In this document: piece after piece, positions 1 to 64,000 of the stretch
How the letters are laid out: every line of letters begins with the position of its first letter
How positions within the stretch are numbered: position 1 is the stretch's first letter
From: a virus
Taxonomy: Duplodnaviria; Heunggongvirae; Uroviricota; Caudoviricetes
Length of the DNA stretch: 64,000 nucleotides
IMG/VR virus record: IMGVR_UViG_3300028854_000008
Span: 63,374-127,373 of that record
Direction: 5' to 3' (one strand)
Program-made: the position numbers and the translations under genes
The notes under the pieces: model-generated
Told to the model about the DNA's origin: nothing
The model's database searches: none
What the model saw: only the letters and a program-made list of their open reading frames with translations

Positions 1-129
1 AGTTTGTCGCGGGGTGCAGGTTGCCGTTTCAGGCTCATAACCTTGAAATGTACGTGAGTTTCGATACTCCCTCCGCATCTTTTGAGCAGACACGCCGCCA
101 TGTTAATAACAAAAGATGCGTGTGAAAGT

Positions 130-390
130 TTAAAATAATAATTTTTTAATTTCCTCAAATGCAGTATCAGGAGAATAAACACCATCATTAAATGATAAAA
201 CTTCCCAACCCGAATTTGTCAATTCTTTGATTTTTATTTTATCTCTGTTTTGAACTTGTTTTAAAGAAAAATTTTTAATTTTTAGTTGTTTGTAATGCCA
301 TGGTCCATTCCAAAGAATAGCAACTTTATAATCATCAAGAATAATTGTTTTGCATTGAAACCTCATATAAATAAAGATATGGCAGGACAA
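130..390 (-). CDS. PD-(D/E)xK nuclease-fold (DUF559/Vsr-like) domain fragment, possibly truncated
   Basis: Motif pattern ..IILDDYKVAILWNGPWHY..D..K...L...GWEVLSF resembles DUF559 endonuclease core; short ORF. Confidence 0.3.
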   Translation of the reverse strand: MSCHIFIYMRFQCKTIILDDYKVAILWNGPWHYKQLKIKNFSLKQVQNRDKIKIKELTNSGWEVLSFNDGVYSPDTAFEEIKKLLF

Positions 391-466
391 ACTTGCAAAA
401 CCTCACAAGTGAACAAATATTCACAAGATATTTGTTCTTGCTGCCAATAGTATTTATCTTTATTAA

Positions 467-537
467 GGCACAGACAAGGATTTGCGCTCACCCTCATAAA
501 GTGGTGCGAGTGGGATTATTCCCCACCTGTGCCACCA
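467..537 (+). tRNA. tRNA-Met-like (anticodon loop CTCATAA, CAT) with weak D-arm and non-canonical T-loop ATTATTC; encoded CCA
   Basis: Acceptor GGCACAG/CTGTGCC perfect 7 bp, T-stem GTGGG/CCCAC, discriminator A then CCA. Confidence 0.45.
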
Positions 538-558
538 AAAATAACTAGGAGTTATCAA

Positions 559-717
559 ATGGCTTATTTACTTAAAAAAGGATATAAAATAGACAAAGGG
601 ATCAGAATATATGATAATGAAGAATCATTATTGCCTTGGTGTGATTTTAAAAATTGTAATACATTGGCGTCTCATAATGCTGATCAATATGTTGAGTTAA
701 AATGCAATAAATGGTAG
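559..717 (+). CDS. hypothetical small protein
   Basis: ATG with AGGAG SD upstream; ORF track 529..717 same frame. Confidence 0.4.
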   Translation: MAYLLKKGYKIDKGIRIYDNEESLLPWCDFKNCNTLASHNADQYVELKCNKW

Positions 718-762
718 AATTGGTTATCATATCCAAAATTTTTATGCAAAGAACAGGAATTA

Positions 763-918
763 ATGGGATGTGATCATCATCCAGTATCTTCAGAAATTGT
801 TTATTTGGATGGACATTCAGAATTTTTTATTAAAATTCCACAAACAAGATGGCATAAACATAAATATGAGTTTATATTAGCTTTGATTTTTGCGGTACTT
901 TGTGCGATAATTATTTAA
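763..918 (+). CDS. hypothetical small membrane-anchored peptide
   Basis: ATG ORF of 51 aa ending in hydrophobic stretch ILALIFAVLCAIII; below the 60-aa cutoff of the ORF track. Confidence 0.25.
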   Translation: MGCDHHPVSSEIVYLDGHSEFFIKIPQTRWHKHKYEFILALIFAVLCAIII

Positions 919-919
919 G

Positions 920-948
920 TTGACAAAAGATTTTAAAAGTTGTATAGT
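920..948 (+). promoter_or_regulatory. sigma70-like promoter TTGACA-N17-TATAGT
   Basis: Exact -35 hexamer, 17-nt spacer, near-consensus -10; sits upstream of tRNA at 1055. Confidence 0.55.
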
Positions 949-1054
949 AAAAGAATAGAGATTTGCAGCACGCCGTAAATGTCTTATGACCTACCTCCAA
1001 TTTGTTATAGACAACGATTCGTGTTGCAAATAAAAGATATTGGTATAATGAGTA

Positions 1055-1125
1055 GTGCTTGTAGCTCAGTGGTAGAGCAGCCCCATTAAGAGGGCTGGTC
1101 GTTGGTTCGATTCCAACCAAGTATC
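1055..1125 (+). tRNA. tRNA with 8-nt anticodon loop CATTAAGA (contains TAA / TTA); class-I body; Leu(TAA)-like or ochre-suppressor-like
   Basis: Acceptor GTGCTTG/CAAGTAT, D-stem GCTC/GAGC, T-arm GTTGG-TTCGATT-CCAAC; anticodon stem AGCCC/GGGCT perfect only if loop has 8 nt. Confidence 0.55.
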
Positions 1126-1407
1126 AAAGTTATACTAGGCGCAGATAGACCATAATTGGTTCGCGGCCATGTTGGGAACGTCTCGTGAAATCCATCGCGC
1201 CCGCGATCTGAAGTAAAGTTTGTGTTAGTTGCTGTATTATTAGCCGAAGGAGCAAGAGCACCAGATGGAAAACTGGAGATTTGGCATTACGCCAACCAAT
1301 TGCGTAATGTGTCTGTGATCTAGCTAGGCGAGATGGGATTATCACTATTGGTAGATAACTCCACTGACTAACACAATTAGATATTAAAAAAAGTAGTGTC
1401 GCTGTAA

Positions 1408-1476
1408 GTATAATGTCGTCTAATGGAAGGATAGCGTGAACGCAAGATGCGAGTTCGACTCTCGCCTTATACTGAA
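1408..1476 (+). ncRNA. tRNA-like element (acceptor plus canonical T-arm, degenerate D and anticodon arms)
   Basis: T-arm GCGAG-TTCGACT-CTCGC followed by acceptor 3' strand pairing with AGTATAA; no foldable anticodon arm. Confidence 0.3.
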
Positions 1477-1483
1477 GACACTT

Positions 1484-1510
1484 GAGAGTTTTCTTTAAAC
1501 GAAAACTCTC
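1484..1510 (+). terminator. 10-bp perfect hairpin GAGAGTTTTC/GAAAACTCTC directly after tRNA-like element
   Basis: Perfect inverted repeat with 7-nt loop; weak T tract. Confidence 0.35.
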
Positions 1511-1860
1511 CGCGATTAGTAATACAAGTATGAAATGTCTGACTTGAAGCGCTCTCTGGCAAGGGCGTAAAGGCCAGATCGATGCAATATCCAAAGGCCA
1601 GAGTGCTGATGGAAGTGCAAAGTTCAAGTCAGACATTTCAGTAATTTTATCGGGGAGAAACTATAGAGTTAGCTATAATGGGGAGAACTAAAGCGATGGC
1701 TGGCGATGGCCCAGAAGGAGCTACTTTAGTTTTATGATCTAGAAATAGTTGCTGGTTTCAACACTAGCGCCCCGCCAATTTAGTAGTGACATTTGTTAGG
1801 CAGAGGTTAACGGTTTAGGGCACTCTGCCTGATGATGGAAAGAAATATACTAAAAAGACT

Positions 1861-2073
1861 GTGCCGAACGAAATATATGAAGCACTACTTGAATATATTG
1901 AAGAGTACAACCTTGATTGTGCTGACAATTTTCGATATTCTCCAAAAAATGATCCAGAAGGAATGGATGAATATTTAACTATTTCTCAACGTGGGTGTTG
2001 TGGTCGTGCTGACTTTTTAGCATGGGAAAATAATGGGCAAGAGTGGGTTATTGGTTGTAATTATGGACATTAA
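1861..2073 (+). CDS. hypothetical protein (Cys-containing)
   Basis: ORF track; GTG start. Confidence 0.4.
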   Translation: MPNEIYEALLEYIEEYNLDCADNFRYSPKNDPEGMDEYLTISQRGCCGRADFLAWENNGQEWVIGCNYGH

Positions 2074-2093
2074 ATTTAACAAAAAAGGAAAAT

Positions 2094-2612
2094 ATGATCA
2101 CATTAGAACAATGGTTAAAAGCAATTAAGTATAGAATCACTGAGGGATCAGATTATAATTGGGAAAGCTATGGACCAAATGCATATAGTTTGGATTATTG
2201 GGATCAACTCCACAATGGAGTTGACACTTCAATAATTATCGATAAATTAACTGGAATTGTTTATCAATGCGAAGTTTGTGATTATGAAAAGAATGTTGCA
2301 TATCGCATTATCAATCCAGCCTTTAAAGACAGTCATATTGGAGAAGCTGAGCAGAAAAATCTTGATCATGGTTATGTTGATGAAGCTTGGGAAAATGTTC
2401 CATATTGTGACTCAGAAGTTGATGATTTCCTAGAGAAACTACATGCCATTGTCAATCATGAATCATACGATACTCGTTCAAGTGTTTCACTAGATTTAGA
2501 TGAAAAAACAACATTTACATTGATGAAGATGGCGCATGAAAAAGATATAACTTTTAATCAATTAATTTGTAATATTTTAAACGAGGTGTTTTTGAATCCA
2601 AATACAACATAA
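2094..2612 (+). CDS. hypothetical protein
   Basis: ATG with AAAGGAAAA SD 8 nt upstream; 172 aa. Confidence 0.55.
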   Translation: MITLEQWLKAIKYRITEGSDYNWESYGPNAYSLDYWDQLHNGVDTSIIIDKLTGIVYQCEVCDYEKNVAYRIINPAFKDSHIGEAEQKNLDHGYVDEAWENVPYCDSEVDDFLEKLHAIVNHESYDTRSSVSLDLDEKTTFTLMKMAHEKDITFNQLICNILNEVFLNPNTT

Positions 2613-2624
2613 CTAGATTTATAT

Positions 2625-2702
2625 GGCTCTATAGCTTAATTAGATTAAAGCACTTCACCGTCAATGAAGGAGATGGGGATGCAACTTCCCTTGGAGCCGC
2701 CA
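2625..2702 (+). tRNA. tRNA-Asp (GTC), CCA encoded
   Basis: Cloverleaf: acceptor GGCTCTA/TGGAGCC, D GCTT/AAGC, anticodon stem CTTCA/TGAAG loop CCGTCAA, T GGGGA-TGCAACT-TCCCT. Confidence 0.8.
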
Positions 2703-2841
2703 ATTTTTAAATAGTCTGGTTAAGTCCAGCAAGCGCAGGATACGCGAGAGTTAATGACTCTTCCACCAGCGCCTTAAATTTAGGAGCAAACTGCCAGAAA
2801 ATTAGGAATTAGTTCTACTGCTATTAGAAAAAGATTAAAAC

Positions 2842-2917
2842 GGCAACTTAACACTGATGGTCAGTGTGCTAGACTGAAAATCTAGAAAACTCAGATCGTT
2901 ACTGAGAGTTGCCACCA
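2842..2917 (+). tRNA. tRNA-Phe (GAA), CCA encoded
   Basis: Acceptor GGCAACT/AGTTGCC, D ACAC/GTGT, anticodon stem CTAGA/TCTAG loop CTGAAAA, T CTCAG-ATCGTTA-CTGAG. Confidence 0.8.
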
Positions 2918-2933
2918 TAAGTTTAGGAGTATT

Positions 2934-3074
2934 ATGACAACAATAACAATTAAGGAAGCAGCGATTCTTTCTTATCTGTCAAAACAGCCAATTGAATCTG
3001 AAAGAATTGAATTAACAAAACGCTTGGGTGTAGAAGCTAAAGAACTTGCTATTTCTTTGATAAATAAAAAATAA
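2934..3074 (+). CDS. hypothetical small protein (46 aa)
   Basis: ATG after AGGAG SD; below ORF-track size cutoff. Confidence 0.3.
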   Translation: MTTITIKEAAILSYLSKQPIESERIELTKRLGVEAKELAISLINKK

Positions 3075-3075
3075 T

Positions 3076-3291
3076 ATGAAAATTGAATTAGATTTGACTG
3101 AAGATGAAATAAAAATGCTCAAAAAGCTTACAACTACTGGTGGAAATAGAGCCGCAGTTTGCAGACCAGTTCATGATTCAGTATATTCAAAAATTTGCAA
3201 GGCAATAAAGTTAGAAAAAGAAAATCAAGAACCAGTTAAATTTCTTGGATTTTCTGGACCATTGATGATTTTTCTGATTATCCATTATTAG
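3076..3291 (+). CDS. hypothetical protein
   Basis: ORF track, ATG start. Confidence 0.45.
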   Translation: MKIELDLTEDEIKMLKKLTTTGGNRAAVCRPVHDSVYSKICKAIKLEKENQEPVKFLGFSGPLMIFLIIHY

Positions 3292-3436
3292 CAGAAAATC
3301 ATAAGAAATAAAATTAAGTTCATTCAGTAATTCATTTATCATAGTAGCGAAGTAACGCATGAGTAAAATCGGAAAAGGTTGTTAGCCAATCCATGATAAA
3401 ATTCTAGATGGAATTACTGAATGTTAGTTTAAATGT

Positions 3437-3513
3437 TGGCTTGTAGCATAATTGGCAATGTGTGACCCTGTTAAGGTCAAAGATGATGGGTTCGAGTCCC
3501 TCTGAGCCAGCCA
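3437..3513 (+). tRNA. tRNA-Asn (GTT), CCA encoded, imperfect T-stem
   Basis: Acceptor TGGCTTG/TGAGCCA, D GCAT/ATGT, anticodon stem TGACC/GGTCA loop CTGTTAA, T-loop TTCGAGT. Confidence 0.7.
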
Positions 3514-3541
3514 AAAATTTAGTTGTTGAAGGGTGTGCCGA

Positions 3542-3931
3542 ATGGCAAGTATGACAAAAGATCAAATTAGATATAATGATCCTACAACTGGAAGAAAAAA
3601 ATATCTTATTAAAAAGGTAACAGATCGCAGAATTACAATTCGCAAAAAAGTAGTAGAAATTTTGGGAGGAAAGTGTTTGCTATGCGGTTATGATAAGTGT
3701 GGAAATGCATTATGCGCACATCATCTTGATCCAAAAGAAAAAGAGTTTGGTTTAAGTTATAAAGGTTTGTGTAGGAGTTGGATTAAAGTTCTTTCTGAAT
3801 TAAAGAAATGCGTTTTGCTTTGCGCTAATTGTCATGCAGAAGTGCATGATGGATTGATTATTCCTAATGAATTAATAATACAAACTAGAAAACGTGTAGA
3901 GTGTGAAGAAAGTTTAGTTGTTCCTTCGTAG
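3542..3931 (+). CDS. HNH homing endonuclease
   Basis: Motifs CGY..ALCAHHLDP and LLCANCHAEVH (His-Me finger, zinc Cys pairs); stop codon lies inside next tRNA-like gene. Confidence 0.8.
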   Translation: MASMTKDQIRYNDPTTGRKKYLIKKVTDRRITIRKKVVEILGGKCLLCGYDKCGNALCAHHLDPKEKEFGLSYKGLCRSWIKVLSELKKCVLLCANCHAEVHDGLIIPNELIIQTRKRVECEESLVVPS

Positions 3932-4047
3932 CTCAATTGGTAGAGCGGGCGGCTGTGCGAGATAGATAATGGAATTTAACCAGTTCAAATCTGGAATCTC
4001 GAAAAGTAACCGTCAGGTTGGGGGATCGTGGCCCTCCGAAGGAGCCA
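3922..4047 (+). tRNA. tRNA-like gene carrying a ~50-nt insertion between anticodon-stem halves (intron-like or pseudo-tRNA), CCA encoded
   Basis: Perfect acceptor TCCTTCG/CGAAGGA, D GCTC/GAGC, T GGGGG-ATCGTGG-CCCTC; anticodon-stem halves GGCGG/CCGTC separated by 57 nt that contain a nested hairpin CGAGAT/ATCTCG around a T-arm-like CCAG-TTCAAAT-CTGG. Confidence 0.4.
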
Positions 4048-4215
4048 AAAATTATAGTGGTGTGTTTTGAACGGATAACAAGTCAGACTCTATGTGTATA
4101 CAACGGTGATATGACACTGATTGGGATGGCCGACTGTTGCGAACGGGAATATGACCGTGAAGTGCCCCAAAGTCTGTGTCTGCCACTATAAATAATTTTA
4201 TACAATTGTCAGTCA

Positions 4216-4494
4216 ATGATTAGGAAAATATTTCAACAAGGAGAAAATATGGTATATATAAATAATAACGGAGTTGTTTTAACAGGAACGGATGCGTGGC
4301 CTGTGAATCCATACAAGTCCGAGTCTACAACAAAAATTTTTGAAAATAATGGAGTATCAGATTTTACGACGGTACATTTTATAGCAGATGATCCTGGTAT
4401 TCCGAGAAAATCAGCACGATATAATAATAAACAGAAATTAATTTCAATTTGTGAAAATAATAACATATTATATGAAGTCGTTCCTGACGAGTAA
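4216..4494 (+). CDS. hypothetical protein
   Basis: ORF track. Confidence 0.45.
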   Translation: MIRKIFQQGENMVYINNNGVVLTGTDAWPVNPYKSESTTKIFENNGVSDFTTVHFIADDPGIPRKSARYNNKQKLISICENNNILYEVVPDE

Positions 4495-4543
4495 AATTAT
4501 ATTTTCTGAAGTTAACATACTATAATTAATCATAAATAATAGT

Positions 4544-4774
4544 ATGAATTATAGTAAACTATATAAAAATATCATTAATAATGCGAAGAATAGAAACAAT
4601 AATTTATGTTATATTGAATCTCATCATATAATTCCGCGATCTTTGGGTGGAGAGAATGGCAGTAATAATTTAATAAATCTTACTGCGATAGAACATTTTA
4701 TATGTCATTTCTTATTGACAAAAATGTATAAAATAATACCGAATTGGTCTAATGGCAATGACGCTTCGCTTTGA
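4544..4774 (+). CDS. small HNH endonuclease
   Basis: Motif ESHHIIPRSLGG...NLINLTAIEHFICH; 3' end overlaps tRNA-Gln by ~37 nt. Confidence 0.7.
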   Translation: MNYSKLYKNIINNAKNRNNNLCYIESHHIIPRSLGGENGSNNLINLTAIEHFICHFLLTKMYKIIPNWSNGNDASL

Positions 4775-4812
4775 ACGAAGAAGCACAGATTCGATTTCTG
4801 TATTCGGTGCCA
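4738..4812 (+). tRNA. tRNA-Gln (TTG), CCA encoded
   Basis: Acceptor ACCGAAT/ATTCGGT, anticodon stem CTTCG/CGAAG loop CTTTGAA, T ACAGA-TTCGATT-TCTGT. Confidence 0.8.
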
Positions 4813-5057
4813 AAATATTATGAAAAATAAACCAAAAGTTGGACAAAAAATTAGATTAAATAAATTTGGAGTTAGGCAAATTTATAATAGTTCTATAGCT
4901 CCGTCTGGTTTACTGAGGCAAGTGTTTACAATTACTGAAGTAGACGAAGAATCAATGACAGAGCCAGAAAAACTTGGATGATTGAAGTTGATGATCCAGA
5001 GTTAAATCAATTTATGCTTGACAACTGGTGTTTTGATTTAGTGTCATAAATATTAGT

Positions 5058-5546
5058 ATGAGATTAAATGAATTTCAAAATAACACAACTTCTACTGAAG
5101 TGACCAATTTTGTTAAAGATATAATGCAAATATTGGGTTTATCATCATTTAAATCTCCAGTAATTATATATGACGATAATTTTCCTGAAAAAACATTGGG
5201 CAATTGTTCATGGTATATTGGAGAAAAAGAAGTTGAAATTCACATTAATATAAAAGTTTTAGATTTCAATGACGAAATGATTTTATTTAGGATTTTGGCA
5301 CATGAATTGTGTCATATGGCAGAATATTTATTGTATTGGATTCCTACTTTAGAAAAACAATTAAAAATTGTTCATGGAAAAGTTGGATATGAAAAAGAAA
5401 AATTTAGAGATTGGTGTAATAACGAAATACAAAAAGCAAGTCATGGACCTCAATGGCAACATTTTGCTGATTTATTAAATAGTGAAGTTCCAAATTTTGT
5501 TACAAAAACATCAGACAAAAGTTATGATTTAACCAGCAAACAGTAG
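5058..5546 (+). CDS. putative zinc metallopeptidase (HExxH motif)
   Basis: Motif AHELCHMAEY; otherwise no recognised similarity. Confidence 0.45.
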   Translation: MRLNEFQNNTTSTEVTNFVKDIMQILGLSSFKSPVIIYDDNFPEKTLGNCSWYIGEKEVEIHINIKVLDFNDEMILFRILAHELCHMAEYLLYWIPTLEKQLKIVHGKVGYEKEKFRDWCNNEIQKASHGPQWQHFADLLNSEVPNFVTKTSDKSYDLTSKQ

Positions 5547-5683
5547 TAAGCAGAATAACAGATAACAAAACTGTAATATGTAAAAAGTAGTTTGCTAAAT
5601 TTGGAGAACGACTGTAGCCTGATAAAAAGTCGTGGCAGCTTGGAGAGACAGCGAAAATAATTTAATATAAATGAAGATTTATC

Positions 5684-5712
5684 TTGACAAAGGATAAATA
5701 AAGATGTATACT
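5684..5712 (+). promoter_or_regulatory. sigma70-like promoter TTGACA-N17-TATACT
   Basis: Consensus -35 and near-consensus -10 with 17-nt spacer. Confidence 0.55.
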
Positions 5713-5717
5713 ACAAG

Positions 5718-5870
5718 AGTAGTCAGAAATTTGGAGAATAAAATGACATTCAGACATACACATATCGAGCCAAGTGACCCACGCATTACAGTCATGGAAC
5801 CCCGTTTCTGTGTCTGAAGCTAGATAGTTTGTATTATCAAACCTTCTGGCAAATGTCAGAAGGTTTTTTG
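5718..5870 (+). ncRNA. candidate small RNA (promoter to intrinsic terminator, no ORF)
   Basis: ~150 nt between strong promoter and hairpin CCTTCTG...CAGAAGG+TTTTTT; no plus-strand ORF; minus-strand ORF 5662..5886 likely spurious. Confidence 0.4.
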
Positions 5871-5878
5871 ATGTTGGA

Positions 5879-6064
5879 GTGAACATGAAAGAATATAGAA
5901 TTACAACTCAGAATATAGATTACGGCCAAGAAAATGATTGCGTTATTGATGAGAATGATCCAATAAACGAGATTAAGAAATCACTCTTGCTTGGTGGGTT
6001 AGGGATGAATAAACCAAAATTGAATACTGAGTTAATTGATAAATTTTGGCCCAAGAAAGATTAG
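5879..6064 (+). CDS. hypothetical small protein
   Basis: ORF track. Confidence 0.35.
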   Translation: MNMKEYRITTQNIDYGQENDCVIDENDPINEIKKSLLLGGLGMNKPKLNTELIDKFWPKKD

Positions 6065-6087
6065 CAGTGAATTTACCTGCAACAAGT

Positions 6088-6176
6088 GTGCTAGAGGCAA
6101 CTATCGGTTTGTTGCGCCAGATTGTGACCCTGGACTCGAAAGAGTATTACGGATTCGACTTCCGCCTAGCACCCCA
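6088..6176 (+). tRNA. tRNA with class-II body (long variable arm) and anticodon GTG (His), discriminator C, CCA encoded
   Basis: Acceptor GTGCTAG/CTAGCAC, D GCAA/TTGC 11-nt loop, anticodon stem CCAG(A)/(C)CTGG loop TTGTGAC, variable arm ACTC-GAAA-GAGT, T CGGA-TTCGACT-TCCG. Confidence 0.55.
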
Positions 6177-6200
6177 TGTTTAGTAGTAAAGTTTAAATGT

Positions 6201-6288
6201 CGGAATGGCGGCAGGCCTGGTTTGCCTCCACGTTTGGGGCGTGGCGTTCGTAAGAACATCGTAGGTTCAAATCCTATCATTCCGACCA
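6201..6288 (+). tRNA. tRNA with class-II body (long variable arm) and anticodon TGG (Pro), CCA encoded
   Basis: Acceptor CGGAATG/CATTCCG, D GGC/GCC, anticodon stem CCACG/CGTGG perfect loop TTTGGGG, variable arm GTTC-GTAA-GAAC, T GTAGG-TTCAAAT-CCTAT. Confidence 0.55.
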
Positions 6289-6329
6289 TAATATTAATAG
6301 TAATGTTTCATGTTTATATAAAGTTTAAT

Positions 6330-6408
6330 CAGAGTGAGGGCCATTTGGAAGGCCACTTGGTCCGGAGCCAAGAAAATCGTGAGAGTTCAAATCTCTCCAC
6401 TCTGACCA
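6330..6408 (+). tRNA. tRNA-Pro (CGG), C at position 33, 8-nt variable loop, CCA encoded
   Basis: Acceptor CAGAGTG/CACTCTG, D GGCC/GGCC, anticodon stem CTTGG/CCAAG loop TCCGGAG, T GAGAG-TTCAAAT-CTCTC. Confidence 0.7.
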
Positions 6409-6439
6409 TTTTAAACTAAATACATCTGGAGGGTTTACT

Positions 6440-6736
6440 ATGTATTCAGATGAATTTAGAAAATATATGAAAGTAGTTGATGATAATTCTGAAGAAGATT
6501 TAGATCAATGGGGTAGACTTGTTAAGAAAATGTTTGGAGAAGATTCTTATGTTGTTAAAGAAAAAACATCATATGGTCCCAAATATAGAGTTTATGCTAG
6601 ATTTTATCCACAAGCAATATTGGGGCTCAAAGGAGAAGATGCTGAAATTGAAAAAGCTGTAGAGAAAGCAAAAGATACTATAGAACATTACAAAACTCCC
6701 AAAAAAGCAGTCATAAAATATGAAGGTGGGTGGTAA
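6440..6736 (+). CDS. hypothetical protein
   Basis: ORF track; GGAGGG SD. Confidence 0.5.
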   Translation: MYSDEFRKYMKVVDDNSEEDLDQWGRLVKKMFGEDSYVVKEKTSYGPKYRVYARFYPQAILGLKGEDAEIEKAVEKAKDTIEHYKTPKKAVIKYEGGW

Positions 6737-7105
6737 ATGAAACTTTGGTTAGATGATATTCGTGATCCAAAGAGATATGGTTATCATGATATGTATTGGG
6801 CTAAAAATTATAATGAAGCGATTGCTGCTTTGAAACTTGGTAAAGTAACATTTGCTTCATTAGATCATGATATTGGTGCTTGTGAAGATTGTGTAAAATC
6901 GTTGTCACACATTGGAGACATGCGCTCGCCTGAGACAACATTTTTTAATCATTGCTCACATGAAAAATCTGGTTACGATGTAATTTGTTTTATGGAAGAT
7001 AATGATATATGGCCAACAGACGGTGTAAAAGTTCATAGTATGAATCCAGTTGGCAAAGAAAGAATGAATCAAGTGATTAGAAAGCAGTATGGAAGAACTT
7101 GGTAG
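6737..7105 (+). CDS. hypothetical protein (N-terminus MKLWLDDIRDP...SLDHD, possibly receiver-like fold)
   Basis: ORF track; 4-nt ATGA-type coupling to upstream ORF. Confidence 0.5.
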   Translation: MKLWLDDIRDPKRYGYHDMYWAKNYNEAIAALKLGKVTFASLDHDIGACEDCVKSLSHIGDMRSPETTFFNHCSHEKSGYDVICFMEDNDIWPTDGVKVHSMNPVGKERMNQVIRKQYGRTW

Positions 7106-7117
7106 GTATTAATTTGT

Positions 7118-7191
7118 GGAGTATTAGATTAACAGTGGATCGTATCCCTTTCAAGGATAAGGAGTGGGGGCAGCACCCACATACTCTACCA
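7118..7191 (+). tRNA. tRNA-Glu (TTC) with non-canonical T-loop GGCAGCA, CCA encoded
   Basis: Acceptor GGAGTAT/ATACTCT, anticodon stem TATCC/GGATA loop CTTTCAA, T GTGGG/CCCAC. Confidence 0.6.
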
Positions 7192-7331
7192 TAAGTTCAA
7201 ATGCATTTTGCGCTACCTTGCACCTGAATATGAATATACTTGTTGTACTTGTAATAAATTATTTAGAACTGATAGAAAGAGAAAAACACAAAATGTTTGT
7301 TGTAGCAGAGAATGTAGTTGGCATCAAAAAT

Positions 7332-7407
7332 GATCTATTAGAATAGTTGGTTAGTTCGCAACTCCCTCAAAGTTGAAACGAGAGTTCAAATCTCTCATAG
7401 ATTACCA
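7332..7407 (+). tRNA. tRNA-Glu (CTC), C33, CCA encoded
   Basis: Acceptor GATCTAT/ATAGATT, D GAAT/GTTC, anticodon stem CAACT/AGTTG loop CCCTCAA, T GAGAG-TTCAAAT-CTCTC. Confidence 0.7.
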
Positions 7408-7425
7408 TAAAGTTTGATGATTTAT

Positions 7426-7501
7426 AGGCCTATAGCTCAAGCGGCAGAGCACACGATTGATAATCGTGAGGTTGAATCTTCGATTGATTCTAGGCCTACC
7501 A
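7426..7501 (+). tRNA. tRNA-Ile (GAT), CCA encoded
   Basis: All four stems perfect: AGGCCTA/TAGGCCT, GCTC/GAGC, CACGA/TCGTG loop TTGATAA, GAATC-TTCGATT-GATTC. Confidence 0.9.
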
Positions 7502-7512
7502 AAAATTAATAT

Positions 7513-7590
7513 GCGCTCGTATGCCGCTTCGCTTCGAACGAAGAGAAAGCTAATGGATACATACAGGTTCGAGTCCTGCCGAGCGTTCCA
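7513..7590 (+). ncRNA. tRNA-like element lacking a D-arm (acceptor + anticodon-like hairpin CTTCG-CTTCGAA-CGAAG (TCG) + T-arm + CCA)
   Basis: Acceptor GCGCTCG/CGAGCGT, T CAGG-TTCGAGT-CCTG, CCA encoded; only 5 nt between acceptor and anticodon hairpin. Confidence 0.35.
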
Positions 7591-7731
7591 CATTGGAGTT
7601 AGAATGAATTGTACTTTATGTAATAAAGAAACAAAAATCCAAAATTTTGTTCGCAATCTTGCTCAGCAAAATTTTCAAATAAAAATAGAGAACGATCTTT
7701 TGATTCACGAGTAAAAATAAGTTCGTCTTTA

Positions 7732-8232
7732 AGAAATTGTAAATCTCTTTCAACAAGTATTGAATGTTCAATTTGTGCTAGGAAATTTTATAAATTTGAG
7801 TCTAAAGGTAGAAAATATTGTAGTCTTAAATGTTGTGGAATTGCAAAGAAAAATAAATTCACTGCTGATTTTTCTCTGAATGGAAAGGGAAATCATAAAA
7901 GAGTGTTAATACATGAGCGTGGTTATAAATGCGAACGATGTAAAAATAGTGAATGGATGGGAATAGAAATTAATTTGCAATTAGAACATAAGGATGGAAA
8001 TCATTTTAATAATGAAAAAACAAATTTAGAGCTTTTATGCCTCAATTGCCATAGTCAAACATTAACATTTAATCGTAAGAAAACAGCAAAACTTATTTCT
8101 GACGATGAATTTTTAAAAGTATTAAATTCATCTAAAAATATTCGTCAATGTTTATTAAAATTAGGTTTGCAGCAAGGTAGCACAAATTATGATAGAGCCA
8201 AAAGATTATTAAGAAGAAATATGCAGCCGTAG
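7732..8232 (+). CDS. HNH homing endonuclease, no canonical start codon upstream of GTG 7903 (non-canonical start or disrupted gene)
   Basis: In-frame zinc-finger N-terminus CSICARKFYKFESKGRKYCSLKCC plus HNH core LEHKDGNHFNN..NLELLCLNCH; frame opens after TAA 7729-7731; stop overlaps tRNA 8223. Confidence 0.55.
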   Translation, partial: RNCKSLSTSIECSICARKFYKFESKGRKYCSLKCCGIAKKNKFTADFSLNGKGNHKRVLIHERGYKCERCKNSEWMGIEINLQLEHKDGNHFNNEKTNLELLCLNCHSQTLTFNRKKTAKLISDDEFLKVLNSSKNIRQCLLKLGLQQGSTNYDRAKRLLRRNMQP

Positions 8233-8309
8233 CCTAGTGGATTCAGGCACCAGTCTACGAAACTGGAGAGGAAACTCTAACGCAAGTTCGAATCTTGTCG
8301 GCTGCACCA
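8223..8309 (+). tRNA. tRNA-Arg (ACG) with long variable arm (class-II-like body), CCA encoded
   Basis: All stems perfect: GCAGCCG/CGGCTGC, GCCT/AGGC, CCAGT/ACTGG loop CTACGAA, variable arm AGAG-GAAA-CTCT, T GCAAG-TTCGAAT-CTTGT. Confidence 0.7.
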
Positions 8310-8320
8310 AAAGTTTAAAT

Positions 8321-8396
8321 GCAATTATAGATTAGCGGCTAAATCGGATGGTCTACACCCATTTCATCACAGGTTCGAGTCCTGTTAATTGCACCA
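8321..8396 (+). tRNA. tRNA-Val (TAC), C33, CCA encoded
   Basis: Acceptor GCAATTA/TAATTGC, D GATT/AATC, anticodon stem GATGG/CCATT loop TCTACAC, T ACAGG-TTCGAGT-CCTGT. Confidence 0.75.
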
Positions 8397-8586
8397 AGTT
8401 TTCTCTGCATCGTGGAATGGACACGAGGCGTTTACCAGGTGATTTGACGCTAAGTTTACTGATTTGCATTGCGATCACGGCAATGCAATGGTTGGTCTAA
8501 GAGACTAGTAAAATAGTGGTAATATATCAGTTTAGCGATTGATAAGTAACCCACCAGAGAAAAATAACTTGTAGCATTATTCTATA

Positions 8587-9603
8587 TTGTGCTATAATAA
8601 AGAAGTAAATCAAAGGAGAAATATATTCGTGAGTACTTTAAGTACTAAATATTTACCACTCCCATCAAAAGTTAATCCGGATAAATTAGAAACTCTTTTA
8701 AAGAAGCAAGGAAACAAAAATAATATTATTCAAGATGTATATTCTGAGGTTATAGATTTCATCACTCAAAATAATCTCATATCAAATGAATTATTAATAC
8801 CAGAAAAACCTCCAATCCGCATGTTAGAAATAGGCAAAGTTCTATTGTGTGTCATTGAAGATTATTCCAAATTTAATACTGAAATGCTCCCCAAAAAATA
8901 TGTGGAGAATTTTCATTTTTCTTGGGTTAAAAAAGGGTATCGAGTAATTTGGATTAAAAGATTTGAGTGGGAAGATTTGAGAAAGCGTAATGTATTACAA
9001 TCTTTAATTCTTCATGCTTGCGGTAAAACAAAAAATAGATTTTTCGCAAGGAAAACATACGCTGAAATTATTCCTAGTAAAGATTTAAGAGAATTTTTTA
9101 ACAATTCTTCTTTTTATGGTTATCGCAATGCTTCGTTTGCTGTTTGTTTAAAAGATAAAAAGACTAATGAAATTTTAATGGCTATGAATTTTGGACACCC
9201 ATATTATGGAAAAAACAAGTATGGAGAAGGCGCTGTAGAATGTATCAGAGCAGCTTCTAAACCTCACACAGTTATTGTTGGCGGAATGTCAAAATTAATG
9301 AAATTTATGATTGAGCAGTTCGGAAATACTTTTAAATCTTGCGTGTATTATATTGACAGTTCCCATTATGGGAGTGGATCGATGGGGGCGGCTGGATTTA
9401 CTTATTCTCATTTTGCTGGAGGAGCGTCACATAATGTTTGGAAAAAAACAGGAAGTATGTTTATGAGAACACCAGCATTACATCAGGAAATAATGTTTAT
9501 GATTAAACAAAACGAAATAGTTGCAGTTCCAGATGTGGGAAATGAAACTTTTATATTTAATACCAGCAACGAAATTGGTAATGCAAGTTCAACAGATACA
9601 TAA
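8587..9603 (+). CDS. hypothetical protein (338 aa; likely real start at GTG 8629 after AAAGGAGAAA SD)
   Basis: ORF track; strong SD before in-frame GTG 8629. Confidence 0.6.
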   Translation: MCYNKEVNQRRNIFVSTLSTKYLPLPSKVNPDKLETLLKKQGNKNNIIQDVYSEVIDFITQNNLISNELLIPEKPPIRMLEIGKVLLCVIEDYSKFNTEMLPKKYVENFHFSWVKKGYRVIWIKRFEWEDLRKRNVLQSLILHACGKTKNRFFARKTYAEIIPSKDLREFFNNSSFYGYRNASFAVCLKDKKTNEILMAMNFGHPYYGKNKYGEGAVECIRAASKPHTVIVGGMSKLMKFMIEQFGNTFKSCVYYIDSSHYGSGSMGAAGFTYSHFAGGASHNVWKKTGSMFMRTPALHQEIMFMIKQNEIVAVPDVGNETFIFNTSNEIGNASSTDT

Positions 9604-9672
9604 AGATTGTGTAAGTATGTATTTTCTTGGATCAAAACCAAAGGATACAAATTTCATGATAAATAATAATGT

Positions 9673-9747
9673 GCCGAAATGGTGAAAGTGGCATCACGAG
9701 ACTCTCGTAAAGTTTAATTACGTCCTCAATTGACGTTTTCGGCTCCA
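9673..9747 (+). tRNA. tRNA-Thr (CGT) with non-canonical T-loop CTCAATT, CCA encoded
   Basis: Acceptor GCCGAAA/TTTCGGC, D GTGA/TCAC, anticodon stem AGACT/AGTTT loop CTCGTAA, T ACGTC/GACGT. Confidence 0.65.
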
Positions 9748-9760
9748 AAGTTTAATATGT

Positions 9761-9837
9761 GGCCCTATAGTCTAGTTGGATCAGGCAACTGCCTTCTAAG
9801 CAGTATCACGGGAGTTCGAGTCTCTCTAGGGTCACCA
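9761..9837 (+). tRNA. tRNA-Arg (TCT), CCA encoded
   Basis: Acceptor GGCCCTA/TAGGGTC, anticodon stem ACTGC/GCAGT loop CTTCTAA, T GGGAG-TTCGAGT-CTCTC. Confidence 0.8.
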
Positions 9838-9849
9838 AAAGTTTACTAT

Positions 9850-9924
9850 GCCTCTTAATAATAGGTAGCGATTTACTTCACTTGTAATGAAGATAGCTCG
9901 GCGCAAGTCCGGGAAGAGGCTCCA
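9850..9924 (+). tRNA. tRNA-Thr (TGT), non-canonical T-loop CGCAAGT, CCA encoded
   Basis: Acceptor GCCTCTT/AAGAGGC, anticodon stem CTTCA/TGAAG loop CTTGTAA, T CTCGG/CCGGG. Confidence 0.7.
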
Positions 9925-9933
9925 AAATATTAT

Positions 9934-10010
9934 GCTCTCGTGGTCTAAATGGAGAAGGCGCTTCTTTCCTAAAGAAGAAGATGGGGATTCAAATTCCTCC
10001 GAGAGTACCA
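9934..10010 (+). tRNA. tRNA-Arg (CCT), CCA encoded
   Basis: Acceptor GCTCTCG/CGAGAGT, anticodon stem CTTCT/AGAAG loop TTCCTAA, T GGGGA-TTCAAAT-TCCTC. Confidence 0.8.
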
Positions 10011-10023
10011 AATTTAAATATAC

Positions 10024-10098
10024 GCCCTTTAATAATAGGTAGCGATTTGCAACTCCAGTAAAGTTGATAGCTCGGCGCAAATCCGGGAAAGGGCTCCA
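10024..10098 (+). tRNA. tRNA-Thr (AGT), paralog of 9850 tRNA, C33, CCA encoded
   Basis: Acceptor GCCCTTT/AAAGGGC, anticodon stem CAACT/AGTTG loop CCAGTAA, T CTCGG-CGCAAAT-CCGGG. Confidence 0.7.
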
Positions 10099-10105
10099 TT
10101 CTATT

Positions 10106-10315
10106 ATGACGAACAAAGAATTTGTTCAATCACTATATCCGCAAGCATATTGTATTCATGCAACGTGGCTTCCTTTTAAATCGTATGTAATATGGTGTGT
10201 TAATTTTAATAATTATCTCCATAATATGACAAATTATTGCTCAACTGAAAATGATGCATGGAAACAAGCGGCAATAAAAATTCATGAAAAATTAATTCAA
10301 AAATTAGAAAAATAA
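10106..10315 (+). CDS. hypothetical protein
   Basis: In-frame ATG inside ORF-track ORF 10064..10315, downstream of tRNA. Confidence 0.45.
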   Translation: MTNKEFVQSLYPQAYCIHATWLPFKSYVIWCVNFNNYLHNMTNYCSTENDAWKQAAIKIHEKLIQKLEK

Positions 10316-10438
10316 TCCTTGACATAAATGAATAAATGATATATCATTAATAGTGAAAGAGATAAAATATAATTTTATCATTGGTAATTCTTCCATTTGT
10401 GATACTTATATGTTTCTGAATTATTATTTGGCAAAAAC

Positions 10439-10663
10439 ATGACTCATAGTGAATTTAAAATCAGTGAAAAATTTACTTGCGGCGATCATATTTGGATGAC
10501 TACTGATGTTGGCTCTCGCGTTATTGTGGCAATTCAAATTGATGAAGTTAATAAATTAAATTATGAGGATGCAAAATCAGAAGGATGGTTTGTTGGTCCT
10601 CCTTATGCTGTAAATGAAACTGTATTTGATGAGTACGATATAGTTTTTTGCAAGAAATATTAA
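10439..10663 (+). CDS. hypothetical protein
   Basis: ORF track. Confidence 0.45.
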   Translation: MTHSEFKISEKFTCGDHIWMTTDVGSRVIVAIQIDEVNKLNYEDAKSEGWFVGPPYAVNETVFDEYDIVFCKKY

Positions 10664-10675
10664 TACGGAGAAATT

Positions 10676-10927
10676 TTGATTATAATTTGTATATTAGTAT
10701 TGGGATTAATAGCGATAATTCTTTATTATTCAATAAAATTGCGAAAAGCAAATAATTGTATAAAGAAAAAACAATTTATTATAGATAACCAATCAAAAGA
10801 ATTGAGCAGATTTCATTTGTCATGGTCTGTCAATCCGCATGTATATAAAAAGAATAAAACTTCAGGGATTGGATTTTGTGATGTTTGCTTTAGTGATGAC
10901 GAAAATGATGGAAACCACATTAAATAA
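10676..10927 (+). CDS. hypothetical membrane protein (N-terminal TM helix)
   Basis: Hydrophobic N-terminus IIICILVLGLIAIILYYSI. Confidence 0.45.
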   Translation: MIIICILVLGLIAIILYYSIKLRKANNCIKKKQFIIDNQSKELSRFHLSWSVNPHVYKKNKTSGIGFCDVCFSDDENDGNHIK

Positions 10928-11022
10928 TAAAGAGAAATGCACTTGCAATTATATATCAAAAACGAGAATGAGTGCAAATTCTTAATAACGAAAAATATTA
11001 ACTATAAATTTAGAGGATAATT

Positions 11023-11970
11023 ATGAAAAATCTGTATTCAATTGTATTACTATTTTCTGCATCTCTTGCTTTGGCTTGCCCTACCCCGCCTCCCACACCA
11101 AAGCCAACTCCTACACCAAAACCAGCCCCAATTTTAACAGTTAATTCAGCATCCAATTCTTCATCAAAATCCAATTCAACTTCAAAATCTAATTCTTCAT
11201 CAAAATCCAACTCAACTGCAACAACAGGAGCAAGCACATCAAATGCAACAACAGGTCCAAGCAGCGCAAATTCAGTAACTGGGCCTAGCACATCATCTGC
11301 TACAACTGGAGATCAGTCTGCGACAACTGGAGATCAAAGTGTTACTTCTGATTCAGGCAACCGAGATGCTATGCTATTCATTCCTTCAGTAGTTCCAGTA
11401 ACACCACCAAGCACATTGGCAGTAGGAAATATTGTTCAAGTCACATCTGCTTGTGGTCCATTACAAAGAATTGTTCAAAATCCAATTAGTGGAACATTTT
11501 TTGGAGTAGTTAAAAAATCACAAATTATTCAAGGAAATACTGATACATTAGCTCCTTACTTAGACGAAAAAGGATTGCCACAATATTATAATGATGTTCC
11601 ATTGAATGATGGCAGAAAAGGATATACTCGTTTCGGCCATCAAGTAACTCAATATACTACAATAGTTGGATTGAGTGGAGTTCGTAATGTTGCGGCTGGC
11701 GCCGGCGGAGGAAGTTCTTGGGGACAAGTTGGTGGAGGATCAAGTGCTTCAATTCAGCAAATTGTAACAACAATTCAATTGCAAATATGCGAAGTTGGTA
11801 CTTTTGTTCAGCCTGCTCCAGTTGTAACTCATACTCTTACACAAGGTCCAATTACTGTCCCAGATGTAACTATTATGGTTGTGGATGAAAACTATACTAA
11901 AAAATTAACTCACAAAAAAGTATCGCCGCAATCTTCAACAGTTAAGAAACCAACCAATTGTGTTAAATAA
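11023..11970 (+). CDS. putative lipoprotein / surface protein with Pro-Thr linker and Ser/Asn-rich low-complexity region
   Basis: Signal peptide ending in lipobox-like LALAC, then PTPPPTPKPTPTPKP and SNSSSKSNSTSKS repeats; AGAGGA SD. Confidence 0.6.
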   Translation: MKNLYSIVLLFSASLALACPTPPPTPKPTPTPKPAPILTVNSASNSSSKSNSTSKSNSSSKSNSTATTGASTSNATTGPSSANSVTGPSTSSATTGDQSATTGDQSVTSDSGNRDAMLFIPSVVPVTPPSTLAVGNIVQVTSACGPLQRIVQNPISGTFFGVVKKSQIIQGNTDTLAPYLDEKGLPQYYNDVPLNDGRKGYTRFGHQVTQYTTIVGLSGVRNVAAGAGGGSSWGQVGGGSSASIQQIVTTIQLQICEVGTFVQPAPVVTHTLTQGPITVPDVTIMVVDENYTKKLTHKKVSPQSSTVKKPTNCVK

Positions 11971-11985
11971 ATTTTAAGGATAAAT

Positions 11986-12303
11986 ATGTTTTTTAGAAAA
12001 ATTCCAGTGGTTATAGAAGCAGTTCAAATCAAAGCATCAGATTTTAATGGATCGACATTTGATGGTTGCCCGTTTTCAGACACGCCAAAATGGTTATTGA
12101 AAGCATTAAAAGATGGAACAGTATCAATATACAAAGATGATCGAGATTATGCAAGATGGCAAATTAAAACTTTAGAAGATGGCCCAAATGGAGAAGCAAA
12201 ACATATTGCAGATCCTGGAGACTGGATCATTAAAGGAGTTAACGATGAATTATATTTCTGTAAACCTGATATATTTAAAAAGACATATGTAACTCTTGAA
12301 TAA
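11986..12303 (+). CDS. hypothetical protein
   Basis: ORF track, AAGGA SD. Confidence 0.5.
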   Translation: MFFRKIPVVIEAVQIKASDFNGSTFDGCPFSDTPKWLLKALKDGTVSIYKDDRDYARWQIKTLEDGPNGEAKHIADPGDWIIKGVNDELYFCKPDIFKKTYVTLE

Positions 12304-12312
12304 AGGATTTCT

Positions 12313-12585
12313 ATGATTAGAATGAATAACAACGATGCAGTTATCATCGCTTGTATTGCTCAATTTTCAAAAATTCCTAAAAAGAATCAAGATGAATTAT
12401 TATCAGAATTGAATGATAAACAATTAAAATCTCTTTGTAAATTTATAATGCATCCTGCTTTAATTGATGGAAAACCAGACTCTGAAGAAGCAAAAGTTGC
12501 AAAATATTTTATAAAATGGGTTGAAAATAATAAAGCCAATAAAGAAAAAAGAAGGAGAATCAATGAATCAAGAATTAAAAAATAA
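12313..12585 (+). CDS. hypothetical protein
   Basis: ORF track. Confidence 0.45.
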   Translation: MIRMNNNDAVIIACIAQFSKIPKKNQDELLSELNDKQLKSLCKFIMHPALIDGKPDSEEAKVAKYFIKWVENNKANKEKRRRINESRIKK

Positions 12586-12904
12586 ATTATTTGAACGATT
12601 CCCCAAAGAATGGTTTCCAGCAGATATATCAATTGGTGACGGTTGGTTTCAAATTCTTTATGACTTATTAGCACAATGGGAATTATTTGTAAAGAACTTT
12701 GGCGAACCAAAATTTAAAATTCTTCAAATAAAACAAAAATTTGGCGGATTAAGAATTTATACAAATCATGGAGCAGAAGAAATTATTCGTCTAACTACCA
12801 ATATGGCAGAAAAAAAATCAAGTATCACTTGTGAAGTTTGTGGCTCTCCTGGAATATTTAGAGAAGATGGTTGGCTTTCTGTTAAATGTGAACAACATAA
12901 ATAA
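12563..12904 (+). CDS. hypothetical protein (zinc-ribbon-like C-terminus CEVCGSPG...CEQH)
   Basis: ATG after GAAGGAGAA SD; overlaps upstream ORF. Confidence 0.5.
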   Translation: MNQELKNKLFERFPKEWFPADISIGDGWFQILYDLLAQWELFVKNFGEPKFKILQIKQKFGGLRIYTNHGAEEIIRLTTNMAEKKSSITCEVCGSPGIFREDGWLSVKCEQHK

Positions 12905-13300
12905 AAGATTCTTTAGGGAAGTTGCCCTGAAAAGGCATCTTTTAAAGAGTAACAAGTGGAGGAAAGTAAGCCTAGCGCGGCAGAAATCAAGAGTCTAGAC
13001 AATGTTTTGAAGATGCACTACAGTCTAGCGTATAACCACAGGGATGTGAAAAAGTACCTAAATTAATCGACAGATGGCTTTATCTCCATAGCAATATGGC
13101 TAGTATCCTCCATCATCGTTAATTCAGCAAATTAGTAGCAAATTATGGTTTTGCCCACCCAGTACGAGAGGAACTGTGGGTTTGATCGAGAACAGGGATT
13201 GAAGACATCTTTACCTTTGTATCGAGACGACCATAATAGCCCTTAGAGTTTTTGGCTGAGAAGCACACCTTTAGATAAATTTAAATAACTGCTTTAATGT
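12905..13300 (+). other. GC-richer non-coding island with sarcin-ricin-loop-like motif AGTACGAGAGGAAC; candidate structured RNA
   Basis: No ORF of 60 aa or more on either strand; local GC well above flanks; contains rRNA-like 14-mer. Confidence 0.3.
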
Positions 13301-13317
13301 CAATGACTTAAAAATCA

Positions 13318-13346
13318 TTGACATTTTGCTTTGGATTTGATATAAT
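13318..13346 (+). promoter_or_regulatory. consensus sigma70 promoter TTGACA-N17-TATAAT, ATG only ~7 nt after -10 (leaderless-type)
   Basis: Perfect hexamers; start codon of 13353 ORF immediately downstream. Confidence 0.6.
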
Positions 13347-13352
13347 GAAAAT

Positions 13353-13952
13353 ATGGAACAATATCCGACAATACTTGGTAGTTCAAAAGCGCCATTAGGA
13401 AAGCCGTGTATTGCTTTCTACAAATATGATGGCAGCAATTTACGTTGGGAATGGAACCCAAAGAAAGGTTGGCATAAATTTGGGACTCGTCACCAATTAT
13501 TTGACTCTTCTAACCCATTGTTTGGCCAAGCAATTCCAATCTTTTTAAACACGATGGGAGATGAAATAGTTGAACGAGTAAAGAAGATCAATAAGAAAAT
13601 ACATAGAATCACTGCGTTCACAGAATTTTTTGGACCATCCAGTTTTGCTGGAAAGCATGAAATTGACGAGCTGAAAGAATTGAGATTGTTTGATGTTTAT
13701 TTGTTTCATCAGGGAATGATGCTGCCAAAAGAATTCGTTAAAACTTTTGGAGATTTGCCTTATACAGCACAAATTGTTTATCAAGGAAATTTAAATAAAC
13801 AATTTATTGATGATGTTCGTACTGGAAAATATCCTGTGATTGAAGGAGTTGTAGCAAAAGGAAATGATTTTAGTGTAAAAATTAAAACAAATTCATATTT
13901 TCAAAAACTAAATGAAGTGTATGGAACTGCATATCGTCAGTATTGGGAATAA
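13353..13952 (+). CDS. small ATP-dependent nucleic-acid ligase-like nucleotidyltransferase (KxDG family)
   Basis: Motif I KYDGS, motif III-like RITAFTEFFG, motif IV EGVVAKG, motif V VKIKTN. Confidence 0.55.
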   Translation: MEQYPTILGSSKAPLGKPCIAFYKYDGSNLRWEWNPKKGWHKFGTRHQLFDSSNPLFGQAIPIFLNTMGDEIVERVKKINKKIHRITAFTEFFGPSSFAGKHEIDELKELRLFDVYLFHQGMMLPKEFVKTFGDLPYTAQIVYQGNLNKQFIDDVRTGKYPVIEGVVAKGNDFSVKIKTNSYFQKLNEVYGTAYRQYWE

Positions 13953-14034
13953 ATAATAGTAATGTGTTCGCAAATAATATGAAAATTTTTGAAAGGAGAA
14001 ATCATATGCAATAGTAAATCAATAAAGGAGAAAA

Positions 14035-14364
14035 TTGCAAATGAGTAAATCTTATCGCAAACCATATTCGTCGCCAACTGGAAGTCTCAGTGCAAAAAAA
14101 GATAAACAAATGGCCAACCGATCAATTAGAAGAACACAAAATAATTATTTAAAATTAAATTGGGATGAAGAGGATTTTTTAATTCCAAATAAGTATGAAT
14201 GCGCAAACAATGAAATTTATGGTTGGAGTAGAGATGGAAATAATCGATATCAAGAACTAAATACATCTTGGAATCGATACTGTTTATTTCTCATTGGAAA
14301 TTATTATTACAAAAACTATAATATTTTTCCTCCAATATGGTACGCTAGATTAGTAAGAAAATAG
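14035..14364 (+). CDS. hypothetical basic protein
   Basis: ORF track. Confidence 0.5.
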   Translation: MQMSKSYRKPYSSPTGSLSAKKDKQMANRSIRRTQNNYLKLNWDEEDFLIPNKYECANNEIYGWSRDGNNRYQELNTSWNRYCLFLIGNYYYKNYNIFPPIWYARLVRK

Positions 14365-14533
14365 GAGTATTATATGAAAAAAGAATTAATTAATATAGAA
14401 GAAGCAGTAATTACTTATTATATAAGTGAAGGAAGAGAAAGAGATTTAATAAATGGGTGTATTTGTTGGTATGACAACGGCGAGTTTGAATTTGATACAA
14501 CTTGCCCAGTTCATTTTGCAAAGGAAATAGAAT

Positions 14534-14716
14534 ATGGCATTGTATGAATATAAATGTAGCAAATGTGGAAATAGATATGAAAAAGTGCAAAGCATGAACT
14601 CAAAATCAGATACTATTTGTTCTAAATGTTATGGAAAAGTTGAAAAAGTGTTATTTCCATCTGCATTGCAATTTAAAGGTTCTGGTTGGTATGTAACAGA
14701 TTACGCTGGCAAATAG
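14534..14716 (+). CDS. FmdB-family zinc-ribbon protein
   Basis: MALYEYKCSKCG...CSKCYG two CxxC pairs, typical FmdB N-terminus. Confidence 0.6.
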   Translation: MALYEYKCSKCGNRYEKVQSMNSKSDTICSKCYGKVEKVLFPSALQFKGSGWYVTDYAGK

Positions 14717-14728
14717 CAAGGAATAAAT

Positions 14729-14805
14729 TGAGGCATAGTTTAATTGGCCAAAACATTCGGCTCTGACCCGAAAGATTCTAGGTTCGACGCCTAGTGCCTC
14801 AGCCA
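14729..14805 (+). tRNA. tRNA-Gln (CTG), CCA encoded
   Basis: Acceptor TGAGGCA/TGCCTCA, D GTTT/AAAC, anticodon stem TTCGG/CCGAA loop CTCTGAC, T CTAGG-TTCGACG-CCTAG. Confidence 0.8.
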
Positions 14806-14975
14806 AAAATTAGAAAGGAAATATTAAATAGGTTTGGGTTGCATTCTTTCTTGACATTTAATTTAAAAGTTGATATAATCATTATATGAAAAGCTATCAA
14901 TGGGCAAATACTCCAAAAATAGCATGAAAACTCATGGTTAGAGATTGAAATTGAATTATTAAGAAAGTTAGAGAA

Positions 14976-15242
14976 ATGACTAAAATAGATAATGAAATTT
15001 TACAATCAATTATTTATTCTCCATCTTTAGAAGAATTTCATGGAGATTGGGATCCTCAATGTAGGTGGGTTAGTAGAATAACATTAATCCAACTTAAATA
15101 TATGATAAAACAAAATTGGATTATATCCAAGTTTGGGATGTACAAAGCAAGTAATAGTTTTGCCTATTTTAATGGATACACAGAAGGAATTGCGTTTACT
15201 CCAGATAAAAACACTGAGCTTTTAATAAAATTAATGAGATGA
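14976..15242 (+). CDS. hypothetical protein
   Basis: ORF track. Confidence 0.45.
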   Translation: MTKIDNEILQSIIYSPSLEEFHGDWDPQCRWVSRITLIQLKYMIKQNWIISKFGMYKASNSFAYFNGYTEGIAFTPDKNTELLIKLMR

Positions 15243-16009
15243 ATTGGATTATTCAAGATTCGATGACTTGGGCGGCATTGCAAAATAATTGCAATCCTCT
15301 CATTACTGCTCTTCAAAAATTGAATAAGAAATTCCATACTTGCGGAGTGATTCCATTTGATAATGTAATTACTGGTATAGAAAATATTGATTTATCAAAA
15401 TCTACTATGTTTTATGGCGGAACATTGCTTCCAATATTGGCCAAAAAATTGAATACTAATTTGGAAATCTTTTGGGAAGATGAATGGTTCTATCCTGCAA
15501 TATGGGCAGCAAATAGAAATGATATGCTTAATCAAGAAATTACAGAAAGAACTATTGGTGATTTAAAAACTAATTGGATTTTCGAGCCCACATTTATTAA
15601 ATCAAAAGAAGTAAAAGAATTAACTGGAATGGTATTAGAAGGTGAAGATAAAGATTGGTGGCTAAAAGAATATTCTGATTTAACGTCTGATGTAGAAATA
15701 TGTTGCTCTCCTGCACAAAATATAGAAAAAGAATGGAGATTCTGGATCATTGACGGAAATATAGTTACTGGATCACAATATAAAAGGAATGGATGTTTAG
15801 CAATAAAATCTCCAATTGAAAACAGTGTTTTCAATAAAGCAATAGAATTATCCAATAGCTGGCTGCCAAACCCAAATATTGTAATGGATATTGCTGAAAT
15901 GCGGAATGGAACTTTCAAAGTTGTTGAATTTAATTCAATTCATTCAAGTGGATTTTACAATGCTAATGTTGAGAATTTCATCAATGCAATGGAAAATAAA
16001 TATGACTGA
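15239..16009 (+). CDS. hypothetical protein, possibly ATP-grasp fold
   Basis: C-terminal pattern ..FWIIDGNIVTGSQY...DIAEMRNGTFKVVEFNSIHSSGFY resembles ATP-grasp C-domain; weak. Confidence 0.4.
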   Translation: MNWIIQDSMTWAALQNNCNPLITALQKLNKKFHTCGVIPFDNVITGIENIDLSKSTMFYGGTLLPILAKKLNTNLEIFWEDEWFYPAIWAANRNDMLNQEITERTIGDLKTNWIFEPTFIKSKEVKELTGMVLEGEDKDWWLKEYSDLTSDVEICCSPAQNIEKEWRFWIIDGNIVTGSQYKRNGCLAIKSPIENSVFNKAIELSNSWLPNPNIVMDIAEMRNGTFKVVEFNSIHSSGFYNANVENFINAMENKYD

Positions 16010-16226
16010 CAAGCAATTTGTAAAATCATTTTATCCAAACGTAAAATTATGTAAAGCAACAAAATTTTATAGAATGAATTTTCCAAAAGATTTAAATATT
16101 TATTGTATCTATCACTATGATTATACAATATTTTTTGATTTACCGTGGGAAAAAACTTCAAAATTAACATGGAAGCACGCTAGAGAAAAAGTTGAAAATA
16201 AATTAATTAAAAAATTATCTTATTAA
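16002..16226 (+). CDS. small protein, member of tandem paralog triplet (YPNxxLxK N-terminus)
   Basis: Shared motifs with 16239 and 16526 ORFs. Confidence 0.45.
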   Translation: MTDKQFVKSFYPNVKLCKATKFYRMNFPKDLNIYCIYHYDYTIFFDLPWEKTSKLTWKHAREKVENKLIKKLSY

Positions 16227-16238
16227 CCAGGAAAAAAC

Positions 16239-16529
16239 ATGAATATACAAGAGCAGATTCGTAATATATATCCAAATGCAGTCTTAATTAAAGATTGTCA
16301 TAATTATGGAAAATTGGAGATAAATTTAAATTACATTGTATTACACGATGTAATTCCATCAGAAAATATTAGTAGCAAAATTAATGATGAAATAATTTTA
16401 GATTTCATGCAAATTAGAAATAAAACAGAAATACATCCTTTATCAACATGGCAATCAACATCTGAAGAAGCATGGCAAGAAGCATGGAGATTAATTCAAT
16501 CTAAAATGGAATCAAAATTAGCATCATGA
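16239..16529 (+). CDS. small protein, paralog triplet member
   Basis: IRNIYPNAVLIKD..AW.EAW...Q.K.E.KLAS. Confidence 0.5.
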   Translation: MNIQEQIRNIYPNAVLIKDCHNYGKLEINLNYIVLHDVIPSENISSKINDEIILDFMQIRNKTEIHPLSTWQSTSEEAWQEAWRLIQSKMESKLAS

Positions 16530-16774
16530 CTTTAGAAGAAAATATACAATTTGTACGAGCAATGTATCCAGATGCAATTGCTATTAAAGGAATCAGTAGG
16601 TATGCAATTATAACTATTTCTCAAAGAACACTAGAAGAAATTGAAAATTATAAACATACTGAATTAACCTCACAAACCTATGAAATTAGCAGATGGGTTA
16701 AAACCATTGATGAAGCTTGGAATGACTCTGCGTATTGCTTAAATAAGAGATTAGAAGATAAACTTGCATATTAA
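16526..16774 (+). CDS. small protein, paralog triplet member
   Basis: VRAMYPDAIAIKG...AW...KRLEDKLAY; ATGA overlap with previous. Confidence 0.5.
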   Translation: MTLEENIQFVRAMYPDAIAIKGISRYAIITISQRTLEEIENYKHTELTSQTYEISRWVKTIDEAWNDSAYCLNKRLEDKLAY

Positions 16775-16794
16775 ATACAGAAAAGAGAAAAACT

Positions 16795-17412
16795 ATGATA
16801 GATTTATCAAAAAAACCAGTATTGGTTCTTAACACTGCATTTGAACCTTTGAATGTATGCAGCGCAAAACGCGCCCTTAAACTTATTGTTAAAGGCAGAG
16901 CGAAAATAGAAGAATCACATTTACAAAAAGTTCATACTACAAAAATGTGGGATGAGCTAACTGGAGAATTTGTTTTAATTGATCTATTTTTGCCAAGTGT
17001 CATTAGATTACTATCCTACAGATTTATTCCTGTACGCACACAACTTCTAACTAGGAAAAATATATTTAGCAGGGATAAAAATACTTGTCAATATTGTAAT
17101 CATGTATTTTCTCCAAAAAATTTAACTCTCGATCACATTTTACCAAGATCAAAAGGCGGAAAATCAACATGGGAAAATCTTGTTGCGTGTTGCCATGAAT
17201 GTAACACGTACAAAGGTGACACATTGCTATGTGATCTTAGAGATATGAAATTAATTAAAAACCCCAAATCAATTAATTCTCATACTTCTAAGCATTTGCT
17301 TAGAAATCAAGGAGCTGATGACCCTTTTTGGCGCAAATATTTATTCTTCGATAATGATAGTGAGGAAAATCAATGGACAGAGGAAATAGGAGATACAAAA
17401 CTCAAAAAATAG
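16795..17412 (+). CDS. HNH endonuclease
   Basis: CQYCNHVF...LDHILPRSKGGKSTWENLVACCHECNTYKG. Confidence 0.8.
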   Translation: MIDLSKKPVLVLNTAFEPLNVCSAKRALKLIVKGRAKIEESHLQKVHTTKMWDELTGEFVLIDLFLPSVIRLLSYRFIPVRTQLLTRKNIFSRDKNTCQYCNHVFSPKNLTLDHILPRSKGGKSTWENLVACCHECNTYKGDTLLCDLRDMKLIKNPKSINSHTSKHLLRNQGADDPFWRKYLFFDNDSEENQWTEEIGDTKLKK

Positions 17413-17621
17413 CAGAACGTAGAGCCAAACAACTGAAAGATTATCATAATAAATTTGGAGTATTTAATATATTACCAGAATCAGAACTAGAAACTGGTTA
17501 TTTTAAAAAAAATAATGGATTTACCATTAAAAAAGAATCTTCCAGATTGTGGAATAAAATACTTAAAAATAAAAAAGCTAAAAGAAAATACGAAAAGAGA
17601 AACCCACTTATTGAAAAATAG
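17373..17621 (+). CDS. hypothetical basic protein
   Basis: ORF track. Confidence 0.45.
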   Translation: MDRGNRRYKTQKIAERRAKQLKDYHNKFGVFNILPESELETGYFKKNNGFTIKKESSRLWNKILKNKKAKRKYEKRNPLIEK

Positions 17622-17638
17622 GTGGGTTTCTCTTTTCG
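17596..17638 (+). terminator. intrinsic terminator (12-bp stem AGAGAAACCCAC / GTGGGTTTCTCT + T tract)
   Basis: Perfect hairpin followed by TTTTCG. Confidence 0.6.
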
Positions 17639-17651
17639 TATAAATAGTAAT

Positions 17652-18134
17652 ATGAATAATACATTCAATAATTCTATTGGTGGCTCATCAATTACTATAA
17701 GTGGCACGACTGCTACTTCTTTCGTCAATGCTGTTAATTCAGCTAACATATATGGCATAACTGCAAATGTGACTGCAAATAAGATCAATATAATTTATGC
17801 AAATCCTGGGCCATTTTATATAAATGAAACTGATACTAAAAATACTCCTCTGGCTAATGCTGGAATAAAAACAGGAGAATATGGAATTTCTTCAAATTTG
17901 ACAGTAATTTCAGGAAATGTAGCAAGTCCATCTTTTAATGCCAATAGTTATTTTAGCTTAGGTGTAAATTGGAATTCCATTATAAATGCCATGCCCAAAT
18001 CTGCTAGAAGAGCATTTAAATGTAGCAACATTGCTACTCCAGAACGAAAAGCAGTTGGCACAATAGGATTTCGATCATTAAATAATTTTGCTAACACCCA
18101 CAGTCCAACAGCAGGCCATCCTTGGAGTACTTAA
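17652..18134 (+). CDS. hypothetical Asn/Ser-rich protein
   Basis: ATG in frame within ORF-track ORF 17622..18134. Confidence 0.5.
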   Translation: MNNTFNNSIGGSSITISGTTATSFVNAVNSANIYGITANVTANKINIIYANPGPFYINETDTKNTPLANAGIKTGEYGISSNLTVISGNVASPSFNANSYFSLGVNWNSIINAMPKSARRAFKCSNIATPERKAVGTIGFRSLNNFANTHSPTAGHPWST

Positions 18135-18211
18135 CTTCTTTAGTATCAAACATATAAATCATACTTGACAAATCTATTTAAGTTTGCTATACTATATTCA
18201 TAGTGTGAATT

Positions 18212-18871
18212 ATGAATAATATTCAGCAAACTCGATATAAATACCCAAGAACTTTCCATTTCCCAGAAAGCCCTGGTGCCATGAATGACGATAGGATTCT
18301 TGATCCAATAGAGTCTTATGCAAAATGGGATCATGAAGTCGTGATTACTGAAAAGAGAGATGGCGAAAATTTTTCAGGATATAATGACGGCTAGCATGTG
18401 AGAAGTTTGGACTATGAAGCGCATCCAAGCAGAAATCGAATCGCTGCACTTCACGCTCGTTTCTCTTATCTTATTCCTGATGGTTGGAGAATTTGCGCAG
18501 AAAATCTTACAGTGAAACACAGCATCAAGTATAAAGATTTGCAAGAAATTTGTGAAGTATTTGGAATTTGGAATGGAGAAACTTGTTTAAGTTGGGACGA
18601 TACTGTGATATTTTCTGCATTATTGGAATTACCAACAGTTCCTATTTTATGGAGAGGAATTTGGAATCCTGAATATTCTAGCGTGTTTGTAGATCAAATT
18701 TCAAGAATGATAAATCCAGAAACTCAAGAAGGATTTGTTGTTCGCCCAACAGCATCATTTCAAATGAAAGATTTTAATCATTTGGTTGGAAAATGGGTTA
18801 GAAAAGGTCACGTTACTTCTGGAGAACATTGGATGCGTTCTCAAATTGAATATAATGAAATCAGTGGTTGA
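18212..18871 (+). CDS. ATP-dependent RNA/DNA ligase-like protein interrupted by in-frame TAG (18392-18394); readthrough candidate or pseudogene
   Basis: Motif I ITEKRDGEN upstream of TAG; downstream same-frame ORF carries EGFVVR (motif IV) and VGKWVRKGH (motif V); ORFs 18212..18394 and 18398..18871 are in the same frame. Confidence 0.5.
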
Positions 18872-18970
18872 CAAAATTTAAGAAAAAGGATAATATGAAA
18901 TATATAGCTTGTATACTTTTACTATTAATTTTGGGATGCACTACTAGCTGAGGCTGGTGAAGGAGCAGAG

Positions 18971-19330
18971 ATGATTCAGCAATACGGGTTTGTTGCAGAC
19001 TTCGATAACGAGACAGAGAATCTAGTTCCTCAAGAATCTGGCGAATGGGTTACTCACGCGGATCACGTTGCGAAGTTGCAGCGGTGGAAGGATGCGCCGA
19101 GCGATCTGGTGGAACAGATGTGCCACGCATACGCTGGGGCTACAGGAGATCACCGCGCAAAGATGACCGCTGCACTCTCTGTAGAACAGTCGCATCCTCC
19201 TTCTGGATGGGTATCAGTGGAGGCAGTGCAAGAGGCTATTGTGAAGTGCTACAAAACATATTGCGGTGAAAGCGAGATCGTATTTGCTGAATATATGTGT
19301 AAGTATCTCTCCTCTGCCAAACCGAAGTAG
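18971..19330 (+). CDS. hypothetical protein on GC-rich island
   Basis: ORF track; local GC far above genome background. Confidence 0.45.
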   Translation: MIQQYGFVADFDNETENLVPQESGEWVTHADHVAKLQRWKDAPSDLVEQMCHAYAGATGDHRAKMTAALSVEQSHPPSGWVSVEAVQEAIVKCYKTYCGESEIVFAEYMCKYLSSAKPK

Positions 19331-19757
19331 CGTGTGACAGTGGAAGCAGAGACAGAGGAGTGCCTTCCATTTGATATTGTTTTGAAATGGAGAAAGATTA
19401 ACCGCAAGTAACCGCTCCCAACGATAAATATTTTAATTTTCATGATGTTTTTATATGAAAAGTTTTCAAAAAATAACAAAATAATGAGTTGACAAGGATA
19501 AATAACTATGATACTATAAATACAGTAAAGAAACACACAAATAATATGATAAACATCAATCAGTAGTGTAAATTTAAAATAAGAAAAATAACTAGTATAA
19601 TAAATATCAATCAGTAGTGTAAAATTAAGGATAAAGAAATGAAAAACAAAATGCGTAATCTCTACAATAGTTTCTGTGTATGGTATTTGAGTTCACCGCT
19701 CTATTGGCTAGTTATGCGTATCGGGATGGGGATGTAAAAGTTCATTAGAACTTTAAA

Positions 19758-19786
19758 AAAGCCCCAATAATATTGGGGCTTTTTAA
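19758..19786 (+). terminator. intrinsic terminator AGCCCCAATA/TATTGGGGCT + TTTTT
   Basis: Perfect 10-bp stem and T run, upstream of tRNA cluster. Confidence 0.6.
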
Positions 19787-19792
19787 TTTTGT

Positions 19793-19870
19793 AGCTGAAT
19801 AGCGCAATTGGCAGGAGGCAACAGACTCAAAATCTGTACAGTGTGGGTTCGAGTCCCACTTCAGCTACCA
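19793..19870 (+). tRNA. tRNA-Leu (CAA) with class-I body (short variable loop), CCA encoded
   Basis: Acceptor AGCTGAA/TTCAGCT, anticodon stem ACAGA/TCTGT loop CTCAAAA, T GTGGG-TTCGAGT-CCCAC, 5-nt variable loop. Confidence 0.65.
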
Positions 19871-19890
19871 AAAGTTTAAATGTAAAATGT

Positions 19891-19968
19891 GCCGTTGTAG
19901 ACCAATTGGAAGGAGTCACTTGACTTAGAATCAAGACAGTATGGGTTCGAATCCCTTGGACGGCACCA
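19891..19968 (+). tRNA. tRNA-Leu (TAG) with class-I body, CCA encoded
   Basis: Acceptor GCCGTTG/GGACGGC, anticodon stem CTTGA/TCAAG loop CTTAGAA, T-loop TTCGAAT, 5-nt variable loop. Confidence 0.6.
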
Positions 19969-19982
19969 AAAGTTTTAAATGT

Positions 19983-20076
19983 ATGAGTGAAGGGCAATCC
20001 GGTTTGGCTCAGCAGTCTCCAAAACTGCCGTCTCTGAGAAGAGCAAATGTAGGTTCAAATCCTACCACTCATGCCA
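19983..20076 (+). tRNA. tRNA with class-II body (20-nt variable arm) and anticodon CCA (Trp), CCA encoded
   Basis: Acceptor ATGAGTG/CACTCAT, D GGGC/GCTC, anticodon stem GCAGT/ACTGC perfect loop CTCCAAA, T GTAGG-TTCAAAT-CCTAC. Confidence 0.6.
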
Positions 20077-20089
20077 AAGTTTTAAATGT

Positions 20090-20180
20090 GCGTTAGCTAG
20101 TGAGACGATGGACACTGACTGGCCGTAACCCAGTTCTCTCTTTGAGAGCGATGGAGGTTTGAATCCTTCCTAACGCACCA
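20090..20180 (+). tRNA. tRNA-Tyr (GTA), canonical class II, C33, CCA encoded
   Basis: Acceptor GCGTTAG/CTAACGC, D AGTG/CACT, anticodon stem ACTGG/CCAGT loop CCGTAAC, long variable arm, T GGAGG-TTTGAAT-CCTTC. Confidence 0.75.
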
Positions 20181-20209
20181 AAAGTTTTAAAATACGAAGG
20201 GGAAATATA

Positions 20210-20494
20210 ATGACACTGGAAAATGAAAAGCTTATTGATTTAGCAACTAATGGATTGGAACTTTCAAATAAAATAAACGATCTTAATGACAGAATTAATA
20301 TTCTTCAAAGAGATTTAAACGAGTTAAATCAAAGAAAAATGAATGCAACTTTTCAAAAGCAAATTATATTAACAGAATTAGTTCGCAGAAAGTGTCATGA
20401 TATTGGCGGAGCGTTAACATTAATTAACAAAGGCGAAATTGACGGAAATAGCACTGAAATTTTTGACAGAGAGAGAAACAAAGTTAAGAAGTAA
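20210..20494 (+). CDS. hypothetical coiled-coil protein
   Basis: ORF track; GAAGGGGAAA SD. Confidence 0.5.
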   Translation: MTLENEKLIDLATNGLELSNKINDLNDRINILQRDLNELNQRKMNATFQKQIILTELVRRKCHDIGGALTLINKGEIDGNSTEIFDRERNKVKK

Positions 20495-20499
20495 AATAA

Positions 20500-20596
20500 G
20501 GGCAGTTGGGGGAGTGGCTTAACCCAAAAGTTTGCTAAACTTTCGGACCAGAATTAAATACTGGTTCCATTCGTTCAAATCGAATACTGCCCGCCA
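20500..20596 (+). tRNA. tRNA-Ser (GCT), class II, CCA encoded
   Basis: Acceptor GGGCAGT/ACTGCCC, D GGG/CCC, anticodon stem AAAGT/ACTTT loop TTGCTAA, 25-nt variable arm, T ATTCG-TTCAAAT-CGAAT. Confidence 0.8.
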
Positions 20597-20625
20597 AGTT
20601 TAAATTTATAAAAGGAGAAAAAGAC

Positions 20626-20796
20626 ATGCTCGATTATCGACTGTTACATTGTGAATGTGCCTGCCACTTTTTTCCAACAGTTATCAAACATACTGAACCT
20701 TGTTGTGATGCAGTAAAATTATTTAAAAAAGACATTGAGATAAAGACTAAGAAAGAAAAGGTAAATACAAAGAAGAATACACAGATGGATGCGTGA
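20626..20796 (+). CDS. hypothetical small Cys-rich protein (56 aa)
   Basis: ATG after AAAGGAGAAAAAGAC; below ORF-track cutoff. Confidence 0.35.
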   Translation: MLDYRLLHCECACHFFPTVIKHTEPCCDAVKLFKKDIEIKTKKEKVNTKKNTQMDA

Positions 20797-20855
20797 GTGG
20801 TTTATACGATCAGTTTATAAAAACTAACAACCCATTCCATCTGATACAAATTAAA

Positions 20856-20942
20856 TGGAGGTATTGGGCATTGGCAAGCCCTTCTGTCTCGAAAACAGAC
20901 GTACCGAAAGGACTTGGGGATTCGACTTCCTCTGCCTCCGCC
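20856..20942 (+). tRNA. tRNA-Ser (CGA), class II, CCA encoded
   Basis: Acceptor GGAGGTA/TGCCTCC, D GGG/CCC, anticodon stem TCTGT/ACAGA loop CTCGAAA, T GGGGA-TTCGACT-TCCTC. Confidence 0.75.
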
Positions 20943-20955
20943 ACTTGGAGAAATA

Positions 20956-21138
20956 ATGGCTTGGACAAATAGAAAATTTTATAAACGACATTCAAAAACG
21001 AATTTTTTAATGCTTTATTTGGAAAAGATTAAAAATGAAGAAAGAAGATTGCATGACATTCTTTGTGAACAACTTGCTTATTTGGAAGACGAAGAATGTA
21101 TAGAAAATTTTAATGATGATGATTGGATAAGTTGCTAA
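20956..21138 (+). CDS. hypothetical protein
   Basis: In-frame ATG within ORF-track ORF 20914..21138 after tRNA. Confidence 0.45.
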   Translation: MAWTNRKFYKRHSKTNFLMLYLEKIKNEERRLHDILCEQLAYLEDEECIENFNDDDWISC

Positions 21139-21651
21139 ATGAAAACTATTTTTTTATTTCTGTTAATATTATCATGCTCTGTTAGCATAGCTCAATCACC
21201 AGATTTTTCTGTCCCTAAAAAACATATTATTCCAATGATTTTTAATTATCCGGGATATAATATAACCAATGATAATAAACAAAGAAAAATGTTATTCATT
21301 GAACGATCAACATTTTTGCTGGATGAAACCACAACTTATATTGCAATTAATAAAACACCAAAGATAATAACATTAGCAGATGGTTCCAACCATACTTTTC
21401 CATTGCAGGAAGGTAATCCCATAATGTCAATATTTGGTAATAGAAATACTATTGGAATTTTGGGTTCTGGTATTTTTTGGGATAGTGTTTATAATATTAG
21501 CACCAGCGAATTATATAAATATTCTGATCATCATTATAGCAATAAAACTAGAAAAGTTATCCATGCTGGAATAATTATTATTGGATGCTATTACACTGAA
21601 GAACATATTAGGGCTGGAATTACGAATATTAATAATATTAAAAATTATTAA
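21139..21651 (+). CDS. hypothetical secreted protein (signal peptide)
   Basis: N-terminus MKTIFLFLLILSCSVSIAQS. Confidence 0.55.
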   Translation: MKTIFLFLLILSCSVSIAQSPDFSVPKKHIIPMIFNYPGYNITNDNKQRKMLFIERSTFLLDETTTYIAINKTPKIITLADGSNHTFPLQEGNPIMSIFGNRNTIGILGSGIFWDSVYNISTSELYKYSDHHYSNKTRKVIHAGIIIIGCYYTEEHIRAGITNINNIKNY

Positions 21652-21653
21652 AT

Positions 21654-21748
21654 GGAGAGGTGGCAGAGAGTCTTATTGCGATAGTCTAGAAAACTATTGG
21701 GCTTACTAATAATAAGTCCCGTGGGTTAAAATCCCACTCTCTCCTCCA
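21654..21748 (+). tRNA. tRNA-Ser (AGA), class II, T-loop TTAAAAT, CCA encoded
   Basis: Acceptor GGAGAGG/TCTCTCC, anticodon stem ATAGT/ACTAT loop CTAGAAA, T GTGGG/CCCAC. Confidence 0.7.
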
Positions 21749-21754
21749 TTTTAT

Positions 21755-21846
21755 GTGCTGATACGGAAGTGGCTTAACCGGGCGGTCTGCAAAATCGCTA
21801 TAATCATTAATTTGATTCGTGGGTTCGAATCCCACTCAGCACTCCA
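21755..21846 (+). tRNA. tRNA with class-II body (20-nt variable arm AATCA-TTAATTT-TGATT) and anticodon GCA (Cys), CCA encoded
   Basis: Acceptor GTGCTGA/TCAGCAC, D CGG/CCG, anticodon stem GCGGT/ATCGC loop CTGCAAA, T GTGGG-TTCGAAT-CCCAC. Confidence 0.6.
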
Positions 21847-21866
21847 AAATTCAAAAAGGAAAAATA

Positions 21867-22805
21867 ATGTTAGATTATTTGCTTTTAATAGTTGCATTGC
21901 TTATCAGTTGCGTTTCTGGTTTTTATTCCATTAGCGGATTAGTAAGCATTTTCTCAGGAGCATTTATTCCTGTAATTCTAATGGGATCAGTTCTTGAATT
22001 AGCAAAAGTAGTGATCGTTTTGTGGTTGCATTCTAATTGGGCAAAAACAAAAACATTTCTGAAAATTTATTTAACATCAGCAATTTTTATCCTAATGCTT
22101 ATTACCAGCATTGGGATTTTTGGTTTTCTCAGCAAGGCGCACGTTGCTCAATCAATCACAGGTTCTGAAATTCAATCTAAAATTTCCATTATTGATGAAC
22201 AAATTGCAAGTATTAAAAATGAAAAAAATGCAAATCAAGCAACATTATTACAATTAGATAATGCAATTACTCAAGTAGTTTCTCAAAGCAAAAATGAAGA
22301 AGGGGCAGCAAAAGCATTAAGAATTCGAAATGACCAGCAAAAAGAAAGAATTCAAATTAATATTTCTTTGAAAGACGAACAGGAAAATATTGTTAAACTT
22401 CAACAACTAGAAACGCCATTACAATTACAATTGGAGAAAAATGAAGTTGATGTTGGCCCAATTAAATATATTGCTGCTATGATTTTTGGAGACAATCCAA
22501 ATAAAAATCTTCTGGAAAGAGCAGTTCGATATATGATTATTTTGCTAGTGGCTGTATTCGATCCATTGGCAGTAGCAATGCTTTTAGCATCTGATTTACA
22601 CAAAACACCAATTGAAAATCCAATTGATATTCCATTAAAAAAGAAAAAGAAAAACTTTGTAAATAAAATTGCAGATAAGTACACAGATGATTTAATCTAT
22701 AAATTATCCAATGAAATAATTACAGTTGATGAACTTTCTGAATCTGAGCAGAACGCGGTTTTGAAAAAATTGAGTAAACAAAACAATGAAAATCGTGAGT
22801 CATAA
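21867..22805 (+). CDS. membrane protein with N-terminal TM helices and long coiled-coil
   Basis: ATG after AAAAAGGAAAAA SD, in frame with ORF-track ORF 21819..22805 (whose first 28 nt overlap the tRNA). Confidence 0.6.
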   Translation: MLDYLLLIVALLISCVSGFYSISGLVSIFSGAFIPVILMGSVLELAKVVIVLWLHSNWAKTKTFLKIYLTSAIFILMLITSIGIFGFLSKAHVAQSITGSEIQSKISIIDEQIASIKNEKNANQATLLQLDNAITQVVSQSKNEEGAAKALRIRNDQQKERIQINISLKDEQENIVKLQQLETPLQLQLEKNEVDVGPIKYIAAMIFGDNPNKNLLERAVRYMIILLVAVFDPLAVAMLLASDLHKTPIENPIDIPLKKKKKNFVNKIADKYTDDLIYKLSNEIITVDELSESEQNAVLKKLSKQNNENRES

Positions 22806-22944
22806 TGAATATATTTTGTAGTCCAAAAGAAGAGACGCTGGCAGTACTCGAAAGACGAAACTGGGGCTAAAAATATCAAATGGTAATTTGCAGTATAGCG
22901 TAACGGAATGAGGGTGCAAGACCCTTCGAAATATATTCATTATA
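22804..22944 (+). other. non-coding segment bracketed by 12-bp inverted repeat ATGAATATATTT / AAATATATTCAT; candidate structured RNA
   Basis: Perfect long-range inverted repeat; interior contains T-arm-like GGGT-GCAAG-ACCC. Confidence 0.25.
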
Positions 22945-22956
22945 AGTTGTTGATTT

Positions 22957-22992
22957 TAAATACTTTATTTTCTTATTGACATTTAAATTTAT
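22957..22992 (+). promoter_or_regulatory. conserved promoter element (TTATTTTCTTATTGACA-N17-TATACT), divergent copy
   Basis: Family of near-identical elements upstream of DUF4116 genes. Confidence 0.5.
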
Positions 22993-23250
22993 TTGGGATA
23001 TACTTTGTATATGAATGAAATTGAACAAATGGCTGCTGTACAACAATATGGCTGTGCAATTCAATACATCAAGAATCCAAGTGAAGCTGTGCAAATGGCT
23101 GCTGTACAACAATATGGCGAAGCAATTGAATATATAAAGAATCCAAGTGAAGCAATGCAAATGGCTGCTGTACAACAAGATGGCCATTTCATTCAATACA
23201 TCAAGAATCCAAGTGTGAATGCCAAATTAATGGCAAAATTGCTCTCATAA
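22993..23250 (+). CDS. DUF4116-type tandem-repeat protein (short, ~3 repeats)
   Basis: Repeats ..MAAVQQYGCAIQYIKNPSEAVQ..; tail INAKLMAKLLS. Confidence 0.6.
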   Translation: MGYTLYMNEIEQMAAVQQYGCAIQYIKNPSEAVQMAAVQQYGEAIEYIKNPSEAMQMAAVQQDGHFIQYIKNPSVNAKLMAKLLS

Positions 23251-23315
23251 GTTGTTAATTTTAAAGACTATATTTTCTTATTGACAGTTGAATTTATTTA
23301 GGATATGCTTTATAT

Positions 23316-23492
23316 ATGACATTGAAAGATAAACTCGAAAAGTATATTGATTCATTGCTAACTGAAGAATGCTTTGATCCAATTAGTTATTCCAGTGATG
23401 CTTATTACAAGAGATGTGAAATAAAAGCAGAAGTGTTAGAAGATGTAATTTATTGTCTGAAAGAGATTCTGAAGGAGAGCAATGAAAATTAA
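23316..23492 (+). CDS. hypothetical small protein (58 aa)
   Basis: ATG directly after conserved promoter element copy at ~23260-23310. Confidence 0.35.
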   Translation: MTLKDKLEKYIDSLLTEECFDPISYSSDAYYKRCEIKAEVLEDVIYCLKEILKESNEN

Positions 23493-23670
23493 TTACACCA
23501 AATTAAGCTATGAAGAAATGGCAGCAATTGTGAAAAACATTTCTGAAGAAACGAAGAATCGAAATCCTCTATTTGTTAATTCATATATGCAAGATTTTTA
23601 TGAAGTTGTGAATATTCTACGTTACTTTCATGAAAGAAAACAAGAAAGCCCTGGATTTGACGAACAATAG
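23482..23670 (+). CDS. hypothetical protein
   Basis: ORF track. Confidence 0.4.
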   Translation: MKINYTKLSYEEMAAIVKNISEETKNRNPLFVNSYMQDFYEVVNILRYFHERKQESPGFDEQ

Positions 23671-23688
23671 AATTCGAAAGGAAAAATA

Positions 23689-24093
23689 ATGTCAATAGCT
23701 GCCAAAGATTTTTGTCGTGTAGTAAAACATGGAGACATTGCTGTTGTTCGTCTCTCAAATCGAGACTCTGCATGTGGCTGCGCTCCTGATTGGTCGCTCA
23801 CCCAAACTGTGAAATTACACGTTCAACGTAGAGAAAGAGCATATAAAGAACGTGGCGTAGTTCACCCCGCTGGAGAAATTTGTGTTTTAGCCATTCAAAA
23901 TGGTGGATGGGCAGAATATCGTGAAGAAGATTGGGAACCAGATTTTGCTTTATTCATTACTGAAGAATATCGCATGGAAATTCAGAGTCTGAATGGTGAA
24001 GATGTTATTCCTGCAAAGCCCTCAATTAATATTCAAAATGAAATTGTTGCCATGCAAAAATCAATTCTAAAAAATTTGAAGGGACAATTATGA
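23689..24093 (+). CDS. hypothetical protein
   Basis: ORF track; GAAAGGAAAAATA SD. Confidence 0.5.
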   Translation: MSIAAKDFCRVVKHGDIAVVRLSNRDSACGCAPDWSLTQTVKLHVQRRERAYKERGVVHPAGEICVLAIQNGGWAEYREEDWEPDFALFITEEYRMEIQSLNGEDVIPAKPSINIQNEIVAMQKSILKNLKGQL

Positions 24094-24284
24094 CATTCAC
24101 AGATGAATTGCTCAGAGTTTTTAGTCTTGCAGCTATTGTAATTGGATTTTTTTGCCTAGTTTCTCTATCGTCATTAGCAATCATGCCTTATCCTGGAATA
24201 TGGCTATTATTTGCCATACCAGGAATTATTTCTGGACTTATTGGTTTAGCATATATTTACTGGAAGGATAAAACTGAGGAATAA
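24090..24284 (+). CDS. small membrane protein (2 TM)
   Basis: ATGA overlap; hydrophobic. Confidence 0.45.
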   Translation: MTFTDELLRVFSLAAIVIGFFCLVSLSSLAIMPYPGIWLLFAIPGIISGLIGLAYIYWKDKTEE

Positions 24285-24288
24285 AATT

Positions 24289-24531
24289 ATGTATGATATT
24301 ATCATAACAAATGCAGATTCCAACAAACCATTAAGAATGTTTGATAGTAATGGTATTACTTGGAATCTATTTGACTGGTGTGTTGAATATTTTGACGAAG
24401 AGCCATCTATTCTTCGCTATGAAGAATATGTTCCAGAAAATGAACAACCCAGTAAATTTATTCATGGCAAATATGGCCCATTTATTCTTGGAAATCTCAC
24501 TGGAGTAGTTTGGTCAAGAAAGAGGAAATAA
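24289..24531 (+). CDS. hypothetical protein
   Basis: ORF track. Confidence 0.45.
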   Translation: MYDIIITNADSNKPLRMFDSNGITWNLFDWCVEYFDEEPSILRYEEYVPENEQPSKFIHGKYGPFILGNLTGVVWSRKRK

Positions 24532-24753
24532 ATGAGTGTTGGAAAGTATTCACCTACAATTCGAGAAATTTATCCTACTCAAGAACTTTTTGATCTGCAA
24601 TTTCATCAGTCGGATAGTTCAATTTATGACGATGATGGTTATGACATGTATGGTTATGATGAAAATGATCTTGATCGAGACGGCCATGATCAATTTTATT
24701 ATGAGCAGGAAGCTTTGCGTGAAGAATTGGGAGAGGATTATGGTTCTTTTTAA
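24532..24753 (+). CDS. hypothetical acidic Asp/Tyr-rich protein
   Basis: ORF track. Confidence 0.45.
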   Translation: MSVGKYSPTIREIYPTQELFDLQFHQSDSSIYDDDGYDMYGYDENDLDRDGHDQFYYEQEALREELGEDYGSF

Positions 24754-24970
24754 AGCAAAAACAAATAAATTAGGAGATAAAAGAACTGTAATCAGTTTTG
24801 CATTATTTCCTACCAGAGTTTCTCAAAATAATACATCATCTGGTCCTATAATTTGGTTGGAACGATACATAAAATTTCAAACTTATTTTATCGCCGAAGG
24901 TGTAAATGAATGGCAAACTTATGATAAGGTAAGATATGACGAAGCATTAATTGAAAAGTTGAGCGAATAA
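24740..24970 (+). CDS. small protein of the IEKLSE-tail family
   Basis: In-frame ATG in ORF 24536..24970; paralog of next gene (FALFPTR/FAWFPTR, IIWLE.YI, ends IEKLSE). Confidence 0.5.
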   Translation: MVLFKAKTNKLGDKRTVISFALFPTRVSQNNTSSGPIIWLERYIKFQTYFIAEGVNEWQTYDKVRYDEALIEKLSE

Positions 24971-24971
24971 A

Positions 24972-25220
24972 ATGATAATTAAATCTCGAAAAATAATCAT
25001 AAAAGTAAAAAATGACCAAATTCGACAGCGAATCAAATTTGCGTGGTTTCCTACAAGAATGAAGTTATCAATAGAAGACAAATATGGCGAAATAATTTGG
25101 TTGGAAAAATATATAATTTTTGAAAAATATCAACATTCTCCATATGATTCTATAAAAGGATGGAAGTTGCATCAGAAAGTAAGAATTTCCGATGCAACTA
25201 TTGAAAAATTGAGCGAATAA
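24972..25220 (+). CDS. small protein of the IEKLSE-tail family
   Basis: Paralog of previous; ends TIEKLSE. Confidence 0.5.
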   Translation: MIIKSRKIIIKVKNDQIRQRIKFAWFPTRMKLSIEDKYGEIIWLEKYIIFEKYQHSPYDSIKGWKLHQKVRISDATIEKLSE

Positions 25221-25230
25221 GGAGAAATAA

Positions 25231-25527
25231 ATGTTTGTAGCATGTTATTTACCAGTTCTATCACCGAATCAAACCGAAGACCCATCACGAAAAGGGTTTA
25301 AAACTAAAAAAGATGCGTGGAAATATGTATTTTCTCAAATGTGCAACATGTGTAAAAATGTTCGGCAAAATGCATTGAATGGCGAAACTTCCAACTCCAA
25401 AGAAGATTGGGAAGATGGACTTGAACCTCCAAATTTGTATCCTGCTTGCACATGTGAGTGGGCAGTTTGCACAGAGCAAGAAATTGATTCAGTTGAACTT
25501 GAAAAATTATTGGTTATTGACATTTAA
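25231..25527 (+). CDS. hypothetical Cys-containing protein
   Basis: ORF track; GGAGAAATAA SD. Confidence 0.45.
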   Translation: MFVACYLPVLSPNQTEDPSRKGFKTKKDAWKYVFSQMCNMCKNVRQNALNGETSNSKEDWEDGLEPPNLYPACTCEWAVCTEQEIDSVELEKLLVIDI

Positions 25528-25562
25528 TATATTTTAAGTTATAATATATTTAGGTGAATAAT

Positions 25563-26645
25563 ATGAATGAAACTACTTGCTCTCTCGAAAATTACCTTAT
25601 TCTTCCTGATAATACAATGGATGAGAGAATCGCCAATGCTAAAAAACAGCTTGGCGATTCTCTCATTATTTTGGGTCATCACTATCAAAGGGATGAAGTC
25701 ATAAGATTTGCTGATGCAATTGGAGATAGCTACAAACTATCTAAAATTGCTGCCGAAACAAACGCAAAATATATTGTATTTTGCGGCGTTCATTTTATGG
25801 CAGAAAGTGCTGATATTTTAAGTAAACCTGAGCAGATAGTAATTTTGCCTGATTTAAATGCTGGTTGTTCCATGGCTGATATGGCGGATATTTCTCAAGT
25901 TGAACATTGCTGGGAAGTTCTTGAACAAATGGGAATAGCAAATCATATAATGCCTATTACATATATGAACAGTTCTGCGGCAATTAAAGCATTCTGCGGA
26001 GAGCATGAAGGATTGGTTTGTACTTCTTCCAATGCTGATAAAGCATTTGCATATGCTTTTGCACATGATAAAAAAATTCTGTTTATTCCTGATCAACATC
26101 TTGGAAGAAATACTGGATCAAAAATGGGAATTTCTTTGAATGAAATGACTATTTGGGACCCTTGGACAATTCAATATGGCAAGAATTTTCTATTCAAAAA
26201 AATTATTTTGTGGAAAGGCCATTGTTCAGTTCATCAGAGATTTCTTCCTTCTCACGTTGAAACAATTCGTGAGAAGTATCCCAACATGAAAATCATTGTT
26301 CATCCTGAATGTAGAATAGAAGTTTGCGAGAAAGCTGACGATATTGGCTCCACTGAAAAATTAATTTCTTTGATTGAATCTGCTCCTGATGGATCATCTT
26401 TTGCAATTGGAACTGAGATACATCTGGTAAATAGGTTAGCTAAAAAATTTCCAAATAAACATATTATTACGTTGGATGACTCTGGTTGTGGATGCCTTTG
26501 CACAACAATGTACAGAATCACTCCTCAGCATTTATGCTGGGTATTGGAAAATCTTGTTGATGGAAAAGTTGTCAATCATATCAAAGTTAAAGACAGCGTT
26601 AAACATTGGGCAAACATTGCTCTAAATAGAATGTTGGAGGTTTAA
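25563..26645 (+). CDS. nadA: quinolinate synthase A
   Basis: Conserved NadA blocks LGHHYQRDEV, IVFCGVHFMAE, LNAGCSMADMA, HPEC, C-terminal Cys triad; full length. Confidence 0.85.
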   Translation: MNETTCSLENYLILPDNTMDERIANAKKQLGDSLIILGHHYQRDEVIRFADAIGDSYKLSKIAAETNAKYIVFCGVHFMAESADILSKPEQIVILPDLNAGCSMADMADISQVEHCWEVLEQMGIANHIMPITYMNSSAAIKAFCGEHEGLVCTSSNADKAFAYAFAHDKKILFIPDQHLGRNTGSKMGISLNEMTIWDPWTIQYGKNFLFKKIILWKGHCSVHQRFLPSHVETIREKYPNMKIIVHPECRIEVCEKADDIGSTEKLISLIESAPDGSSFAIGTEIHLVNRLAKKFPNKHIITLDDSGCGCLCTTMYRITPQHLCWVLENLVDGKVVNHIKVKDSVKHWANIALNRMLEV

Positions 26646-27317
26646 ATGAGTTATTTATATGACAATTGGTTGAATATTCAGTATTCATATAGCTCCTCTT
26701 CTTGGTTTATTTTAAATCAAGCATACTCTGAGCGGCATCGCGCATATCACACTTGGGATCATATCGAAACCATGTTGCGAAGATTAGATGAATTACAACA
26801 TTTAGCTACTGCCCCAAACATAATTAGAAGCGCAATTTTTTGGCATGATTCAGTTTATAACACTGGATCAGTTATTGAAACCAAAAGTGAAAAACACTAT
26901 AATCTCATTCCTGATTCTGTCAATGTAATTCAGAGCGCTGAACTTTTTATGAATCATGAAAAGGCAAAACTTTCTTATTATAAAAATGCTGTCCTTTCCA
27001 TGATTTTGGGAACAGTAGATCACATTCATGCAAGCCCAACGTTTGAATATTATCCTGGATTTTCTAACGACTATAAACTTTTTCTTGATCTTGATCTGAG
27101 TGGTTTTGCTGATTCATACGATAAATTTATGGAAAATGGAAATAATATTCGCAAGGAATTTTCATTCGTATCTGATGAAGATTTTATTGTTGCACGAAAA
27201 CAAATTTATATGAAGTTTTTACATGCTTTTCCGTTATACAAGCTACCAGAAACGAATGAACTTTGGGGCAAAAAAGCATATGATAATTTACTTAAAGGAT
27301 ATAAGGATATAAAATGA
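26646..27317 (+). CDS. HD-domain-like metal-dependent phosphohydrolase (putative)
   Basis: H..WDH ... FWHDSVY motif arrangement; adjacent/overlapping NadA stop. Confidence 0.45.
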   Translation: MSYLYDNWLNIQYSYSSSSWFILNQAYSERHRAYHTWDHIETMLRRLDELQHLATAPNIIRSAIFWHDSVYNTGSVIETKSEKHYNLIPDSVNVIQSAELFMNHEKAKLSYYKNAVLSMILGTVDHIHASPTFEYYPGFSNDYKLFLDLDLSGFADSYDKFMENGNNIRKEFSFVSDEDFIVARKQIYMKFLHAFPLYKLPETNELWGKKAYDNLLKGYKDIK

Positions 27318-27478
27318 CAACTGTTACTTGTGATACAGGAATTGGAGCAGGAACAAAAAATCAATTTATCTGAATCAATTAATATTGATTGTGAAGACGA
27401 TCCCACAGTATATAGTGATTATATTTCTTTAAAAATTGTATCTCAAAATTATTTTAATATAAAAACTGGTGAAAAAGA

Positions 27479-27865
27479 TTGATTAAAAAATTTAAGCATA
27501 TTAGACAGCCAAAAGATTCATTGTTGTGTGGTCAAGCATGTTTAGCAATGATTACAAAACAGTCATTGGAAGAAAGTATTAAACATATTGGTCATTCACA
27601 TGGAACTATAACAAAGGAATTAGTTAAAGTTCTTAAAAAATTCAAATATAAAACTCCCAAAAAACTACTTAGATTATCATATATTCCAAAATATGCAATT
27701 GCCAAAATCCCTCATAAAAATATTAAAGGATATCCAAAAAACGCTCGTGGATGGCACTGGGTAGTTTATTGGAATGGAAAACGTTATGATCCAGATTGGA
27801 ATTCTCCTTCATTTTGCTATAATGTAAAAGCATCATCTTTTTTACCAATTTTAAATTTGAAATAA
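27479..27865 (+). CDS. peptidase C39-like (papain-fold Cys peptidase) domain protein
   Basis: Q-x5-CGQACLAMI catalytic Cys motif and downstream HWVVYWNG..YDPD His/Asp. Confidence 0.55.
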   Translation: MIKKFKHIRQPKDSLLCGQACLAMITKQSLEESIKHIGHSHGTITKELVKVLKKFKYKTPKKLLRLSYIPKYAIAKIPHKNIKGYPKNARGWHWVVYWNGKRYDPDWNSPSFCYNVKASSFLPILNLK

Positions 27866-27904
27866 ATACAATATGAACTTAATTAAATTTCCAATTGATT
27901 AAAA

Positions 27905-28690
27905 ATGAAATATTCAGAAATTAAAAACGGAGATAAAAGAAGCAAATATGTTGATCAGAATGATTATTCTTCTGCTCAAATATTTGCTGCTATGAAGGAA
28001 AATGCTTCAGAAGCTATCGCTGCTTTTAGCACTGGTCATGCAATATTTAAAGGACTGTTTTCAAATAAAAATACTCTTTCGGATATAATGCTATCTGATC
28101 CGAAATTGATAGAAAGAAAAAGCCAAAATACATCAAATCATTATACGGTGTTATTAGACAATTTGCCAAGTTGGAGAAATTTTCCAAAGAGAAGTAGAAG
28201 TTTGATTTGCGCAACTAAAAAATATATTGCATCCGGATTTGGAGACGTATTTTTGGTGTTGCCATTCGATGGAGCAAAAATAGCAGTGTGCCCCGCAGCA
28301 GACATTTGGGCAATTAAATTTGAAAAATTAGGAACTAGTCTAGAAATTTTTAACAATATCATGAGTAAATATCATATATCAGATTATGATTATGAATCTG
28401 TAATTACTACAATATTAATGAACAGAAAAGATATATTATCTAGTACTTCAGCAGAAGATACCTTAGAACCAACCTTTTTGGCTGGGTTAGCTGCATGTAA
28501 AAATAGAAATGATTTAATTTCTTTGTTGAATGATGCGTTGAATCCTATTCCTAATGATTTTGAATTGACTGATATTTTCAACACTCCAGTAGATGAAAAT
28601 AAAGAAGTATGGACTGATAGCAAATCATATCTTGTTGATATTGATTCTAGTTTTTATCAATTAATTCTCGAACATTGTATGTTGATATAA
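27905..28690 (+). CDS. hypothetical protein
   Basis: ORF track. Confidence 0.5.
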   Translation: MKYSEIKNGDKRSKYVDQNDYSSAQIFAAMKENASEAIAAFSTGHAIFKGLFSNKNTLSDIMLSDPKLIERKSQNTSNHYTVLLDNLPSWRNFPKRSRSLICATKKYIASGFGDVFLVLPFDGAKIAVCPAADIWAIKFEKLGTSLEIFNNIMSKYHISDYDYESVITTILMNRKDILSSTSAEDTLEPTFLAGLAACKNRNDLISLLNDALNPIPNDFELTDIFNTPVDENKEVWTDSKSYLVDIDSSFYQLILEHCMLI

Positions 28691-28729
28691 TTTTCTTGAC
28701 ATTTATATCAAGATTTGCTATTATATACT

Positions 28730-28990
28730 TAATGCTTCAAACAAATATAATGTGACCAGCAGGTGAAATTGGTGAGGATGGCAACCAGTATTTTTCTAGA
28801 TTATTCTCCAATTTCAAAAATTTCATTGTGGTGGAATAGACATGCTTGCAGATAATAATTGCCTCTTAATATGGTTAGAAGGATAAAGCAAGCGAAAGTA
28901 GACGCAAGGGTTTGGCACCACGAATCGTTTGGTCAATGGCAAACGGGCCCAAAAATTCCAGAGTGAAACGGTGGAAATCTCTGGCAATGA
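28730..28990 (+). ncRNA. candidate non-coding RNA between two consensus promoters (28693-28721 and 28993-29022)
   Basis: ~260 nt GC-richer segment without ORF downstream of TTGACA-N17-TATATACT promoter. Confidence 0.3.
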
Positions 28991-29072
28991 AATATCTTCT
29001 TTATTTTCAATAACTTAAAAATCATTGACATTTATATTCAGATTTGCTATACTGGATTTGTGATGGTTATCT

Positions 29073-29345
29073 ATGCATGATTTTACTGAAAGACTCAATG
29101 AATTGGCAACAATAGTAGTGGCTCGGAATAGCCCTACTATAACCGAAAAACGATGTAAGAGAATATTTAAAATATTTCCAGTTCCATTGAAAAAGTTGTC
29201 AAATAATTATTTTGAAGGCTATCACAATTCCCATTGGTTTTCTACTGTATATATTTTTCAAGAAAAATTTTCAACTGGTAGAGGCTGGTACACAATGGCA
29301 GTTTTGGACAAAGATAGAGCAATTGAATATTTGCTGGAACGATAG
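29073..29345 (+). CDS. hypothetical protein
   Basis: ORF track. Confidence 0.45.
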   Translation: MHDFTERLNELATIVVARNSPTITEKRCKRIFKIFPVPLKKLSNNYFEGYHNSHWFSTVYIFQEKFSTGRGWYTMAVLDKDRAIEYLLER

Positions 29346-29354
29346 GAGAAACCA

Positions 29355-29975
29355 ATGAAGCAAGATTTTGAAAAGATCAGAATTGCGATACGACATTGGC
29401 AACTTGGTCGTAATTATTTTACTGCTGTTCGTGCAATGAATTTTGCTCAAAGCAAACATGTTGGATTGCGTAAAGATAAGATCACGCCAGAATTTCAACA
29501 TCAAGTATCTCAGACAAACTTTGCCAGAACTTTGATCAATTCATATATGTTTCCAGAAGAAACTCTAGCAACAATCTGGCTGCACGATGTAGTGGAAGAT
29601 TGCGGCGTTACTATTTCAGAAATAGAAAAAATGTTTGGGGCGCGTATTGCTTTCAGCGTTGAATTAATGACCAATCAAGTTTCTGGAGTAAAGAAACCAT
29701 TAGATAAATATTATTCTGCGATGATTGCTGATCCTATTGCAAGTTTAGCGAAGGGAATTGATCGTATGCACAATCACCAATCAATGAATGGAGTTTTCAG
29801 TATTACAAAACAAAAGTCATACATTGAAGAATCTGAAACTTACATTTTTCCTATGCTCAAAGCTGCTCGTAAGACTTTTCCAGAACAGGAAAGTGCATAT
29901 CAAAACATTCGTCATATCCTGCAAATTCAAATTGAACTTGTAAGAGCAATGATTGAAAACTCAGAAAGGGCATAA
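29355..29975 (+). CDS. small alarmone hydrolase, HD-domain (p)ppGpp hydrolase, SpoT/Mesh1-like
   Basis: HD motif WLHDVVEDCGVT..FG..IA..V..T as in RelA/SpoT hydrolase domain; ~200 aa. Confidence 0.7.
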   Translation: MKQDFEKIRIAIRHWQLGRNYFTAVRAMNFAQSKHVGLRKDKITPEFQHQVSQTNFARTLINSYMFPEETLATIWLHDVVEDCGVTISEIEKMFGARIAFSVELMTNQVSGVKKPLDKYYSAMIADPIASLAKGIDRMHNHQSMNGVFSITKQKSYIEESETYIFPMLKAARKTFPEQESAYQNIRHILQIQIELVRAMIENSERA

Positions 29976-30304
29976 TGAAAAATTTAGGTAAATTCGCATT
30001 TCCATATTTCGGAGACTTTTTTCTTCTATTGAAATTTGGATCAGTAGTAGCTATATCGTGGTGGTGGCTAGTCCCGTTATTTATTCTAGATCAAATTATG
30101 GGATCGATTATTATCAAACAAACAGAATCATATTTTAGACTTGCATTTCCATTTTTCTCTGTAATATTTTTGGTGTTGAATTTAACTGCAACTATTTCTG
30201 TGCCGTATTGGTGGCTTATTTGGTTTTTTGCTACTGATTTAACGAGTGTTGGCATTGGGTATATAACTAAAAAAAATAAGAAAGATGCATTGAAAACTGC
30301 ATGA
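29975..30304 (+). CDS. small membrane protein
   Basis: multiple hydrophobic helices. Confidence 0.45.
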   Translation: MKNLGKFAFPYFGDFFLLLKFGSVVAISWWWLVPLFILDQIMGSIIIKQTESYFRLAFPFFSVIFLVLNLTATISVPYWWLIWFFATDLTSVGIGYITKKNKKDALKTA

Positions 30305-30558
30305 CTAGCACTCCACAACAAAGACTTGAAAAATCCAAAAAGTTGCTTTCGATATTAATCGGAGACAATAAAGAATACCTGTTCAGACGAAGACCAAGAA
30401 CTCTTCCTTCTGGCATGAATTTTACTAACCATGAATGGCTTGCTATTAATATGGCTCGTACAGCTACAAACAATATATCAATTAAAACCATATTTGACTT
30501 AGAAGAAATGGTCGAAAAATATAAAAATCCTTTACTTATGGTAAAGTTGGAGAGTTAA
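30301..30558 (+). CDS. hypothetical protein
   Basis: ORF track. Confidence 0.4.
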   Translation: MTSTPQQRLEKSKKLLSILIGDNKEYLFRRRPRTLPSGMNFTNHEWLAINMARTATNNISIKTIFDLEEMVEKYKNPLLMVKLES

Positions 30559-30700
30559 ATTGGGCAATTTTTTCTATTTTTTATTTATCGTTACTTTTAT
30601 GACTTGGGAATTAATCAAAGAATGTATTTGCCATCCCATCAAAACATTATATACATTAATAGTTCATGGCTTTGGAAAATTAAATTAAAGGAGAATTAAA

Positions 30701-31039
30701 TTGAAAATTAGAGATGGTTTTGTATCAAATTCAAGTTCAACAAGTTTTTCGATTTATGGTATTAACATCGACGGATCAAAATTGCGCAGTCTATTATGCG
30801 GTGGACCAGAAGAAGATTTTCCAGATGACGATGGAATTTATGAACTTCTTGAAAATTTAGAAGGATTAAATACCTATCATGATTATGAAAGCGGCGGCGC
30901 ATATATTGGTCTTCCTTGGGATTCAATTAAAGATAATGAAACTGGAAAAGAATTCAAAAATAGAGTTCATGATCTTATAAGAGAACAACTGCACGAAGAT
31001 TTGACTTGTAGCACAATCAGCGAAACAATTAGCTCATAA
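30701..31039 (+). CDS. small protein with conserved N-terminus KIRxGFVSNSSS(T/S)SF (paralog 1 of 3)
   Basis: TTG start after AAAGGAGAA SD; full-length homolog of 32160 ORF (YIGLPWDSIKDNETGKEFKNRVHDLI). Confidence 0.6.
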   Translation: MKIRDGFVSNSSSTSFSIYGINIDGSKLRSLLCGGPEEDFPDDDGIYELLENLEGLNTYHDYESGGAYIGLPWDSIKDNETGKEFKNRVHDLIREQLHEDLTCSTISETISS

Positions 31040-31049
31040 AGGAAGAATA

Positions 31050-32159
31050 ATGAATCGCATTAAAAAAATTTCGTTTCCCGATTACAATCGCATTTTTGAC
31101 CGCAAAACTGGTTTAACAATTGAATATGGAAAAACCATTGATGAAGACCCACCAATGTCTCCTGATGGCCCATCTATTGCTGATATTGAAATTTCTACTA
31201 TTTGTAATGGATTTTCTCCTGATGGTGATATTACAAAAAGCAAACCTTGTGCTTGGTGTTATAAAACAAACACAGCAAAAGGCACAAATATGTCATTGAA
31301 TGAATTCAAACATATTTTGAAATTACTTGGGAATGTAGACCAAGTAGCATTGGGGTTAGGTGATATTGAAAGTAACCCAGATATATGGAATATGTTATCC
31401 TATAGTCGTTCATTGGGAATAATTCCGAATTTGACAGTTAATGGTATGGGAATTACTCCAGAAATTGCAGATAAGTTAGCAAAGTTTTGTGGGGCTGTGG
31501 CGTGTTCTCATTATTCTGACAAAATTTGTTTTAATACTGTAAAAGCACTAACTGATGCTGGGTTAACTCAGGTGAATATTCACGCCCTTCTATCCAAAGA
31601 GACACTATCAAAATGTTTTGATTTGATTGATAAAGTATTCGAGTCAAAAAATGGTGGGGAAGATAAAAGTCTCTCTGGATTAAAAGCAATTGTTTTTCTA
31701 TTGCTCAAACCGAAAGGAGCTAGAAATAAATTTCATCCAGTGGAAAAATTAGAAGATTATAAAAAATTAATGGATTATGCCAGAGAGAAAAATGTTGCAA
31801 TTGGAATGGATTCATGCTCTGCTCCAATGGCGTTGAAAACATTGCCATCTGAGTGCATTCCCTCCATTATTTGTTGTGAGTCAACATACACTTCAATTTA
31901 TATTGACGTGAATTCTGAAGTATTTCCGTGTAGTTTTGCTGCTGGAACCCCAGGTTGGGAAACTGGTATCGATATGAAAAATATCAATAATTTTTTAAAT
32001 GATGTATGGTTTCATACCAAAATGATAAAATGGAGAGATGGATTAATAAAATCATCCAGTGATTGCTCAAATTGTTCAACTCAAAAACATTGCAGAAGTT
32101 GCCAGATTTATGATGTGACTATTTGCAAAACAAAATTAGTTAATTTGGAGGTATTATAA
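31050..32159 (+). CDS. radical SAM / SPASM-domain enzyme with noncanonical Cx14CxxC cluster motif
   Basis: IEISTICNGFSPDGDITKSKPCAWCY, GLGDIESNP (GGE-like), NLTVNGMG, C-terminal 7-Cys SPASM-like cluster CCES..PCSF..DCSNCS..HCRSCQ. Confidence 0.6.
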   Translation: MNRIKKISFPDYNRIFDRKTGLTIEYGKTIDEDPPMSPDGPSIADIEISTICNGFSPDGDITKSKPCAWCYKTNTAKGTNMSLNEFKHILKLLGNVDQVALGLGDIESNPDIWNMLSYSRSLGIIPNLTVNGMGITPEIADKLAKFCGAVACSHYSDKICFNTVKALTDAGLTQVNIHALLSKETLSKCFDLIDKVFESKNGGEDKSLSGLKAIVFLLLKPKGARNKFHPVEKLEDYKKLMDYAREKNVAIGMDSCSAPMALKTLPSECIPSIICCESTYTSIYIDVNSEVFPCSFAAGTPGWETGIDMKNINNFLNDVWFHTKMIKWRDGLIKSSSDCSNCSTQKHCRSCQIYDVTICKTKLVNLEVL

Positions 32160-32462
32160 ATGAAAATTCGGAGCAGCTTCGTAAGCAATTCAAGTTCATC
32201 GAGTTTTTTAATCTATGGAACTTTTATTGAAGATTATAAATTTGATGAGTTAAATGTAAAAGAGAGTGATCTGAAAAAATCCGGTCTTGAAGTAATTTCG
32301 ACTCCTGGGGACGATGATAAATATATTGGGCTATCGTGGGATGCCACAGAAGATAACGAAACGAGGTTGGAATTTAAAGATAGAGTTAAAAATCTTATTA
32401 TATCTTCTTTAGGAAAAGATATGCCATTGGCTACTTACAGCGAAGCGTGGTACGATGGTTAA
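32160..32462 (+). CDS. small protein with conserved N-terminus MKIRSSFVSNSSSSSF (paralog 2)
   Basis: ATG 1 nt after rSAM stop; homolog of 30701 ORF. Confidence 0.6.
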   Translation: MKIRSSFVSNSSSSSFLIYGTFIEDYKFDELNVKESDLKKSGLEVISTPGDDDKYIGLSWDATEDNETRLEFKDRVKNLIISSLGKDMPLATYSEAWYDG

Positions 32463-32473
32463 AGGAGATAATT

Positions 32474-32761
32474 ATGGCAAAAATACGCAAAGGCTTTGTA
32501 AGCAACAGTAGTTCAAGTTCATTCATTATAAAAACACAAAATTTAACTTGTGAGCAAGCAAATATGATTTTAAATCATATGGATTATGCAGAAGAACTGG
32601 GACTCAAAGATGAATATGTTAATGACTATGATGAATGGCACATCTCTTTTATAGGAGAGTCTATTACAGGATATACGTCTATGGATAATTTTAATATGCA
32701 CGAATTTTTAATTAAAATTGGAGTATCTCCAAACAATATTGAAATGGAGTATAATGGCTAA
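32474..32761 (+). CDS. small protein with conserved N-terminus MAKIRKGFVSNSSSSSF (paralog 3, divergent C-terminus)
   Basis: ATG after AAAGGAGATAATT SD; shares only N-terminal ~18 aa with paralogs. Confidence 0.55.
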   Translation: MAKIRKGFVSNSSSSSFIIKTQNLTCEQANMILNHMDYAEELGLKDEYVNDYDEWHISFIGESITGYTSMDNFNMHEFLIKIGVSPNNIEMEYNG

Positions 32762-33818
32762 AATTATTAATGATTTAAAACTTAACTTTGATGATGTATT
32801 AATTGTGCCGAAATCAAGTTCTTTAGATTCTAGAAAAGACGTAAATTTAAATGTAAATTTTAAATTTCCTCATTCCAAAGCAACTTGGAGTGGAATTCCC
32901 ATAATTGCTTCAAATATGACGACTGTTGCAAGTTTTGAAATGGCAAATGCTTTGGCAAAGCATAATATTATGACAGCAATTCACAAGTATTATTCTATTG
33001 AAGAGCTTAAAAACTTTTTTAATACTAAAATTGCTTGTGACTACGCTTGGTATACATTGGGAACCAGCAAAGATGAGTGGGAAAAACTTAAAAAAGTAAA
33101 TACAAATAAGCTAAGTATAGACAAAATTTGTATCGATGTTGCAAATGGATATCGAGATTCATTTGTTGATGCTGTTAAAAAACTTCGTGATGAATATCCA
33201 TTTGTAACTATTATGGCAGGAAATGTTGTTACTCCTGAGCAGACTGCTGTACTAATTAATGCAGGAGCAGACATTATTAAAGTAGGGATTGGCGGGGGAT
33301 CAGGCTGTCTTTCAAGAGTCAAAACAGGAATTGGTTACGGGCAAATTAGCGCAATTTTAGAATGTTCAGAAGCTGCGTATGAACTGGATGCATTTATTTG
33401 TAGTGATGGTGGATGCAGAAATCCCGGAGATGTTTGCAAAGCATTTGGGGCAATGTATGGTAAAAATTTTGTAATGCTTGGTTCAATGCTTGCTGGTCAT
33501 GATGAAACTCAAGCAAAAAAATTTATCAAAGATGGCAAGGAATTTGTAGAATTTTACGGTATGAGCAGCGAAAAAGCAATGAGAGAACACAATAATGGAA
33601 TGGCAGAATATCGAACAAGCGAAGGACGGCATATTTTACTTCCTGCTCGTGGCCCAGTAGAAAATACCATTTTGGACTGTCTCGGTGGAATTCGCAGTTG
33701 TTGCACGTATACAAACACAAAAAATTTGTCTCATCTATCTGAAAACACTACTTTTATACGAGTGAATGAGACTCACAATAAAATCTATGAAAAACTTGAC
33801 TTGAACAATCAAATATGA
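32754..33818 (+). CDS. guaC: GMP reductase
   Basis: Near-collinear with GuaC: DVLIVPKSS, IPIIASNMTTV, GNVVT, GIGGGSGCLSRVKTGIGYGQ, SDGGCRNPGDVCKAFG, GSMLAGHDE, GMSSEKAM, RGPVENT; no CBS insert. Confidence 0.85.
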   Translation: MAKIINDLKLNFDDVLIVPKSSSLDSRKDVNLNVNFKFPHSKATWSGIPIIASNMTTVASFEMANALAKHNIMTAIHKYYSIEELKNFFNTKIACDYAWYTLGTSKDEWEKLKKVNTNKLSIDKICIDVANGYRDSFVDAVKKLRDEYPFVTIMAGNVVTPEQTAVLINAGADIIKVGIGGGSGCLSRVKTGIGYGQISAILECSEAAYELDAFICSDGGCRNPGDVCKAFGAMYGKNFVMLGSMLAGHDETQAKKFIKDGKEFVEFYGMSSEKAMREHNNGMAEYRTSEGRHILLPARGPVENTILDCLGGIRSCCTYTNTKNLSHLSENTTFIRVNETHNKIYEKLDLNNQI

Positions 33819-33844
33819 TATAATTAATACAGATTGGAGCAAAA

Positions 33845-34123
33845 ATGATTGAAAAAGCAGTCAGTCTGCACAATGATATTGGCAACCACGATAAAGTTTA
33901 TTACATTCAAATCGTGTCGGCTGAAAATAATAAGTTTACTGTATGTTTTCAATATGGCAGACGCGGAAAGCATTTGACATATGGCACAAAAACTGACATC
34001 CCAGTATCTCTTTGGGAAGCTGAACGACTTTTTAGTGACAAATTAAATCATGAACTGAAAAAGGGATATCACGTTATTCCAAATCCTGTCGATCTGCTGA
34101 CAATTATTGGATTTTCATACTAA
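33845..34123 (+). CDS. WGR-domain protein
   Basis: KVYYIQIV...FTVCFQYGRRGKHLTYGTK...AERLFSDKLNHELKKGY matches WGR domain pattern. Confidence 0.6.
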   Translation: MIEKAVSLHNDIGNHDKVYYIQIVSAENNKFTVCFQYGRRGKHLTYGTKTDIPVSLWEAERLFSDKLNHELKKGYHVIPNPVDLLTIIGFSY

Positions 34124-34205
34124 AATATGTTGAAAATCCAATTAGAACTTTAAAAATTACGTTACAAAATATTTCCTTAACCAAAATAAAGATGAGGACA
34201 ACTGA

Positions 34206-34940
34206 ATGAATATTACATGGCATACTGAGCAAAAATCACGACCATATCAAGAGGATAGATTTTTTGTCCAGAAGCTGACTTCTGGAGAAACCATTCTTGG
34301 AGTATTTGATGGTCATGGTGATTCTTGGACTTCTGAGTATGCTGCAAAACATACCCCATATATTTTTCGGGCATTATTGAAGAATAATCCTTATTCTTAT
34401 TATTTAACAATGGAAAAAGTAATTAATAGACTTGATAAAAAAACACAAAATCATTATTGCGGAAGCACTGCATCATTGGTTTTGATCGACAAAGATCAAA
34501 AATTTGCATACGTTGCCATTCTTGGCGATAGCCCTGTGATTATTAAAGATGCAGAAGAAAATATTTGGATTGCTCCAGAGCACAATGTTCGATCAAATAA
34601 AGCAGAAGCTGATGCTGCTATAAAAGATGGCAAAGCATTTATTTCTGATGGATATTTATTTGATCGAAGCAAAGGTCGTGATAGCACCGGCTTACAAATG
34701 TCCAGAGCATTAGGGGACAGAAGTTTAGATAATATCTTAAATCGAACTCCAGAAGTTTTTGAAATCGAATTAAATAAAAATAGCTGGATTTTATGTGCAT
34801 CTGATGGCTTAACTGATCCTGGCCATTCTTCATCTAATTTTGATAATATCATTGCAAAAATTTCAACCGCAACTGCTAGAAGCTTAACTAAAGAAGCCGG
34901 AATTTATGACAATGCAACAGCTATTTTAGTAAAACTGTAA
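34206..34940 (+). CDS. PP2C-family Ser/Thr protein phosphatase
   Basis: Motifs QEDRF, GVFDGHGD, ALGDRSLD, CASDGLTD. Confidence 0.8.
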   Translation: MNITWHTEQKSRPYQEDRFFVQKLTSGETILGVFDGHGDSWTSEYAAKHTPYIFRALLKNNPYSYYLTMEKVINRLDKKTQNHYCGSTASLVLIDKDQKFAYVAILGDSPVIIKDAEENIWIAPEHNVRSNKAEADAAIKDGKAFISDGYLFDRSKGRDSTGLQMSRALGDRSLDNILNRTPEVFEIELNKNSWILCASDGLTDPGHSSSNFDNIIAKISTATARSLTKEAGIYDNATAILVKL

Positions 34941-35003
34941 AATTTTTACTTTACGATAAATAAGTATAGATTCAATTTATTTCATAAGCGAGAATTAGCA
35001 AGA

Positions 35004-35192
35004 ATGTTACTTTCAATTTTGAAACATTTACCAATATCTATTTTTATAAGTATATCACTATTATGCCAGAATACTTTGATTTTCAGTATATTGGTATTTT
35101 TATTAATTTGTTTATGTAGTATGTGGTTTTTCTTAGCGTATAAGTTTATTAAATTTCCTTTATTCAAAGCGACTATGTATGAAAAATACTAA
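35004..35192 (+). CDS. hypothetical small membrane peptide
   Basis: ORF track; very hydrophobic; weak. Confidence 0.3.
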   Translation: MLLSILKHLPISIFISISLLCQNTLIFSILVFLLICLCSMWFFLAYKFIKFPLFKATMYEKY

Positions 35193-36456
35193 TCTAGATA
35201 TTAAATGTATTTTCTGTGGCAAAACTAGGGCCGAAAGTTCCAAAATTCTCGTGAGTGGAGAATTTTCAATTTGTGATAAATGTGTGTTACTTTTCAATGG
35301 TCTTTTAGAAAATAGTAAACCTTCAGAAAAAAAAGCTAAAGAGAAAGAAATTAAGCAAGAATCTGAATTAATATCTGAGGAAATTATTCCTCAATTAAAT
35401 TCCATTGAAATTAAAAAATTTCTTGATAAGAATGTTATTGGGCAAGAAGAAGCAAAAATTGCATTGAGCGTTAGTATAGTAAATCACTATAAAAGAATGC
35501 TATATGAAACAACTAATTATACACAATTAGACAAAAGTAATTTAATTATCACTGGACCGAGCGGAAGTGGAAAATCTCTTCTCATTAAAACAATTTCTAA
35601 ATTTTTAAATGTTCCCTTCGTATCAATAGATGCTACTACATTGACCGAAGCTGGTTATATTGGAGAAAATGTAGACACTATCATTTCTCGGCTTCTTGCT
35701 AATGCAGATGGTGATATTGAAGCTGCTCAACAAGGAATTGTTTTTATTGATGAAATAGATAAAATTGCCACTGGAAAAACTAGAAGTAGCACAAGCGACA
35801 AACATGTATCTGGAGTTCAAGCTGCATTATTAAAAATGGTAGAAGGATCTATTGTAAGAATTCCATCGCCTTCAATTAAAAAATCATTTATTCCCCAATT
35901 AGTCGAAGTTGATACAACAAATATATTGTTCATTTGCGGCGGGGCATTTGAGGGATTAAATGAAATAGTTATTAATAGATTGAAAAAGAAATCAGGAATG
36001 GGGTTTACTGATGCTCCTATAAATAATAAAACTTTAGAAACAGAATATTCTACAGAAGATTTTATTGAATATGGAATAATTCCTGAATTTATTGGAAGAT
36101 TTCCATTACATACATATACTACTGCATTGAGTACTGAAGAATTAATTAAAGTTTTAACAGATTTAGACAATAATATGCTTTTTCAATATAAATTTTATTT
36201 TGAAATTGATGATATTGATATAGAATTTACTGATGAATTTATTGCCAAATTAGCCGCAAAAGCAAAAATGAATAAAACTGGAGTTCGTGGCCTTAAAGGA
36301 TTGTGTGATTCAATAATGTCAGATCATTTATTTTTACTTCCTGAATATAAAAAACGTGGAATTTTTAAATTAATATTTGACGAAAGTTGTATAGATAAAA
36401 AATCTATACCCAAATTTGAATTCACTACATTCAAAGAAAAAGTAAAAACTTCTTGA
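35179..36456 (+). CDS. clpX: ATP-dependent Clp protease ATPase subunit ClpX
   Basis: N-terminal C4 zinc finger CIFCGK..CDKCV, Walker A GPSGSGKSLL, DATTLTEAGYIGENVDTII, sensor and C-terminal domain blocks. Confidence 0.85.
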   Translation: MKNTNLDIKCIFCGKTRAESSKILVSGEFSICDKCVLLFNGLLENSKPSEKKAKEKEIKQESELISEEIIPQLNSIEIKKFLDKNVIGQEEAKIALSVSIVNHYKRMLYETTNYTQLDKSNLIITGPSGSGKSLLIKTISKFLNVPFVSIDATTLTEAGYIGENVDTIISRLLANADGDIEAAQQGIVFIDEIDKIATGKTRSSTSDKHVSGVQAALLKMVEGSIVRIPSPSIKKSFIPQLVEVDTTNILFICGGAFEGLNEIVINRLKKKSGMGFTDAPINNKTLETEYSTEDFIEYGIIPEFIGRFPLHTYTTALSTEELIKVLTDLDNNMLFQYKFYFEIDDIDIEFTDEFIAKLAAKAKMNKTGVRGLKGLCDSIMSDHLFLLPEYKKRGIFKLIFDESCIDKKSIPKFEFTTFKEKVKTS

Positions 36457-36516
36457 TAGAAATATTTCAGATACGCTAATACCATAAACAATTAAAATAA
36501 ACTGAAAGAGGATATA

Positions 36517-36819
36517 ATGACAGTAAATACTTTGAAAAAGGTAAAAATTAATATTGATGTAAAAGAACCAACTCTATATCAGGTAGTTTATTACAATGAC
36601 GAAATCACTCCTGCTGTTTTTGTTGCAGAAACATTAATCCAAATTTTCAATTATGAAATTGAAGATGCTGTTGCATTAACTACAGTTATTAATGATTCTG
36701 GGTCAGGTATTGCTGTGAGCGGAATATCAAAAGAATTAGCCACTCATCTGAAGGACCTAGTGTTGGTATCTGCGCAAGTTGCAAAATACCCACTCAAAGT
36801 AGAAGTAAAAGCGAAATAA
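36517..36819 (+). CDS. clpS: ClpS-like adaptor protein
   Basis: YQVVYYNDEITPAVFVAETLIQIFNYEIEDAVALTTVIN pattern typical of ClpS; immediately after clpX. Confidence 0.65.
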   Translation: MTVNTLKKVKINIDVKEPTLYQVVYYNDEITPAVFVAETLIQIFNYEIEDAVALTTVINDSGSGIAVSGISKELATHLKDLVLVSAQVAKYPLKVEVKAK

Positions 36820-36821
36820 AA

Positions 36822-36847
36822 ATGGAGAGTTAAACTCTCCATTTTTA
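36822..36847. terminator. bidirectional intrinsic terminator GGAGAGTT-AA-ACTCTCC with T/A runs both sides
   Basis: Perfect 8-bp stem between convergent genes. Confidence 0.6.
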
Positions 36848-37165
36848 TTTCTTTTTGGATGTAGTTTTTGCTTTTTTTGTTTTACTAATTACAGTATTGT
36901 TTGCAATAGCATTAATCGCGTCTTTTTCAATCTCTGCAACTGTTTCAACCACAATTTTTTTTACTTTTGTCTTTGCAGCCGTGACCACTTCTTTCGCTGC
37001 TGGGGTCGCAATATCAATTAATTCCTGCTCTGCAACCAAAAAAACTTTTGTAGCAGAATTTTTTAAATCTGATTTTTCAGTTTCTTCTGATTCCTCGGAC
37101 CTAATAAACTTAACAATTGCTCCTGCTACTACCAATAAAACCAAAATTATGATAACTGTATACAT
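36845..37165 (-). CDS. membrane-anchored Lys/Ala-rich protein
   Basis: Strong AAGGTGG SD 8 nt before ATG on minus strand; N-terminal TM helix; preferred over overlapping + ORF 36855..37187. Confidence 0.5.
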   Translation of the reverse strand: MYTVIIILVLLVVAGAIVKFIRSEESEETEKSDLKNSATKVFLVAEQELIDIATPAAKEVVTAAKTKVKKIVVETVAEIEKDAINAIANNTVISKTKKAKTTSKKK

Positions 37166-37278
37166 TTTGCACCACCTTATAAAATAATTACAAATCTATT
37201 TATCTTTTTACTTGACATCATGCATCAAACTTGTTACTATTATATATATAGAAACATATATTAAAGGAGAATTAAATT

Positions 37279-37527
37279 ATGGCTTTTACAAATATTCAAG
37301 GAACACAGACTGCGTTTTTGCACAACTATCTTAGGGGTACAAATCGCACACTAACAGAGAAGCAAGCACTTAGTTTGTTCGGGATCAAAAATCTTCGTGC
37401 AAGATTGAGTGAACTTCGTCTTCTTGGTCTTCGAGTTCGCTCTGAAAAGACTCTTGATGGTCGTGCAAAGTATAGCGTGAGCCGTCGAGACGTTTACGGC
37501 AGTGAATTCAGCTTGGTTTCTAAGTAA
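37279..37527 (+). CDS. hypothetical protein (GC-richer)
   Basis: AAAGGAGAATTAAATT SD; promoter TTGACA..TACTAT upstream. Confidence 0.5.
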   Translation: MAFTNIQGTQTAFLHNYLRGTNRTLTEKQALSLFGIKNLRARLSELRLLGLRVRSEKTLDGRAKYSVSRRDVYGSEFSLVSK

Positions 37528-37548
37528 ATTTTTACTTCGATAATCATA

Positions 37549-37580
37549 ATGGCGGGCTAAATTAGCCCGCCATTATATTG
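37549..37580 (+). terminator. intrinsic terminator GGCGGGCTAA/TTAGCCCGCC
   Basis: Perfect 10-bp GC-rich stem. Confidence 0.55.
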
Positions 37581-37591
37581 TTCAAAACAAA

Positions 37592-37641
37592 GCACTTATT
37601 TTCTTATTGACAAATAAATTTATTTAGGATATTCTTTATAT
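37592..37641 (+). promoter_or_regulatory. conserved promoter element AAAGCACTTATTTTCTTATTGACA-N17-TATTCT
   Basis: Near-identical copies at 48040, 53025, 62800; ATG 9 nt after -10. Confidence 0.6.
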
Positions 37642-38343
37642 ATGGATGAAAAAGCACAACTAGCTGCTGTTCAACAAAATGGTTATGCAATTCAATACAT
37701 CGACAAGCCAAGCGAAGCTGTGCAACTGGCTGCTGTTCAACAAAATGGTTGTGCAATTGAATACATCAGCAAGCCAAGCGAAGCTGTGCAACTGGCTGCT
37801 GTTCAACAAAATGGTTGTGCAATTGAATACATCAGCAAGCCAAGCAAAGCTGTGCAACTAGCTGCTGTTCAACAAGATGGTTGGGCAATTGAATACATCA
37901 GAAATCCAAGCGAAGCTGTGCAATTGGCTGCTGTTCAACAAGATGGTTGGGCAATTGAATACATCGACAATCCAAGCGAAGCTGTGCAAATGGCTGCTAT
38001 TCAACAAAATGGTTGGGCAATTGAATACATCGACAATCCAAGCGAAGCTGTGCAAATGGCTGCTATTCAACAAAATGGTCGTGCAATTGAATACATCAGC
38101 AAGCCAAGCGAAGCTGTGCAAATGGCTGCTGTTCAACAAGATGGTTGTGCAATTAAATACATCGACAAACCAAGCGAAGCTGTGCAAATGGCTGCTGTTC
38201 AACAAAATAGTGCGGTAATTCAATACATCGACAAGCCAAGCGAAGCTGTGCAACTGGCTGCTGTTCAAGAAAATAGTGCGGTAATTCAATTCATAAAAAA
38301 TCCAACAATTAATGTCAAATTAGTGGCTAAATTGCTATCTTAA
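37642..38343 (+). CDS. DUF4116-type tandem-repeat protein (~10 x 23-aa repeats)
   Basis: 69-bp DNA tandem repeats encoding AVQLAAVQQNG.AIEYI.KPSE; tail INVKLVAKLLS. Confidence 0.7.
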   Translation: MDEKAQLAAVQQNGYAIQYIDKPSEAVQLAAVQQNGCAIEYISKPSEAVQLAAVQQNGCAIEYISKPSKAVQLAAVQQDGWAIEYIRNPSEAVQLAAVQQDGWAIEYIDNPSEAVQMAAIQQNGWAIEYIDNPSEAVQMAAIQQNGRAIEYISKPSEAVQMAAVQQDGCAIKYIDKPSEAVQMAAVQQNSAVIQYIDKPSEAVQLAAVQENSAVIQFIKNPTINVKLVAKLLS

Positions 38344-38344
38344 C

Positions 38345-38400
38345 ATATTCAAAACAAAGCACTTATTTTCTTATTGACTTTACTCTTAAACGTTGATATA
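38345..38400 (+). promoter_or_regulatory. conserved promoter element, variant with downstream TTTACTCTTAA..TGATATACT
   Basis: Shares AAACAAAGCACTTATTTTCTTATTGAC with other copies; second copy of this variant at 63362. Confidence 0.5.
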
Positions 38401-38645
38401 CTATATTTGTAAGATAAATGGAGTTTTAGGTGTAGTAAAAATCCAAATGCAATTTAAAAGCAGATTTCGCCAAAAACTTATCATAAAGCGTCCACTGCTG
38501 CCAAAGTTTGGTCAGAACATGTATCTTTGTATATAGCACAAGATTTTGTACAGTTTGTTTGGGATTCTGTGCAATACCAACTAGCGTATCAGCGTAGTAT
38601 CAAGATTTTCCAACAAATTCTACCATAATCAAAGGGGAATAAACA

Positions 38646-38825
38646 ATGAAGAAATCAAATCTTGTTGTATCGTCAGAGAATCAAGAACGCAAGCCAATTC
38701 AGACTGAAATAACTGTTGGCATGGCTCATACTATTCGCGGTGAGGGCACTCACATTATCATTCGTCCTGATGGAAAGATCAATCCACTCGATCCAGATAA
38801 CGATTTGGCAATTCTGATCAGCTAA
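38646..38825 (+). CDS. hypothetical small protein (59 aa)
   Basis: ATG after AAAGGGGAATAAACA SD. Confidence 0.35.
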   Translation: MKKSNLVVSSENQERKPIQTEITVGMAHTIRGEGTHIIIRPDGKINPLDPDNDLAILIS

Positions 38826-38857
38826 TTTATATCAATATCAAATAGTGAAAGGAAAAG

Positions 38858-39592
38858 ATGATCGACAAAATATTTCCGCAAGATGAAGTTTGGGCTGCTG
38901 CTGTAGCAGCTCAAAGAATCAATGGCGTATATGTCAAGAGAGTAAACCACTTATATACACGAAATGCATCTTTTATTTCTTTTGATAACCCAAAAAATAT
39001 CGTATCAGAAAATGATTCAAAGCCAACTAATGTTTCTTTAATAAGAGCATTTCTAAATTCTGACAAGTCTAACCTCACACTTGAAGATTTTGAAAATGGT
39101 CAAAAGATTCGTGAATATTTTTGTACTCTAATATCTTTGATATTTTCTGGTGAAGCCAGAGAATATATTAAGATGGCAGTCGCAGCGGCTGCATTGCAAA
39201 CAATTTCTTTGACTGGAAAAGAGCTACCTTTAATTGCTTCAATGCCAGAGGCATATCAAAAGAATATGGAAAGAGAAAAAGTTCGATCTTTTCTTTCAGT
39301 AATGCAAGCAAATAGTGTTTCTATACCAAATTGTTCTAGTGCTTCCCCGAGTAGTTTTATATTTACAGTAGTTGATTGCAAATTTAATAAAAAGTTTTGC
39401 CATACTCCATGGGCAATTAATGCTATCGTTTCAAACAAAGATGGCAGCAATTCTTTAGTGTATTTTTTTGATTTTAAAGAATGGAAAGTTGGACAAACAT
39501 ATTCTGCTAGTGCATATGTAAAAAGAATAAATGAACAAATAACACAACTTGAATATGTAGCTCTGGAAAGTAAAATAAATGACAAAAAATAA
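38858..39592 (+). CDS. hypothetical protein
   Basis: ORF track; GAAAGGAAAAG SD. Confidence 0.55.
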   Translation: MIDKIFPQDEVWAAAVAAQRINGVYVKRVNHLYTRNASFISFDNPKNIVSENDSKPTNVSLIRAFLNSDKSNLTLEDFENGQKIREYFCTLISLIFSGEAREYIKMAVAAAALQTISLTGKELPLIASMPEAYQKNMEREKVRSFLSVMQANSVSIPNCSSASPSSFIFTVVDCKFNKKFCHTPWAINAIVSNKDGSNSLVYFFDFKEWKVGQTYSASAYVKRINEQITQLEYVALESKINDKK

Positions 39593-40199
39593 ATCATATG
39601 TTCAATGGTCAGTGGCCGCTGAATTTTCATTTGAAGAATTTCTAGAATTCTCTGGAGAAGTTGCAGTAAAAATTGAAAATGATTTATATCATGGCAGCAC
39701 TGATTCTACCAGAATCAAATGTATTAAAAGAAGTTGCAAATGTGTCTTGTGTGGAATTACTGCCACTATAGTAAGATTGGAGAGACAAAAAGAAGCAACT
39801 GCTGGCAAACGAGATGGATTTCATTTCAATGTTTACGCAAAAGTTGAAGATAGGTCCAACGAAATTGGATATCGATATGTGTTATTGACTCAAGATCATA
39901 TTTTTCCAAAATCACTTGGAGGGCCAACCACATTGAATAATCTTCAAACAATGTGTTCTGCCTGTAATCATAAAAAAGGAGATATCATAGATTTTAATAA
40001 TCTTCCAGTGTTGGATGAAGATACGAAAAAGAATATCTGGGGGAAATTATGCCATGATGGAACGACTTTCAAAACTATCGCATATCTTTTATGCTCTTCA
40101 AATGTCAAACTAAATCAAGAATTTGCAAAAGAATTGGGATGTGTTAGTTTATCCAGAATGAAACAACCAGAACATCTATTAAAATTGTTTTTAATTTAA
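39579..40199 (+). CDS. HNH endonuclease
   Basis: DHIFPKSLGGPTTLNNLQTMCSACNHKKGD plus upstream zinc Cys pairs. Confidence 0.75.
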   Translation: MTKNKSYVQWSVAAEFSFEEFLEFSGEVAVKIENDLYHGSTDSTRIKCIKRSCKCVLCGITATIVRLERQKEATAGKRDGFHFNVYAKVEDRSNEIGYRYVLLTQDHIFPKSLGGPTTLNNLQTMCSACNHKKGDIIDFNNLPVLDEDTKKNIWGKLCHDGTTFKTIAYLLCSSNVKLNQEFAKELGCVSLSRMKQPEHLLKLFLI

Positions 40200-40211
40200 G
40201 AGGAATATAAT

Positions 40212-41177
40212 ATGGCACACACTCGAAAATTACTTTTGATCCAAGGAGAATCAGGATCTGGAAAATCAACCTTTGCTAAAAAATATGTCGAGGATCATCC
40301 CAATTATATTAGAATAAATCGTGATGATTTACGCATCGAATTGGCTGATGAACCAAATGCCCCAAAAGGCGGAAAATTTGAACGCTTTGTTTCTTTGGTT
40401 GAAAAAAGCAGAGTTGATAAAGCTTTAAAGGAAAATAAATCAGTAATATTAGATAATACTCATTTAAATTCAAACACTGTCGATGGATGGCGTAATTTCG
40501 CTCGTCATAAAGCAGAATTTGATATTTATCGAATGCAAACTCCAATGGAAGAGTGTATTTTGCGTGATTCAAAAAGAATTGGCAAATCACATGTGGGAAC
40601 GGCTGTAATTCATCGTCAATTTCTTATGTCTGGTAGATTGCCCATTGATCTTTCAAAGAAAATAGTGTTGTCTGATGTGGATGGAACTTTGATGGATTGC
40701 CATGGAATCCGCAGCCCATATGATGAAAGCAAAGTGTTGTTAGATAAACCTTTTCAAAATATCATCAATGAAGTTAATAAATATCATGATGCTGGAAATA
40801 CTGTTATTATTGTTTCTGGTCGGCATAGCACTTGCGGAGATGATACCATCACTTCACTTACTAAACATGGTGTAAAATTTGATTTTATTTTTATGCGCCA
40901 CATGTGGGATAATAATCACGATTATATCGTGAAACAACAAATTTTGGACCAATTACTTAATGTTGTCCCAAAAGAGCAAATTATTAAAATATGGGATGAC
41001 CGTCCACAAGTTGTAAAACAAGTGTGGCTCAAAAATAATTTACCAATTCAACCAGTTTTTAAAAATCAATTAATTCCTATCAATGAATGGACTACTGTTC
41101 ATGATAAGAATTGCAAATTCATTGCAACCAATAGATTTGGTCGATGCCCTGATTGTGAAGCATTGGAGGATTTTTAA
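40212..41177 (+). CDS. pnk: polynucleotide 5'-kinase / 3'-phosphatase (T4 Pnk-like)
   Basis: N-terminal P-loop GESGSGKST with RINRDDLR, C-terminal HAD phosphatase motif LSDVDGTLMD and VSGR. Confidence 0.8.
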   Translation: MAHTRKLLLIQGESGSGKSTFAKKYVEDHPNYIRINRDDLRIELADEPNAPKGGKFERFVSLVEKSRVDKALKENKSVILDNTHLNSNTVDGWRNFARHKAEFDIYRMQTPMEECILRDSKRIGKSHVGTAVIHRQFLMSGRLPIDLSKKIVLSDVDGTLMDCHGIRSPYDESKVLLDKPFQNIINEVNKYHDAGNTVIIVSGRHSTCGDDTITSLTKHGVKFDFIFMRHMWDNNHDYIVKQQILDQLLNVVPKEQIIKIWDDRPQVVKQVWLKNNLPIQPVFKNQLIPINEWTTVHDKNCKFIATNRFGRCPDCEALEDF

Positions 41178-41483
41178 ATGGAAGGAAACGCAGTGGTTCC
41201 TTGCCCAAATTGCAAATTTATGCTTAATGTAGAAGAAGATAAACTTGCAAAATCATATGGGAACATTCTAATGGATGATTTTTTGGCTAAAGAAGCAAAA
41301 ATCAATGTAGACCGTCGTGGGGTACTGGATAGTTCTTTGTCATTAACCTCAGAAGTGAATTTTAATTATGATAAATTTAAAATAATCATTACTGCTCATT
41401 GCGGCAGATGTAAATATGACTACCGCTTCAATCACGAAGAAAATATGAAAGATTTGATCTTAATACAAAAATTGGCGAAATAA
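41178..41483 (+). CDS. hypothetical zinc-ribbon protein
   Basis: CPNC ... CGRC. Confidence 0.5.
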   Translation: MEGNAVVPCPNCKFMLNVEEDKLAKSYGNILMDDFLAKEAKINVDRRGVLDSSLSLTSEVNFNYDKFKIIITAHCGRCKYDYRFNHEENMKDLILIQKLAK

Positions 41484-41484
41484 A

Positions 41485-41742
41485 ATGGCAAAATTTGTTG
41501 TAGATTTATGGCTAGATGGATATGATTCTGAAGAAGAAATGATCGTGGCTTGTAAAGAATTCATATATGAATCACTTAATATGACTGCTAGTTCTGTAAA
41601 AGTTGCAGATTTTTATCAATATACAAAAACAGCATGTCCTGCTTGTCTTGCCAATGATCATTCCCAGCATGATACTAGTGTCTATAAATTAGGTTGTCAA
41701 GATCAAACTACAGAAAAACCATGCGAATGCATGGTAGAATAA
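41485..41742 (+). CDS. hypothetical protein
   Basis: ORF track. Confidence 0.5.
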   Translation: MAKFVVDLWLDGYDSEEEMIVACKEFIYESLNMTASSVKVADFYQYTKTACPACLANDHSQHDTSVYKLGCQDQTTEKPCECMVE

Positions 41743-41754
41743 GAGGATATTATT

Positions 41755-42855
41755 ATGGCTTTGTGGCGAACTTTTGCTTGTAAAATTCAATTGCTTCCAC
41801 ATCCAAACGCAGATAGAATGGAAATTGCTCGTTGCAATTTCAATCAACTTGTGGTTGCTAAAGGAAATTATCAAGACGGTGATGTTATTGTCTTCGCACC
41901 AGAACGAGCAATTTTGCCTGATTCTTTGAAAGGCGAATATGTAAATTCTGAAACTGGAATCAGTTATCTTACTGGATCAGAGAAAAATAGAGTCAAAGCT
42001 ATCAAACTGAGAGGAGAACCATCAGACGGAATTTCCCTTCCTATTGAATGGGTATTGGAGCAAGTTCCTGAATGGAATTCTGTCAAAGATATTCCTTTGG
42101 ATATTGACATTTCAGAAAAACTTGGTATTTCAAAGTATGAACCTCCAATTCCTTATAATATGAGCGGAATTGTAAAATCTGTCGATACTTTAAATTTTGC
42201 ACCGAAAGTCGCTCATCACGATGTTGAACAATTTCGTTTGTTCGCTGATGAATTTGATAAAAATGAAGCTGTAATTTGCAGCGAAAAGTTGCACGGAACG
42301 CAAATCAATGTCTTTTTCTCTAAAACTGGAGAAATTGGAGTGTCTAGCAAAGGATTCAATTCCAGAGATTTGATCATTGAACAGGATGCAAAGAATCTCT
42401 ACTGGCAAGCACTGGAAAATTCTGGTCTAATTAATTTTGTTAAATGCGAAATTCTTGAGTCAAATGCTCCAGAACTATACAAATCAGATGTTCAATTGGT
42501 TGGAGAAGTAATTCCTTGCCAAAAGAATTTTACATATGGTCAAACCAAACCAATTCTGAAGCTATTTCGTTTTATTGTAAATGGCAAGGAATATTCAGTT
42601 CTTGATCTTAACAGAATTTATGGAAAACAGTTCTTGAAAGATCATTGGGTGCCAATTCTTTATCACGGAAAATTTGATCCTGAAATATTTGCAAAACTAT
42701 CTTCTGGAAATGAAACTGTCTCTGGAAAAGGTTTGCACATCAAAGAAGGCATTGTTATTGCTCCAGAAATTCCGCGAGTAGCGCGAAGAGGATTTCTCCT
42801 TCTTTTAAAATGGCTAAATAAGAATTATAAACCAACAGATGAGGATTTTTCTTAA
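41755..42855 (+). CDS. RNA ligase, Rnl2-like (KxHGT family) with N-terminal extension
   Basis: Motif I EKLHGTQ (T4 Rnl2 EKIHGTN), motif III QLVGEVIP, motif IV EGIVIAPE, basic motif V. Confidence 0.65.
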   Translation: MALWRTFACKIQLLPHPNADRMEIARCNFNQLVVAKGNYQDGDVIVFAPERAILPDSLKGEYVNSETGISYLTGSEKNRVKAIKLRGEPSDGISLPIEWVLEQVPEWNSVKDIPLDIDISEKLGISKYEPPIPYNMSGIVKSVDTLNFAPKVAHHDVEQFRLFADEFDKNEAVICSEKLHGTQINVFFSKTGEIGVSSKGFNSRDLIIEQDAKNLYWQALENSGLINFVKCEILESNAPELYKSDVQLVGEVIPCQKNFTYGQTKPILKLFRFIVNGKEYSVLDLNRIYGKQFLKDHWVPILYHGKFDPEIFAKLSSGNETVSGKGLHIKEGIVIAPEIPRVARRGFLLLLKWLNKNYKPTDEDFS

Positions 42856-43217
42856 TGTTTAATATTTGTGAAGACGATTTGACCAATTCAAATTTATTAA
42901 CTTTAAATTATACTAGAAGTGGAAAAATTGCATGTGCAATTCGTCAACTGTTTAACTGGTATTGCCATATTCAAAATAAGGAATATAATCTTCCTTATAA
43001 TGATGGGTATATCAACTATATACATGCTGATAAAAATTGGATTAAAGTTGATGGACTTATTAGTGGAAATGAATATCGATGGAATATTCCGATCCCATAT
43101 AGAAATGAAATGAATATCCCTACTAAATGGTTATTTCAGGAAAACTGGAAAGAATTAATTGAACAACAAATTAAACGAGATAAAAATGAATATCTCATAA
43201 AAAAATTAAGTGAATAA
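42855..43217 (+). CDS. hypothetical protein (ends LIKKLSE, tail family)
   Basis: ORF track. Confidence 0.5.
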   Translation: MFNICEDDLTNSNLLTLNYTRSGKIACAIRQLFNWYCHIQNKEYNLPYNDGYINYIHADKNWIKVDGLISGNEYRWNIPIPYRNEMNIPTKWLFQENWKELIEQQIKRDKNEYLIKKLSE

Positions 43218-43441
43218 TGGAGAGTTTTATGATTTTATTTTTAGTAATTTTATATCTAATTTCTACAATTGAAGCCACGTATTTTTTCAGTAAATCTTGG
43301 TTATTCTATAACGATTTATATTTGGGAAATTTGATTTTTTGTTTTATACTGGGACTTTTACCTTGTGCTTTCGTTCCAGCGTTTATATTATATTTAATAA
43401 CATATTCCAAGTTGCCAGCCCTTTTAATAAAGAAGAGATAA
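43217..43441 (+). CDS. small membrane protein
   Basis: two hydrophobic helices. Confidence 0.4.
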   Translation: MESFMILFLVILYLISTIEATYFFSKSWLFYNDLYLGNLIFCFILGLLPCAFVPAFILYLITYSKLPALLIKKR

Positions 43442-43764
43442 TGATTCCAGACGAATTAACGAGAGCATTACAATTGGTGGGGAAAGATCATCAATTAATT
43501 AATAACGAAGTTTCTATAATTTATAAAAAATTTCAAGAACTCAAATTGAAAATTTTGGGATATTCATGGAACAATAAATGTGTGTCTATTTTTGATGTAA
43601 TTGAATTAGATTATAATAATAAATTATTTTTCATTAATAAAAAACGTGGATGTTATTTATCATTTCCAATTCGTTGGCTCAGCGATCCAAATTGGGAAAA
43701 AGAAGCAATAGAAGGGATCAAAATTGAGAGAGATTATGCTCTAATTGACAAACTACAATCATAA
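43441..43764 (+). CDS. hypothetical protein (ends ALIDKLQS)
   Basis: ATG immediately after previous stop. Confidence 0.5.
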   Translation: MIPDELTRALQLVGKDHQLINNEVSIIYKKFQELKLKILGYSWNNKCVSIFDVIELDYNNKLFFINKKRGCYLSFPIRWLSDPNWEKEAIEGIKIERDYALIDKLQS

Positions 43765-43827
43765 GAAAACAAATGATTTATTTTGACTTTTAGGTTTATA
43801 TTTGCTGTTCTAGATTAGAGGATCAAA

Positions 43828-44925
43828 ATGATTGTTTTAAATAAACTGCTGAATGTCGAGACTTTGGAGCAATTAATTGCTGATGGATATATTTCTCGAA
43901 AATTTCACTCCAAATTTCCTTTGGCAATTTTGAACTATTCTCATAAAGCCAACTTTGATCCAAACTTGATATGGGGCAATGAGTTAAATTTCTGCCGAGG
44001 ATTGATTTACAATACTGAAACTTTAGAAATTGTTAGTCGTCCATTTTCCAAATTCTGGAACATTAATGATACTCGCCATCCTGAAACTATGGAAGAGAAT
44101 CTTCCCAACGATATTCCTCTAATCACATCAAAGATGGATGGGAGCATGGGAGTATTTTATCACTGGGATGGTGTAAATTATATTGCAACTCGTGGAAGTT
44201 TTGAGTCTGACCAATCAAATTGGGCCAATGAATGGCTTCATAAAAATTATCCTAATTTGATTCTTCCAAAAAATTATACTCTGCTATCAGAAATCCTTTT
44301 CAAATCTAATAGGATAGTCGTAGAATATGATTTTGAAGGACTTGTAATTTTGGGAGCAGTTCATAAAGAAACTGGCCAGGAATTATCACGTCAAAATCTT
44401 GTAGATTATTGCGATATTACTAATCTAAACATCGTTCAAGACCACACCAAGTCTTTATCTGAGTGTGTTTCTGAAGACTTACCCAATTTTGAGGGATATG
44501 TCTTAACTTATTCAAATGGGTTAAAAGTTAAAATCAAAGAATTGACTTATTGCACCCTCCATAAGATTATTACAGGTCTCAATCCTAAAGCAATTTGGGA
44601 ATTGAAGCGTGATGGAAAAAATGAAACTATTGATAGTTGGTTGAATGATAAAATAATGCCGATTGAATTCAAGAATTGGCTAAACAAGTGGGATGATCAA
44701 TTATCCAATGATTTCTACAAAATATTGATGACGGCTGAATCTATTTTTAATAAGCAACCAAAAACTAATTCTCGTAAGGAAATTGCAACATATTTCTTAC
44801 AAGGAGAAAACAAAGAGTATTCATCTATTTTATTCGGATTATTGGATGGCAAAGATGTTTCTCAAACAATTTGGAGAATGATTGAGCCAAAATTCAATGA
44901 CGTATTTAGAGAAGATGGAGAGTAA
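43828..44925 (+). CDS. rnlA: RNA ligase 1 (T4 RnlA-like tRNA repair ligase)
   Basis: Collinear blocks with T4 Rnl1: NFCRGLIYN, RPFSKFWNIND, motif I LITSKMDGSMGVFY, SEILFKSNRIVVEY, FEGYVLTYSNGLKVKIKELTY. Confidence 0.8.
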   Translation: MIVLNKLLNVETLEQLIADGYISRKFHSKFPLAILNYSHKANFDPNLIWGNELNFCRGLIYNTETLEIVSRPFSKFWNINDTRHPETMEENLPNDIPLITSKMDGSMGVFYHWDGVNYIATRGSFESDQSNWANEWLHKNYPNLILPKNYTLLSEILFKSNRIVVEYDFEGLVILGAVHKETGQELSRQNLVDYCDITNLNIVQDHTKSLSECVSEDLPNFEGYVLTYSNGLKVKIKELTYCTLHKIITGLNPKAIWELKRDGKNETIDSWLNDKIMPIEFKNWLNKWDDQLSNDFYKILMTAESIFNKQPKTNSRKEIATYFLQGENKEYSSILFGLLDGKDVSQTIWRMIEPKFNDVFREDGE

Positions 44926-44946
44926 AATCTCCATCTGATTTTTTAT
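44913..44946. terminator. bidirectional intrinsic terminator AGATGGAGA/TCTCCATCT + T tract
   Basis: Perfect 9-bp stem between convergent genes. Confidence 0.55.
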
Positions 44947-45350
44947 GTAATCCAATATTGATAAAACAAATTATCAGTTGTTGCTGGAACAGTTGTAAAT
45001 GTTATTGTTGTTCCGATTAAGGTATATCCAACACCAGGAATTAATGGAAAATTTTGCCATAAAATTAAAGTATTTGGTATTGGAATTGAAGGCAAAGAAA
45101 ATATATTATTTATGCCATCTTGACTACCAACTGGAACTCCAGCAACTGGGATAATATTTCCGCTTCCCTCAGACACTGTTGTTAAAATTTCTGTATTTCC
45201 AACAAATGGCGCTCCATCATCGATATCACCATTTCCAATAAAAAGTCTCTGAGAATCGATTGCCCAACCAAGTTCTCCAGTAGAAAGTTGCGGCAAATTT
45301 ATTTGCAGTCCGTGGCGAACTTCAATTTTGCTTGTCTGTTTTATGGCCAT
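44943..45350 (-). CDS. hypothetical protein (minus strand)
   Basis: AGAGGA SD before ATG on minus strand; convergent with rnlA. Confidence 0.5.
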   Translation of the reverse strand: MAIKQTSKIEVRHGLQINLPQLSTGELGWAIDSQRLFIGNGDIDDGAPFVGNTEILTTVSEGSGNIIPVAGVPVGSQDGINNIFSLPSIPIPNTLILWQNFPLIPGVGYTLIGTTITFTTVPATTDNLFYQYWIT

Positions 45351-45382
45351 TTGTTAAAATCCTCTATTGTATTTATTCAGAC

Positions 45383-45426
45383 TTGACATTTTGATTTGAT
45401 TTTGGTATACTGTATTTGTAGTGAGA
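45383..45426 (+). repeat. copy 1 of duplicated ~44-bp promoter unit ACTTGACATTTTGATTTGATTTTGGTATACTGTATTTGTAGTG
   Basis: Identical copy at 45645-45688; contains TTGACA-N17-TATACT. Confidence 0.7.
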
Positions 45427-45624
45427 AAGAGAGAAAAAATGGAAAGTGGAAAGTGGAAATATGTATGGTTCGATTTATCTTTTATTTTGTTCATCTTTGC
45501 ATGTACATTTTTGGCGTTTTTTCCTCCTATTGTGGCTGGATTTTGCTTGGGATTTTCTATTTTATGGGCTTTAATGGGAATTGGCGCAACTTTGCAAGAA
45601 ATTCTTGAGCATCTAAAGCGTTGA
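45421..45624 (+). CDS. small hydrophobic membrane protein
   Basis: ORF track. Confidence 0.4.
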   Translation: MRKREKMESGKWKYVWFDLSFILFIFACTFLAFFPPIVAGFCLGFSILWALMGIGATLQEILEHLKR

Positions 45625-45644
45625 TTCTATTCAACTTAAAAAAT

Positions 45645-45688
45645 ACTTGACATTTTGATTTGATTTTGGTATACTGTATTTGTAGTGG
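45645..45688 (+). repeat. copy 2 of duplicated promoter unit
   Basis: Exact direct repeat of 45383-45426. Confidence 0.7.
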
Positions 45689-45700
45689 AAAATAGGAAAA

Positions 45701-45838
45701 TATGAAATTTCTACTTGGAATGGTTATTGGATTTCTTCTGGTACTATTCATTTGGTTTTTCTTGATACCTGTCCTCGAATTTCTTGCAGTAATGGTAAGT
45801 TTGGCTATTATTTGCCTACCTAAGCACCGTTTTGATTG
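45701..45838 (+). CDS. small hydrophobic peptide (45 aa)
   Basis: ATG after second promoter copy; MKFLLGMVIGFLLVLFIWFF... Confidence 0.35.
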
Positions 45839-45968
45839 ACAAACAATTTGGATTCTGTTATACTAATTTTGTATTGTAATATTGCCTTGGATCAACGATT
45901 GATTGGCCAATGAGCAAAACCTCAACTGAGCAACAAAGTTGCTCCAAACCATAAAGGACAAATTATTT

Positions 45969-46529
45969 ATGAGTATTGTATTGGATGCACGCACTTTTTC
46001 GCACGCTGGCTCAACTCTTCACAACGGCACATATAAGGCCCGTTTTGCAAATCATCCTGCTGTTCGCACCAAGATTCTTACTGGAGAGGGACACACAGAA
46101 ATCGTTCTGGTTGAACTTCCAACTCCAATGAGCAAGCTTGAAGCAATTGCTTGGCTAAAGGAAAATAAGCCTGCTGGTGTAAATTTGGCATCACTTGATG
46201 CCAAGGAAAATTACATCAATAACCAGATTGCAACCATCACAAAGCAAAGTCTCCCAAAGACACCAAAGGTTGCGAAGGTGCCATCTGGTCGCAAGCGCGG
46301 TCGCCCTCGTCTGAGTGATGAAGTTAAGGCTGCTCGTCTTGCTGCGAAACGTGCTTCAAATCCAGTAAAGTCAGTAACTCCTGTAGTTGCTGAAGTTGTT
46401 CCAACTGTTGCAACCACCTCAAATCCTGTCGTAACTTCGATTGTTTCTGCTGTGAAGAAGTCGCGGTCAGGGTCAATTCGCGCCAAAGCTGCTTCTGTGG
46501 CTGCTGTAGCTACTGCTAATACAAAGTAA
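45969..46529 (+). CDS. AT-hook-containing basic DNA-binding protein (GC-richer)
   Basis: GRKRGRPR AT-hook, Ala/Lys/Val-rich C-terminus; promoter TTGACA-N17-TATACT at ~45835. Confidence 0.5.
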   Translation: MSIVLDARTFSHAGSTLHNGTYKARFANHPAVRTKILTGEGHTEIVLVELPTPMSKLEAIAWLKENKPAGVNLASLDAKENYINNQIATITKQSLPKTPKVAKVPSGRKRGRPRLSDEVKAARLAAKRASNPVKSVTPVVAEVVPTVATTSNPVVTSIVSAVKKSRSGSIRAKAASVAAVATANTK

Positions 46530-46583
46530 ATTCAAACACAGAGCCAGTAGAATTCACTTTCTGCTGGCTCTGAAAGGTTATAT

Positions 46584-46775
46584 ATGAAACTATTTTGGGG
46601 ATTAATTGAAACTGAGCCTAAACACAAACATACTTTTGATGGTGGTAAGTGGAATAATACAAATACATTGACCATGACTGCTTTTGGACAACCTGCTGGA
46701 AGCATCGATTATTATCAAAATACATGCTTGACTTGCGGAGAGTTAGTTGAAAAGGGATATAAAAGAGTGTCTTAA
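46584..46775 (+). CDS. hypothetical protein
   Basis: ORF track. Confidence 0.4.
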   Translation: MKLFWGLIETEPKHKHTFDGGKWNNTNTLTMTAFGQPAGSIDYYQNTCLTCGELVEKGYKRVS

Positions 46776-47014
46776 TGGAAGATTATCAAAAAGCAGTTGA
46801 ATTAAATTTGACAAAAATCGATAGATGTAGTACTGGTCAAGATCATCATCCAATGTCTGAGCGCATAATGAGATTTTTAGCGGAACATGCTTATAAAGAT
46901 CATAATGATTACTTTTGTTGGAAATTGGGCGGGGATGGAGATAACGGAGAAGAACTAATGTTTGAATTGGATACATTTTTTGAATTATTAAATAAAATTG
47001 AACATAAATTATAG
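46775..47014 (+). CDS. hypothetical protein
   Basis: ORF track. Confidence 0.45.
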   Translation: MEDYQKAVELNLTKIDRCSTGQDHHPMSERIMRFLAEHAYKDHNDYFCWKLGGDGDNGEELMFELDTFFELLNKIEHKL

Positions 47015-47020
47015 AGGACA

Positions 47021-47680
47021 ATGAATAGAGAAATTTTTAAACCTAAAGTAAGTTTGATTTCAATTACTCCAGATGCTGAAAAAGTTATTACTTATATTGC
47101 CAGAGTTTCAAATCCAGATAATCAAAATAATCCAAATATTGCAAAATTATTAAAATATTGTCTCGATGAAGGCCACGTTTCAATTTTTGAGCAAGCGTCT
47201 ATTACAATAGAAGTCGAAACACACTTGGCAATTGCAACTCAAATTTTACGACACAGAAGTTTTTGTTTTCAACAGTTCAGCCAGCGATATGCTGATGTTG
47301 GATTGTTAAATGAAAGTATTCCTTTATTTGAATTAAGAACTCAAGATACAAAAAATCGCCAAAATAGTTTAGACACACTAGACGAAAAAATAAAAGATCA
47401 ATTCTTGTTTAAAATAGAAAATCATTTTGTAGACGCAATGAGATTATATAATGAAATGATTGTATCAGGAATTGCAAAAGAATGCGCTAGATTTGTACTG
47501 CCTCAAGCAACAACAACTAGAATGTATATTACTGGAAATATTAGAAGTTGGATTTTTTATTTACGAGAGCGTCTCAAAGATGGTGTCCAAAAAGAACACC
47601 GAGATGTTGCAAAATTATGCCAAAATATTTTTATAGAACAATTGCCTGTCGTTTCGACAAGCTTAGGATGGAATAAATGA
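47021..47680 (+). CDS. thyX: FAD-dependent thymidylate synthase
   Basis: ThyX signature ILRHRSFCFQQFSQRY (RHRxxSxxxxSxR); size 219 aa. Confidence 0.9.
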   Translation: MNREIFKPKVSLISITPDAEKVITYIARVSNPDNQNNPNIAKLLKYCLDEGHVSIFEQASITIEVETHLAIATQILRHRSFCFQQFSQRYADVGLLNESIPLFELRTQDTKNRQNSLDTLDEKIKDQFLFKIENHFVDAMRLYNEMIVSGIAKECARFVLPQATTTRMYITGNIRSWIFYLRERLKDGVQKEHRDVAKLCQNIFIEQLPVVSTSLGWNK

Positions 47681-47955
47681 CTATTGAACAGCACGAAAAA
47701 ATTGTTGGAAATCGATTCACACTCACGCATTTAATTATCAAAAGAACCAAAGAACTAATGAATGGCGCTAGAAGTTCAAAATCGATATGCCAAAAATTTG
47801 GCATTCGCGGAGAAATTCCTAATCATCTAATGGCCAAAATTGCCTTGGAAGAATTAAGATTAGGAAAGTTACATTGGACTCAATCAAGTAATACAAATCC
47901 AGAACCTCTTATTTCAGATATTGCCAAGTCAAATAGCATTATTTTTGAAGGTTAA
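47677..47955 (+). CDS. hypothetical protein
   Basis: ATGA overlap with thyX. Confidence 0.45.
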   Translation: MTIEQHEKIVGNRFTLTHLIIKRTKELMNGARSSKSICQKFGIRGEIPNHLMAKIALEELRLGKLHWTQSSNTNPEPLISDIAKSNSIIFEG

Positions 47956-47984
47956 TAAAATTTACAAATTAAATTACTTTACAT

Positions 47985-48040
47985 ACATCGACAATCCAAC
48001 AATTAATGTCAAATTAGTGGCTAAATTGCTGTCTTAAAAT
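47985..48040 (+). pseudogene. orphan 3' remnant of a DUF4116 gene (encodes ..YIDNPTINVKLVAKLLS*)
   Basis: Matches C-terminal tails of 37642 and 53087 genes but lacks upstream repeats/start. Confidence 0.5.
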
Positions 48041-48044
48041 ATTC

Positions 48045-48102
48045 AAAACAAAGCACTTATTTTCTTATTGACAAATAAATTTATTTAGGATATTCTTTAT
48101 AT
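48045..48102 (+). promoter_or_regulatory. conserved promoter element copy
   Basis: AAAGCACTTATTTTCTTATTGACAAATAAATTTATTTAGGATATTCTTTATAT. Confidence 0.6.
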
Positions 48103-48768
48103 ATGAATGAAAAAGTACAAATGGCTGCTGTTCGACAATATGGTCGTGCAATTAAATACATCGACAAGCTAAGCGAAGCTGTGCAACTGGCTGTTGTTCG
48201 ACAATATGGTCGTGCAATTAAATACATCGACAAGCCAAGCGAAGCTGTGCAACTGGCTGCTGTTCAACAAAATGGTTGGGTAATTCAATACATCAGCAAG
48301 CCAAGCGAAGCTGTGCAACTGGCTGCTGTTCAACAAAATGGTCGTGCAATTAAATACATCGACAAGCCAAGCGAAGCTGTGCAACTGGCTGTTGTTCAAC
48401 AAAATGGTTATGCAATTTACCACATCAGCAATCCAAGCGAAGCTGTGCAACTGGCTGCTGTTCAACGAAATAGTTGTGCAATTGAATACATCGGAAATCC
48501 AAGCGAAGCTGTGCAACTGGCTGCTGTTCGACAATATTGTTATGCAATTCAATACATCGACAAGCCAAGCGAAGCTGTGCAACTGGCTGCTGTTCAACAA
48601 GATTGTTATGCAATTCAATACATCGACAAGCCAAGCGAAGCTGTGCAACTGGCTGCTGTTCAACAAGATGGTCGTGCAATTAAATACATCGACAAACCAA
48701 GCGAAGCTGTGCAAATGGCTGCTGTTCAACAATATGGTCGTCCAATTAAATACATAAGGAAAAGATAA
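48103..48768 (+). CDS. DUF4116-type tandem-repeat protein
   Basis: ~9.5 x 69-bp repeats. Confidence 0.7.
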   Translation: MNEKVQMAAVRQYGRAIKYIDKLSEAVQLAVVRQYGRAIKYIDKPSEAVQLAAVQQNGWVIQYISKPSEAVQLAAVQQNGRAIKYIDKPSEAVQLAVVQQNGYAIYHISNPSEAVQLAAVQRNSCAIEYIGNPSEAVQLAAVRQYCYAIQYIDKPSEAVQLAAVQQDCYAIQYIDKPSEAVQLAAVQQDGRAIKYIDKPSEAVQMAAVQQYGRPIKYIRKR

Positions 48769-48772
48769 TATT

Positions 48773-49393
48773 ATGATTGTAATTATAGGCGATGTTCATG
48801 GAAAATGGAATGAGTATAGTAAAATACTCAATAAATATCCAAATGAAATAAGTATTCAAATCGGCGACTGTGGTGTTGGCTTCCCAAAATCACCAGAATT
48901 AATATTACCAAAAAATGCATTTTGGTTTAGAGGAAATCATGATAATCCTGATACTGCAAAAAATCACCCCAATCATTTAGGAGACTTCGGATCAAAAATT
49001 ATTGACGGAATAAAGATTTTTTGGGTGGCTGGAAGTTGGAGCATTGATCAACAATTTAGAATTCCTGGATGGACTTGGTGGGAAGACGAAGAATTGTCAA
49101 TCAGAGAACTTGAAACTGCGATGGAGCAATATCTAAAAGTCAAACCAGATGTCATGCTAACTCATGATACTGCTGGACCGTTTGCATCCAAAATATTGTC
49201 AAAATATTCAATTATGGGTGACGGACTTGTTTATCCTACGAGAACTGGTCAAGCATTATCTGCTATGTTTGAAGCTTATCAACCAAAACTTTGGGTTTGC
49301 GGTCATTATCATGCTTCTGTTACTGAAATTATCAAAGGAACAAAATTTATTTGCTTAAACGAATTAGAATCACTGGAACTTACAAATGTTTAA
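48773..49393 (+). CDS. calcineurin-like metallophosphoesterase
   Basis: Motifs IGDVHG, QIGDCG, FRGNHDN, GHYH. Confidence 0.7.
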   Translation: MIVIIGDVHGKWNEYSKILNKYPNEISIQIGDCGVGFPKSPELILPKNAFWFRGNHDNPDTAKNHPNHLGDFGSKIIDGIKIFWVAGSWSIDQQFRIPGWTWWEDEELSIRELETAMEQYLKVKPDVMLTHDTAGPFASKILSKYSIMGDGLVYPTRTGQALSAMFEAYQPKLWVCGHYHASVTEIIKGTKFICLNELESLELTNV

Positions 49394-49512
49394 GAGTTTT
49401 ACATTTATTTCCGTGAAATCTTGTATAACTTGAACAATATATTGTATTATTGCAATGTTCACAAATTTTGGCATTTTTTATTTCTATTGCTTTTAATTAT
49501 TAAAAATTATTA

Positions 49513-49932
49513 ATGAATTGGAGTAGTATGAACTTACAATCATTTGAAATTATTAAAAAAAGCTATTATAATGATAATATTTCTTTAATTTTATCCATTG
49601 AAGAAATTAATACTCTTTGTGCGGCAGTAAATGAAGATCCGAGTTTATTAGCATGGATTTATAATTCCAATGATGATATTCAAATTGCAGCAATTAATTC
49701 AACATCAACAAAGGATTATAAAGATGGAAGAATTCTTCAAGTTATTAAAAATCCGTCTGAAAAAGTTCAATTGATTGCTGTCCAAAAAGATGGAGAATGT
49801 ATTCGTTATTTGAGGAATCCATCTGAAGCTGTTCAACTAGTAGCGATTAATCAAAATAAATTGGCAATTCGATATATTCGAGAACCATTCCAAAGTGTAA
49901 AAAATGCTGCAAAAATTTTTGTAGATAAATAA
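49513..49932 (+). CDS. divergent DUF4116-like repeat protein
   Basis: Repeats VIKNPSEKVQLIAVQKDGECIRYLRNPSEAVQLVAINQN. Confidence 0.5.
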   Translation: MNWSSMNLQSFEIIKKSYYNDNISLILSIEEINTLCAAVNEDPSLLAWIYNSNDDIQIAAINSTSTKDYKDGRILQVIKNPSEKVQLIAVQKDGECIRYLRNPSEAVQLVAINQNKLAIRYIREPFQSVKNAAKIFVDK

Positions 49933-50083
49933 TTATGAATTTTATATCTGAAGACGCATTACGTTATCGTGAATTAATGAAAGTATGGCACGATCAAACA
50001 GCGTATATCAATCTTTCTGGCATCAATGATCATCCAACATTTTATGAAATAATTGAGAATTACTCTTTTGAAGGAAAGAAACG

Positions 50084-50548
50084 ATGATTAAGTACGTGGC
50101 AGGATTTTTGTTTGATGAAGAGCAGAACCATGTAGCGCTGATTCTTAAAAATCGTGGCCCTGCGGTGCTTGTCGGAAAGTGGAACGCTATCGGCGGCAAG
50201 CGGATAGACAATCACGACTTGGGCCTCCCTGACGAAAGCAGCGCAGCGGCGATGTGGCGCGAATTCGCAGAGGAAGCAGGTGTCTATATCGAGAATTGGG
50301 AACCATTTTTGATTCTCAAGGCGAGGGGGCCGAACCCTGAATGGCAAGTGGATTTCTTCCACGCTTTCAGCACTGAAAAACTCGCTCAAGTTAAGACAAT
50401 GGAGCAAGAACAAGTGATGGTTTGGCACCTCGATGAGCTACCGGCTATTGTTCCTAATCTTAGTTGGATCATCCCAATGGCTCTAAACCACAAAAATGAG
50501 CATGTTTGGGTGTACGAAGTGATCGAAAAGGAAACTTTTGCAGCGTAA
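50084..50548 (+). CDS. NUDIX hydrolase (GC-rich, likely recent acquisition)
   Basis: Nudix box GGKRIDNHDLGLPDESSAAAMWREFAEEAGV; local GC ~50%. Confidence 0.75.
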   Translation: MIKYVAGFLFDEEQNHVALILKNRGPAVLVGKWNAIGGKRIDNHDLGLPDESSAAAMWREFAEEAGVYIENWEPFLILKARGPNPEWQVDFFHAFSTEKLAQVKTMEQEQVMVWHLDELPAIVPNLSWIIPMALNHKNEHVWVYEVIEKETFAA

Positions 50549-50711
50549 GGAATCAAGTATATAAGTACCAAATCCCAAAAATAAATTATAGATCAAAGTG
50601 AAATACTAGAAATTTGGTATATTTGAGGTAAAAATAATAATTACTTATAATTAAAAATTTAGGTTGAAAATCATTCCAAACTTTGTTATATGTAATTTAC
50701 TGGAGAAAATT

Positions 50712-50897
50712 ATGAGCAGATCAAAGAAAAAAGACGTTTTCAGCAAAGTGGCGGCTGTGAAATCAAACGCCCGTGATAGAATAGGTATGCCAAAGTCCTC
50801 TTTTGTCATTACTCCCAAAAGTGAAAAACCTGCTCGTTATAAGCCATCACTGAGAGATTTGCTGCGTGATGATTATGAAAATGAAGATAATAAATGA
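50712..50897 (+). CDS. hypothetical basic protein
   Basis: ATG after GGAGAAAATT SD. Confidence 0.4.
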   Translation: MSRSKKKDVFSKVAAVKSNARDRIGMPKSSFVITPKSEKPARYKPSLRDLLRDDYENEDNK

Positions 50898-51075
50898 ATC
50901 TAATTTATATAGTATTTGCGATTTTAATACTTATCAAATTGCCATTTGAAATCATTTCTTTTCGTCGTGATAAAAATGATAAGTTATTCAGAACAAAAAT
51001 TATAAATCATTGGATTACAACCATTGGGTTAATATTAGCTATGTTTATATTAACATTTCTTTAGGAAAGACAAAA

Positions 51076-51264
51076 ATGATATTTTTTCTCACAGTTTATT
51101 TGATGGTTGGTGCAGGAATATCTGCGACTATTTTAGATGGAGTCATTGATTATTTAATTAATCTTGACTCAACAAAGTATACAAATAATTTTTCATTGAA
51201 ATTATTTGTAGTTAGTTTAATTGTATTTTTTTGGCCAATTATTTTTATGTCTGGGAGAAATTAA
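51076..51264 (+). CDS. small membrane protein
   Basis: ATG after GGAAAGACAAAA; 2 TM. Confidence 0.4.
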   Translation: MIFFLTVYLMVGAGISATILDGVIDYLINLDSTKYTNNFSLKLFVVSLIVFFWPIIFMSGRN

Positions 51265-51975
51265 ATGCATTATATTCTTGCAAAATGTTGGAATAATCAT
51301 ACATGGGAAGGCAGAACAACTTCTCTGGAAAAATCAACATCTTTTAATAATCGAGGCGAACTAGAAAAGATGGTTCCTAGATTATGCCCAGAATGTGGCA
51401 ACGCATGTTATAATTATATTCTGGAATATAATGATCCATCATTTATTATTAATAAATTTAATGTTAGGACATTTGCTGGTGTTTTACATACAGATATTCA
51501 GGCCTTAAAAAATTATCCCAGTGATGAAATTTTGCGTGTTCTATATTCTGAAAATTTTGTAATTACAAAAACAGAAGGAAGTTATCCAACCAAAATCTAT
51601 TTAGAAAATAATAAAAAGCAAACTGCAATGATTGAATCTGAATATAGAAAAAAAATTGGAAAATTATATTTGGCTACACCAATAAATGATCCAATTATTA
51701 AAAAAATAAAAGCATCAGTAAAACTTGAAAACCAAAAAATAATAAAAACTAAAATTAAAATTACATCGATGCCAGATGTTATTGGCACTGATTTAAAAAT
51801 TGGAGATTGGGTTGCATTCGTTAAACACAACACTATTAATGTTGCAAAAATTATAAAATTCAATGAAAAGACTCTTGGATTAAAAGATAAAAAAGGGCGC
51901 ACATATTCTGCATATTCTCACAATTCATCTTTGTTAAACGAACAACAACTTTTAGTTTTTCTATTATCTAATTAA
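51265..51975 (+). CDS. hypothetical protein with N-terminal zinc ribbon
   Basis: CPECGNAC. Confidence 0.5.
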   Translation: MHYILAKCWNNHTWEGRTTSLEKSTSFNNRGELEKMVPRLCPECGNACYNYILEYNDPSFIINKFNVRTFAGVLHTDIQALKNYPSDEILRVLYSENFVITKTEGSYPTKIYLENNKKQTAMIESEYRKKIGKLYLATPINDPIIKKIKASVKLENQKIIKTKIKITSMPDVIGTDLKIGDWVAFVKHNTINVAKIIKFNEKTLGLKDKKGRTYSAYSHNSSLLNEQQLLVFLLSN

Positions 51976-52013
51976 ATTTAACCGACAGCAGAGAAGCTGT
52001 ATTGAAAGGTATT

Positions 52014-52894
52014 ATGCGAAAATTATTTACAATTATTATGTTGGCTATTGTATCATATGGAGTTATGGGATGTTCTGTTGCTACACCAGATGCTGGGCAT
52101 CAAGCAGTATGGATGGAAAAACCAATGTTTTTGGTCATGGCGGAGTTGATGCAAATCCAGTGCAAGCTGGGCGTGAATATGGTGCTTTTACGAGCGATGC
52201 TATTGATGTAAATATGCTACCTCAGCGAATGGATATGGAATTTGACGACATGATGACCAAGAGTGGTGTTCCAGTGAATTTTCATGTGGTCGCAACATTT
52301 ACTATTATTGATTCTGTAAAGCTTGTAAGCCATTATGGTGCTGACAGGGAATGGCTATCTTGGCAATGTCCAAAAGCTGGAGAGAGTTGCAATGGAGAGC
52401 CAGAAGGCTGGGGTTTCTGGGATCGAAACATCGATCAGCCTCTTCGTACTGCTGTTCGTGATTCAGTGAAGAAACGCGATATGCAAGAAATGGCAATTTC
52501 ACAAACTGCGGCAGATGTAGTTGGAGTTGAAATTTCAGCAGCAGCTATTAAAATTGTTCAGCAAACTGGAGTTCCAATTCTATTCTCTGCCATTAATGTT
52601 GGTCGTGTAAATCCTCCTGATGCTATTAAAAATTAACGAATTGAAACTGCTGCTCAGGAGCAGAGAGCAATTACTGAACAACAAACTAAGCTTGCTGAAG
52701 ATCAACGAAAAGCAGCAGAGCAAAGTAGAGCCAGCGCAGACAACGCTTACAGGAAAGATATGGAGTTGTCACCAGATCAATTTTTACAACTGGAACGTAT
52801 TAAGATGCAGCGCGATGTTTGCTCACATGGAACAACTTGCACATTTTTCATTAGCGGCGGGCCAAATCCAGTGATCGATGTTGGCAGAAAGTAA
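52014..52894 (+). CDS. SPFH/band-7 (stomatin/HflKC-like) lipoprotein disrupted by a frameshift (~52110-52130, A5 run) and an in-frame TAA (52634-52636); recoding candidate or pseudogene
   Basis: Signal peptide + lipobox VMGC in frame 0; SPFH core and coiled-coil continue in another frame through TAA (..NPPDAIKN*RIETAAQEQRAITEQQ..). Confidence 0.5.
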
Positions 52895-52907
52895 TTAAAA
52901 ATAACCA

Positions 52908-52942
52908 AAAAAATCCCAGCCAAATGGCTGGGATTTTTTTGG
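52908..52942 (+). terminator. intrinsic terminator AAATCCCAGCC/GGCTGGGATTT + T8
   Basis: Perfect 11-bp stem, long T run. Confidence 0.7.
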
Positions 52943-53029
52943 TTATTGAAAATTTTCCTGCTTTATCCTTTTCATAAATTTTCTACCAAAAGTAATATCT
53001 TTAGCTAAAAAATGGTATATTCAACAAAA

Positions 53030-53086
53030 TAAAGAACTTATTTTCTTATTGACAAATAAATTTATTTAGGATATTCTTTATATATG
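53030..53086 (+). promoter_or_regulatory. conserved promoter element copy
   Basis: Same 50-mer as 37592 and 48045. Confidence 0.6.
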
Positions 53087-53258
53087 GATGAAAAAGCACA
53101 ACTGGCTGCTGTTCAACGAAATGGTTGGGCAATTCAATTCATCAGAAATCCAAGCGAAACTGTGCAACTGGCTGCTGTTCAACAAGATGGTCATGCAATT
53201 GAATTTATCGACAATCCAACAATTAATGTCAAATTAATGGCTAAATTGCTGTCTTAAC
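53087..53258 (+). CDS. minimal DUF4116 protein (2 repeats, 57 aa)
   Basis: MDEKAQLAAVQRNGWAIQFIRNPSETVQLAAVQQDGHAIEFIDNPTINVKLMAKLLS. Confidence 0.5.
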
Positions 53259-53261
53259 ATA

Positions 53262-53316
53262 TTCAAAACAAAGCACTTATTTTCTTATTGACAAATCACC
53301 TAAAGTTTAGTATACT
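53262..53316 (+). promoter_or_regulatory. conserved element 5' half fused to different -10 region (TTGACA-N17-TATACT) driving CCA enzyme gene
   Basis: AAAGCACTTATTTTCTTATTGACAAATCACCTAAAGTTTAGTATACT. Confidence 0.55.
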
Positions 53317-53335
53317 TATTTTAGTGGAGAAAACT

Positions 53336-54661
53336 ATGACCAAGATGAATCAAAATGCGCTGGCAGTAATGGAGACTCTTGAAAATGCAGGGTACGATGC
53401 CTTTTTATGCGGGGGCGCGGTCAGAGATTTGCTTCTTGGCTTGACTCCACACGATTGGGATGTAACTACTTCTGCCCCTGCTGAAGTCGTGGATTCTCTC
53501 TTTCCCAATACAAAGATGGTGGGAGAAAATTTTGGCGTTTCTCTTGTTGAATACAATGGAGAAACATTTGAAGTTGCGCGATTCCGTCGTGATGGAGATT
53601 ATAGCGATAATCGCCGCCCAGATTTTGTGGACTTCACTTTGTCTGCTGAAGAAGATGTTGCTAGAAGAGATTTTACCATGAATGCTTTGCTCATGGATCG
53701 AAACGGAAATGTTTACGATTTTGTTGGTGGACAGACTGATTTGCAGAATGGTTTGCTCCGGGCTGTTGGAAATCCTGAAACTCGTTTCACTGAAGATGCA
53801 TTGCGTTTACTTCGAGCTGTCCGTTTCGCAGCGCGATTTAATCTTCGATTTGATCGGGAAACTCATGAAGCAATAGAAAAGAGGGCTTTTTCTGTTGAAA
53901 CTCTTCCGCCTGATCGTGTTAGCGGAGAACTTGTCAAGATGCTGACTGGTGGCAATGTCAATGTTGCTTTCAAGCTTATGGACAACACTGGATTGCTTCA
54001 GCATGTTTTGCCTGAAGTCAATGCAATGCGTGGTGTGGATCAAAATAGCAAATTTCATCCAGAAGGAGATGTTTTTCAGCATACTCTGCTCATGCTGTCT
54101 AAGCTTCCTGCGAATTGCAGCGTCACTCTTGCCTTGTCTGTCCTTCTTCATGATGTGGCAAAACCAACAACTGCTGTTCGTAACGTAAAGACTGGTGAAA
54201 ATCAGTTTTTTGGCCACGAAACAGTCGGTGCTGAAATGGCTGCAAAGATGCTTCGCAATCTTCGATTTTCAAATGAAGTTGTAGATGCTGTTAGCAGCCT
54301 TGTTTCTCAGCACATGAAGTTTTTCAACGTAACGAAGATGAATGATTCCAAGTTGAAGAGATTCGTTCGTCAGGAAAATTTCAGCGAATTGCTTGAACTG
54401 AATCGTCTTGATAGTCTTTGCAGTAATGGTGATCTCACTGATTTCAATTTTGCTGTTGATTTTCTTGCAAGTGTCACTGAAGAGTCTTTGAATCCTGTTC
54501 GTCTGCTTACTGGAAACGATTTGCAGGCAATGGGGTTGAAGCCTGGCCCGATGTTTAAGACTTTGCTTACTGCACTCGAAAATGCGCAGCTTGACGGGCG
54601 TGTAACAACTCGTGACGAAGCTGTATTTTTCGTTGAATCTTTGACTGGCGGAGACAGGTAA
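53336..54661 (+). CDS. cca: CCA-adding tRNA nucleotidyltransferase with HD domain
   Basis: Pol-beta NTase motif CGGAVRDLLLG..DWD, RRD, HD-domain LLHDVAKP; GC-richer than flanks. Confidence 0.85.
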   Translation: MTKMNQNALAVMETLENAGYDAFLCGGAVRDLLLGLTPHDWDVTTSAPAEVVDSLFPNTKMVGENFGVSLVEYNGETFEVARFRRDGDYSDNRRPDFVDFTLSAEEDVARRDFTMNALLMDRNGNVYDFVGGQTDLQNGLLRAVGNPETRFTEDALRLLRAVRFAARFNLRFDRETHEAIEKRAFSVETLPPDRVSGELVKMLTGGNVNVAFKLMDNTGLLQHVLPEVNAMRGVDQNSKFHPEGDVFQHTLLMLSKLPANCSVTLALSVLLHDVAKPTTAVRNVKTGENQFFGHETVGAEMAAKMLRNLRFSNEVVDAVSSLVSQHMKFFNVTKMNDSKLKRFVRQENFSELLELNRLDSLCSNGDLTDFNFAVDFLASVTEESLNPVRLLTGNDLQAMGLKPGPMFKTLLTALENAQLDGRVTTRDEAVFFVESLTGGDR

Positions 54662-54885
54662 ATCCTGTCTCCGCTTTATTTTGGAGGAATAATGCTAATT
54701 AAAACCAATAAAGATTATTCATACTTCTTGAATGTGTACCAAAACAAGACTGGAAAACATCCCACGTTTGTTGAGAGAACTGAAGCATTTTTCTGTGCAA
54801 AGGACGGGACTTTGCCAAATTGGATGTGGTGGTAATATATGAGCCATCACTTACGTTGAGTTCAAAACAGTTAAAAGGAGAAACA

Positions 54886-55098
54886 ATGCTTTATCTTGTA
54901 ATAATTTATGTATTCATCGGTTTTACTGTGGCTGGACTAGCAACTGATTTGACTATTAAAACTACGTTGGATCAAAAGCCTGAACTGACAGAATTAGTTC
55001 AAAAATCCATTTTTATATATAGATCAGTTTTAATTTTGTTTTTTGTAGTTGGTTGGGGGCCAATTCTCATTACATATTTTATTAAAAATAAACAATAA
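54886..55098 (+). CDS. small membrane protein
   Basis: ATG after AAAGGAGAAACA; 2 TM. Confidence 0.45.
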   Translation: MLYLVIIYVFIGFTVAGLATDLTIKTTLDQKPELTELVQKSIFIYRSVLILFFVVGWGPILITYFIKNKQ

Positions 55099-55145
55099 TT
55101 TGGGATATCATTGACTTTCACGATAAATACTGATACACTGTTAGT

Positions 55146-55427
55146 ATGAGGTGGAAAATGAATTGGATTGACGCTATTACCATTGAAAGCAATAAAAAAA
55201 TTCGAGAAGCTGGCAAGCATGTTGTGGTAATTCCTGCTCAAAATGTCTCTGCTCCAATCGATACATTCGATGTATTTGACGGAAATACCTGCCAATTTAT
55301 TGCCACTAATGTTTCAGAAAAGACCGCAAGCGAATTTGCATTAATTTGGAATGGATTGATTGATAATGGAGAAAGTGTGGAAAATATTAGTCGAATCAAT
55401 TTGGGATGGCTGACTGGAGTGAAGTAA
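55146..55427 (+). CDS. hypothetical protein
   Basis: ORF track. Confidence 0.45.
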   Translation: MRWKMNWIDAITIESNKKIREAGKHVVVIPAQNVSAPIDTFDVFDGNTCQFIATNVSEKTASEFALIWNGLIDNGESVENISRINLGWLTGVK

Positions 55428-55610
55428 ATGTATATTCCAGAAGAGATGTTTGCAATTCGTTCACACGCTCCAAACCGAAAATTTGAAATTTTTGGCACAA
55501 TAGTTTGTTTAACTTCTTCTTCTGAAATAGGTAGTATAATTGAAACTTTTAAATTTTCATCTAATCAAGAAGCTAAAGATGCAGTACTTTTGGTGAAATT
55601 ATCAACATGA
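55428..55610 (+). CDS. small protein, divergent member of EAKDFILIEKL-tail family
   Basis: ends NQEAKDAVLLVKLST. Confidence 0.4.
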   Translation: MYIPEEMFAIRSHAPNRKFEIFGTIVCLTSSSEIGSIIETFKFSSNQEAKDAVLLVKLST

Positions 55611-55825
55611 AAATTGATCTACAAGACGATTGTGATTTTCACAATATTGATTTTCATATCGGTAACGCTTGGAGAAGAAAGTTTTCTGTTGACTTATATA
55701 GAAGTTTTTGGTGTGTTAAAGTAACACATATTTCACGAACATTCCTTGCAACTAATTCGTATGTAAAATGTTCTTCAAAACAAGAAGCAACATTATTGGC
55801 ATTAGAATGCTCTTTATCAGAATAG
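55607..55825 (+). CDS. small protein (tail-family-like)
   Basis: ATGA overlap; ends KQEATLLALECSLSE. Confidence 0.4.
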   Translation: MKIDLQDDCDFHNIDFHIGNAWRRKFSVDLYRSFWCVKVTHISRTFLATNSYVKCSSKQEATLLALECSLSE

Positions 55826-55834
55826 AAAGGTAAT

Positions 55835-56029
55835 ATGGAGAAGAAAGTAACGAAAGATTTCTCATCAACAAAAGAAGCATTGGATTTTATCACTGCTCTG
55901 GAAAACCAAAAAATTAATGGTTTACTAAATTGTTTCTTGAACAAGGACAAAACATATAATTGGCTTGTAACATATATCCCAAAAACAACAGTAAAGGAAA
56001 AGAAAAATGAAGATCGAAAGATTGCTTGA
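55835..56029 (+). CDS. hypothetical small protein
   Basis: ORF track. Confidence 0.4.
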   Translation: MEKKVTKDFSSTKEALDFITALENQKINGLLNCFLNKDKTYNWLVTYIPKTTVKEKKNEDRKIA

Positions 56030-56975
56030 AGTTCCAACTGGCCATATTTGTATTGCTCAAGGTAGTGAAGGGAAAATTGAATTTTTATCTCTCGGAGATT
56101 ATGGGCAAGATGTAAATTTGAATCAACACAAAGCTGTTGCTCACCAAGAAATTATGCCTTTAACAGAAAAATGGGTAATTACAGTGTCAACGCAATTTGG
56201 GTGCAGTATGGGATGTAGTTTTTGCGATTGCCCCAAAGTTGGACCTGGAAAGAATGCGTCTTTTTACGATCTCACTGGTCAAATTTTGTGTGCGCTAAAA
56301 CTTCATCCAGAAATTACTGGCACAAAGAGATTGAATGTTCACTTCGCCAGAATGGGAGAACCTACTTGGAATCCTAACGTCCTTGATTGTGGAAAGTGGC
56401 TCCATACTCACATGAACGACACTTTTCATATTCATCCAGTAGTGTCAACAATGATGCCGCGTAGGAATATCTGGTTGAAGACATTCATCCACAACTGGAT
56501 GAGGATGAAGAACCGTTTGTACAACGGAAATGCAGGACTTCAACTGTCGATCAACTCAACGAGTAAGAGTGAGCGCGACAAGATGTTTCATAACAACGCT
56601 TGCACGTTTGAAGAGATCGCAAGGATTATGGAAGGAATTATTCCTGTAGGAAGAAAGATCACTCTCAATTTCGCTGTTGCCGGTTACGAGATTGATCCAA
56701 CCGTGCTATTGAACTACTTCGATCCATCGCTTTACGTGTGCAAGCTAACTCCGATGCATAAGACGCACACTGCTCTTGATAACGGGATTCAAACGGAAGG
56801 TGATTACACTGACTTCCATCCGTACATCCACCACGAGGATGCTTTGAAGAAGGCAGGGTATGATGTGCTCACTTTCATCGCTTCCGTAGAAGAGGATTTA
56901 GGTAGGATCACTTGTGGAAATGCCATTTTAAGTGGAACGCTTCCGCTGGTTGATTATAAAGAGACTTATTTATGA
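56007..56975 (+). CDS. RlmN/Cfr-family radical SAM RNA methyltransferase
   Basis: STQFGCSMGCSFCDC (CxxxCxxC), HFARMGEP, LQLSINSTSKSERDKM, KLTPMH collinear with RlmN blocks. Confidence 0.65.
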   Translation: MKIERLLEVPTGHICIAQGSEGKIEFLSLGDYGQDVNLNQHKAVAHQEIMPLTEKWVITVSTQFGCSMGCSFCDCPKVGPGKNASFYDLTGQILCALKLHPEITGTKRLNVHFARMGEPTWNPNVLDCGKWLHTHMNDTFHIHPVVSTMMPRRNIWLKTFIHNWMRMKNRLYNGNAGLQLSINSTSKSERDKMFHNNACTFEEIARIMEGIIPVGRKITLNFAVAGYEIDPTVLLNYFDPSLYVCKLTPMHKTHTALDNGIQTEGDYTDFHPYIHHEDALKKAGYDVLTFIASVEEDLGRITCGNAILSGTLPLVDYKETYL

Positions 56976-57604
56976 GTAACTTTGATAAACTGAAGAAACA
57001 ATTAGATAAAGCAGAGGAAAATGCTTCTATTAAACGTGAAGAATTTTATGGTTTAATCACAGAAGTATTGTCTGTATTTAATTTGAATAATGATCATTAC
57101 GACGATGTATGGTCAAATGAAACTCATGTAATTGTGAACTATAGCTGGAGGGCTGCTGGATGTAACTGCTCAGATTCTATTACTCTCCCAAAGTCAATTT
57201 TTGATGCTGCTGATCCTGTTGCCGTCGCAAAAATTTATAAAAATGATCTTGATAATAGCAAGAAAAAGTCTGAACGTTCAATAAAATTAGAAGAATTTAA
57301 TGCTTTAAAGAAAGAACTTGGTGTAAAAATAATGAAAGCAACTCATCCAATACAACCATTAGTTAGCGACAAAGTTGGAACAACCAGATTTAAAGAAAAT
57401 GCTATTGTTAGCTATCTTATTGACATTGCAACACAAAAAGGCATAGCAGACATGAATTCTCTGGCTATTATGAATTTCTCAAATGAAGATCGTGAGCAAT
57501 TTGCTCAACTGATTGGATATTCATTGGACGGATTTGGTGAATTATCATATGTAAGTGATGAGACATATGATTTGGCTGCAAAGCAAAAAGTTTTTAAGGA
57601 ATAA
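56972..57604 (+). CDS. hypothetical protein
   Basis: ATGA overlap with upstream gene. Confidence 0.5.
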   Translation: MSNFDKLKKQLDKAEENASIKREEFYGLITEVLSVFNLNNDHYDDVWSNETHVIVNYSWRAAGCNCSDSITLPKSIFDAADPVAVAKIYKNDLDNSKKKSERSIKLEEFNALKKELGVKIMKATHPIQPLVSDKVGTTRFKENAIVSYLIDIATQKGIADMNSLAIMNFSNEDREQFAQLIGYSLDGFGELSYVSDETYDLAAKQKVFKE

Positions 57605-57639
57605 ATACAAGTGTTAAATAACGCTCGTGAAAGGACAGT

Positions 57640-57700
57640 ATAAAATCAACGGACAACACACCGGTTCAACTCCGGTCAGGTCCACCAAATTTATGATTCA
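57640..57700 (+). ncRNA. tRNA-like 3' half (T-arm ACCGG-TTCAACT-CCGGT + acceptor strand CAGGTCC + A + CCA); possible permuted tRNA/tmRNA-like piece
   Basis: Canonical T-arm and encoded CCA; complementary acceptor strand GGGCCTG lies 28 nt downstream, not upstream. Confidence 0.3.
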
Positions 57701-58035
57701 ATGTTTTATTTGGGCCTGTCATGGTATCGATTGACGTGTGGTTGGACTACTGACGAGCCGACTGGTGTGGCCATCGTAAATGGACACATAAACAATAATT
57801 GCTACCTCTGGTATCAATGGCAGTGCAAAGATTTTCACGTATTCTGTGAATCTCCGCAACACTGAGCTAGTAAACGCCTAATAAGCTTTACTCCGAGGAG
57901 TTGTTCCGTCCTTGTAAAAGAAACGGAACTATAAAATTTCCTTTAACAACTCAGTAGATCACTGCATATAGGACAATTTTATTTTGCATCTAGAAAATAA
58001 TGTAGATATTTCATTCTTATAGATAAGTTATCATC

Positions 58036-58218
58036 ATGAAAAAATTAATATATAAAATTCGTTTTGATCTTGGTTTCCTTTATCCATATGTTGTATATAA
58101 CTTTTTAGAAGGAACCACTATGGTTGATGACTTTCCTGAGCATGTGGAACATATAGAATTTTTTAAAACTGAGCAAGAAGCCAAAGATTTTATTCTAATA
58201 GAAAAGTTGGCAGCATGA
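58036..58218 (+). CDS. small protein 1 of tandem array, tail FKTEQEAKDFILIEKLAA
   Basis: ORF track; ATGA-coupled array. Confidence 0.5.
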   Translation: MKKLIYKIRFDLGFLYPYVVYNFLEGTTMVDDFPEHVEHIEFFKTEQEAKDFILIEKLAA

Positions 58219-58391
58219 AAATAATATATACAATCGTCCCTCCATTTGAAGAAGAAATGAAATGGATGGTTATGAAAAGATGGATATCATCACAGGATGC
58301 ATGTGTAGATTATAAAATACCAAGATTTTACAGATTTGAATCTGAGCAAGAAGCTGAAAATTTCATTTTATTAGAAAAGTTAGCATCATGA
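58215..58391 (+). CDS. small protein 2 of array, tail FESEQEAENFILLEKLAS
   Basis: ATG overlapping previous TGA. Confidence 0.45.
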   Translation: MKIIYTIVPPFEEEMKWMVMKRWISSQDACVDYKIPRFYRFESEQEAENFILLEKLAS

Positions 58392-58579
58392 AATACTCAT
58401 ATCGTATAGATCATATTAAATATAGAACAATCTTTCAATGGTCAGTTAGAAAATATTCAAATTATTCTCATCCAAACAATAACAATTCGTGGGCGTGGAA
58501 TTTATTATCAGAAAGTTTTTATTTTGAAACTGAGCAAGAAGCCAAAGATTTTGTTCTAATAGAGAAATTATCATCATGA
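58388..58579 (+). CDS. small protein 3 of array, tail FETEQEAKDFVLIEKLSS
   Basis: ORF track. Confidence 0.5.
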   Translation: MKYSYRIDHIKYRTIFQWSVRKYSNYSHPNNNNSWAWNLLSESFYFETEQEAKDFVLIEKLSS

Positions 58580-58749
58580 AAATAACATATGAGCTACTTG
58601 AATTAGATAATGGATGGGGAGTAGCTGCGCGGCAGCAAAAAACTCCGCAAGATGCATTTCTTCGTCAAGAGGCAAGAACAAATATGTTTTGGTTTTCAAA
58701 TAGAAAAGAAGCAGAAGATTTCATTTTAATAGAAAAGTTGGCAGAATGA
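58576..58749 (+). CDS. small protein 4 of array, tail SNRKEAEDFILIEKLAE
   Basis: ATGA overlap. Confidence 0.45.
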   Translation: MKITYELLELDNGWGVAARQQKTPQDAFLRQEARTNMFWFSNRKEAEDFILIEKLAE

Positions 58750-58931
58750 AAAAATATACAATCATCCCTCCACAGGAATACAATGATAAATGGATAGTCC
58801 GGGAAAGACTATATGTTGGAGATACTGAATGTGTGATTAATACCATTGAACTTAAAATTCCTAAAGTTTATATATTTGATTCTAAGAAAGAAGCAGAAGA
58901 TTTCATTTTAATAGAAAAATTATCATCATGA
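58746..58931 (+). CDS. small protein 5 of array, tail FDSKKEAEDFILIEKLSS
   Basis: ORF track. Confidence 0.5.
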   Translation: MKKYTIIPPQEYNDKWIVRERLYVGDTECVINTIELKIPKVYIFDSKKEAEDFILIEKLSS

Positions 58932-59068
58932 AACGAAAATATAATCTTTATCATCTTACAAAATGGTATGTAGAAGTATGGGCTGAAAGTTTATGCCCTC
59001 TTTTATATTCATTTGATTCTAAGAAAGAAGCAGAAGATTTCATTTTAATAGAAAAATTATCATCATGA
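58928..59068 (+). CDS. small protein 6 of array (46 aa), tail FDSKKEAEDFILIEKLSS; 3' 54 nt identical to gene 5
   Basis: ATGA overlap; recent partial duplication. Confidence 0.4.
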   Translation: MKRKYNLYHLTKWYVEVWAESLCPLLYSFDSKKEAEDFILIEKLSS

Positions 59069-59092
59069 AACTAAGAAAGAGGCAGAAAAATT

Positions 59093-59350
59093 ATGTCAAT
59101 GAAAATTTTATGCACGCCAACAAAATCAGCGAGTGATTTTGGAGAATATAATCCAATCAGAAAATGGAAAATTGAACCAAAAATTTATGAACCAGAAAAA
59201 TTTCTTTACAAAACATGGTTTGAATTAAATAGCGAGGATACTAAAAGAAACTATGGTGTTTCATTCTTACTGGGAACATTATTTACAGCAGAATTCACCT
59301 CCAAAAAAGAAGCTGAAATTTTTTCAGTAATAGATAAACTCATAAGTTGA
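59093..59350 (+). CDS. small protein 7 of array, divergent tail TSKKEAEIFSVIDKLIS
   Basis: ORF track; GAAAGAGGCAGAAAAATT SD. Confidence 0.5.
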   Translation: MSMKILCTPTKSASDFGEYNPIRKWKIEPKIYEPEKFLYKTWFELNSEDTKRNYGVSFLLGTLFTAEFTSKKEAEIFSVIDKLIS

Positions 59351-59361
59351 TAAATACTAAT

Positions 59362-60777
59362 ATGAGATTCAATGAACTATTAACGGAATACAATTCAAGT
59401 CCATCAAATTTGATAAATTTAGCATCTCAAATAGATGCTAGGGTTGGAATTGAATTTGAAATGATAGTTCCAGGAATTTTGAAGAAACTTGTAAAAGAAC
59501 GCGATAGTGATGCTGATGTTTATTGTACATCAATTGATCAAATTGTAGATTTCTTTGATCATGATCAAATAAATTCGCCTCATGATTTGCGATATTTACG
59601 AACTAGCCTTGAAACAAATTTTAGAGAATATCTTGAGAATAAAGCTGACAAAAACTGGGATAAAGAAGAAGATATTGTTCTTCATAAATATGCTGAAGAA
59701 CAAACTGGAGAAGACGAAGAATGCGAGGAGTTATATAACGATCTTCTTCGTGGAAAAAGCAGAGAGTTTTTTAATATTAAAGAAGATTGGATTCAAGAGT
59801 GGATTCTAGATAATAAATATTCTCTGGAATCTGATTGGTTGGACGATGCTGGCTATGTAACTATGGAAGAAGTAAACAGAGAACATGATATTGACTGGCC
59901 ATACTTTCTTGAAGTTAATTCAGGAGGAGATTTGGATTTAGATGATTTGGCTGATGAATTTGAATATGTAATTCAAAATAAAGTATCAGTCAATAATGAA
60001 TATCATAATCAAACCAAAAGATTGGATAGTTGGTATCTAGAGCCTGATGAAAGTATTATTCCCAGCGGGAATGATTCAACTGGCTTGGAATTTGTATCTC
60101 CTCCAATGCCATTTTTAGAAATGGTAGTTTCTATTAACAAAATTATTTCATGGGCAACGAGCAATAACTATTATACTAATAAATCTACTGGACTGCATGT
60201 TAACGTAAGTATAAAAAATGGTAAATTGCTCAACATAGATTATGTCAAATTAGTTCTATTGCTTGGTGATAATTATATTCTAGATAAATTTGGCAGAGGA
60301 GCAAATAGCTACTGTAGACCAGCATTGGGAAAGATTAATGCTGCGATTAAGCTTCATCCAGAAATGATTAGAAATTATTTAATGCAAATGAAACAACAAT
60401 TAAATAATTTTTCTATGAAACTTATAACAACTACAGACAAGTACACCAGCATCAATTTAAAAAGCGGTTATGTTGAATTTAGAAGTCCAGGCGGAAATTG
60501 GTTAAAAGAAGATATTACGGTGCTTCAATCAACCATTGCCAGATTTATTGTTGCATTAGATGCTGCATGTGATCCCACTAAATATCAAAAAGAATACGCA
60601 ACAAAATTATATAAATTAATTCAAGGATCTACACCTACTGATGAAAACTCTGATACTATTTCATATTTTTCTCAGTACGCTGCTGGAAAATTAAGCAAAG
60701 AAGAATTAGTATCAATCATAAAACAAATACAATCTAATAGAAATTATACCAAATATAAACCTACAATAGAAAGTTGA
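59362..60777 (+). CDS. hypothetical large acidic protein
   Basis: ATG in frame within ORF 59347..60777. Confidence 0.55.
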   Translation: MRFNELLTEYNSSPSNLINLASQIDARVGIEFEMIVPGILKKLVKERDSDADVYCTSIDQIVDFFDHDQINSPHDLRYLRTSLETNFREYLENKADKNWDKEEDIVLHKYAEEQTGEDEECEELYNDLLRGKSREFFNIKEDWIQEWILDNKYSLESDWLDDAGYVTMEEVNREHDIDWPYFLEVNSGGDLDLDDLADEFEYVIQNKVSVNNEYHNQTKRLDSWYLEPDESIIPSGNDSTGLEFVSPPMPFLEMVVSINKIISWATSNNYYTNKSTGLHVNVSIKNGKLLNIDYVKLVLLLGDNYILDKFGRGANSYCRPALGKINAAIKLHPEMIRNYLMQMKQQLNNFSMKLITTTDKYTSINLKSGYVEFRSPGGNWLKEDITVLQSTIARFIVALDAACDPTKYQKEYATKLYKLIQGSTPTDENSDTISYFSQYAAGKLSKEELVSIIKQIQSNRNYTKYKPTIES

Positions 60778-60782
60778 AATAC

Positions 60783-61358
60783 ATGTCGCAAAAATTATCA
60801 TCCACTAAAATCCAATATATGGATTTAGAAATGCAATGTTGGGAAGATGGAAATTGCCCCATAGATCAAACAAATCATATAATTCAAATTGGATTAGTTG
60901 AAGTTGATGCAACTGACCTAGTGATAATTCGTCAAGAAAATTATTATATCAGACCAAAAAATAAAAATTTTGATATTAGTAATTATTGTACAAATCTTAC
61001 TGGTATTACCAAAGAAAAAATTATTTCAGAAGGACGAAGATTTTCGGATGTAATGCAGACGATAAAAAATGAATTCAGCCCCAGGAATAAAGTATCATAT
61101 TCTTGGGGATCAGACAATGATGCAATCATAAGTCATTGTAAAGATTATAACTGTTATAATCCATGGCAAAATACAGGAATTTGGGATTTAGGAATTATAT
61201 TTCAAAGTACATTCTTATTGAAACGAAAACTTGCTTTGGGAAAAGCATTGGAATTTTTAAATGTGCCTTTTAATGGCACTCCTCATAATGCTGTTTGGGA
61301 TGCTGCTTCATTGGCTGATTTGCACATAGAAATGATGAAGAGATTGAGAGAGAAATAA
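60783..61358 (+). CDS. DEDDh 3'-5' exonuclease (DnaQ/ERI-1/KapD-like)
   Basis: Exo I YMDLEMQCWE (D-x-E), central D, Exo III HNAVWDAASLADL (H-x4-D). Confidence 0.6.
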   Translation: MSQKLSSTKIQYMDLEMQCWEDGNCPIDQTNHIIQIGLVEVDATDLVIIRQENYYIRPKNKNFDISNYCTNLTGITKEKIISEGRRFSDVMQTIKNEFSPRNKVSYSWGSDNDAIISHCKDYNCYNPWQNTGIWDLGIIFQSTFLLKRKLALGKALEFLNVPFNGTPHNAVWDAASLADLHIEMMKRLREK

Positions 61359-61452
61359 TGATAGAAGATATAGACAGTATTATTCCAATGGAAGCAACAA
61401 CAGAAGAAGATGCATTTCTTTGGTATCTTAATGGAGAGTTGGCGGATAAAAA

Positions 61453-61893
61453 ATGAAAATAGAATTATATCATTCCGAACTTGCTACTTTATTAAAAGCA
61501 TTGAGTCCATTTACTAATCCACAAGAATGGGAAAGCGAAGAATTCGAGAATATTAATAATATTCTAAAAGAAAAAATTGCTGATCCTTTTATTAGAAGTT
61601 GTGCTTCTGGACACGCTAAAATTTTTTATCCTGGTGAATGGAATATTTCTACAATAATTGATACAGTACGAGAAAGAGAATATTTTAATATTTTGATTGT
61701 TGGTGATGAATATAAATATAACGAAATATATAATATCTGCAACTCAGTTGATAATCCACATATAAAAATCGCAAATAAAACAAGAAATTTTATTGATTTT
61801 TATTCAGGGCCAATGTGCCATTTTTTAAATTGTAAAGATGAAAATATTGAAAATAAAATACGAGGTACGAGATACGATTGTATGTTTTTATAA
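61453..61893 (+). CDS. hypothetical protein
   Basis: ORF track. Confidence 0.45.
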   Translation: MKIELYHSELATLLKALSPFTNPQEWESEEFENINNILKEKIADPFIRSCASGHAKIFYPGEWNISTIIDTVREREYFNILIVGDEYKYNEIYNICNSVDNPHIKIANKTRNFIDFYSGPMCHFLNCKDENIENKIRGTRYDCMFL

Positions 61894-61938
61894 TTGACAT
61901 TATGAAAATTTATATGTATGATAAATTAAGAGGAATAA

Positions 61939-62490
61939 ATGAATATTATATATAAAGAAATTGAATTTGATTATGGACATAGAGTTGCACTACATGAAAC
62001 TTTTGACGGCAAGCCAGGAAAATGTAGTTCATGTCATGGCCACAGAGGGAAAGTGATTGCTTATCTTTCTGGAAAATTATTTGAGAGTGGCCCCCAAACT
62101 CAAATGATTTTTGATTATGGTTTTCTAAAAAATTTACTTGTTGAAAATATTGATGCTCATTGCGATCATGCTATGATATTGTCGTTTAAAGATGAAAAAT
62201 TTATGGGAATGGCATATAGTGATCGATTGACTAAAGAAATTTATATAGATTGGCATAATAATATCAAAAAATCAATTAAAATTGATAGTTTTTGGTTTGG
62301 TCAAACAAATTTTGGAAAAACATATATCATAGCAGATTACCCAACAGCAGAATCTTTGGCCAAACATTTTTTTGAAATTTTAAGACCAAAAATTTTAGTT
62401 GCTACAAACAATCAAGCACGACTAGATTCTATAGTATTCAAAGAAACTCCTACTTCTGGCGCTGAATACAAAGGAAATTATGTGGATTAA
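61939..62490 (+). CDS. 6-pyruvoyl-tetrahydropterin synthase / QueD-like protein
   Basis: Zinc motif KCSSCHGHRG (Cx2C-HGH) and EIEFDYGHRV N-terminus typical of PTPS/QueD fold. Confidence 0.5.
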   Translation: MNIIYKEIEFDYGHRVALHETFDGKPGKCSSCHGHRGKVIAYLSGKLFESGPQTQMIFDYGFLKNLLVENIDAHCDHAMILSFKDEKFMGMAYSDRLTKEIYIDWHNNIKKSIKIDSFWFGQTNFGKTYIIADYPTAESLAKHFFEILRPKILVATNNQARLDSIVFKETPTSGAEYKGNYVD

Positions 62491-62683
62491 TCCAACAAAT
62501 GTGACAGGTCCTATTGAATATCACTATGATCGTCGAGAGAAAATTCCTGAAGAACATAGATGCAAACAGTGCGATGGCCTTGGTATATATCGATGGCGAC
62601 ATAGTTGTTTTGTGACAGATGAAGGAGATTGGAAAGAATGTTGGTCTTGTAACGGAAGTGGAATAAAAACTGTACGTTTTTAG
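62480..62683 (+). CDS. small zinc-ribbon protein
   Basis: CKQCDG..., CWSCNGSG Cys pairs. Confidence 0.4.
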   Translation: MWINPTNVTGPIEYHYDRREKIPEEHRCKQCDGLGIYRWRHSCFVTDEGDWKECWSCNGSGIKTVRF

Positions 62684-62799
62684 TTGGCATTTCATGTTTA
62701 TCATGATACTATTACTTCAGTGAGTAAATAAACCACTCATAGATATGCATATAACGCCAAAATCCAGAGCATTTGCTCTGGATTTTCGACATTTGGTTG

Positions 62800-62857
62800 A
62801 TTCTAAAGAACTTATTTTCTTATTGACAAATAAATTTATTTAGGATATTCTTTATAT
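62800..62857 (+). promoter_or_regulatory. conserved promoter element copy
   Basis: GAACTTATTTTCTTATTGACAAATAAATTTATTTAGGATATTCTTTATAT. Confidence 0.6.
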
Positions 62858-63340
62858 ATGAATGAAAAAGCACAACTGGCTGCTGTTCAACAAAATGGTT
62901 ATGCAATTCAATACATCGACAAGCCAAGCGAAGCTATGCAAATGGCTGCTGTTCAACAAAATGGTTGTGCAATTGAATACATCAGCAAGCCAAGCGAAGC
63001 TGTGCAAATGGCTGCTGTTCAACAAAATGGTCGGGCAATTTACTACATCGACAAGCCAAGCGAAGCTGTGCAACTGGCTGCTGTTCAACAAAATGGTTAT
63101 GCAATTGAATACATCGACAAGCCAAGCGAAGCTGTGCAAATGGCTGCTGTTCAACAATATGGTCGTGCAATTGAATACATCAGCAAGCCAAGCGAAGCTG
63201 TGCAAATGGCTGCTGTTCAAGAAGATAGTTGGGCAATTTGCTACATCGACAAGCCAAGCGAAACTGTGCAAATGGCTGCTGTTCAACGAAATTATTGGGC
63301 AATTCAATTCATAAAAAGCCAACAATTAATGTCAAATTAA
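62858..63340 (+). CDS. DUF4116-type tandem-repeat protein (~7 repeats)
   Basis: 69-bp repeats; tail region partly degenerated. Confidence 0.7.
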   Translation: MNEKAQLAAVQQNGYAIQYIDKPSEAMQMAAVQQNGCAIEYISKPSEAVQMAAVQQNGRAIYYIDKPSEAVQLAAVQQNGYAIEYIDKPSEAVQMAAVQQYGRAIEYISKPSEAVQMAAVQEDSWAICYIDKPSETVQMAAVQRNYWAIQFIKSQQLMSN

Positions 63341-63361
63341 TGGCTAAATTGCTGTCTTAAA

Positions 63362-63437
63362 ATATTCAAAACAAAGCACTTATTTTCTTATTGACTTTAC
63401 TCTTAACCTTTGATACAATATATTTATTGGAGAGTAT
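63362..63437 (+). promoter_or_regulatory. conserved promoter element variant (as 38345) driving 63438 gene
   Basis: AAACAAAGCACTTATTTTCTTATTGACTTTACTCTTAACCTTTGATACAAT. Confidence 0.5.
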
Positions 63438-63749
63438 ATGACTGATATGACAGTTGCAAAGACGATTCTAGAACAGCTCGGCGGCCCTCGTTTTTTGGTA
63501 ATGACTGGCGCTCGTGGTCTGGTTGGCTCCGAAAATTCTCTTAGTTTCAAAGTTCCAAATGCCGCAAAGAAGATTACACAAGTGATTATAACTATAATGC
63601 CTTCAGATACTTACAAGATGGAATTCATAAATTGCCGAATGGCGGCGCATGGGTTAAAACGTGAAATTATCAGTTCATTTGATGATGTTTATTGTGATCA
63701 ACTTCAAAAAATCTTCACTGAAGAGACAGCTCTTTATACTCATATTTAA
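63438..63749 (+). CDS. hypothetical protein
   Basis: ORF track; GGAGAGTAT SD. Confidence 0.5.
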   Translation: MTDMTVAKTILEQLGGPRFLVMTGARGLVGSENSLSFKVPNAAKKITQVIITIMPSDTYKMEFINCRMAAHGLKREIISSFDDVYCDQLQKIFTEETALYTHI

Positions 63750-63792
63750 ATTATACATATTATCATATATAATCCATCCATAAAGTAAACAA

Positions 63793-63822
63793 AAGCCCCA
63801 TGAGATTGTCATGGGGCTTTCT
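63793..63822 (+). terminator. intrinsic terminator AGCCCCATGA/TCATGGGGCT
   Basis: Perfect 10-bp stem followed by TTTCTG. Confidence 0.55.
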
Positions 63823-64000
63823 GCTACGCCAAAATACCTTTTTAAGTCATTGATTCTAAAGACCCAAAAACAAGAAAAATGCCCTATAACCCGCTCTAAG
63901 CCCCTCAGACATGTCCAAGTGCCATAAAGCAAATAATATTGCTTAAAAGGCATTTTTAAGCTCTTTGTTTTGTGTTTGTTACAAATTGTTGATTGCAAAG

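Follow-up and report, generated by a model that had tools for sequence, protein, structure and literature searches.

An SPFH/band-7 lipoprotein gene of an uncultured AT-rich phage is very probably a recently inactivated pseudogene

Introduction

How should a phage gene be read when its signal peptide stands in one reading frame, its conserved core stands in another, and the last part of its coding sequence lies behind an in-frame stop codon? This question is raised by positions 52014-52894 of the 64,000-nucleotide stretch of phage DNA analysed here (the window). A sequence-only reading had proposed an SPFH/band-7 lipoprotein gene that is interrupted both by a frameshift at an A5 run and by a TAA codon, and had offered two explanations, namely a decaying pseudogene or programmed recoding. 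SPFH genes are recurrent in large phages, where their function is poorly understood (PMC7760394; PMC10892097). Our analyses indicate that an uncultured AT-rich phage carries an SPFH/band-7 lipoprotein gene here as an accessory gene, and that this copy is very probably a pseudogene of recent origin.

Layout of the locus

The window has a GC content of 33.5%, and nearly all of its ORFs are located on the plus strand. At the locus (Table 1), frame 0 read from ATG 52014 (or TTG 52002) gives MRKLFTIIMLAIVSYGVMGC and then SVATPDAGHQAVWMEKPMF, and continues into nonsense until a stop at 52209-11. In the -1 frame, ...FGHGGVDANPV... leads into the SPFH core, which extends up to the premature TAA; past this codon the frame remains open (RIETAAQEQRAITEQQ...) for 85 codons until the TAA at 52892-94. 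This 85-codon stretch (RIETAAQEQRAITEQQTKLAEDQRK...TCTFFISGGPNPVIDVGRK) is highly similar to homologs, and the TAA that closes it coincides with the homolog ends. The translations thus agree with the earlier placement of the signal peptide and lipobox in one frame and of the SPFH core in a second (-1) frame, and they bear out the homologous tail beyond the in-frame TAA. The signal peptide consists of MRK, LFTIIMLAIVSYGV and MG ahead of the cysteine, and it is that of a lipoprotein (as judged by rule from the sequence); G19 and C20 of the lipobox are invariant in the homolog alignment. The SPFH core carries a Cys-containing insertion, WQCPKAGESCNGEPEG. By its appearance, the hairpin that follows the natural stop looks like a bidirectional intrinsic terminator.

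Table 1 Features of the SPFH/band-7 locus, in window coordinates.
Feature	Position	Strand	Remarks and basis
SD-like GAAAGG	52004..52009	+	4 nt 5' of ATG 52014; sequence
Alternative start TTG	52002	+	L102 counterpart is ATG; L102 alignment
Lipoprotein signal peptide, frame 0, MRKLFTIIMLAIVSYGVMG-C	52014..52073	+	Lipobox VMGC; Cys20 is TGT 52071-73
Mature protein codons 1-18, frame 0, SVATPDAGHQAVWMEKPM	52074..52127	+	Translation, homolog alignment
A5 run, not the lesion	52117..52121	+	L102 has GGAAAAGCC; homolog and L102 alignments
Frameshift lesion, T5 run	52128..52132	+	Ancestral T6 (ATG TTT TTT GGT, M F F G)
SPFH/band-7 core, -1 frame (GHGGVD...PPDAIKN)	52133..52633	+	167 codons
Premature TAA at invariant Gln position	52634..52636	+	One C>T change suffices
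Stranded C-terminal helical (coiled-coil) region with Cys-x5-Cys tail	52637..52894	+	85 codons and stop
Strong hairpin with flanking A and T runs	52901..52947	.	Right after the natural stop
188-aa ORF reported by gene callers	52070..52636	+	ATG arises by chance within lipobox codons, absent in L102

The intergenic stretch upstream of the gene (51976-52013) contains a small hairpin, ACAGCAGAGAAGCTGT, and is ~95% identical to positions 1147-1186 of the related contig L102 that is described below. In this comparison it is more conserved than the adjacent coding sequence, and it stands intact ahead of the dead gene. This stretch may be a terminator or a regulatory element.

Family assignment and homologs

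To search for homologs, we used the conceptually repaired protein of 293 aa as a query. Its match to Pfam Band_7 (PF01145; 41.5 bits against a cut-off of 23.6) spans residues 47-228, corresponding to profile positions 19-172 of 176, and therefore crosses the stop at residue 208. In the DNA itself the Band_7 frame is broken twice, by the one-base deletion at 52128-32 and by the TAA at 52634-36. The protein also matched the PHROG 200 'lipoprotein' family (7.7e-17), and so Pfam, PHROG and the lipobox all agree with the proposed identity as an SPFH/band-7 lipoprotein. Overall, 1,749 proteins matched the repaired query at E<=1e-10, with the top match at 1.3e-158 (82% identity, 100% coverage). The best 120 of these 1,749 homologs are single proteins of 245-308 aa that share 68-82% identity with the query over 88-100% of its length. 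Such matches to the repaired protein place the homology of the two frames far beyond chance. Using tblastn, we additionally found intact copies in 17 phage records (26-39% identity, 88-98% query coverage).

The closest intact homologs are chromosomal genes in peat MAGs of Terracidiphilus and other Acidobacteriaceae (65-80% identity), with a locus GC of 56-61%, while the contigs of three further homologs for which the DNA was read (P0001-P0003) have a GC of 45-53%. The relatives of this gene, taken on their own, give a weak hint that the phage may have an acidobacterial host. The genes for P0001 and P0003, which are among the closest intact SPFH genes, lie on mid-GC contigs downstream of a common acidic low-complexity gene (L015 1-360; L104 55-651), and L104 also has an HNH-like ORF. 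This arrangement suggests that the SPFH subclade is also present in another group of phages, unrelated to the first.

Searches for close relatives of the phage itself returned little. A DNA similarity search of GenBank phages with the locus gave no match, and a search of IMG/VR with the neighbouring DUF7205 protein and the CCA enzyme gave no relatives. With the SPFH protein as a query, IMG/VR yielded only intact copies of <=75% identity on GC-rich contigs that have no common gene order. Low-GC contigs ('Saccharibacteria' or unclassified MAGs, GC 39-48%) were considered as relatives and rejected, as they have only the SPFH gene in common with the window.

With regard to the ancestral protein, the lipid anchor, the invariant C270-x5-C276, the SPFH core and the helical tail indicate that it was probably a periplasm-facing, lipid-anchored SPFH scaffold that would have oligomerised via its C-terminal helices. 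The further Cys pair in the insertion is suggestive of a periplasmic, oxidising location. C-terminal helices are needed for the assembly of SPFH oligomers such as HflK/C, QmcA and stomatin. Sequence searches for a more specific identity gave no NCBIfam match to HflK, HflC or another SPFH-type family, only marginal stomatin matches in the PDB, and no PADLOC match, hence no link to a known defence system. No partner subunit gene adjoins the locus, the neighbours being the DUF7205 gene and a DUF4116 gene. As judged from these comparisons, the ancestral protein is not an orthologue of HflK or HflC.

The frameshift lies at the T run

Across the shift site the window reads CCA ATG TTT TT-G GTC, and the addition of one T to the T5 run gives P-M-F-F-G-H-G-G. 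In an alignment of 20 homologs, E35, K36, P37, F40, G41, H42, G43 and G44 are invariant, and several intact homologs read exactly EKPMFFGHGG. The two Phe codons are TTT TTC and TTC TTT in P0002 and P0003, respectively. A shift at the A5 run (52117-52121), as had been proposed, was rejected, given that it would yield EK-TNV-FGHGG and lose the invariant Pro37. The earlier reading had therefore picked the wrong homopolymer, as both Pro37 and the contig L102 show.

L102 is a divergent, AT-rich phage contig of 1,551 bp from JGI 3300042090, with a GC content of 33.7% and the same gene order as the window (small membrane protein, DUF7205, SPFH gene). Its DUF7205 protein is the sole non-identical homolog, in the protein collection, of the one encoded at 51265-51975 (62% identity), and its SPFH fragment is 86% identical to ours. 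The contig stops 125 codons into the SPFH gene, short of residue 208, and a scan of metagenome contigs for an extension past this end found none. At the shift site L102 reads ATGTTTTTTGG, with a T6 run that encodes Met-Phe-Phe-Gly in a single frame and has exactly one T more than the window (ATGTTTTTTGGCCATGGTGGT vs. ATG-TTTTTGGTCATGGCGGA in the window). The A run of L102 is interrupted (GGAAAAGCC), with AAG in place of the AAA codon. Because L102 is in frame with T6, the shift represents a one-base deletion in the lineage of the window rather than a conserved recoding site. Between codons 40 and 111, we counted 30 synonymous and 5 non-synonymous codon differences between the window and L102, which argues that purifying selection acted on the SPFH frame during most of the period after the two lineages split.

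The premature stop and the reality of both lesions

The premature TAA replaces Gln208 (in KNQR), which is invariant in the 20 aligned homologs and is encoded by CAA or CAG in all five intact genes for which the DNA was read. With these codons in the homologs, a single C>T change accounts for the stop. Comparison with orthologs, which the earlier reading had called for, thus showed single-frame genes with Gln at the TAA position and identified both lesions as derived.

Both lesions are genuine, and sequencing error is excluded. Over 1,011 bp (51950-52960), seven contigs show 100% identity; they come from three samples at JGI (3300028859, 3300029922 and 3300029913), two at ENA (ERZ27249201 and ERZ27249686) and one at Logan (SRR8554894). 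One of them (L001/L007) represents a distinct strain that carries the same broken gene and differs from the window at 59 SNPs elsewhere (12 across 48115-56134 and 47 across 40150-48755). In its exact form, the broken 188-aa ORF has been recorded in 14 contigs. An exact look-up in ~15 billion proteins retrieved only double-broken fragments, with no intact allele, no allele combining T6 with TAA and none combining T5 with CAA. Given that the gene has disabling lesions when compared with its intact orthologs, and that these are really in the DNA, it is very probably a pseudogene.

Conservation, composition and age of the inactivation

Apart from the two lesions, the window copy shows little sign of decay. 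At the 158 alignment columns with >=95% conservation across the 120 best homologs, it deviates only once (G281S), while the intact homologs have a median of 0 deviations and a 75th percentile of 1. Five residues of the window copy occur in no homolog; none of them precedes the shift, one lies in the core and four (K248, D249, E251 and S281) follow the TAA. The presence of four of these five private residues after the TAA is nominally above expectation (p about 0.035), and would suggest that the stop arose first and that the tail then drifted. The distance-ratio test disagrees, however, as C-terminal divergence is 0.64 times that of the core, an unremarkable ratio that is exceeded in 32 of the 120 intact homologs. 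The private changes may predate both lesions.

The composition of the gene is in line with this conservation. All three segments have kept the coding periodicity of GC1>GC2>GC3, and GC1 (0.57) and GC2 (0.42) of the window copy are like those of the homologs. Its GC3 is 0.27, compared with 0.16-0.53 in the surrounding phage genes and 0.37-0.68 in the homologs. A phage-like GC3 together with a preserved protein points to a long stay in an AT-rich genome followed by a recent inactivation, and the near-absence of decay outside the lesions likewise points to a recent event. Stop codons would be created in this gene by ~4% of random substitutions and by 9% of G:C>A:T transitions. At these rates, one additional disabling change beside a handful of others is unsurprising, and fits a pseudogene of modest age. 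Of the proposed decaying pseudogene, the pseudogene part is upheld by the lesions as compared with homologs and L102; the decaying part goes too far, since the gene is otherwise conserved like its intact homologs. Nonetheless, conservation needs to be interpreted with caution, considering that it is also expected under recoding and does not, by itself, separate a very fresh pseudogene from a gene that is still expressed.

The comparisons outline the following history. The gene belongs to a family common to phages and to Acidobacteriaceae (Terracidiphilus-like) bacteria. It was then long maintained by purifying selection among AT-rich phages, and its third positions drifted to phage composition while the protein stayed 72-82% identical to intact homologs. 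In the lineage of the window, a T was lost from the T6 run at codon 40, and the resulting frameshift became fixed. At Gln208, which is invariant in the homologs, a nonsense change (CAA>TAA) was probably fixed in this lineage as well. From the native start, only a lipoprotein stub of 65 aa would now be made, and no functional SPFH protein would be expected.

Alternative readings

It is conceivable, although in our judgement quite unlikely, that a fragment of the gene has been kept for a new use, either as the 65-aa lipoprotein stub or as an anchorless 188-aa core translated from ATG 52070. This ATG has a GGAG 7 nt upstream, and the 188-aa ORF is the one that gene callers report. Moreover, phages usually delete dead DNA fast, and yet the locus is whole in every strain seen. 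Both the ATG and the GGAG, however, arise as a by-product of the codons for the lipobox, L102 has neither of them, and the 188-aa product would have neither an anchor nor the C-terminal helices for oligomerisation. The stub consists of the signal peptide followed by 19 residues of the native protein and 26 that are out of frame, and this out-of-frame tail has no homologs; neither the exact 65-aa sequence nor the 69-aa sequence is present in the protein collection. Retention of a fragment would also leave the intact-looking 3' part of the gene unexplained.

Programmed double recoding is a reading to which we assign very little weight. Ribosomes would slip back by one base at the A5 or the T5 run and pass the UAA-C stop, so that a low level of the full-length lipoprotein is produced, and the lesions would thereby act as a throttle on expression. 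The main point in its support, as in that of the other alternatives, is the lack of decay, with the sequence outside the lesions being as conserved as in functional homologs. The SD, the start and the terminator are intact, and the same allele is fixed across all assemblies. At the A5 run, Lys-tRNA could re-pair perfectly one base back, and the premature stop is followed by C (UAA-C). C at +4 is the weakest termination context in E. coli. Against this, two unrelated and rare mechanisms would be needed in one gene, and both would have to have arisen after the split from L102. Neither the T site (G TTT TTG) nor the A site (G GAA AAA C) forms an X XXY YYZ heptamer, and the RNA structure in the 67-80 nt after the T run and the TAA is no better than in shuffled sequences (z of +0.10, +0.46 and -0.01), leaving the putative slip without a canonical heptamer or a stimulatory structure. 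A slip on the A run would, in addition, swap out the invariant Pro37. No suppressor with anticodon UUA was found among the 31 tRNAs of the window and the 10 kb upstream of it (~74 kb in total; within the window, 23 tRNAs detected by ARAGORN and 1 by Rfam only; in the upstream 10 kb, read on a 111-kb contig, 7 tRNAs). TAA closes 45 of the 62 ORFs of >=100 aa, including this gene's own natural end, and is the main genuine stop, and Gln is encoded at the premature stop position in all comparators. Finally, the shift is not conserved in relatives, as L102 is in frame and each of the 120 best homologs aligns as one protein with 88-100% of the query. On these grounds the suggestion of programmed recoding is not supported.

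A more modest version, in which a trickle of full-length SPFH lipoprotein escapes via slippage at A5 or T5 and UAA-C readthrough, possibly aided by the tRNA set of the phage, appears to us just as remote. If it were true, the two 'lesions' would be a recently evolved low-dose control of a toxic membrane protein. Transcriptional slippage and phase variation were also considered and rejected, since all assemblies have T5 and neither process would remove the TAA. Runs of five are short for transcriptional slippage or phase variation.

The notion that a homopolymer miscount (an error that the earlier reading had named among the outcomes that would overturn it) and a base-call error disguise an intact gene is scarcely credible: one lesion does sit in a homopolymer, but short reads are not prone to errors at a T5 run, the other lesion is a substitution, seven contigs that three pipelines assembled separately from six or more samples or runs agree base for base (a distinct strain included), the neighbouring genes (441-aa CCA enzyme, two RNA ligases, PNKP and ThyX) are full-length single calls with the expected Pfam domains, and the repaired allele is absent from the protein collection.

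Significance and annotation

A recent pseudogene thus remains our preferred reading, and the locus would be a clean case of a fresh pseudogene that has become fixed in a natural phage population. As phages usually purge dead DNA quickly, this is mildly notable. It is also an ordinary case of a known family that matters little alone. More broadly, SPFH lipoprotein genes are common to peat Acidobacteriaceae and several unrelated phage groups. For annotation purposes, the locus is best described as a pseudogene with a T-run lesion and not as a recoding site, and the public 188-aa and 44-aa calls as its fragments.

Other features of the phage

Several further features of this phage were identified in the course of the analysis. 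A permuted (two-piece type) phage tmRNA is located at 57591-57972 (Rfam match at 57623-57828; RF04321, 73 bits against a 47-bit cut-off), for which ARAGORN gives the tag peptide ATSGINGSAKIFTYSVNLRNTELVNA. The tRNA set is large, with 23 genes at 1055-21846 and 7 at L018 4739-9032, and covers most amino acids. Several of these tRNAs, among them Pro 6201-6288, Arg 8223-8309, Trp 19983-20076 and Tyr 20090-20180, have an unusual length of 87-97 nt and may contain inserts or introns. The tRNA at 7118-7188 was missed by ARAGORN and detected by Rfam (44.6 bits), and a rescan of the short interval by itself did not reproduce the Rfam match; it folds into a cloverleaf with a UUC (Glu) anticodon, its T-loop (GGCAGCA) is atypical and its ACCA end is encoded. 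An RNA repair and maturation cluster (40212-44925 and 53336-54661), as labelled by Pfam, comprises a PNKP-like kinase/phosphatase (Zeta_toxin/AAA_33 and HAD_PNKP), an RNA_ligase-family gene, a T4 Rnl1-type ligase and a full-length CCA-adding enzyme. This cluster fits a phage that defends its tRNA pool.

The window also encodes four DUF4116 genes (37657-38294, 48115-48755, 62873-63322 and 53025-53219), composed of tandem repeats of 66 bp (22 aa), with Pfam E-values of 1e-5 to 1e-32 and a mutual DNA identity of 85-93%. The last of these is the small gene directly 3' of the SPFH pseudogene. Strain-level differences between the assemblies seem to stem mostly from these DUF4116 repeat genes. With regard to metabolic genes, a ThyX thymidylate synthase is encoded at 47021-47680, and a gene of the NAMPT/NAPRTase type is located upstream of the window (L018 1346-2764).

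Comparison with known systems

Programmed -1 frameshifting, as in dnaX (A AAA AAG) or the phage tail chaperone G/GT, likewise involves two frames that overlap near a homopolymer. The window gene differs in having no heptamer and no structure, in a shift that is not conserved in L102, and in a second block, the TAA, further downstream. Stop-codon-recoded phages are known with TAG>Gln (code 15) and TGA>Trp (code 4). They resemble the present case in that an in-frame stop stands at a Gln position in a tRNA-rich phage. In the window, by contrast, the stop concerned is TAA, the main genuine terminator here, no suppressor was found among the 31 tRNAs and only this gene is affected. The HflK/HflC complex that modulates FtsH in E. 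coli has the same succession of an SPFH domain and a long helical region, but it is anchored by an N-terminal transmembrane helix, whereas the anchor of the window protein is a lipid-modified Cys.

The phage SPFH lipoproteins of PHROG 200 are closer in design and have the same signal peptide, lipobox, SPFH core and helical tail as this gene. Examples include the 'lipoprotein' of Tunturiibacter phage Tunturi_3, the 'SPFH domain-containing protein' of Xanthomonas phage X1, the 'band-7-like membrane protein' of Stenotrophomonas phage Siara and the 'putative FtsH protease regulator' of Pseudomonas phage PaBG. These phage genes are intact single ORFs (26-39% identical), in contrast to the frameshift and premature stop of the window copy. 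The closest counterparts are the 278-aa chromosomal SPFH lipoproteins of Acidobacteriaceae and the homologs P0001-P0004, an insertion-bearing clade from mid-GC contigs of phage-like character, which are 72-82% identical over the full length and share with the window copy the GC residues of the lipobox, GHGG, NPPDAIKNQR and the C-x5-C tail, all of them invariant. P0001-P0004 also have the WQCPK...C insertion, as does the window gene. Unlike the window copy, which has a GC of 42%, these genes are intact, have a GC of 45-61% and stand in a bacterial or unrelated phage context.

What the first reader, a model, noticed from the sequence alone, without database searches (positions are those of the whole stretch)
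58036..59350. Tandem array of seven translationally coupled small genes with hypervariable bodies and a conserved C-terminal tail (K/Q)EA(K/E)DFILIEKL(S/A)(S/A); tail recurs on other proteins and co-occurs with phage ClpX/ClpS
Each gene overlaps the next by ATGA. Proteins are 46-85 aa with unrelated N-terminal parts but nearly identical last ~15 residues. Genes 5 and 6 share an identical 54-nt 3' end, indicating recent duplication. Similar tails (IEKLSE, LIKKLSE, LIDKLQS, LLVKLST) end ORFs at 24740, 24972, 42855, 43441 and 55428. One tail ends ..EKLAA-COOH, reminiscent of the ssrA LAA degron recognised by ClpX. The phage encodes its own ClpX and ClpS (35179, 36517). The hypothesis is that the shared tail is a degron or targeting signal that lets a diversified effector family be turned over, or delivered, by the phage-encoded Clp machinery.
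Basis: partly seen in the sequence, partly recalled or inferred. Interest (0 to 1): 0.65.

Follow-up and report, generated by a model that had tools for sequence, protein, structure and literature searches.

The report
Phage small-protein array with shared C-terminal tag
An uncultivated ~150-kb phage carries a tandem array of small proteins whose conserved tail is the last strand and helix of a tiny fold; the last seven residues (L-Φ-x-K-L-x-x-end) also end about one in six accessory proteins from about eleven unrelated families, which points to a shared C-terminal recognition tag whose reader is unknown.

Summary
Seven small + strand genes (58036-59350) share a near-identical C-terminal ~18 residues, five of the six junctions are ATGA overlaps, and genes 5 and 6 share 61 identical nucleotides. 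ClpX and ClpS are confirmed.

Corrections: the tail is a predicted structural element (last β-strand, S/T-x-x-E helix cap, C-terminal helix; AF2 pLDDT >90). Bodies are very divergent between paralogs but conserved between orthologues, so they are not hypervariable. Two more members lie at 55428-55825, and a decayed copy precedes gene 1.

The tail is held by protein-level selection (pS 0.48, pN 0.21). It also serves as a recombination substrate: the gene 5/6 tail conversion, and a 137-nt deletion of gene 6 in one sample.

New result: K-L at positions -4/-3 from the C-terminus ends 22 of 132 window genes. Among the 124 non-family genes it ends 14, against 1 expected (P=3e-12). This replicates outside the window (7 of 32, P=7e-9) and spans about 11 unrelated families. 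It does not depend on codon choice, stop codon or downstream gene.

This supports a shared C-terminal signal. The link to ClpX is untested, and ClpS is irrelevant to C-termini. The family is an orphan with no Pfam, PDB or bacterial-genome relatives.

The parts
57936..58035 (+). Decayed 'gene 0': remnant of an upstream family member; its tail remnant is at 57982-58035 and runs into the ATGA start of gene 1
   Evidence: Repeat family D1 includes 57982-58050 at 65% identity to the tail repeat. The related contig L002 has an intact 52-aa member at the same place, between the tmRNA and the gene 1 orthologue.
58036..58218 (+). Gene 1 (60 aa), tail ..FKTEQEAKDFILIEKLAA
   Evidence: Orthologue at L002 767-952: body 57% identical, tail 61%.
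58215..58391 (+). Gene 2 (58 aa), tail ..FESEQEAENFILLEKLAS
   Evidence: Its body is related to gene 5: 58-nt repeat D4 at 71% and a BLAST cluster.
58388..58579 (+). Gene 3 (63 aa), tail ..FETEQEAKDFVLIEKLSS
58576..58749 (+). Gene 4 (57 aa), tail ..FSNRKEAEDFILIEKLAE
58746..58931 (+). Gene 5 (61 aa), tail ..FDSKKEAEDFILIEKLSS; the member that was modelled
   Evidence: AF2 pLDDT 80, pTM 0.61; strands 3-7, 16-24, 27-29, 41-44 and helix 47-60; tail blocks at pLDDT 91-93.
58928..59068 (+). Gene 6 (46 aa); its last 58 coding nt are identical to those of gene 5; absent from one population variant
   Evidence: The orthologue at L002 1137-1277 has a different tail (..DTEEEAKNFILIEKLSI), so the window copy was converted by, or recombined with, gene 5.
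58874..58934 (+). First copy of the exact 61-nt repeat (end of gene 5 and start of gene 6)
59011..59071 (+). Second copy of the exact 61-nt repeat (end of gene 6); the deletion in L006 has its junction inside these repeats
   Evidence: L006 lacks exactly 137 nt, one repeat period, and is otherwise identical.
59069..59092 (+). Spacer between genes 6 and 7 holding a partial tail scar (aagaaagaggcagaaaaatt, 17/20 identical to the start of the tail repeat aagaaagaagcagaagattt)
   Evidence: Read directly from the sequence.
59093..59350 (+). Gene 7 (85 aa), the most divergent array member, tail ..FTSKKEAEIFSVIDKLIS
   Evidence: Orthologue P0012. It lacks the N-terminal body signature.
55428..55610 (+). 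Member 8 (60 aa), second locus, tail ..FSSNQEAKDAVLLVKLST
   Evidence: Family HMM E=7e-5. Orthologue at L014 500-682. In L014 this locus has five ATGA-coupled members.
55607..55825 (+). Member 9 (72 aa), divergent, tail ..CSSKQEATLLALECSLSE (no K at -4)
   Evidence: Found by the broad family profile as P0023, E=5e-8. Orthologue at L014 1291-1527.
10106..10315 (+). Non-family protein ending ..KLIQKLEK (family F2, 'KEFVxSIYP')
14976..15242 (+). Non-family protein ending ..ELLIKLMR
16239..16529 (+). F2 protein ending ..KMESKLAS, ATGA-coupled to the next gene
16526..16774 (+). F2 protein ending ..RLEDKLAY
   Evidence: The AF2 model is poor (pLDDT 53) but places a C-terminal helix at 61-81 of 82.
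23011..23250 (+). DUF4116-like repeat protein ending ..KLMAKLLS
24626..24970 (+). Protein ending ..ALIEKLSE (start uncertain); paralog of the next gene
24972..25220 (+). Protein ending ..ATIEKLSE
30301..30558 (+). Protein ending ..LLMVKLES
37642..38343 (+). DUF4116 repeat protein (233 aa) ending ..KLVAKLLS
41178..41483 (+). Zinc-ribbon-like protein ending ..ILIQKLAK
42855..43217 (+). Protein ending ..YLIKKLSE
43441..43764 (+). Protein ending ..ALIDKLQS
53084..53257 (+). DUF4116-like protein ending ..KLMAKLLS
35179..36456 (+). Phage ClpX, a candidate (untested) reader of the C-terminal tag
   Evidence: NCBIfam ClpX equivalog, 409 bits against a cut-off of 359. Compared with E. coli ClpX: zinc-finger cysteines kept, pore-1 GYIG, IGF->MGF, RKH->KKS.

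Best explanation
SHOWN. The array is an old, tandemly amplified, phage-specific family of small single-domain proteins. The 'tail' is the best-conserved part of the domain: the last beta-strand (Phi-x-F), a helix N-capping box (S/T-x-x-E-A) and a 14-residue C-terminal helix. It is maintained by purifying selection on the protein. Paralog bodies have diverged almost beyond recognition, but each is conserved in its orthologue. Because neighbouring genes carry 50-60 nt of similar DNA at their 3' ends, the array gains, loses and converts members by recombination between tails.

INFERRED. The last seven residues of that helix (L-[I/L/M]-x-K-L-x-x-COOH) are one instance of a C-terminus-anchored motif. 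This phage places it on about one in six of its accessory small proteins, from about 11 unrelated families. The most likely meaning is a common recognition tag: a short amphipathic terminal helix, with a hydrophobic face at -7, -6 and -3 and a basic residue at -4, read by one shared partner at a fixed distance from the free C-terminus. The tag would tie many different small proteins, each with its own body and presumably its own target, to the same machine. The phage's own ClpX is the leading candidate, and a virion or other hub protein is the alternative.

For: Selection: tail pS 0.48 against pN 0.21 among paralogs. Orthologue body and tail both evolve at ordinary rates.

Array dynamics: a 61-nt exact repeat and a 137-nt indel, a decayed gene 0, and copy number of 2 against 5 at the second locus in a relative.

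Shared tag:
- KL at -4/-3 in 14/124 non-family genes against 1.0 expected, P=3e-12, the top of 765 dipeptide-by-offset tests.
- L at -7 in 18/22.
- K and L codons in genome-wide proportions; stop codons TAA 11, TGA 10, TAG 1.
- Next gene from -4 to +302 nt away.
- Replicated in new sequence of the same genome, 7/32, P=7e-9.
- 17 BLAST clusters, about 11 independent families, of 127, P<1e-8.
- F1 and F2 are not homologous (hhalign probability 3%).
- K/R-L kept in the divergent relatives L001, L013 and L014.
- Controls are negative: Atu_ph07, spurious ORFs, and six distant amidoligase-carrying phages.

Precedent: C-terminus-anchored signals on many unrelated proteins, Lon degron (PMC11986505).
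Against: - No reader has been identified and no interaction tested.
- In the only confident model the heptad is helical up to the penultimate residue, and its hydrophobic residues may simply pack on the protein's own sheet.
- Positions -1 and -2 vary, which is unusual for signals read through the terminal carboxylate.
- The motif was discovered and replicated in one clonal genome plus short contigs of a few relatives.
- My gene set for the window is a simple greedy ORF set.
- The common fold is modelled for one member only, and genes 7 and 8 lack the body signature.
Confidence: 0.55

Rival explanations
1. ClpX degron or ClpX-tethering tail. The heptad is read by the phage ClpX in one of two ways: in the pore as an ssrA-like L-small-small-COOH degron, giving timed destruction of accessory proteins; or by the zinc-finger N-domain, as with the SspB XB tail, so that the small proteins act as adaptors that deliver bound targets.
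For: A bona fide ClpX is encoded. It has an intact N-domain, a ClpP-docking MGF loop and an altered RKH loop, KKS for RKH. In E. coli that loop helps set ssrA specificity (own knowledge). The motif is locked to the C-terminus with L at -3 and mostly S/A at -2 and S/E/K at -1, loosely like L-A-A. A phage tmRNA is encoded immediately upstream of the array, and its tags also have an aliphatic residue at -3 (..LVNA..EIAA in L002).
Against: - Only 1 of 9 members ends LAA, and the terminal residues are the least conserved and include E, K, T, Q and R.
- The heptad is predicted helical, not an exposed tail.
- No ClpP was found near ClpX.
- ClpX is 22 kb away with no synteny to the array.
- Atu_ph07, another phage that encodes ClpX, shows no KLxx enrichment.
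- ClpS is an N-degron adaptor and is irrelevant.
Confidence: 0.2
2. Purely structural. The tail is only the C-terminal helix of each small fold. The KLxx ending of other families reflects convergent helix-end preferences or very remote common ancestry, with no shared reader.
For: The helix with capping box is the best-predicted element of the model. The heptad's hydrophobic spacing (i, i+1, i+4) suits packing on a sheet. The F2 model also ends in a long helix (low confidence).
Against: - There is exact register to the C-terminus in about 11 families, including DUF4116 repeat, zinc-ribbon and all-unknown proteins.
- F1 and F2 are not homologous.
- The exposed K at -4 is conserved, with R as the only substitute seen in relatives.
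- No comparable enrichment appears in control phages or spurious ORFs.
Confidence: 0.15
3. Virion-packaging signal. The heptad targets accessory proteins to the capsid interior for co-injection, analogous to the T4 internal-protein capsid-targeting sequence or to encapsulin cargo-loading peptides.
For: A polymorphic cluster of small genes sharing a short terminal peptide is the T4 internal-protein pattern (own knowledge). C-terminal cargo peptides that bind HK97-fold shells exist in encapsulins (own knowledge).
Against: The tagged genes lie in a tRNA, RNA-repair and host-takeover block, not near structural genes. About 29 tagged proteins would be a very large cargo set. The motif resembles neither the T4 signal, which is N-terminal and cleaved, nor encapsulin peptides, which are G/S/L-rich and extended.
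Confidence: 0.07
4. DNA- or translation-level element. The conserved 3' end exists as a recombination module or as the translation-initiation region of the overlapping downstream gene, and the protein motif is a by-product.
For: Tails do act as recombination substrates. Five junctions are ATGA overlaps.
Against: - There is substantial synonymous divergence in the tails, pS 0.48.
- K and L codons are used in genome-wide proportions.
- The motif keeps its distance to its own stop codon, not to the next start (-4 to +302 nt), with TAA or TGA stops.
- The genome uses ordinary SD-like sites, 56% of genes against 17% of control positions.
Confidence: 0.03
5. RiPP-like precursor array. The small ORFs are precursor peptides with a conserved C-terminal recognition ('follower') sequence, modified by the neighbouring radical-SAM protein and amidoligase.
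For: Tandem small ORFs have one conserved and one variable part. A CxxxCxxC protein lies at 56007-56975 and an Amidoligase_2 protein at 59362-60777.
Against: - The proteins are predicted to fold.
- The bodies are conserved between orthologues, and there are no conserved Cys or modifiable core residues.
- The radical-SAM protein resembles RlmN/Cfr RNA methyltransferases and occurs in many phages without the array.
- Amidoligase homologues occur in six distant phages with no family member and no KLxx enrichment.
Confidence: 0.02

Closest known systems
T4-type internal proteins (polymorphic IP locus with a capsid-targeting sequence); own knowledge
   Same: A hyperplastic cluster of small genes whose products share one short, conserved terminal peptide while the rest of each protein differs. 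Copy number and content vary between related phages.
   Different: The T4 signal is N-terminal, is cleaved by the prohead protease and targets the capsid. Here the shared element is C-terminal and part of a helix, its function is unknown, and it also occurs on many proteins outside the cluster.
C-terminus-anchored AAA+ protease degrons: ssrA tag / ClpX C-motif 1 (own knowledge) and the Lon x-L/I-L/I/V-H-COOH degron (PMC11986505)
   Same: A short motif in fixed register with the free C-terminus, present on many unrelated proteins (2-9% of ORFs for Lon), with an aliphatic residue near position -3.
   Different: In those degrons the last one to three residues are the most conserved and the tag is accessible. 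Here -1 and -2 vary, -3 and -4 are fixed, the motif is predicted helical, and no proteolysis has been shown.
SspB-type adaptor tail (XB motif, LRVVK-COOH) binding the ClpX zinc-finger N-domain; own knowledge
   Same: A small protein with a variable substrate-binding body and a short hydrophobic and basic peptide at the extreme C-terminus that tethers it to ClpX. The phage ClpX keeps the N-domain.
   Different: The sequence differs (L-Phi-x-K-L-x-x against L-R-V-V-K). SspB's tail follows a long flexible linker. No binding data exist.
Encapsulin cargo-loading peptides; own knowledge
   Same: A C-terminal peptide shared by unrelated cargo proteins that docks on one partner, an HK97-fold shell.
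   Different: Those peptides are Gly/Ser/Leu-rich, extended and preceded by disordered linkers. There is no evidence that the tagged proteins are packaged.
UPF0339/YegP (DUF1508), AP2 and RNase H1 N-terminal (Cauli_VI) small domains

Membership tests
ssrA-like ClpX C-terminal degron (C-motif 1) | Last three residues L-A-A-like (non-polar or small) and conserved, read together with the alpha-carboxylate | tested here: not met
   L at -3 is invariant in 28/28, but -2 and -1 are the least conserved positions (AA, AS, SS, AE, IS, ST, SQ, SR, SI, EQ...). Only gene 1 ends LAA.
ssrA-like ClpX C-terminal degron (C-motif 1) | Tag is unstructured and accessible | tested here: inconclusive
   AF2 puts residues 47-60 of 61 in a confident helix. 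Only the last one or two residues are predicted free. This is a prediction for one member.
ssrA-like ClpX C-terminal degron (C-motif 1) | ClpXP-dependent degradation conferred on a reporter | not testable with these tools
   Needs biochemistry or in vivo reporters.
SspB-type ClpX-tethering (XB) tail | C-terminal peptide binds the ClpX zinc-finger N-domain | not testable with these tools
   The phage ClpX retains the C4 zinc finger. The sequence is not LRVVK-like.
T4 internal-protein capsid-targeting sequence | N-terminal ~10-residue signal removed at an L/I-x-E site by the prohead protease | tested here: not met
   The conserved element is C-terminal. The N-termini share only M-K-x-x-Y-x-I.
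T4 internal-protein capsid-targeting sequence | Polymorphic cluster of small genes with dissimilar bodies | tested here: met
   Array content differs between the window, L002 and L014. A gene 6 indel is seen.
UPF0339 / DUF1508 (YegP) | Match to the family profile | tested here: not met
RNase H1 N-terminal domain (Cauli_VI, PF01693) | Score above the Pfam gathering threshold | tested here: not met
   Best score 16.8 bits against a cut-off of 21, in 2 of 28 members; the match rests on F-x-S-x-x-E-A-x-x-F.
RiPP precursor peptides | Unstructured precursor with a hypervariable core and a recognition sequence, plus a dedicated maturase | tested here: not met
   The proteins are predicted folded. Bodies are conserved in orthologues. 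The neighbouring radical-SAM protein is RlmN/Cfr-like. The amidoligase occurs without the family elsewhere.
Translationally coupled paralog array of a phage accessory ('hyperplastic') region | Same-strand tandem paralogs with overlapping stop and start codons, and copy-number variation between relatives | tested here: met
   Five ATGA junctions. Relatives carry different sets. Indel and conversion are seen. The family is absent from 185,579 bacterial and archaeal genomes.

The most novel reading that the evidence does not exclude
The phage runs a private C-terminal 'address code'. It marks a large set of its accessory small proteins, about 18% of genes in a ~70-kb block from about 11 unrelated families, with a terminal helical tag, Phi-Phi-x-K-L-x-x-COOH. 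Its own ClpX, whose RKH specificity loops are changed to KKS, reads the tag. The outcome is either timed destruction of these proteins or their use as a diversified set of adaptors that drag host targets to the unfoldase. This would work alongside a phage tmRNA that adds its own tag. The tandem array would then be an expandable adaptor library that grows by recombination between the tags.
Probability: 0.17. Interest if true: 0.85.

Novelty: new variant of a known kind. Interest (0 to 1): 0.6.

Why it matters
Large phages carry hundreds of small proteins of unknown function, and there are few handles for grouping them. A register-locked C-terminal tag shared by many unrelated small proteins would be such a handle. 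It predicts a single reader, it can be tested with a 7-residue peptide, and it would show how a phage coordinates the fate (stability, localisation or delivery) of a whole class of accessory proteins.

The array also shows how a conserved functional tail doubles as the homology that lets a gene family expand, contract and convert.

Tried and rejected
1. Kozak-like or A-rich initiation constraint on the last codons. Rejected: the genome uses SD-like sites, and the motif does not depend on the downstream gene.
2. P0015, a 143-aa 'two-domain fusion' that would have made a tail internal. In L001 it is two ORFs separated by TAG and depends on a recoded-stop gene call. Not used.
4. Homology between the array family and the F2 family. 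hhalign probability 3%.
5. Body-only leave-one-out profiles. They fail. Only a short signature is significant, so I withdrew my earlier impression that the bodies are clearly related.
6. Amidoligase as the tail's partner. Six distant phages with the amidoligase have neither the family nor the motif.
7. RiPP cluster. Rejected.
8. Co-occurrence test with other phages that encode ClpX. No close relative exists, about 40% identity at best. The Atu_ph07 control is negative.
9. Searches for relatives and host. Scans of viral contigs, metagenome contigs and genome contigs with the family, and the tmRNA acceptor arm in genomes, all came back empty. Host unknown.
10. F2 structure. Only three window sequences were allowed, so the model is poor, pLDDT 53.
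11. Promoter and terminator scan of the array. Not above shuffled expectation.
Full report
WHAT IS THERE

The window (33.5% GC, genes almost all on the + strand) is part of an uncultivated phage genome of at least 148.6 kb: JGI contig Ga0311359_10000070, roughly positions 63-127 kb. It holds:
- 23 tRNA genes by ARAGORN, and one further tRNA match by Rfam at 7118-7188.
- A CCA-adding enzyme, PNKP and two RNA ligases.
- A PP2C phosphatase, ClpX, ClpS and a QueD-like enzyme.

No deposited phage is close at the DNA level.

Genes 1 to 6 are chained by ATGA overlaps. Genes 6 and 7 are separated by 24 nt. Gene 7 is followed by an Amidoligase_2 protein that probably starts at ATG 59362.

A profile of the family finds two more members 2.5 kb upstream: 55428-55610 (E=7e-5) and the divergent 55607-55825 (E=5e-8 with a broader profile). 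A decayed copy of the tail lies just upstream of gene 1, at 57982-58035. In the related contig L002 an intact 52-aa member occupies that place.

THE TAIL IS A STRUCTURAL ELEMENT UNDER PROTEIN-LEVEL SELECTION

AlphaFold2 with the eight window paralogs gives a confident small fold for gene 5 (pLDDT 80, pTM 0.61). It has four beta-strands followed by a helix at residues 47-60 of 61, and the tail blocks are the best predicted (pLDDT 91-93). The conserved block across 28 members from four contigs reads Phi-x-F-x-(S/T)-x-x-E-A-x-x-(F/A/Y)-x-Phi-Phi-x-(K/R)-L-x-x. That corresponds to the last strand, a classical S/T-x-x-E helix capping box (own knowledge) and an amphipathic helix.

The family is extremely narrow:
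- 18 hits at E<=0.001 among 1.84 billion representative proteins, 13 of them true small relatives.
- None in 185,579 bacterial and archaeal genomes.

Among the window paralogs the last 18 codons differ at 48% of synonymous sites but only 21% of non-synonymous sites (dN/dS about 0.33). The bodies differ at 60% and 47% respectively. The tail is therefore kept by selection on the protein, not by DNA homogenisation. The one exception is genes 5 and 6, which are identical.

THE BODIES: DIVERGENT PARALOGS, NOT HYPERVARIABLE

With tails removed, BLAST links only genes 2, 5 and 6, and leave-one-out body profiles fail. Still, genes 1-6 and several relatives share a short signature, M-x(1-4)-[YW]-x-Phi, then [WY]-x-[VI]. 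It occurs in 6/8 window members and 6/16 relatives against 2/124 decoys (P=2e-5). This matches the first two predicted strands and is consistent with common descent.

Orthologues in a related phage (L002, L014) conserve body (46-79% identity) and tail (61-78%) about equally. Their pN values resemble those of non-family neighbours. Each paralog therefore has its own conserved body, and there is no sign of ongoing diversifying selection.

HOW THE ARRAY EVOLVES

Neighbouring genes share 50-70 nt of similar DNA at their 3' ends.
- Genes 5 and 6 share 61 identical nt, while the gene 6 orthologue in L002 has a different tail. That indicates conversion or recombination in the window lineage.
- Contig L006, from another sample, lacks exactly one 137-nt repeat period, which is gene 6, and is otherwise identical. 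The array is 100% identical in at least ten samples, and several contigs break at this repeat. An assembly collapse therefore cannot be fully excluded.
- A partial tail scar sits in the gene 6/7 spacer.
- The second locus has two members in the window and five ATGA-coupled members in L014.

There are no terminators, and promoter-like matches are not in excess inside the array. It probably forms one transcription unit.

THE UNEXPECTED PART: A GENOME-WIDE C-TERMINAL HEPTAD

It holds strongly in minimal form.

In my gene set (132 + strand genes), K-L at positions -4/-3 from the C-terminus ends 14 of 124 non-family genes against 1.0 expected (P=3e-12). It is the top result of all 765 dipeptide-by-offset combinations tested. 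With the family, 22 of 132 genes end this way.

| Feature of the 22 genes | Result |
|---|---|
| Position -7 | L in 18/22 |
| Position -6 | I, L or M in 18/22 |
| Position -2 | S or A in 13/22 |
| Position -1 | S, E or K in 18/22 |
| K and L codons | Used in genome-wide proportions |
| Stop codons | TAA 11, TGA 10, TAG 1 |
| Distance to next gene | -4 to +302 nt |

The signal is therefore at the protein level, anchored to the protein's own end, and independent of translational coupling.

It replicates in sequence outside the window with independent gene calls. Seven of 32 genes carry it (P=7e-9), all in the + strand accessory block just downstream. There are none among 13 upstream genes and none among the minus-strand replication-type genes.

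After removing tails and clustering, the 29 tagged proteins fall into 17 BLAST clusters out of 127, about 11 truly independent families (P<1e-8). These families include:
- DUF4116 repeat proteins, with 5 of 9 paralogs tagged.
- A 'KEFVxSIYP' family (F2) that forms its own ATGA-coupled arrays and is not homologous to the array family (hhalign probability 3%).
- A zinc-ribbon protein.
- Several singletons of unknown function.

Divergent relatives keep (K/R)-L at -4/-3, for example ..MLKMLEQ..IVRLAT and ..MKRLES. The R substitutions argue for charge recognition rather than lysine chemistry.

Controls are negative:
- Atu_ph07, which also encodes ClpX: best C-terminal dipeptide enrichment P=5e-5, not KL.
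- Spurious ORFs of the window: 1/66 and 3/79.
- Six distant phages with an amidoligase homologue: 2/159 against 0.8 expected.

WHAT IT MOST LIKELY IS

Shown:
- An orphan multigene family of small, probably single-domain proteins.
- A tail that is the structural C-terminal strand, cap and helix.
- Purifying selection on the tail.
- Recombination-driven copy-number change.

Inferred (about 0.55): the last seven residues are a shared, C-terminus-anchored recognition tag read by one common partner. Fixed register to the free end across unrelated families is the hallmark of signals read from the C-terminus. The Lon degron x-L/I-L/I/V-H-COOH, found on 2-9% of ORFs, is a documented example (PMC11986505).

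The phage ClpX is the obvious candidate:
- It passes ClpX equivalog cut-offs.
- It keeps the zinc-finger N-domain, the pore-1 loop (GYIG) and a ClpP-docking loop (MGF).
- It has KKS in place of the RKH loop, a loop that tunes ssrA recognition in E. coli (own knowledge).

However, nothing ties it to the tag beyond co-residence in the genome:
- The terminal two residues vary.
- The motif is predicted helical.
- No ClpP lies nearby.
- ClpS is an N-degron adaptor for ClpA (own knowledge; PMC7824862).

I put the ClpX reading at about 0.2, a purely structural explanation at about 0.15, packaging at about 0.07, and DNA-level and RiPP explanations at 0.03 or less.

VERDICT

'Hypervariable effectors', the full 15-residue degron and the ClpS link are not supported, and the ClpX link is untested.

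The array itself is a new orphan member of an ordinary kind, a paralog array in a phage accessory region. I know of no description in phages of a register-locked heptad on about one in six accessory proteins. It is a new variant of terminal targeting or degron signals, and it can be tested with a 7-residue peptide.

Noticed in passing
window 57623-57935 (ARAGORN 57591-57972): A permuted (two-piece) tmRNA gene lies immediately upstream of the array: Rfam RF04321, 73-75 bits against a gathering score of 47. It has a T-arm, an encoded CCA, a resume codon GCU at 57801, the tag ATSGINGSAKIFTYSVNLRNTELVNA and a TAATAA double stop. It is conserved with compensatory T-arm changes in L002, where the tag ends ..NVDLRKMEIAA. 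The order 210-aa protein, then tmRNA, then array is conserved. A phage with its own tmRNA, ClpX and ClpS is notable in its own right.
   Followed up: partly
L018 13895-14528 (same genome, about 4 kb beyond the window end): A second kind of ATGA-coupled array: three small paralogs (69, 68 and 74 aa) of the unrelated 'KEFVxSIYP' family, all ending ..(I/L)(I/M)(E/K)KL(S/E)(K/E). Window members are at 10106, 16239 and 16526. L013 mixes this family with the array family.
   Followed up: partly
window 23011-23250, 37642-38343, 53084-53257 (also 48103-48768, 49513-49932, 62858-63340): Nine DUF4116-like repeat paralogs are scattered through the genome. Five end ..NVKL(M/V)AKLLS, where the last repeat helix is remodelled into the KLxx tag, and four do not. 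This is a natural with-and-without-tag comparison set.
   Followed up: no
window 1055-21846: 23 tRNA genes by ARAGORN, and one further Rfam tRNA match at 7118-7188. The window also holds a CCA-adding enzyme (53288-54661), PNKP (40212-41177) and two RNA ligases (41755-42855, 43828-44925). Together these form a full tRNA supply and repair kit.
   Followed up: no
window 56007-56975: A 322-aa protein with CSMGCSFC (CxxxCxxC). Pfam gives no hit. It weakly resembles RlmN/Cfr-type radical-SAM RNA methyltransferases (E=4e-10, far below cut-offs). It is 48.5% identical to a 'radical SAM' protein of Bacteroides phage Versailles and matches phrog_24834 at E=7e-101. It may be a phage rRNA- or tRNA-modifying enzyme.
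   Followed up: partly
window 31050-32159: A radical-SAM protein with a weak SPASM-type C-terminal domain (mycofactocin or NirJ-like hits, all below cut-offs). It lies close to the KLxx-tagged small protein at 30301-30558.
   Followed up: no
window 34206-34940 and 32718-33818: A PP2C-type protein phosphatase lies directly upstream of ClpX, and a GMP reductase/IMPDH-family enzyme lies upstream of that. No ClpP was found among the genes tested around ClpX.
   Followed up: no
L001 509-511: In this distant relative a TAG separates two family ORFs. One public gene call reads through it as Q, giving the 143-aa 'fusion' P0015. The flanking genes end in TAA. This could be TAG recoding in that lineage or only a gene-calling artefact.
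   Followed up: partly
window 59362-60777; L021-L026: The Amidoligase_2 protein next to the array has ~36% identical homologues in six IMG/VR viral contigs (43% GC). Those contigs lack both the array family and the KLxx enrichment, so it is not specifically linked to the array.
   Followed up: yes
window 24626-24970: The ORF has an odd Met-rich N-terminus (MTMMVMTCMVMMKMIL..) if started at 24626. The true start is probably further downstream. Its paralog 24972-25220 follows after 1 nt.
   Followed up: no
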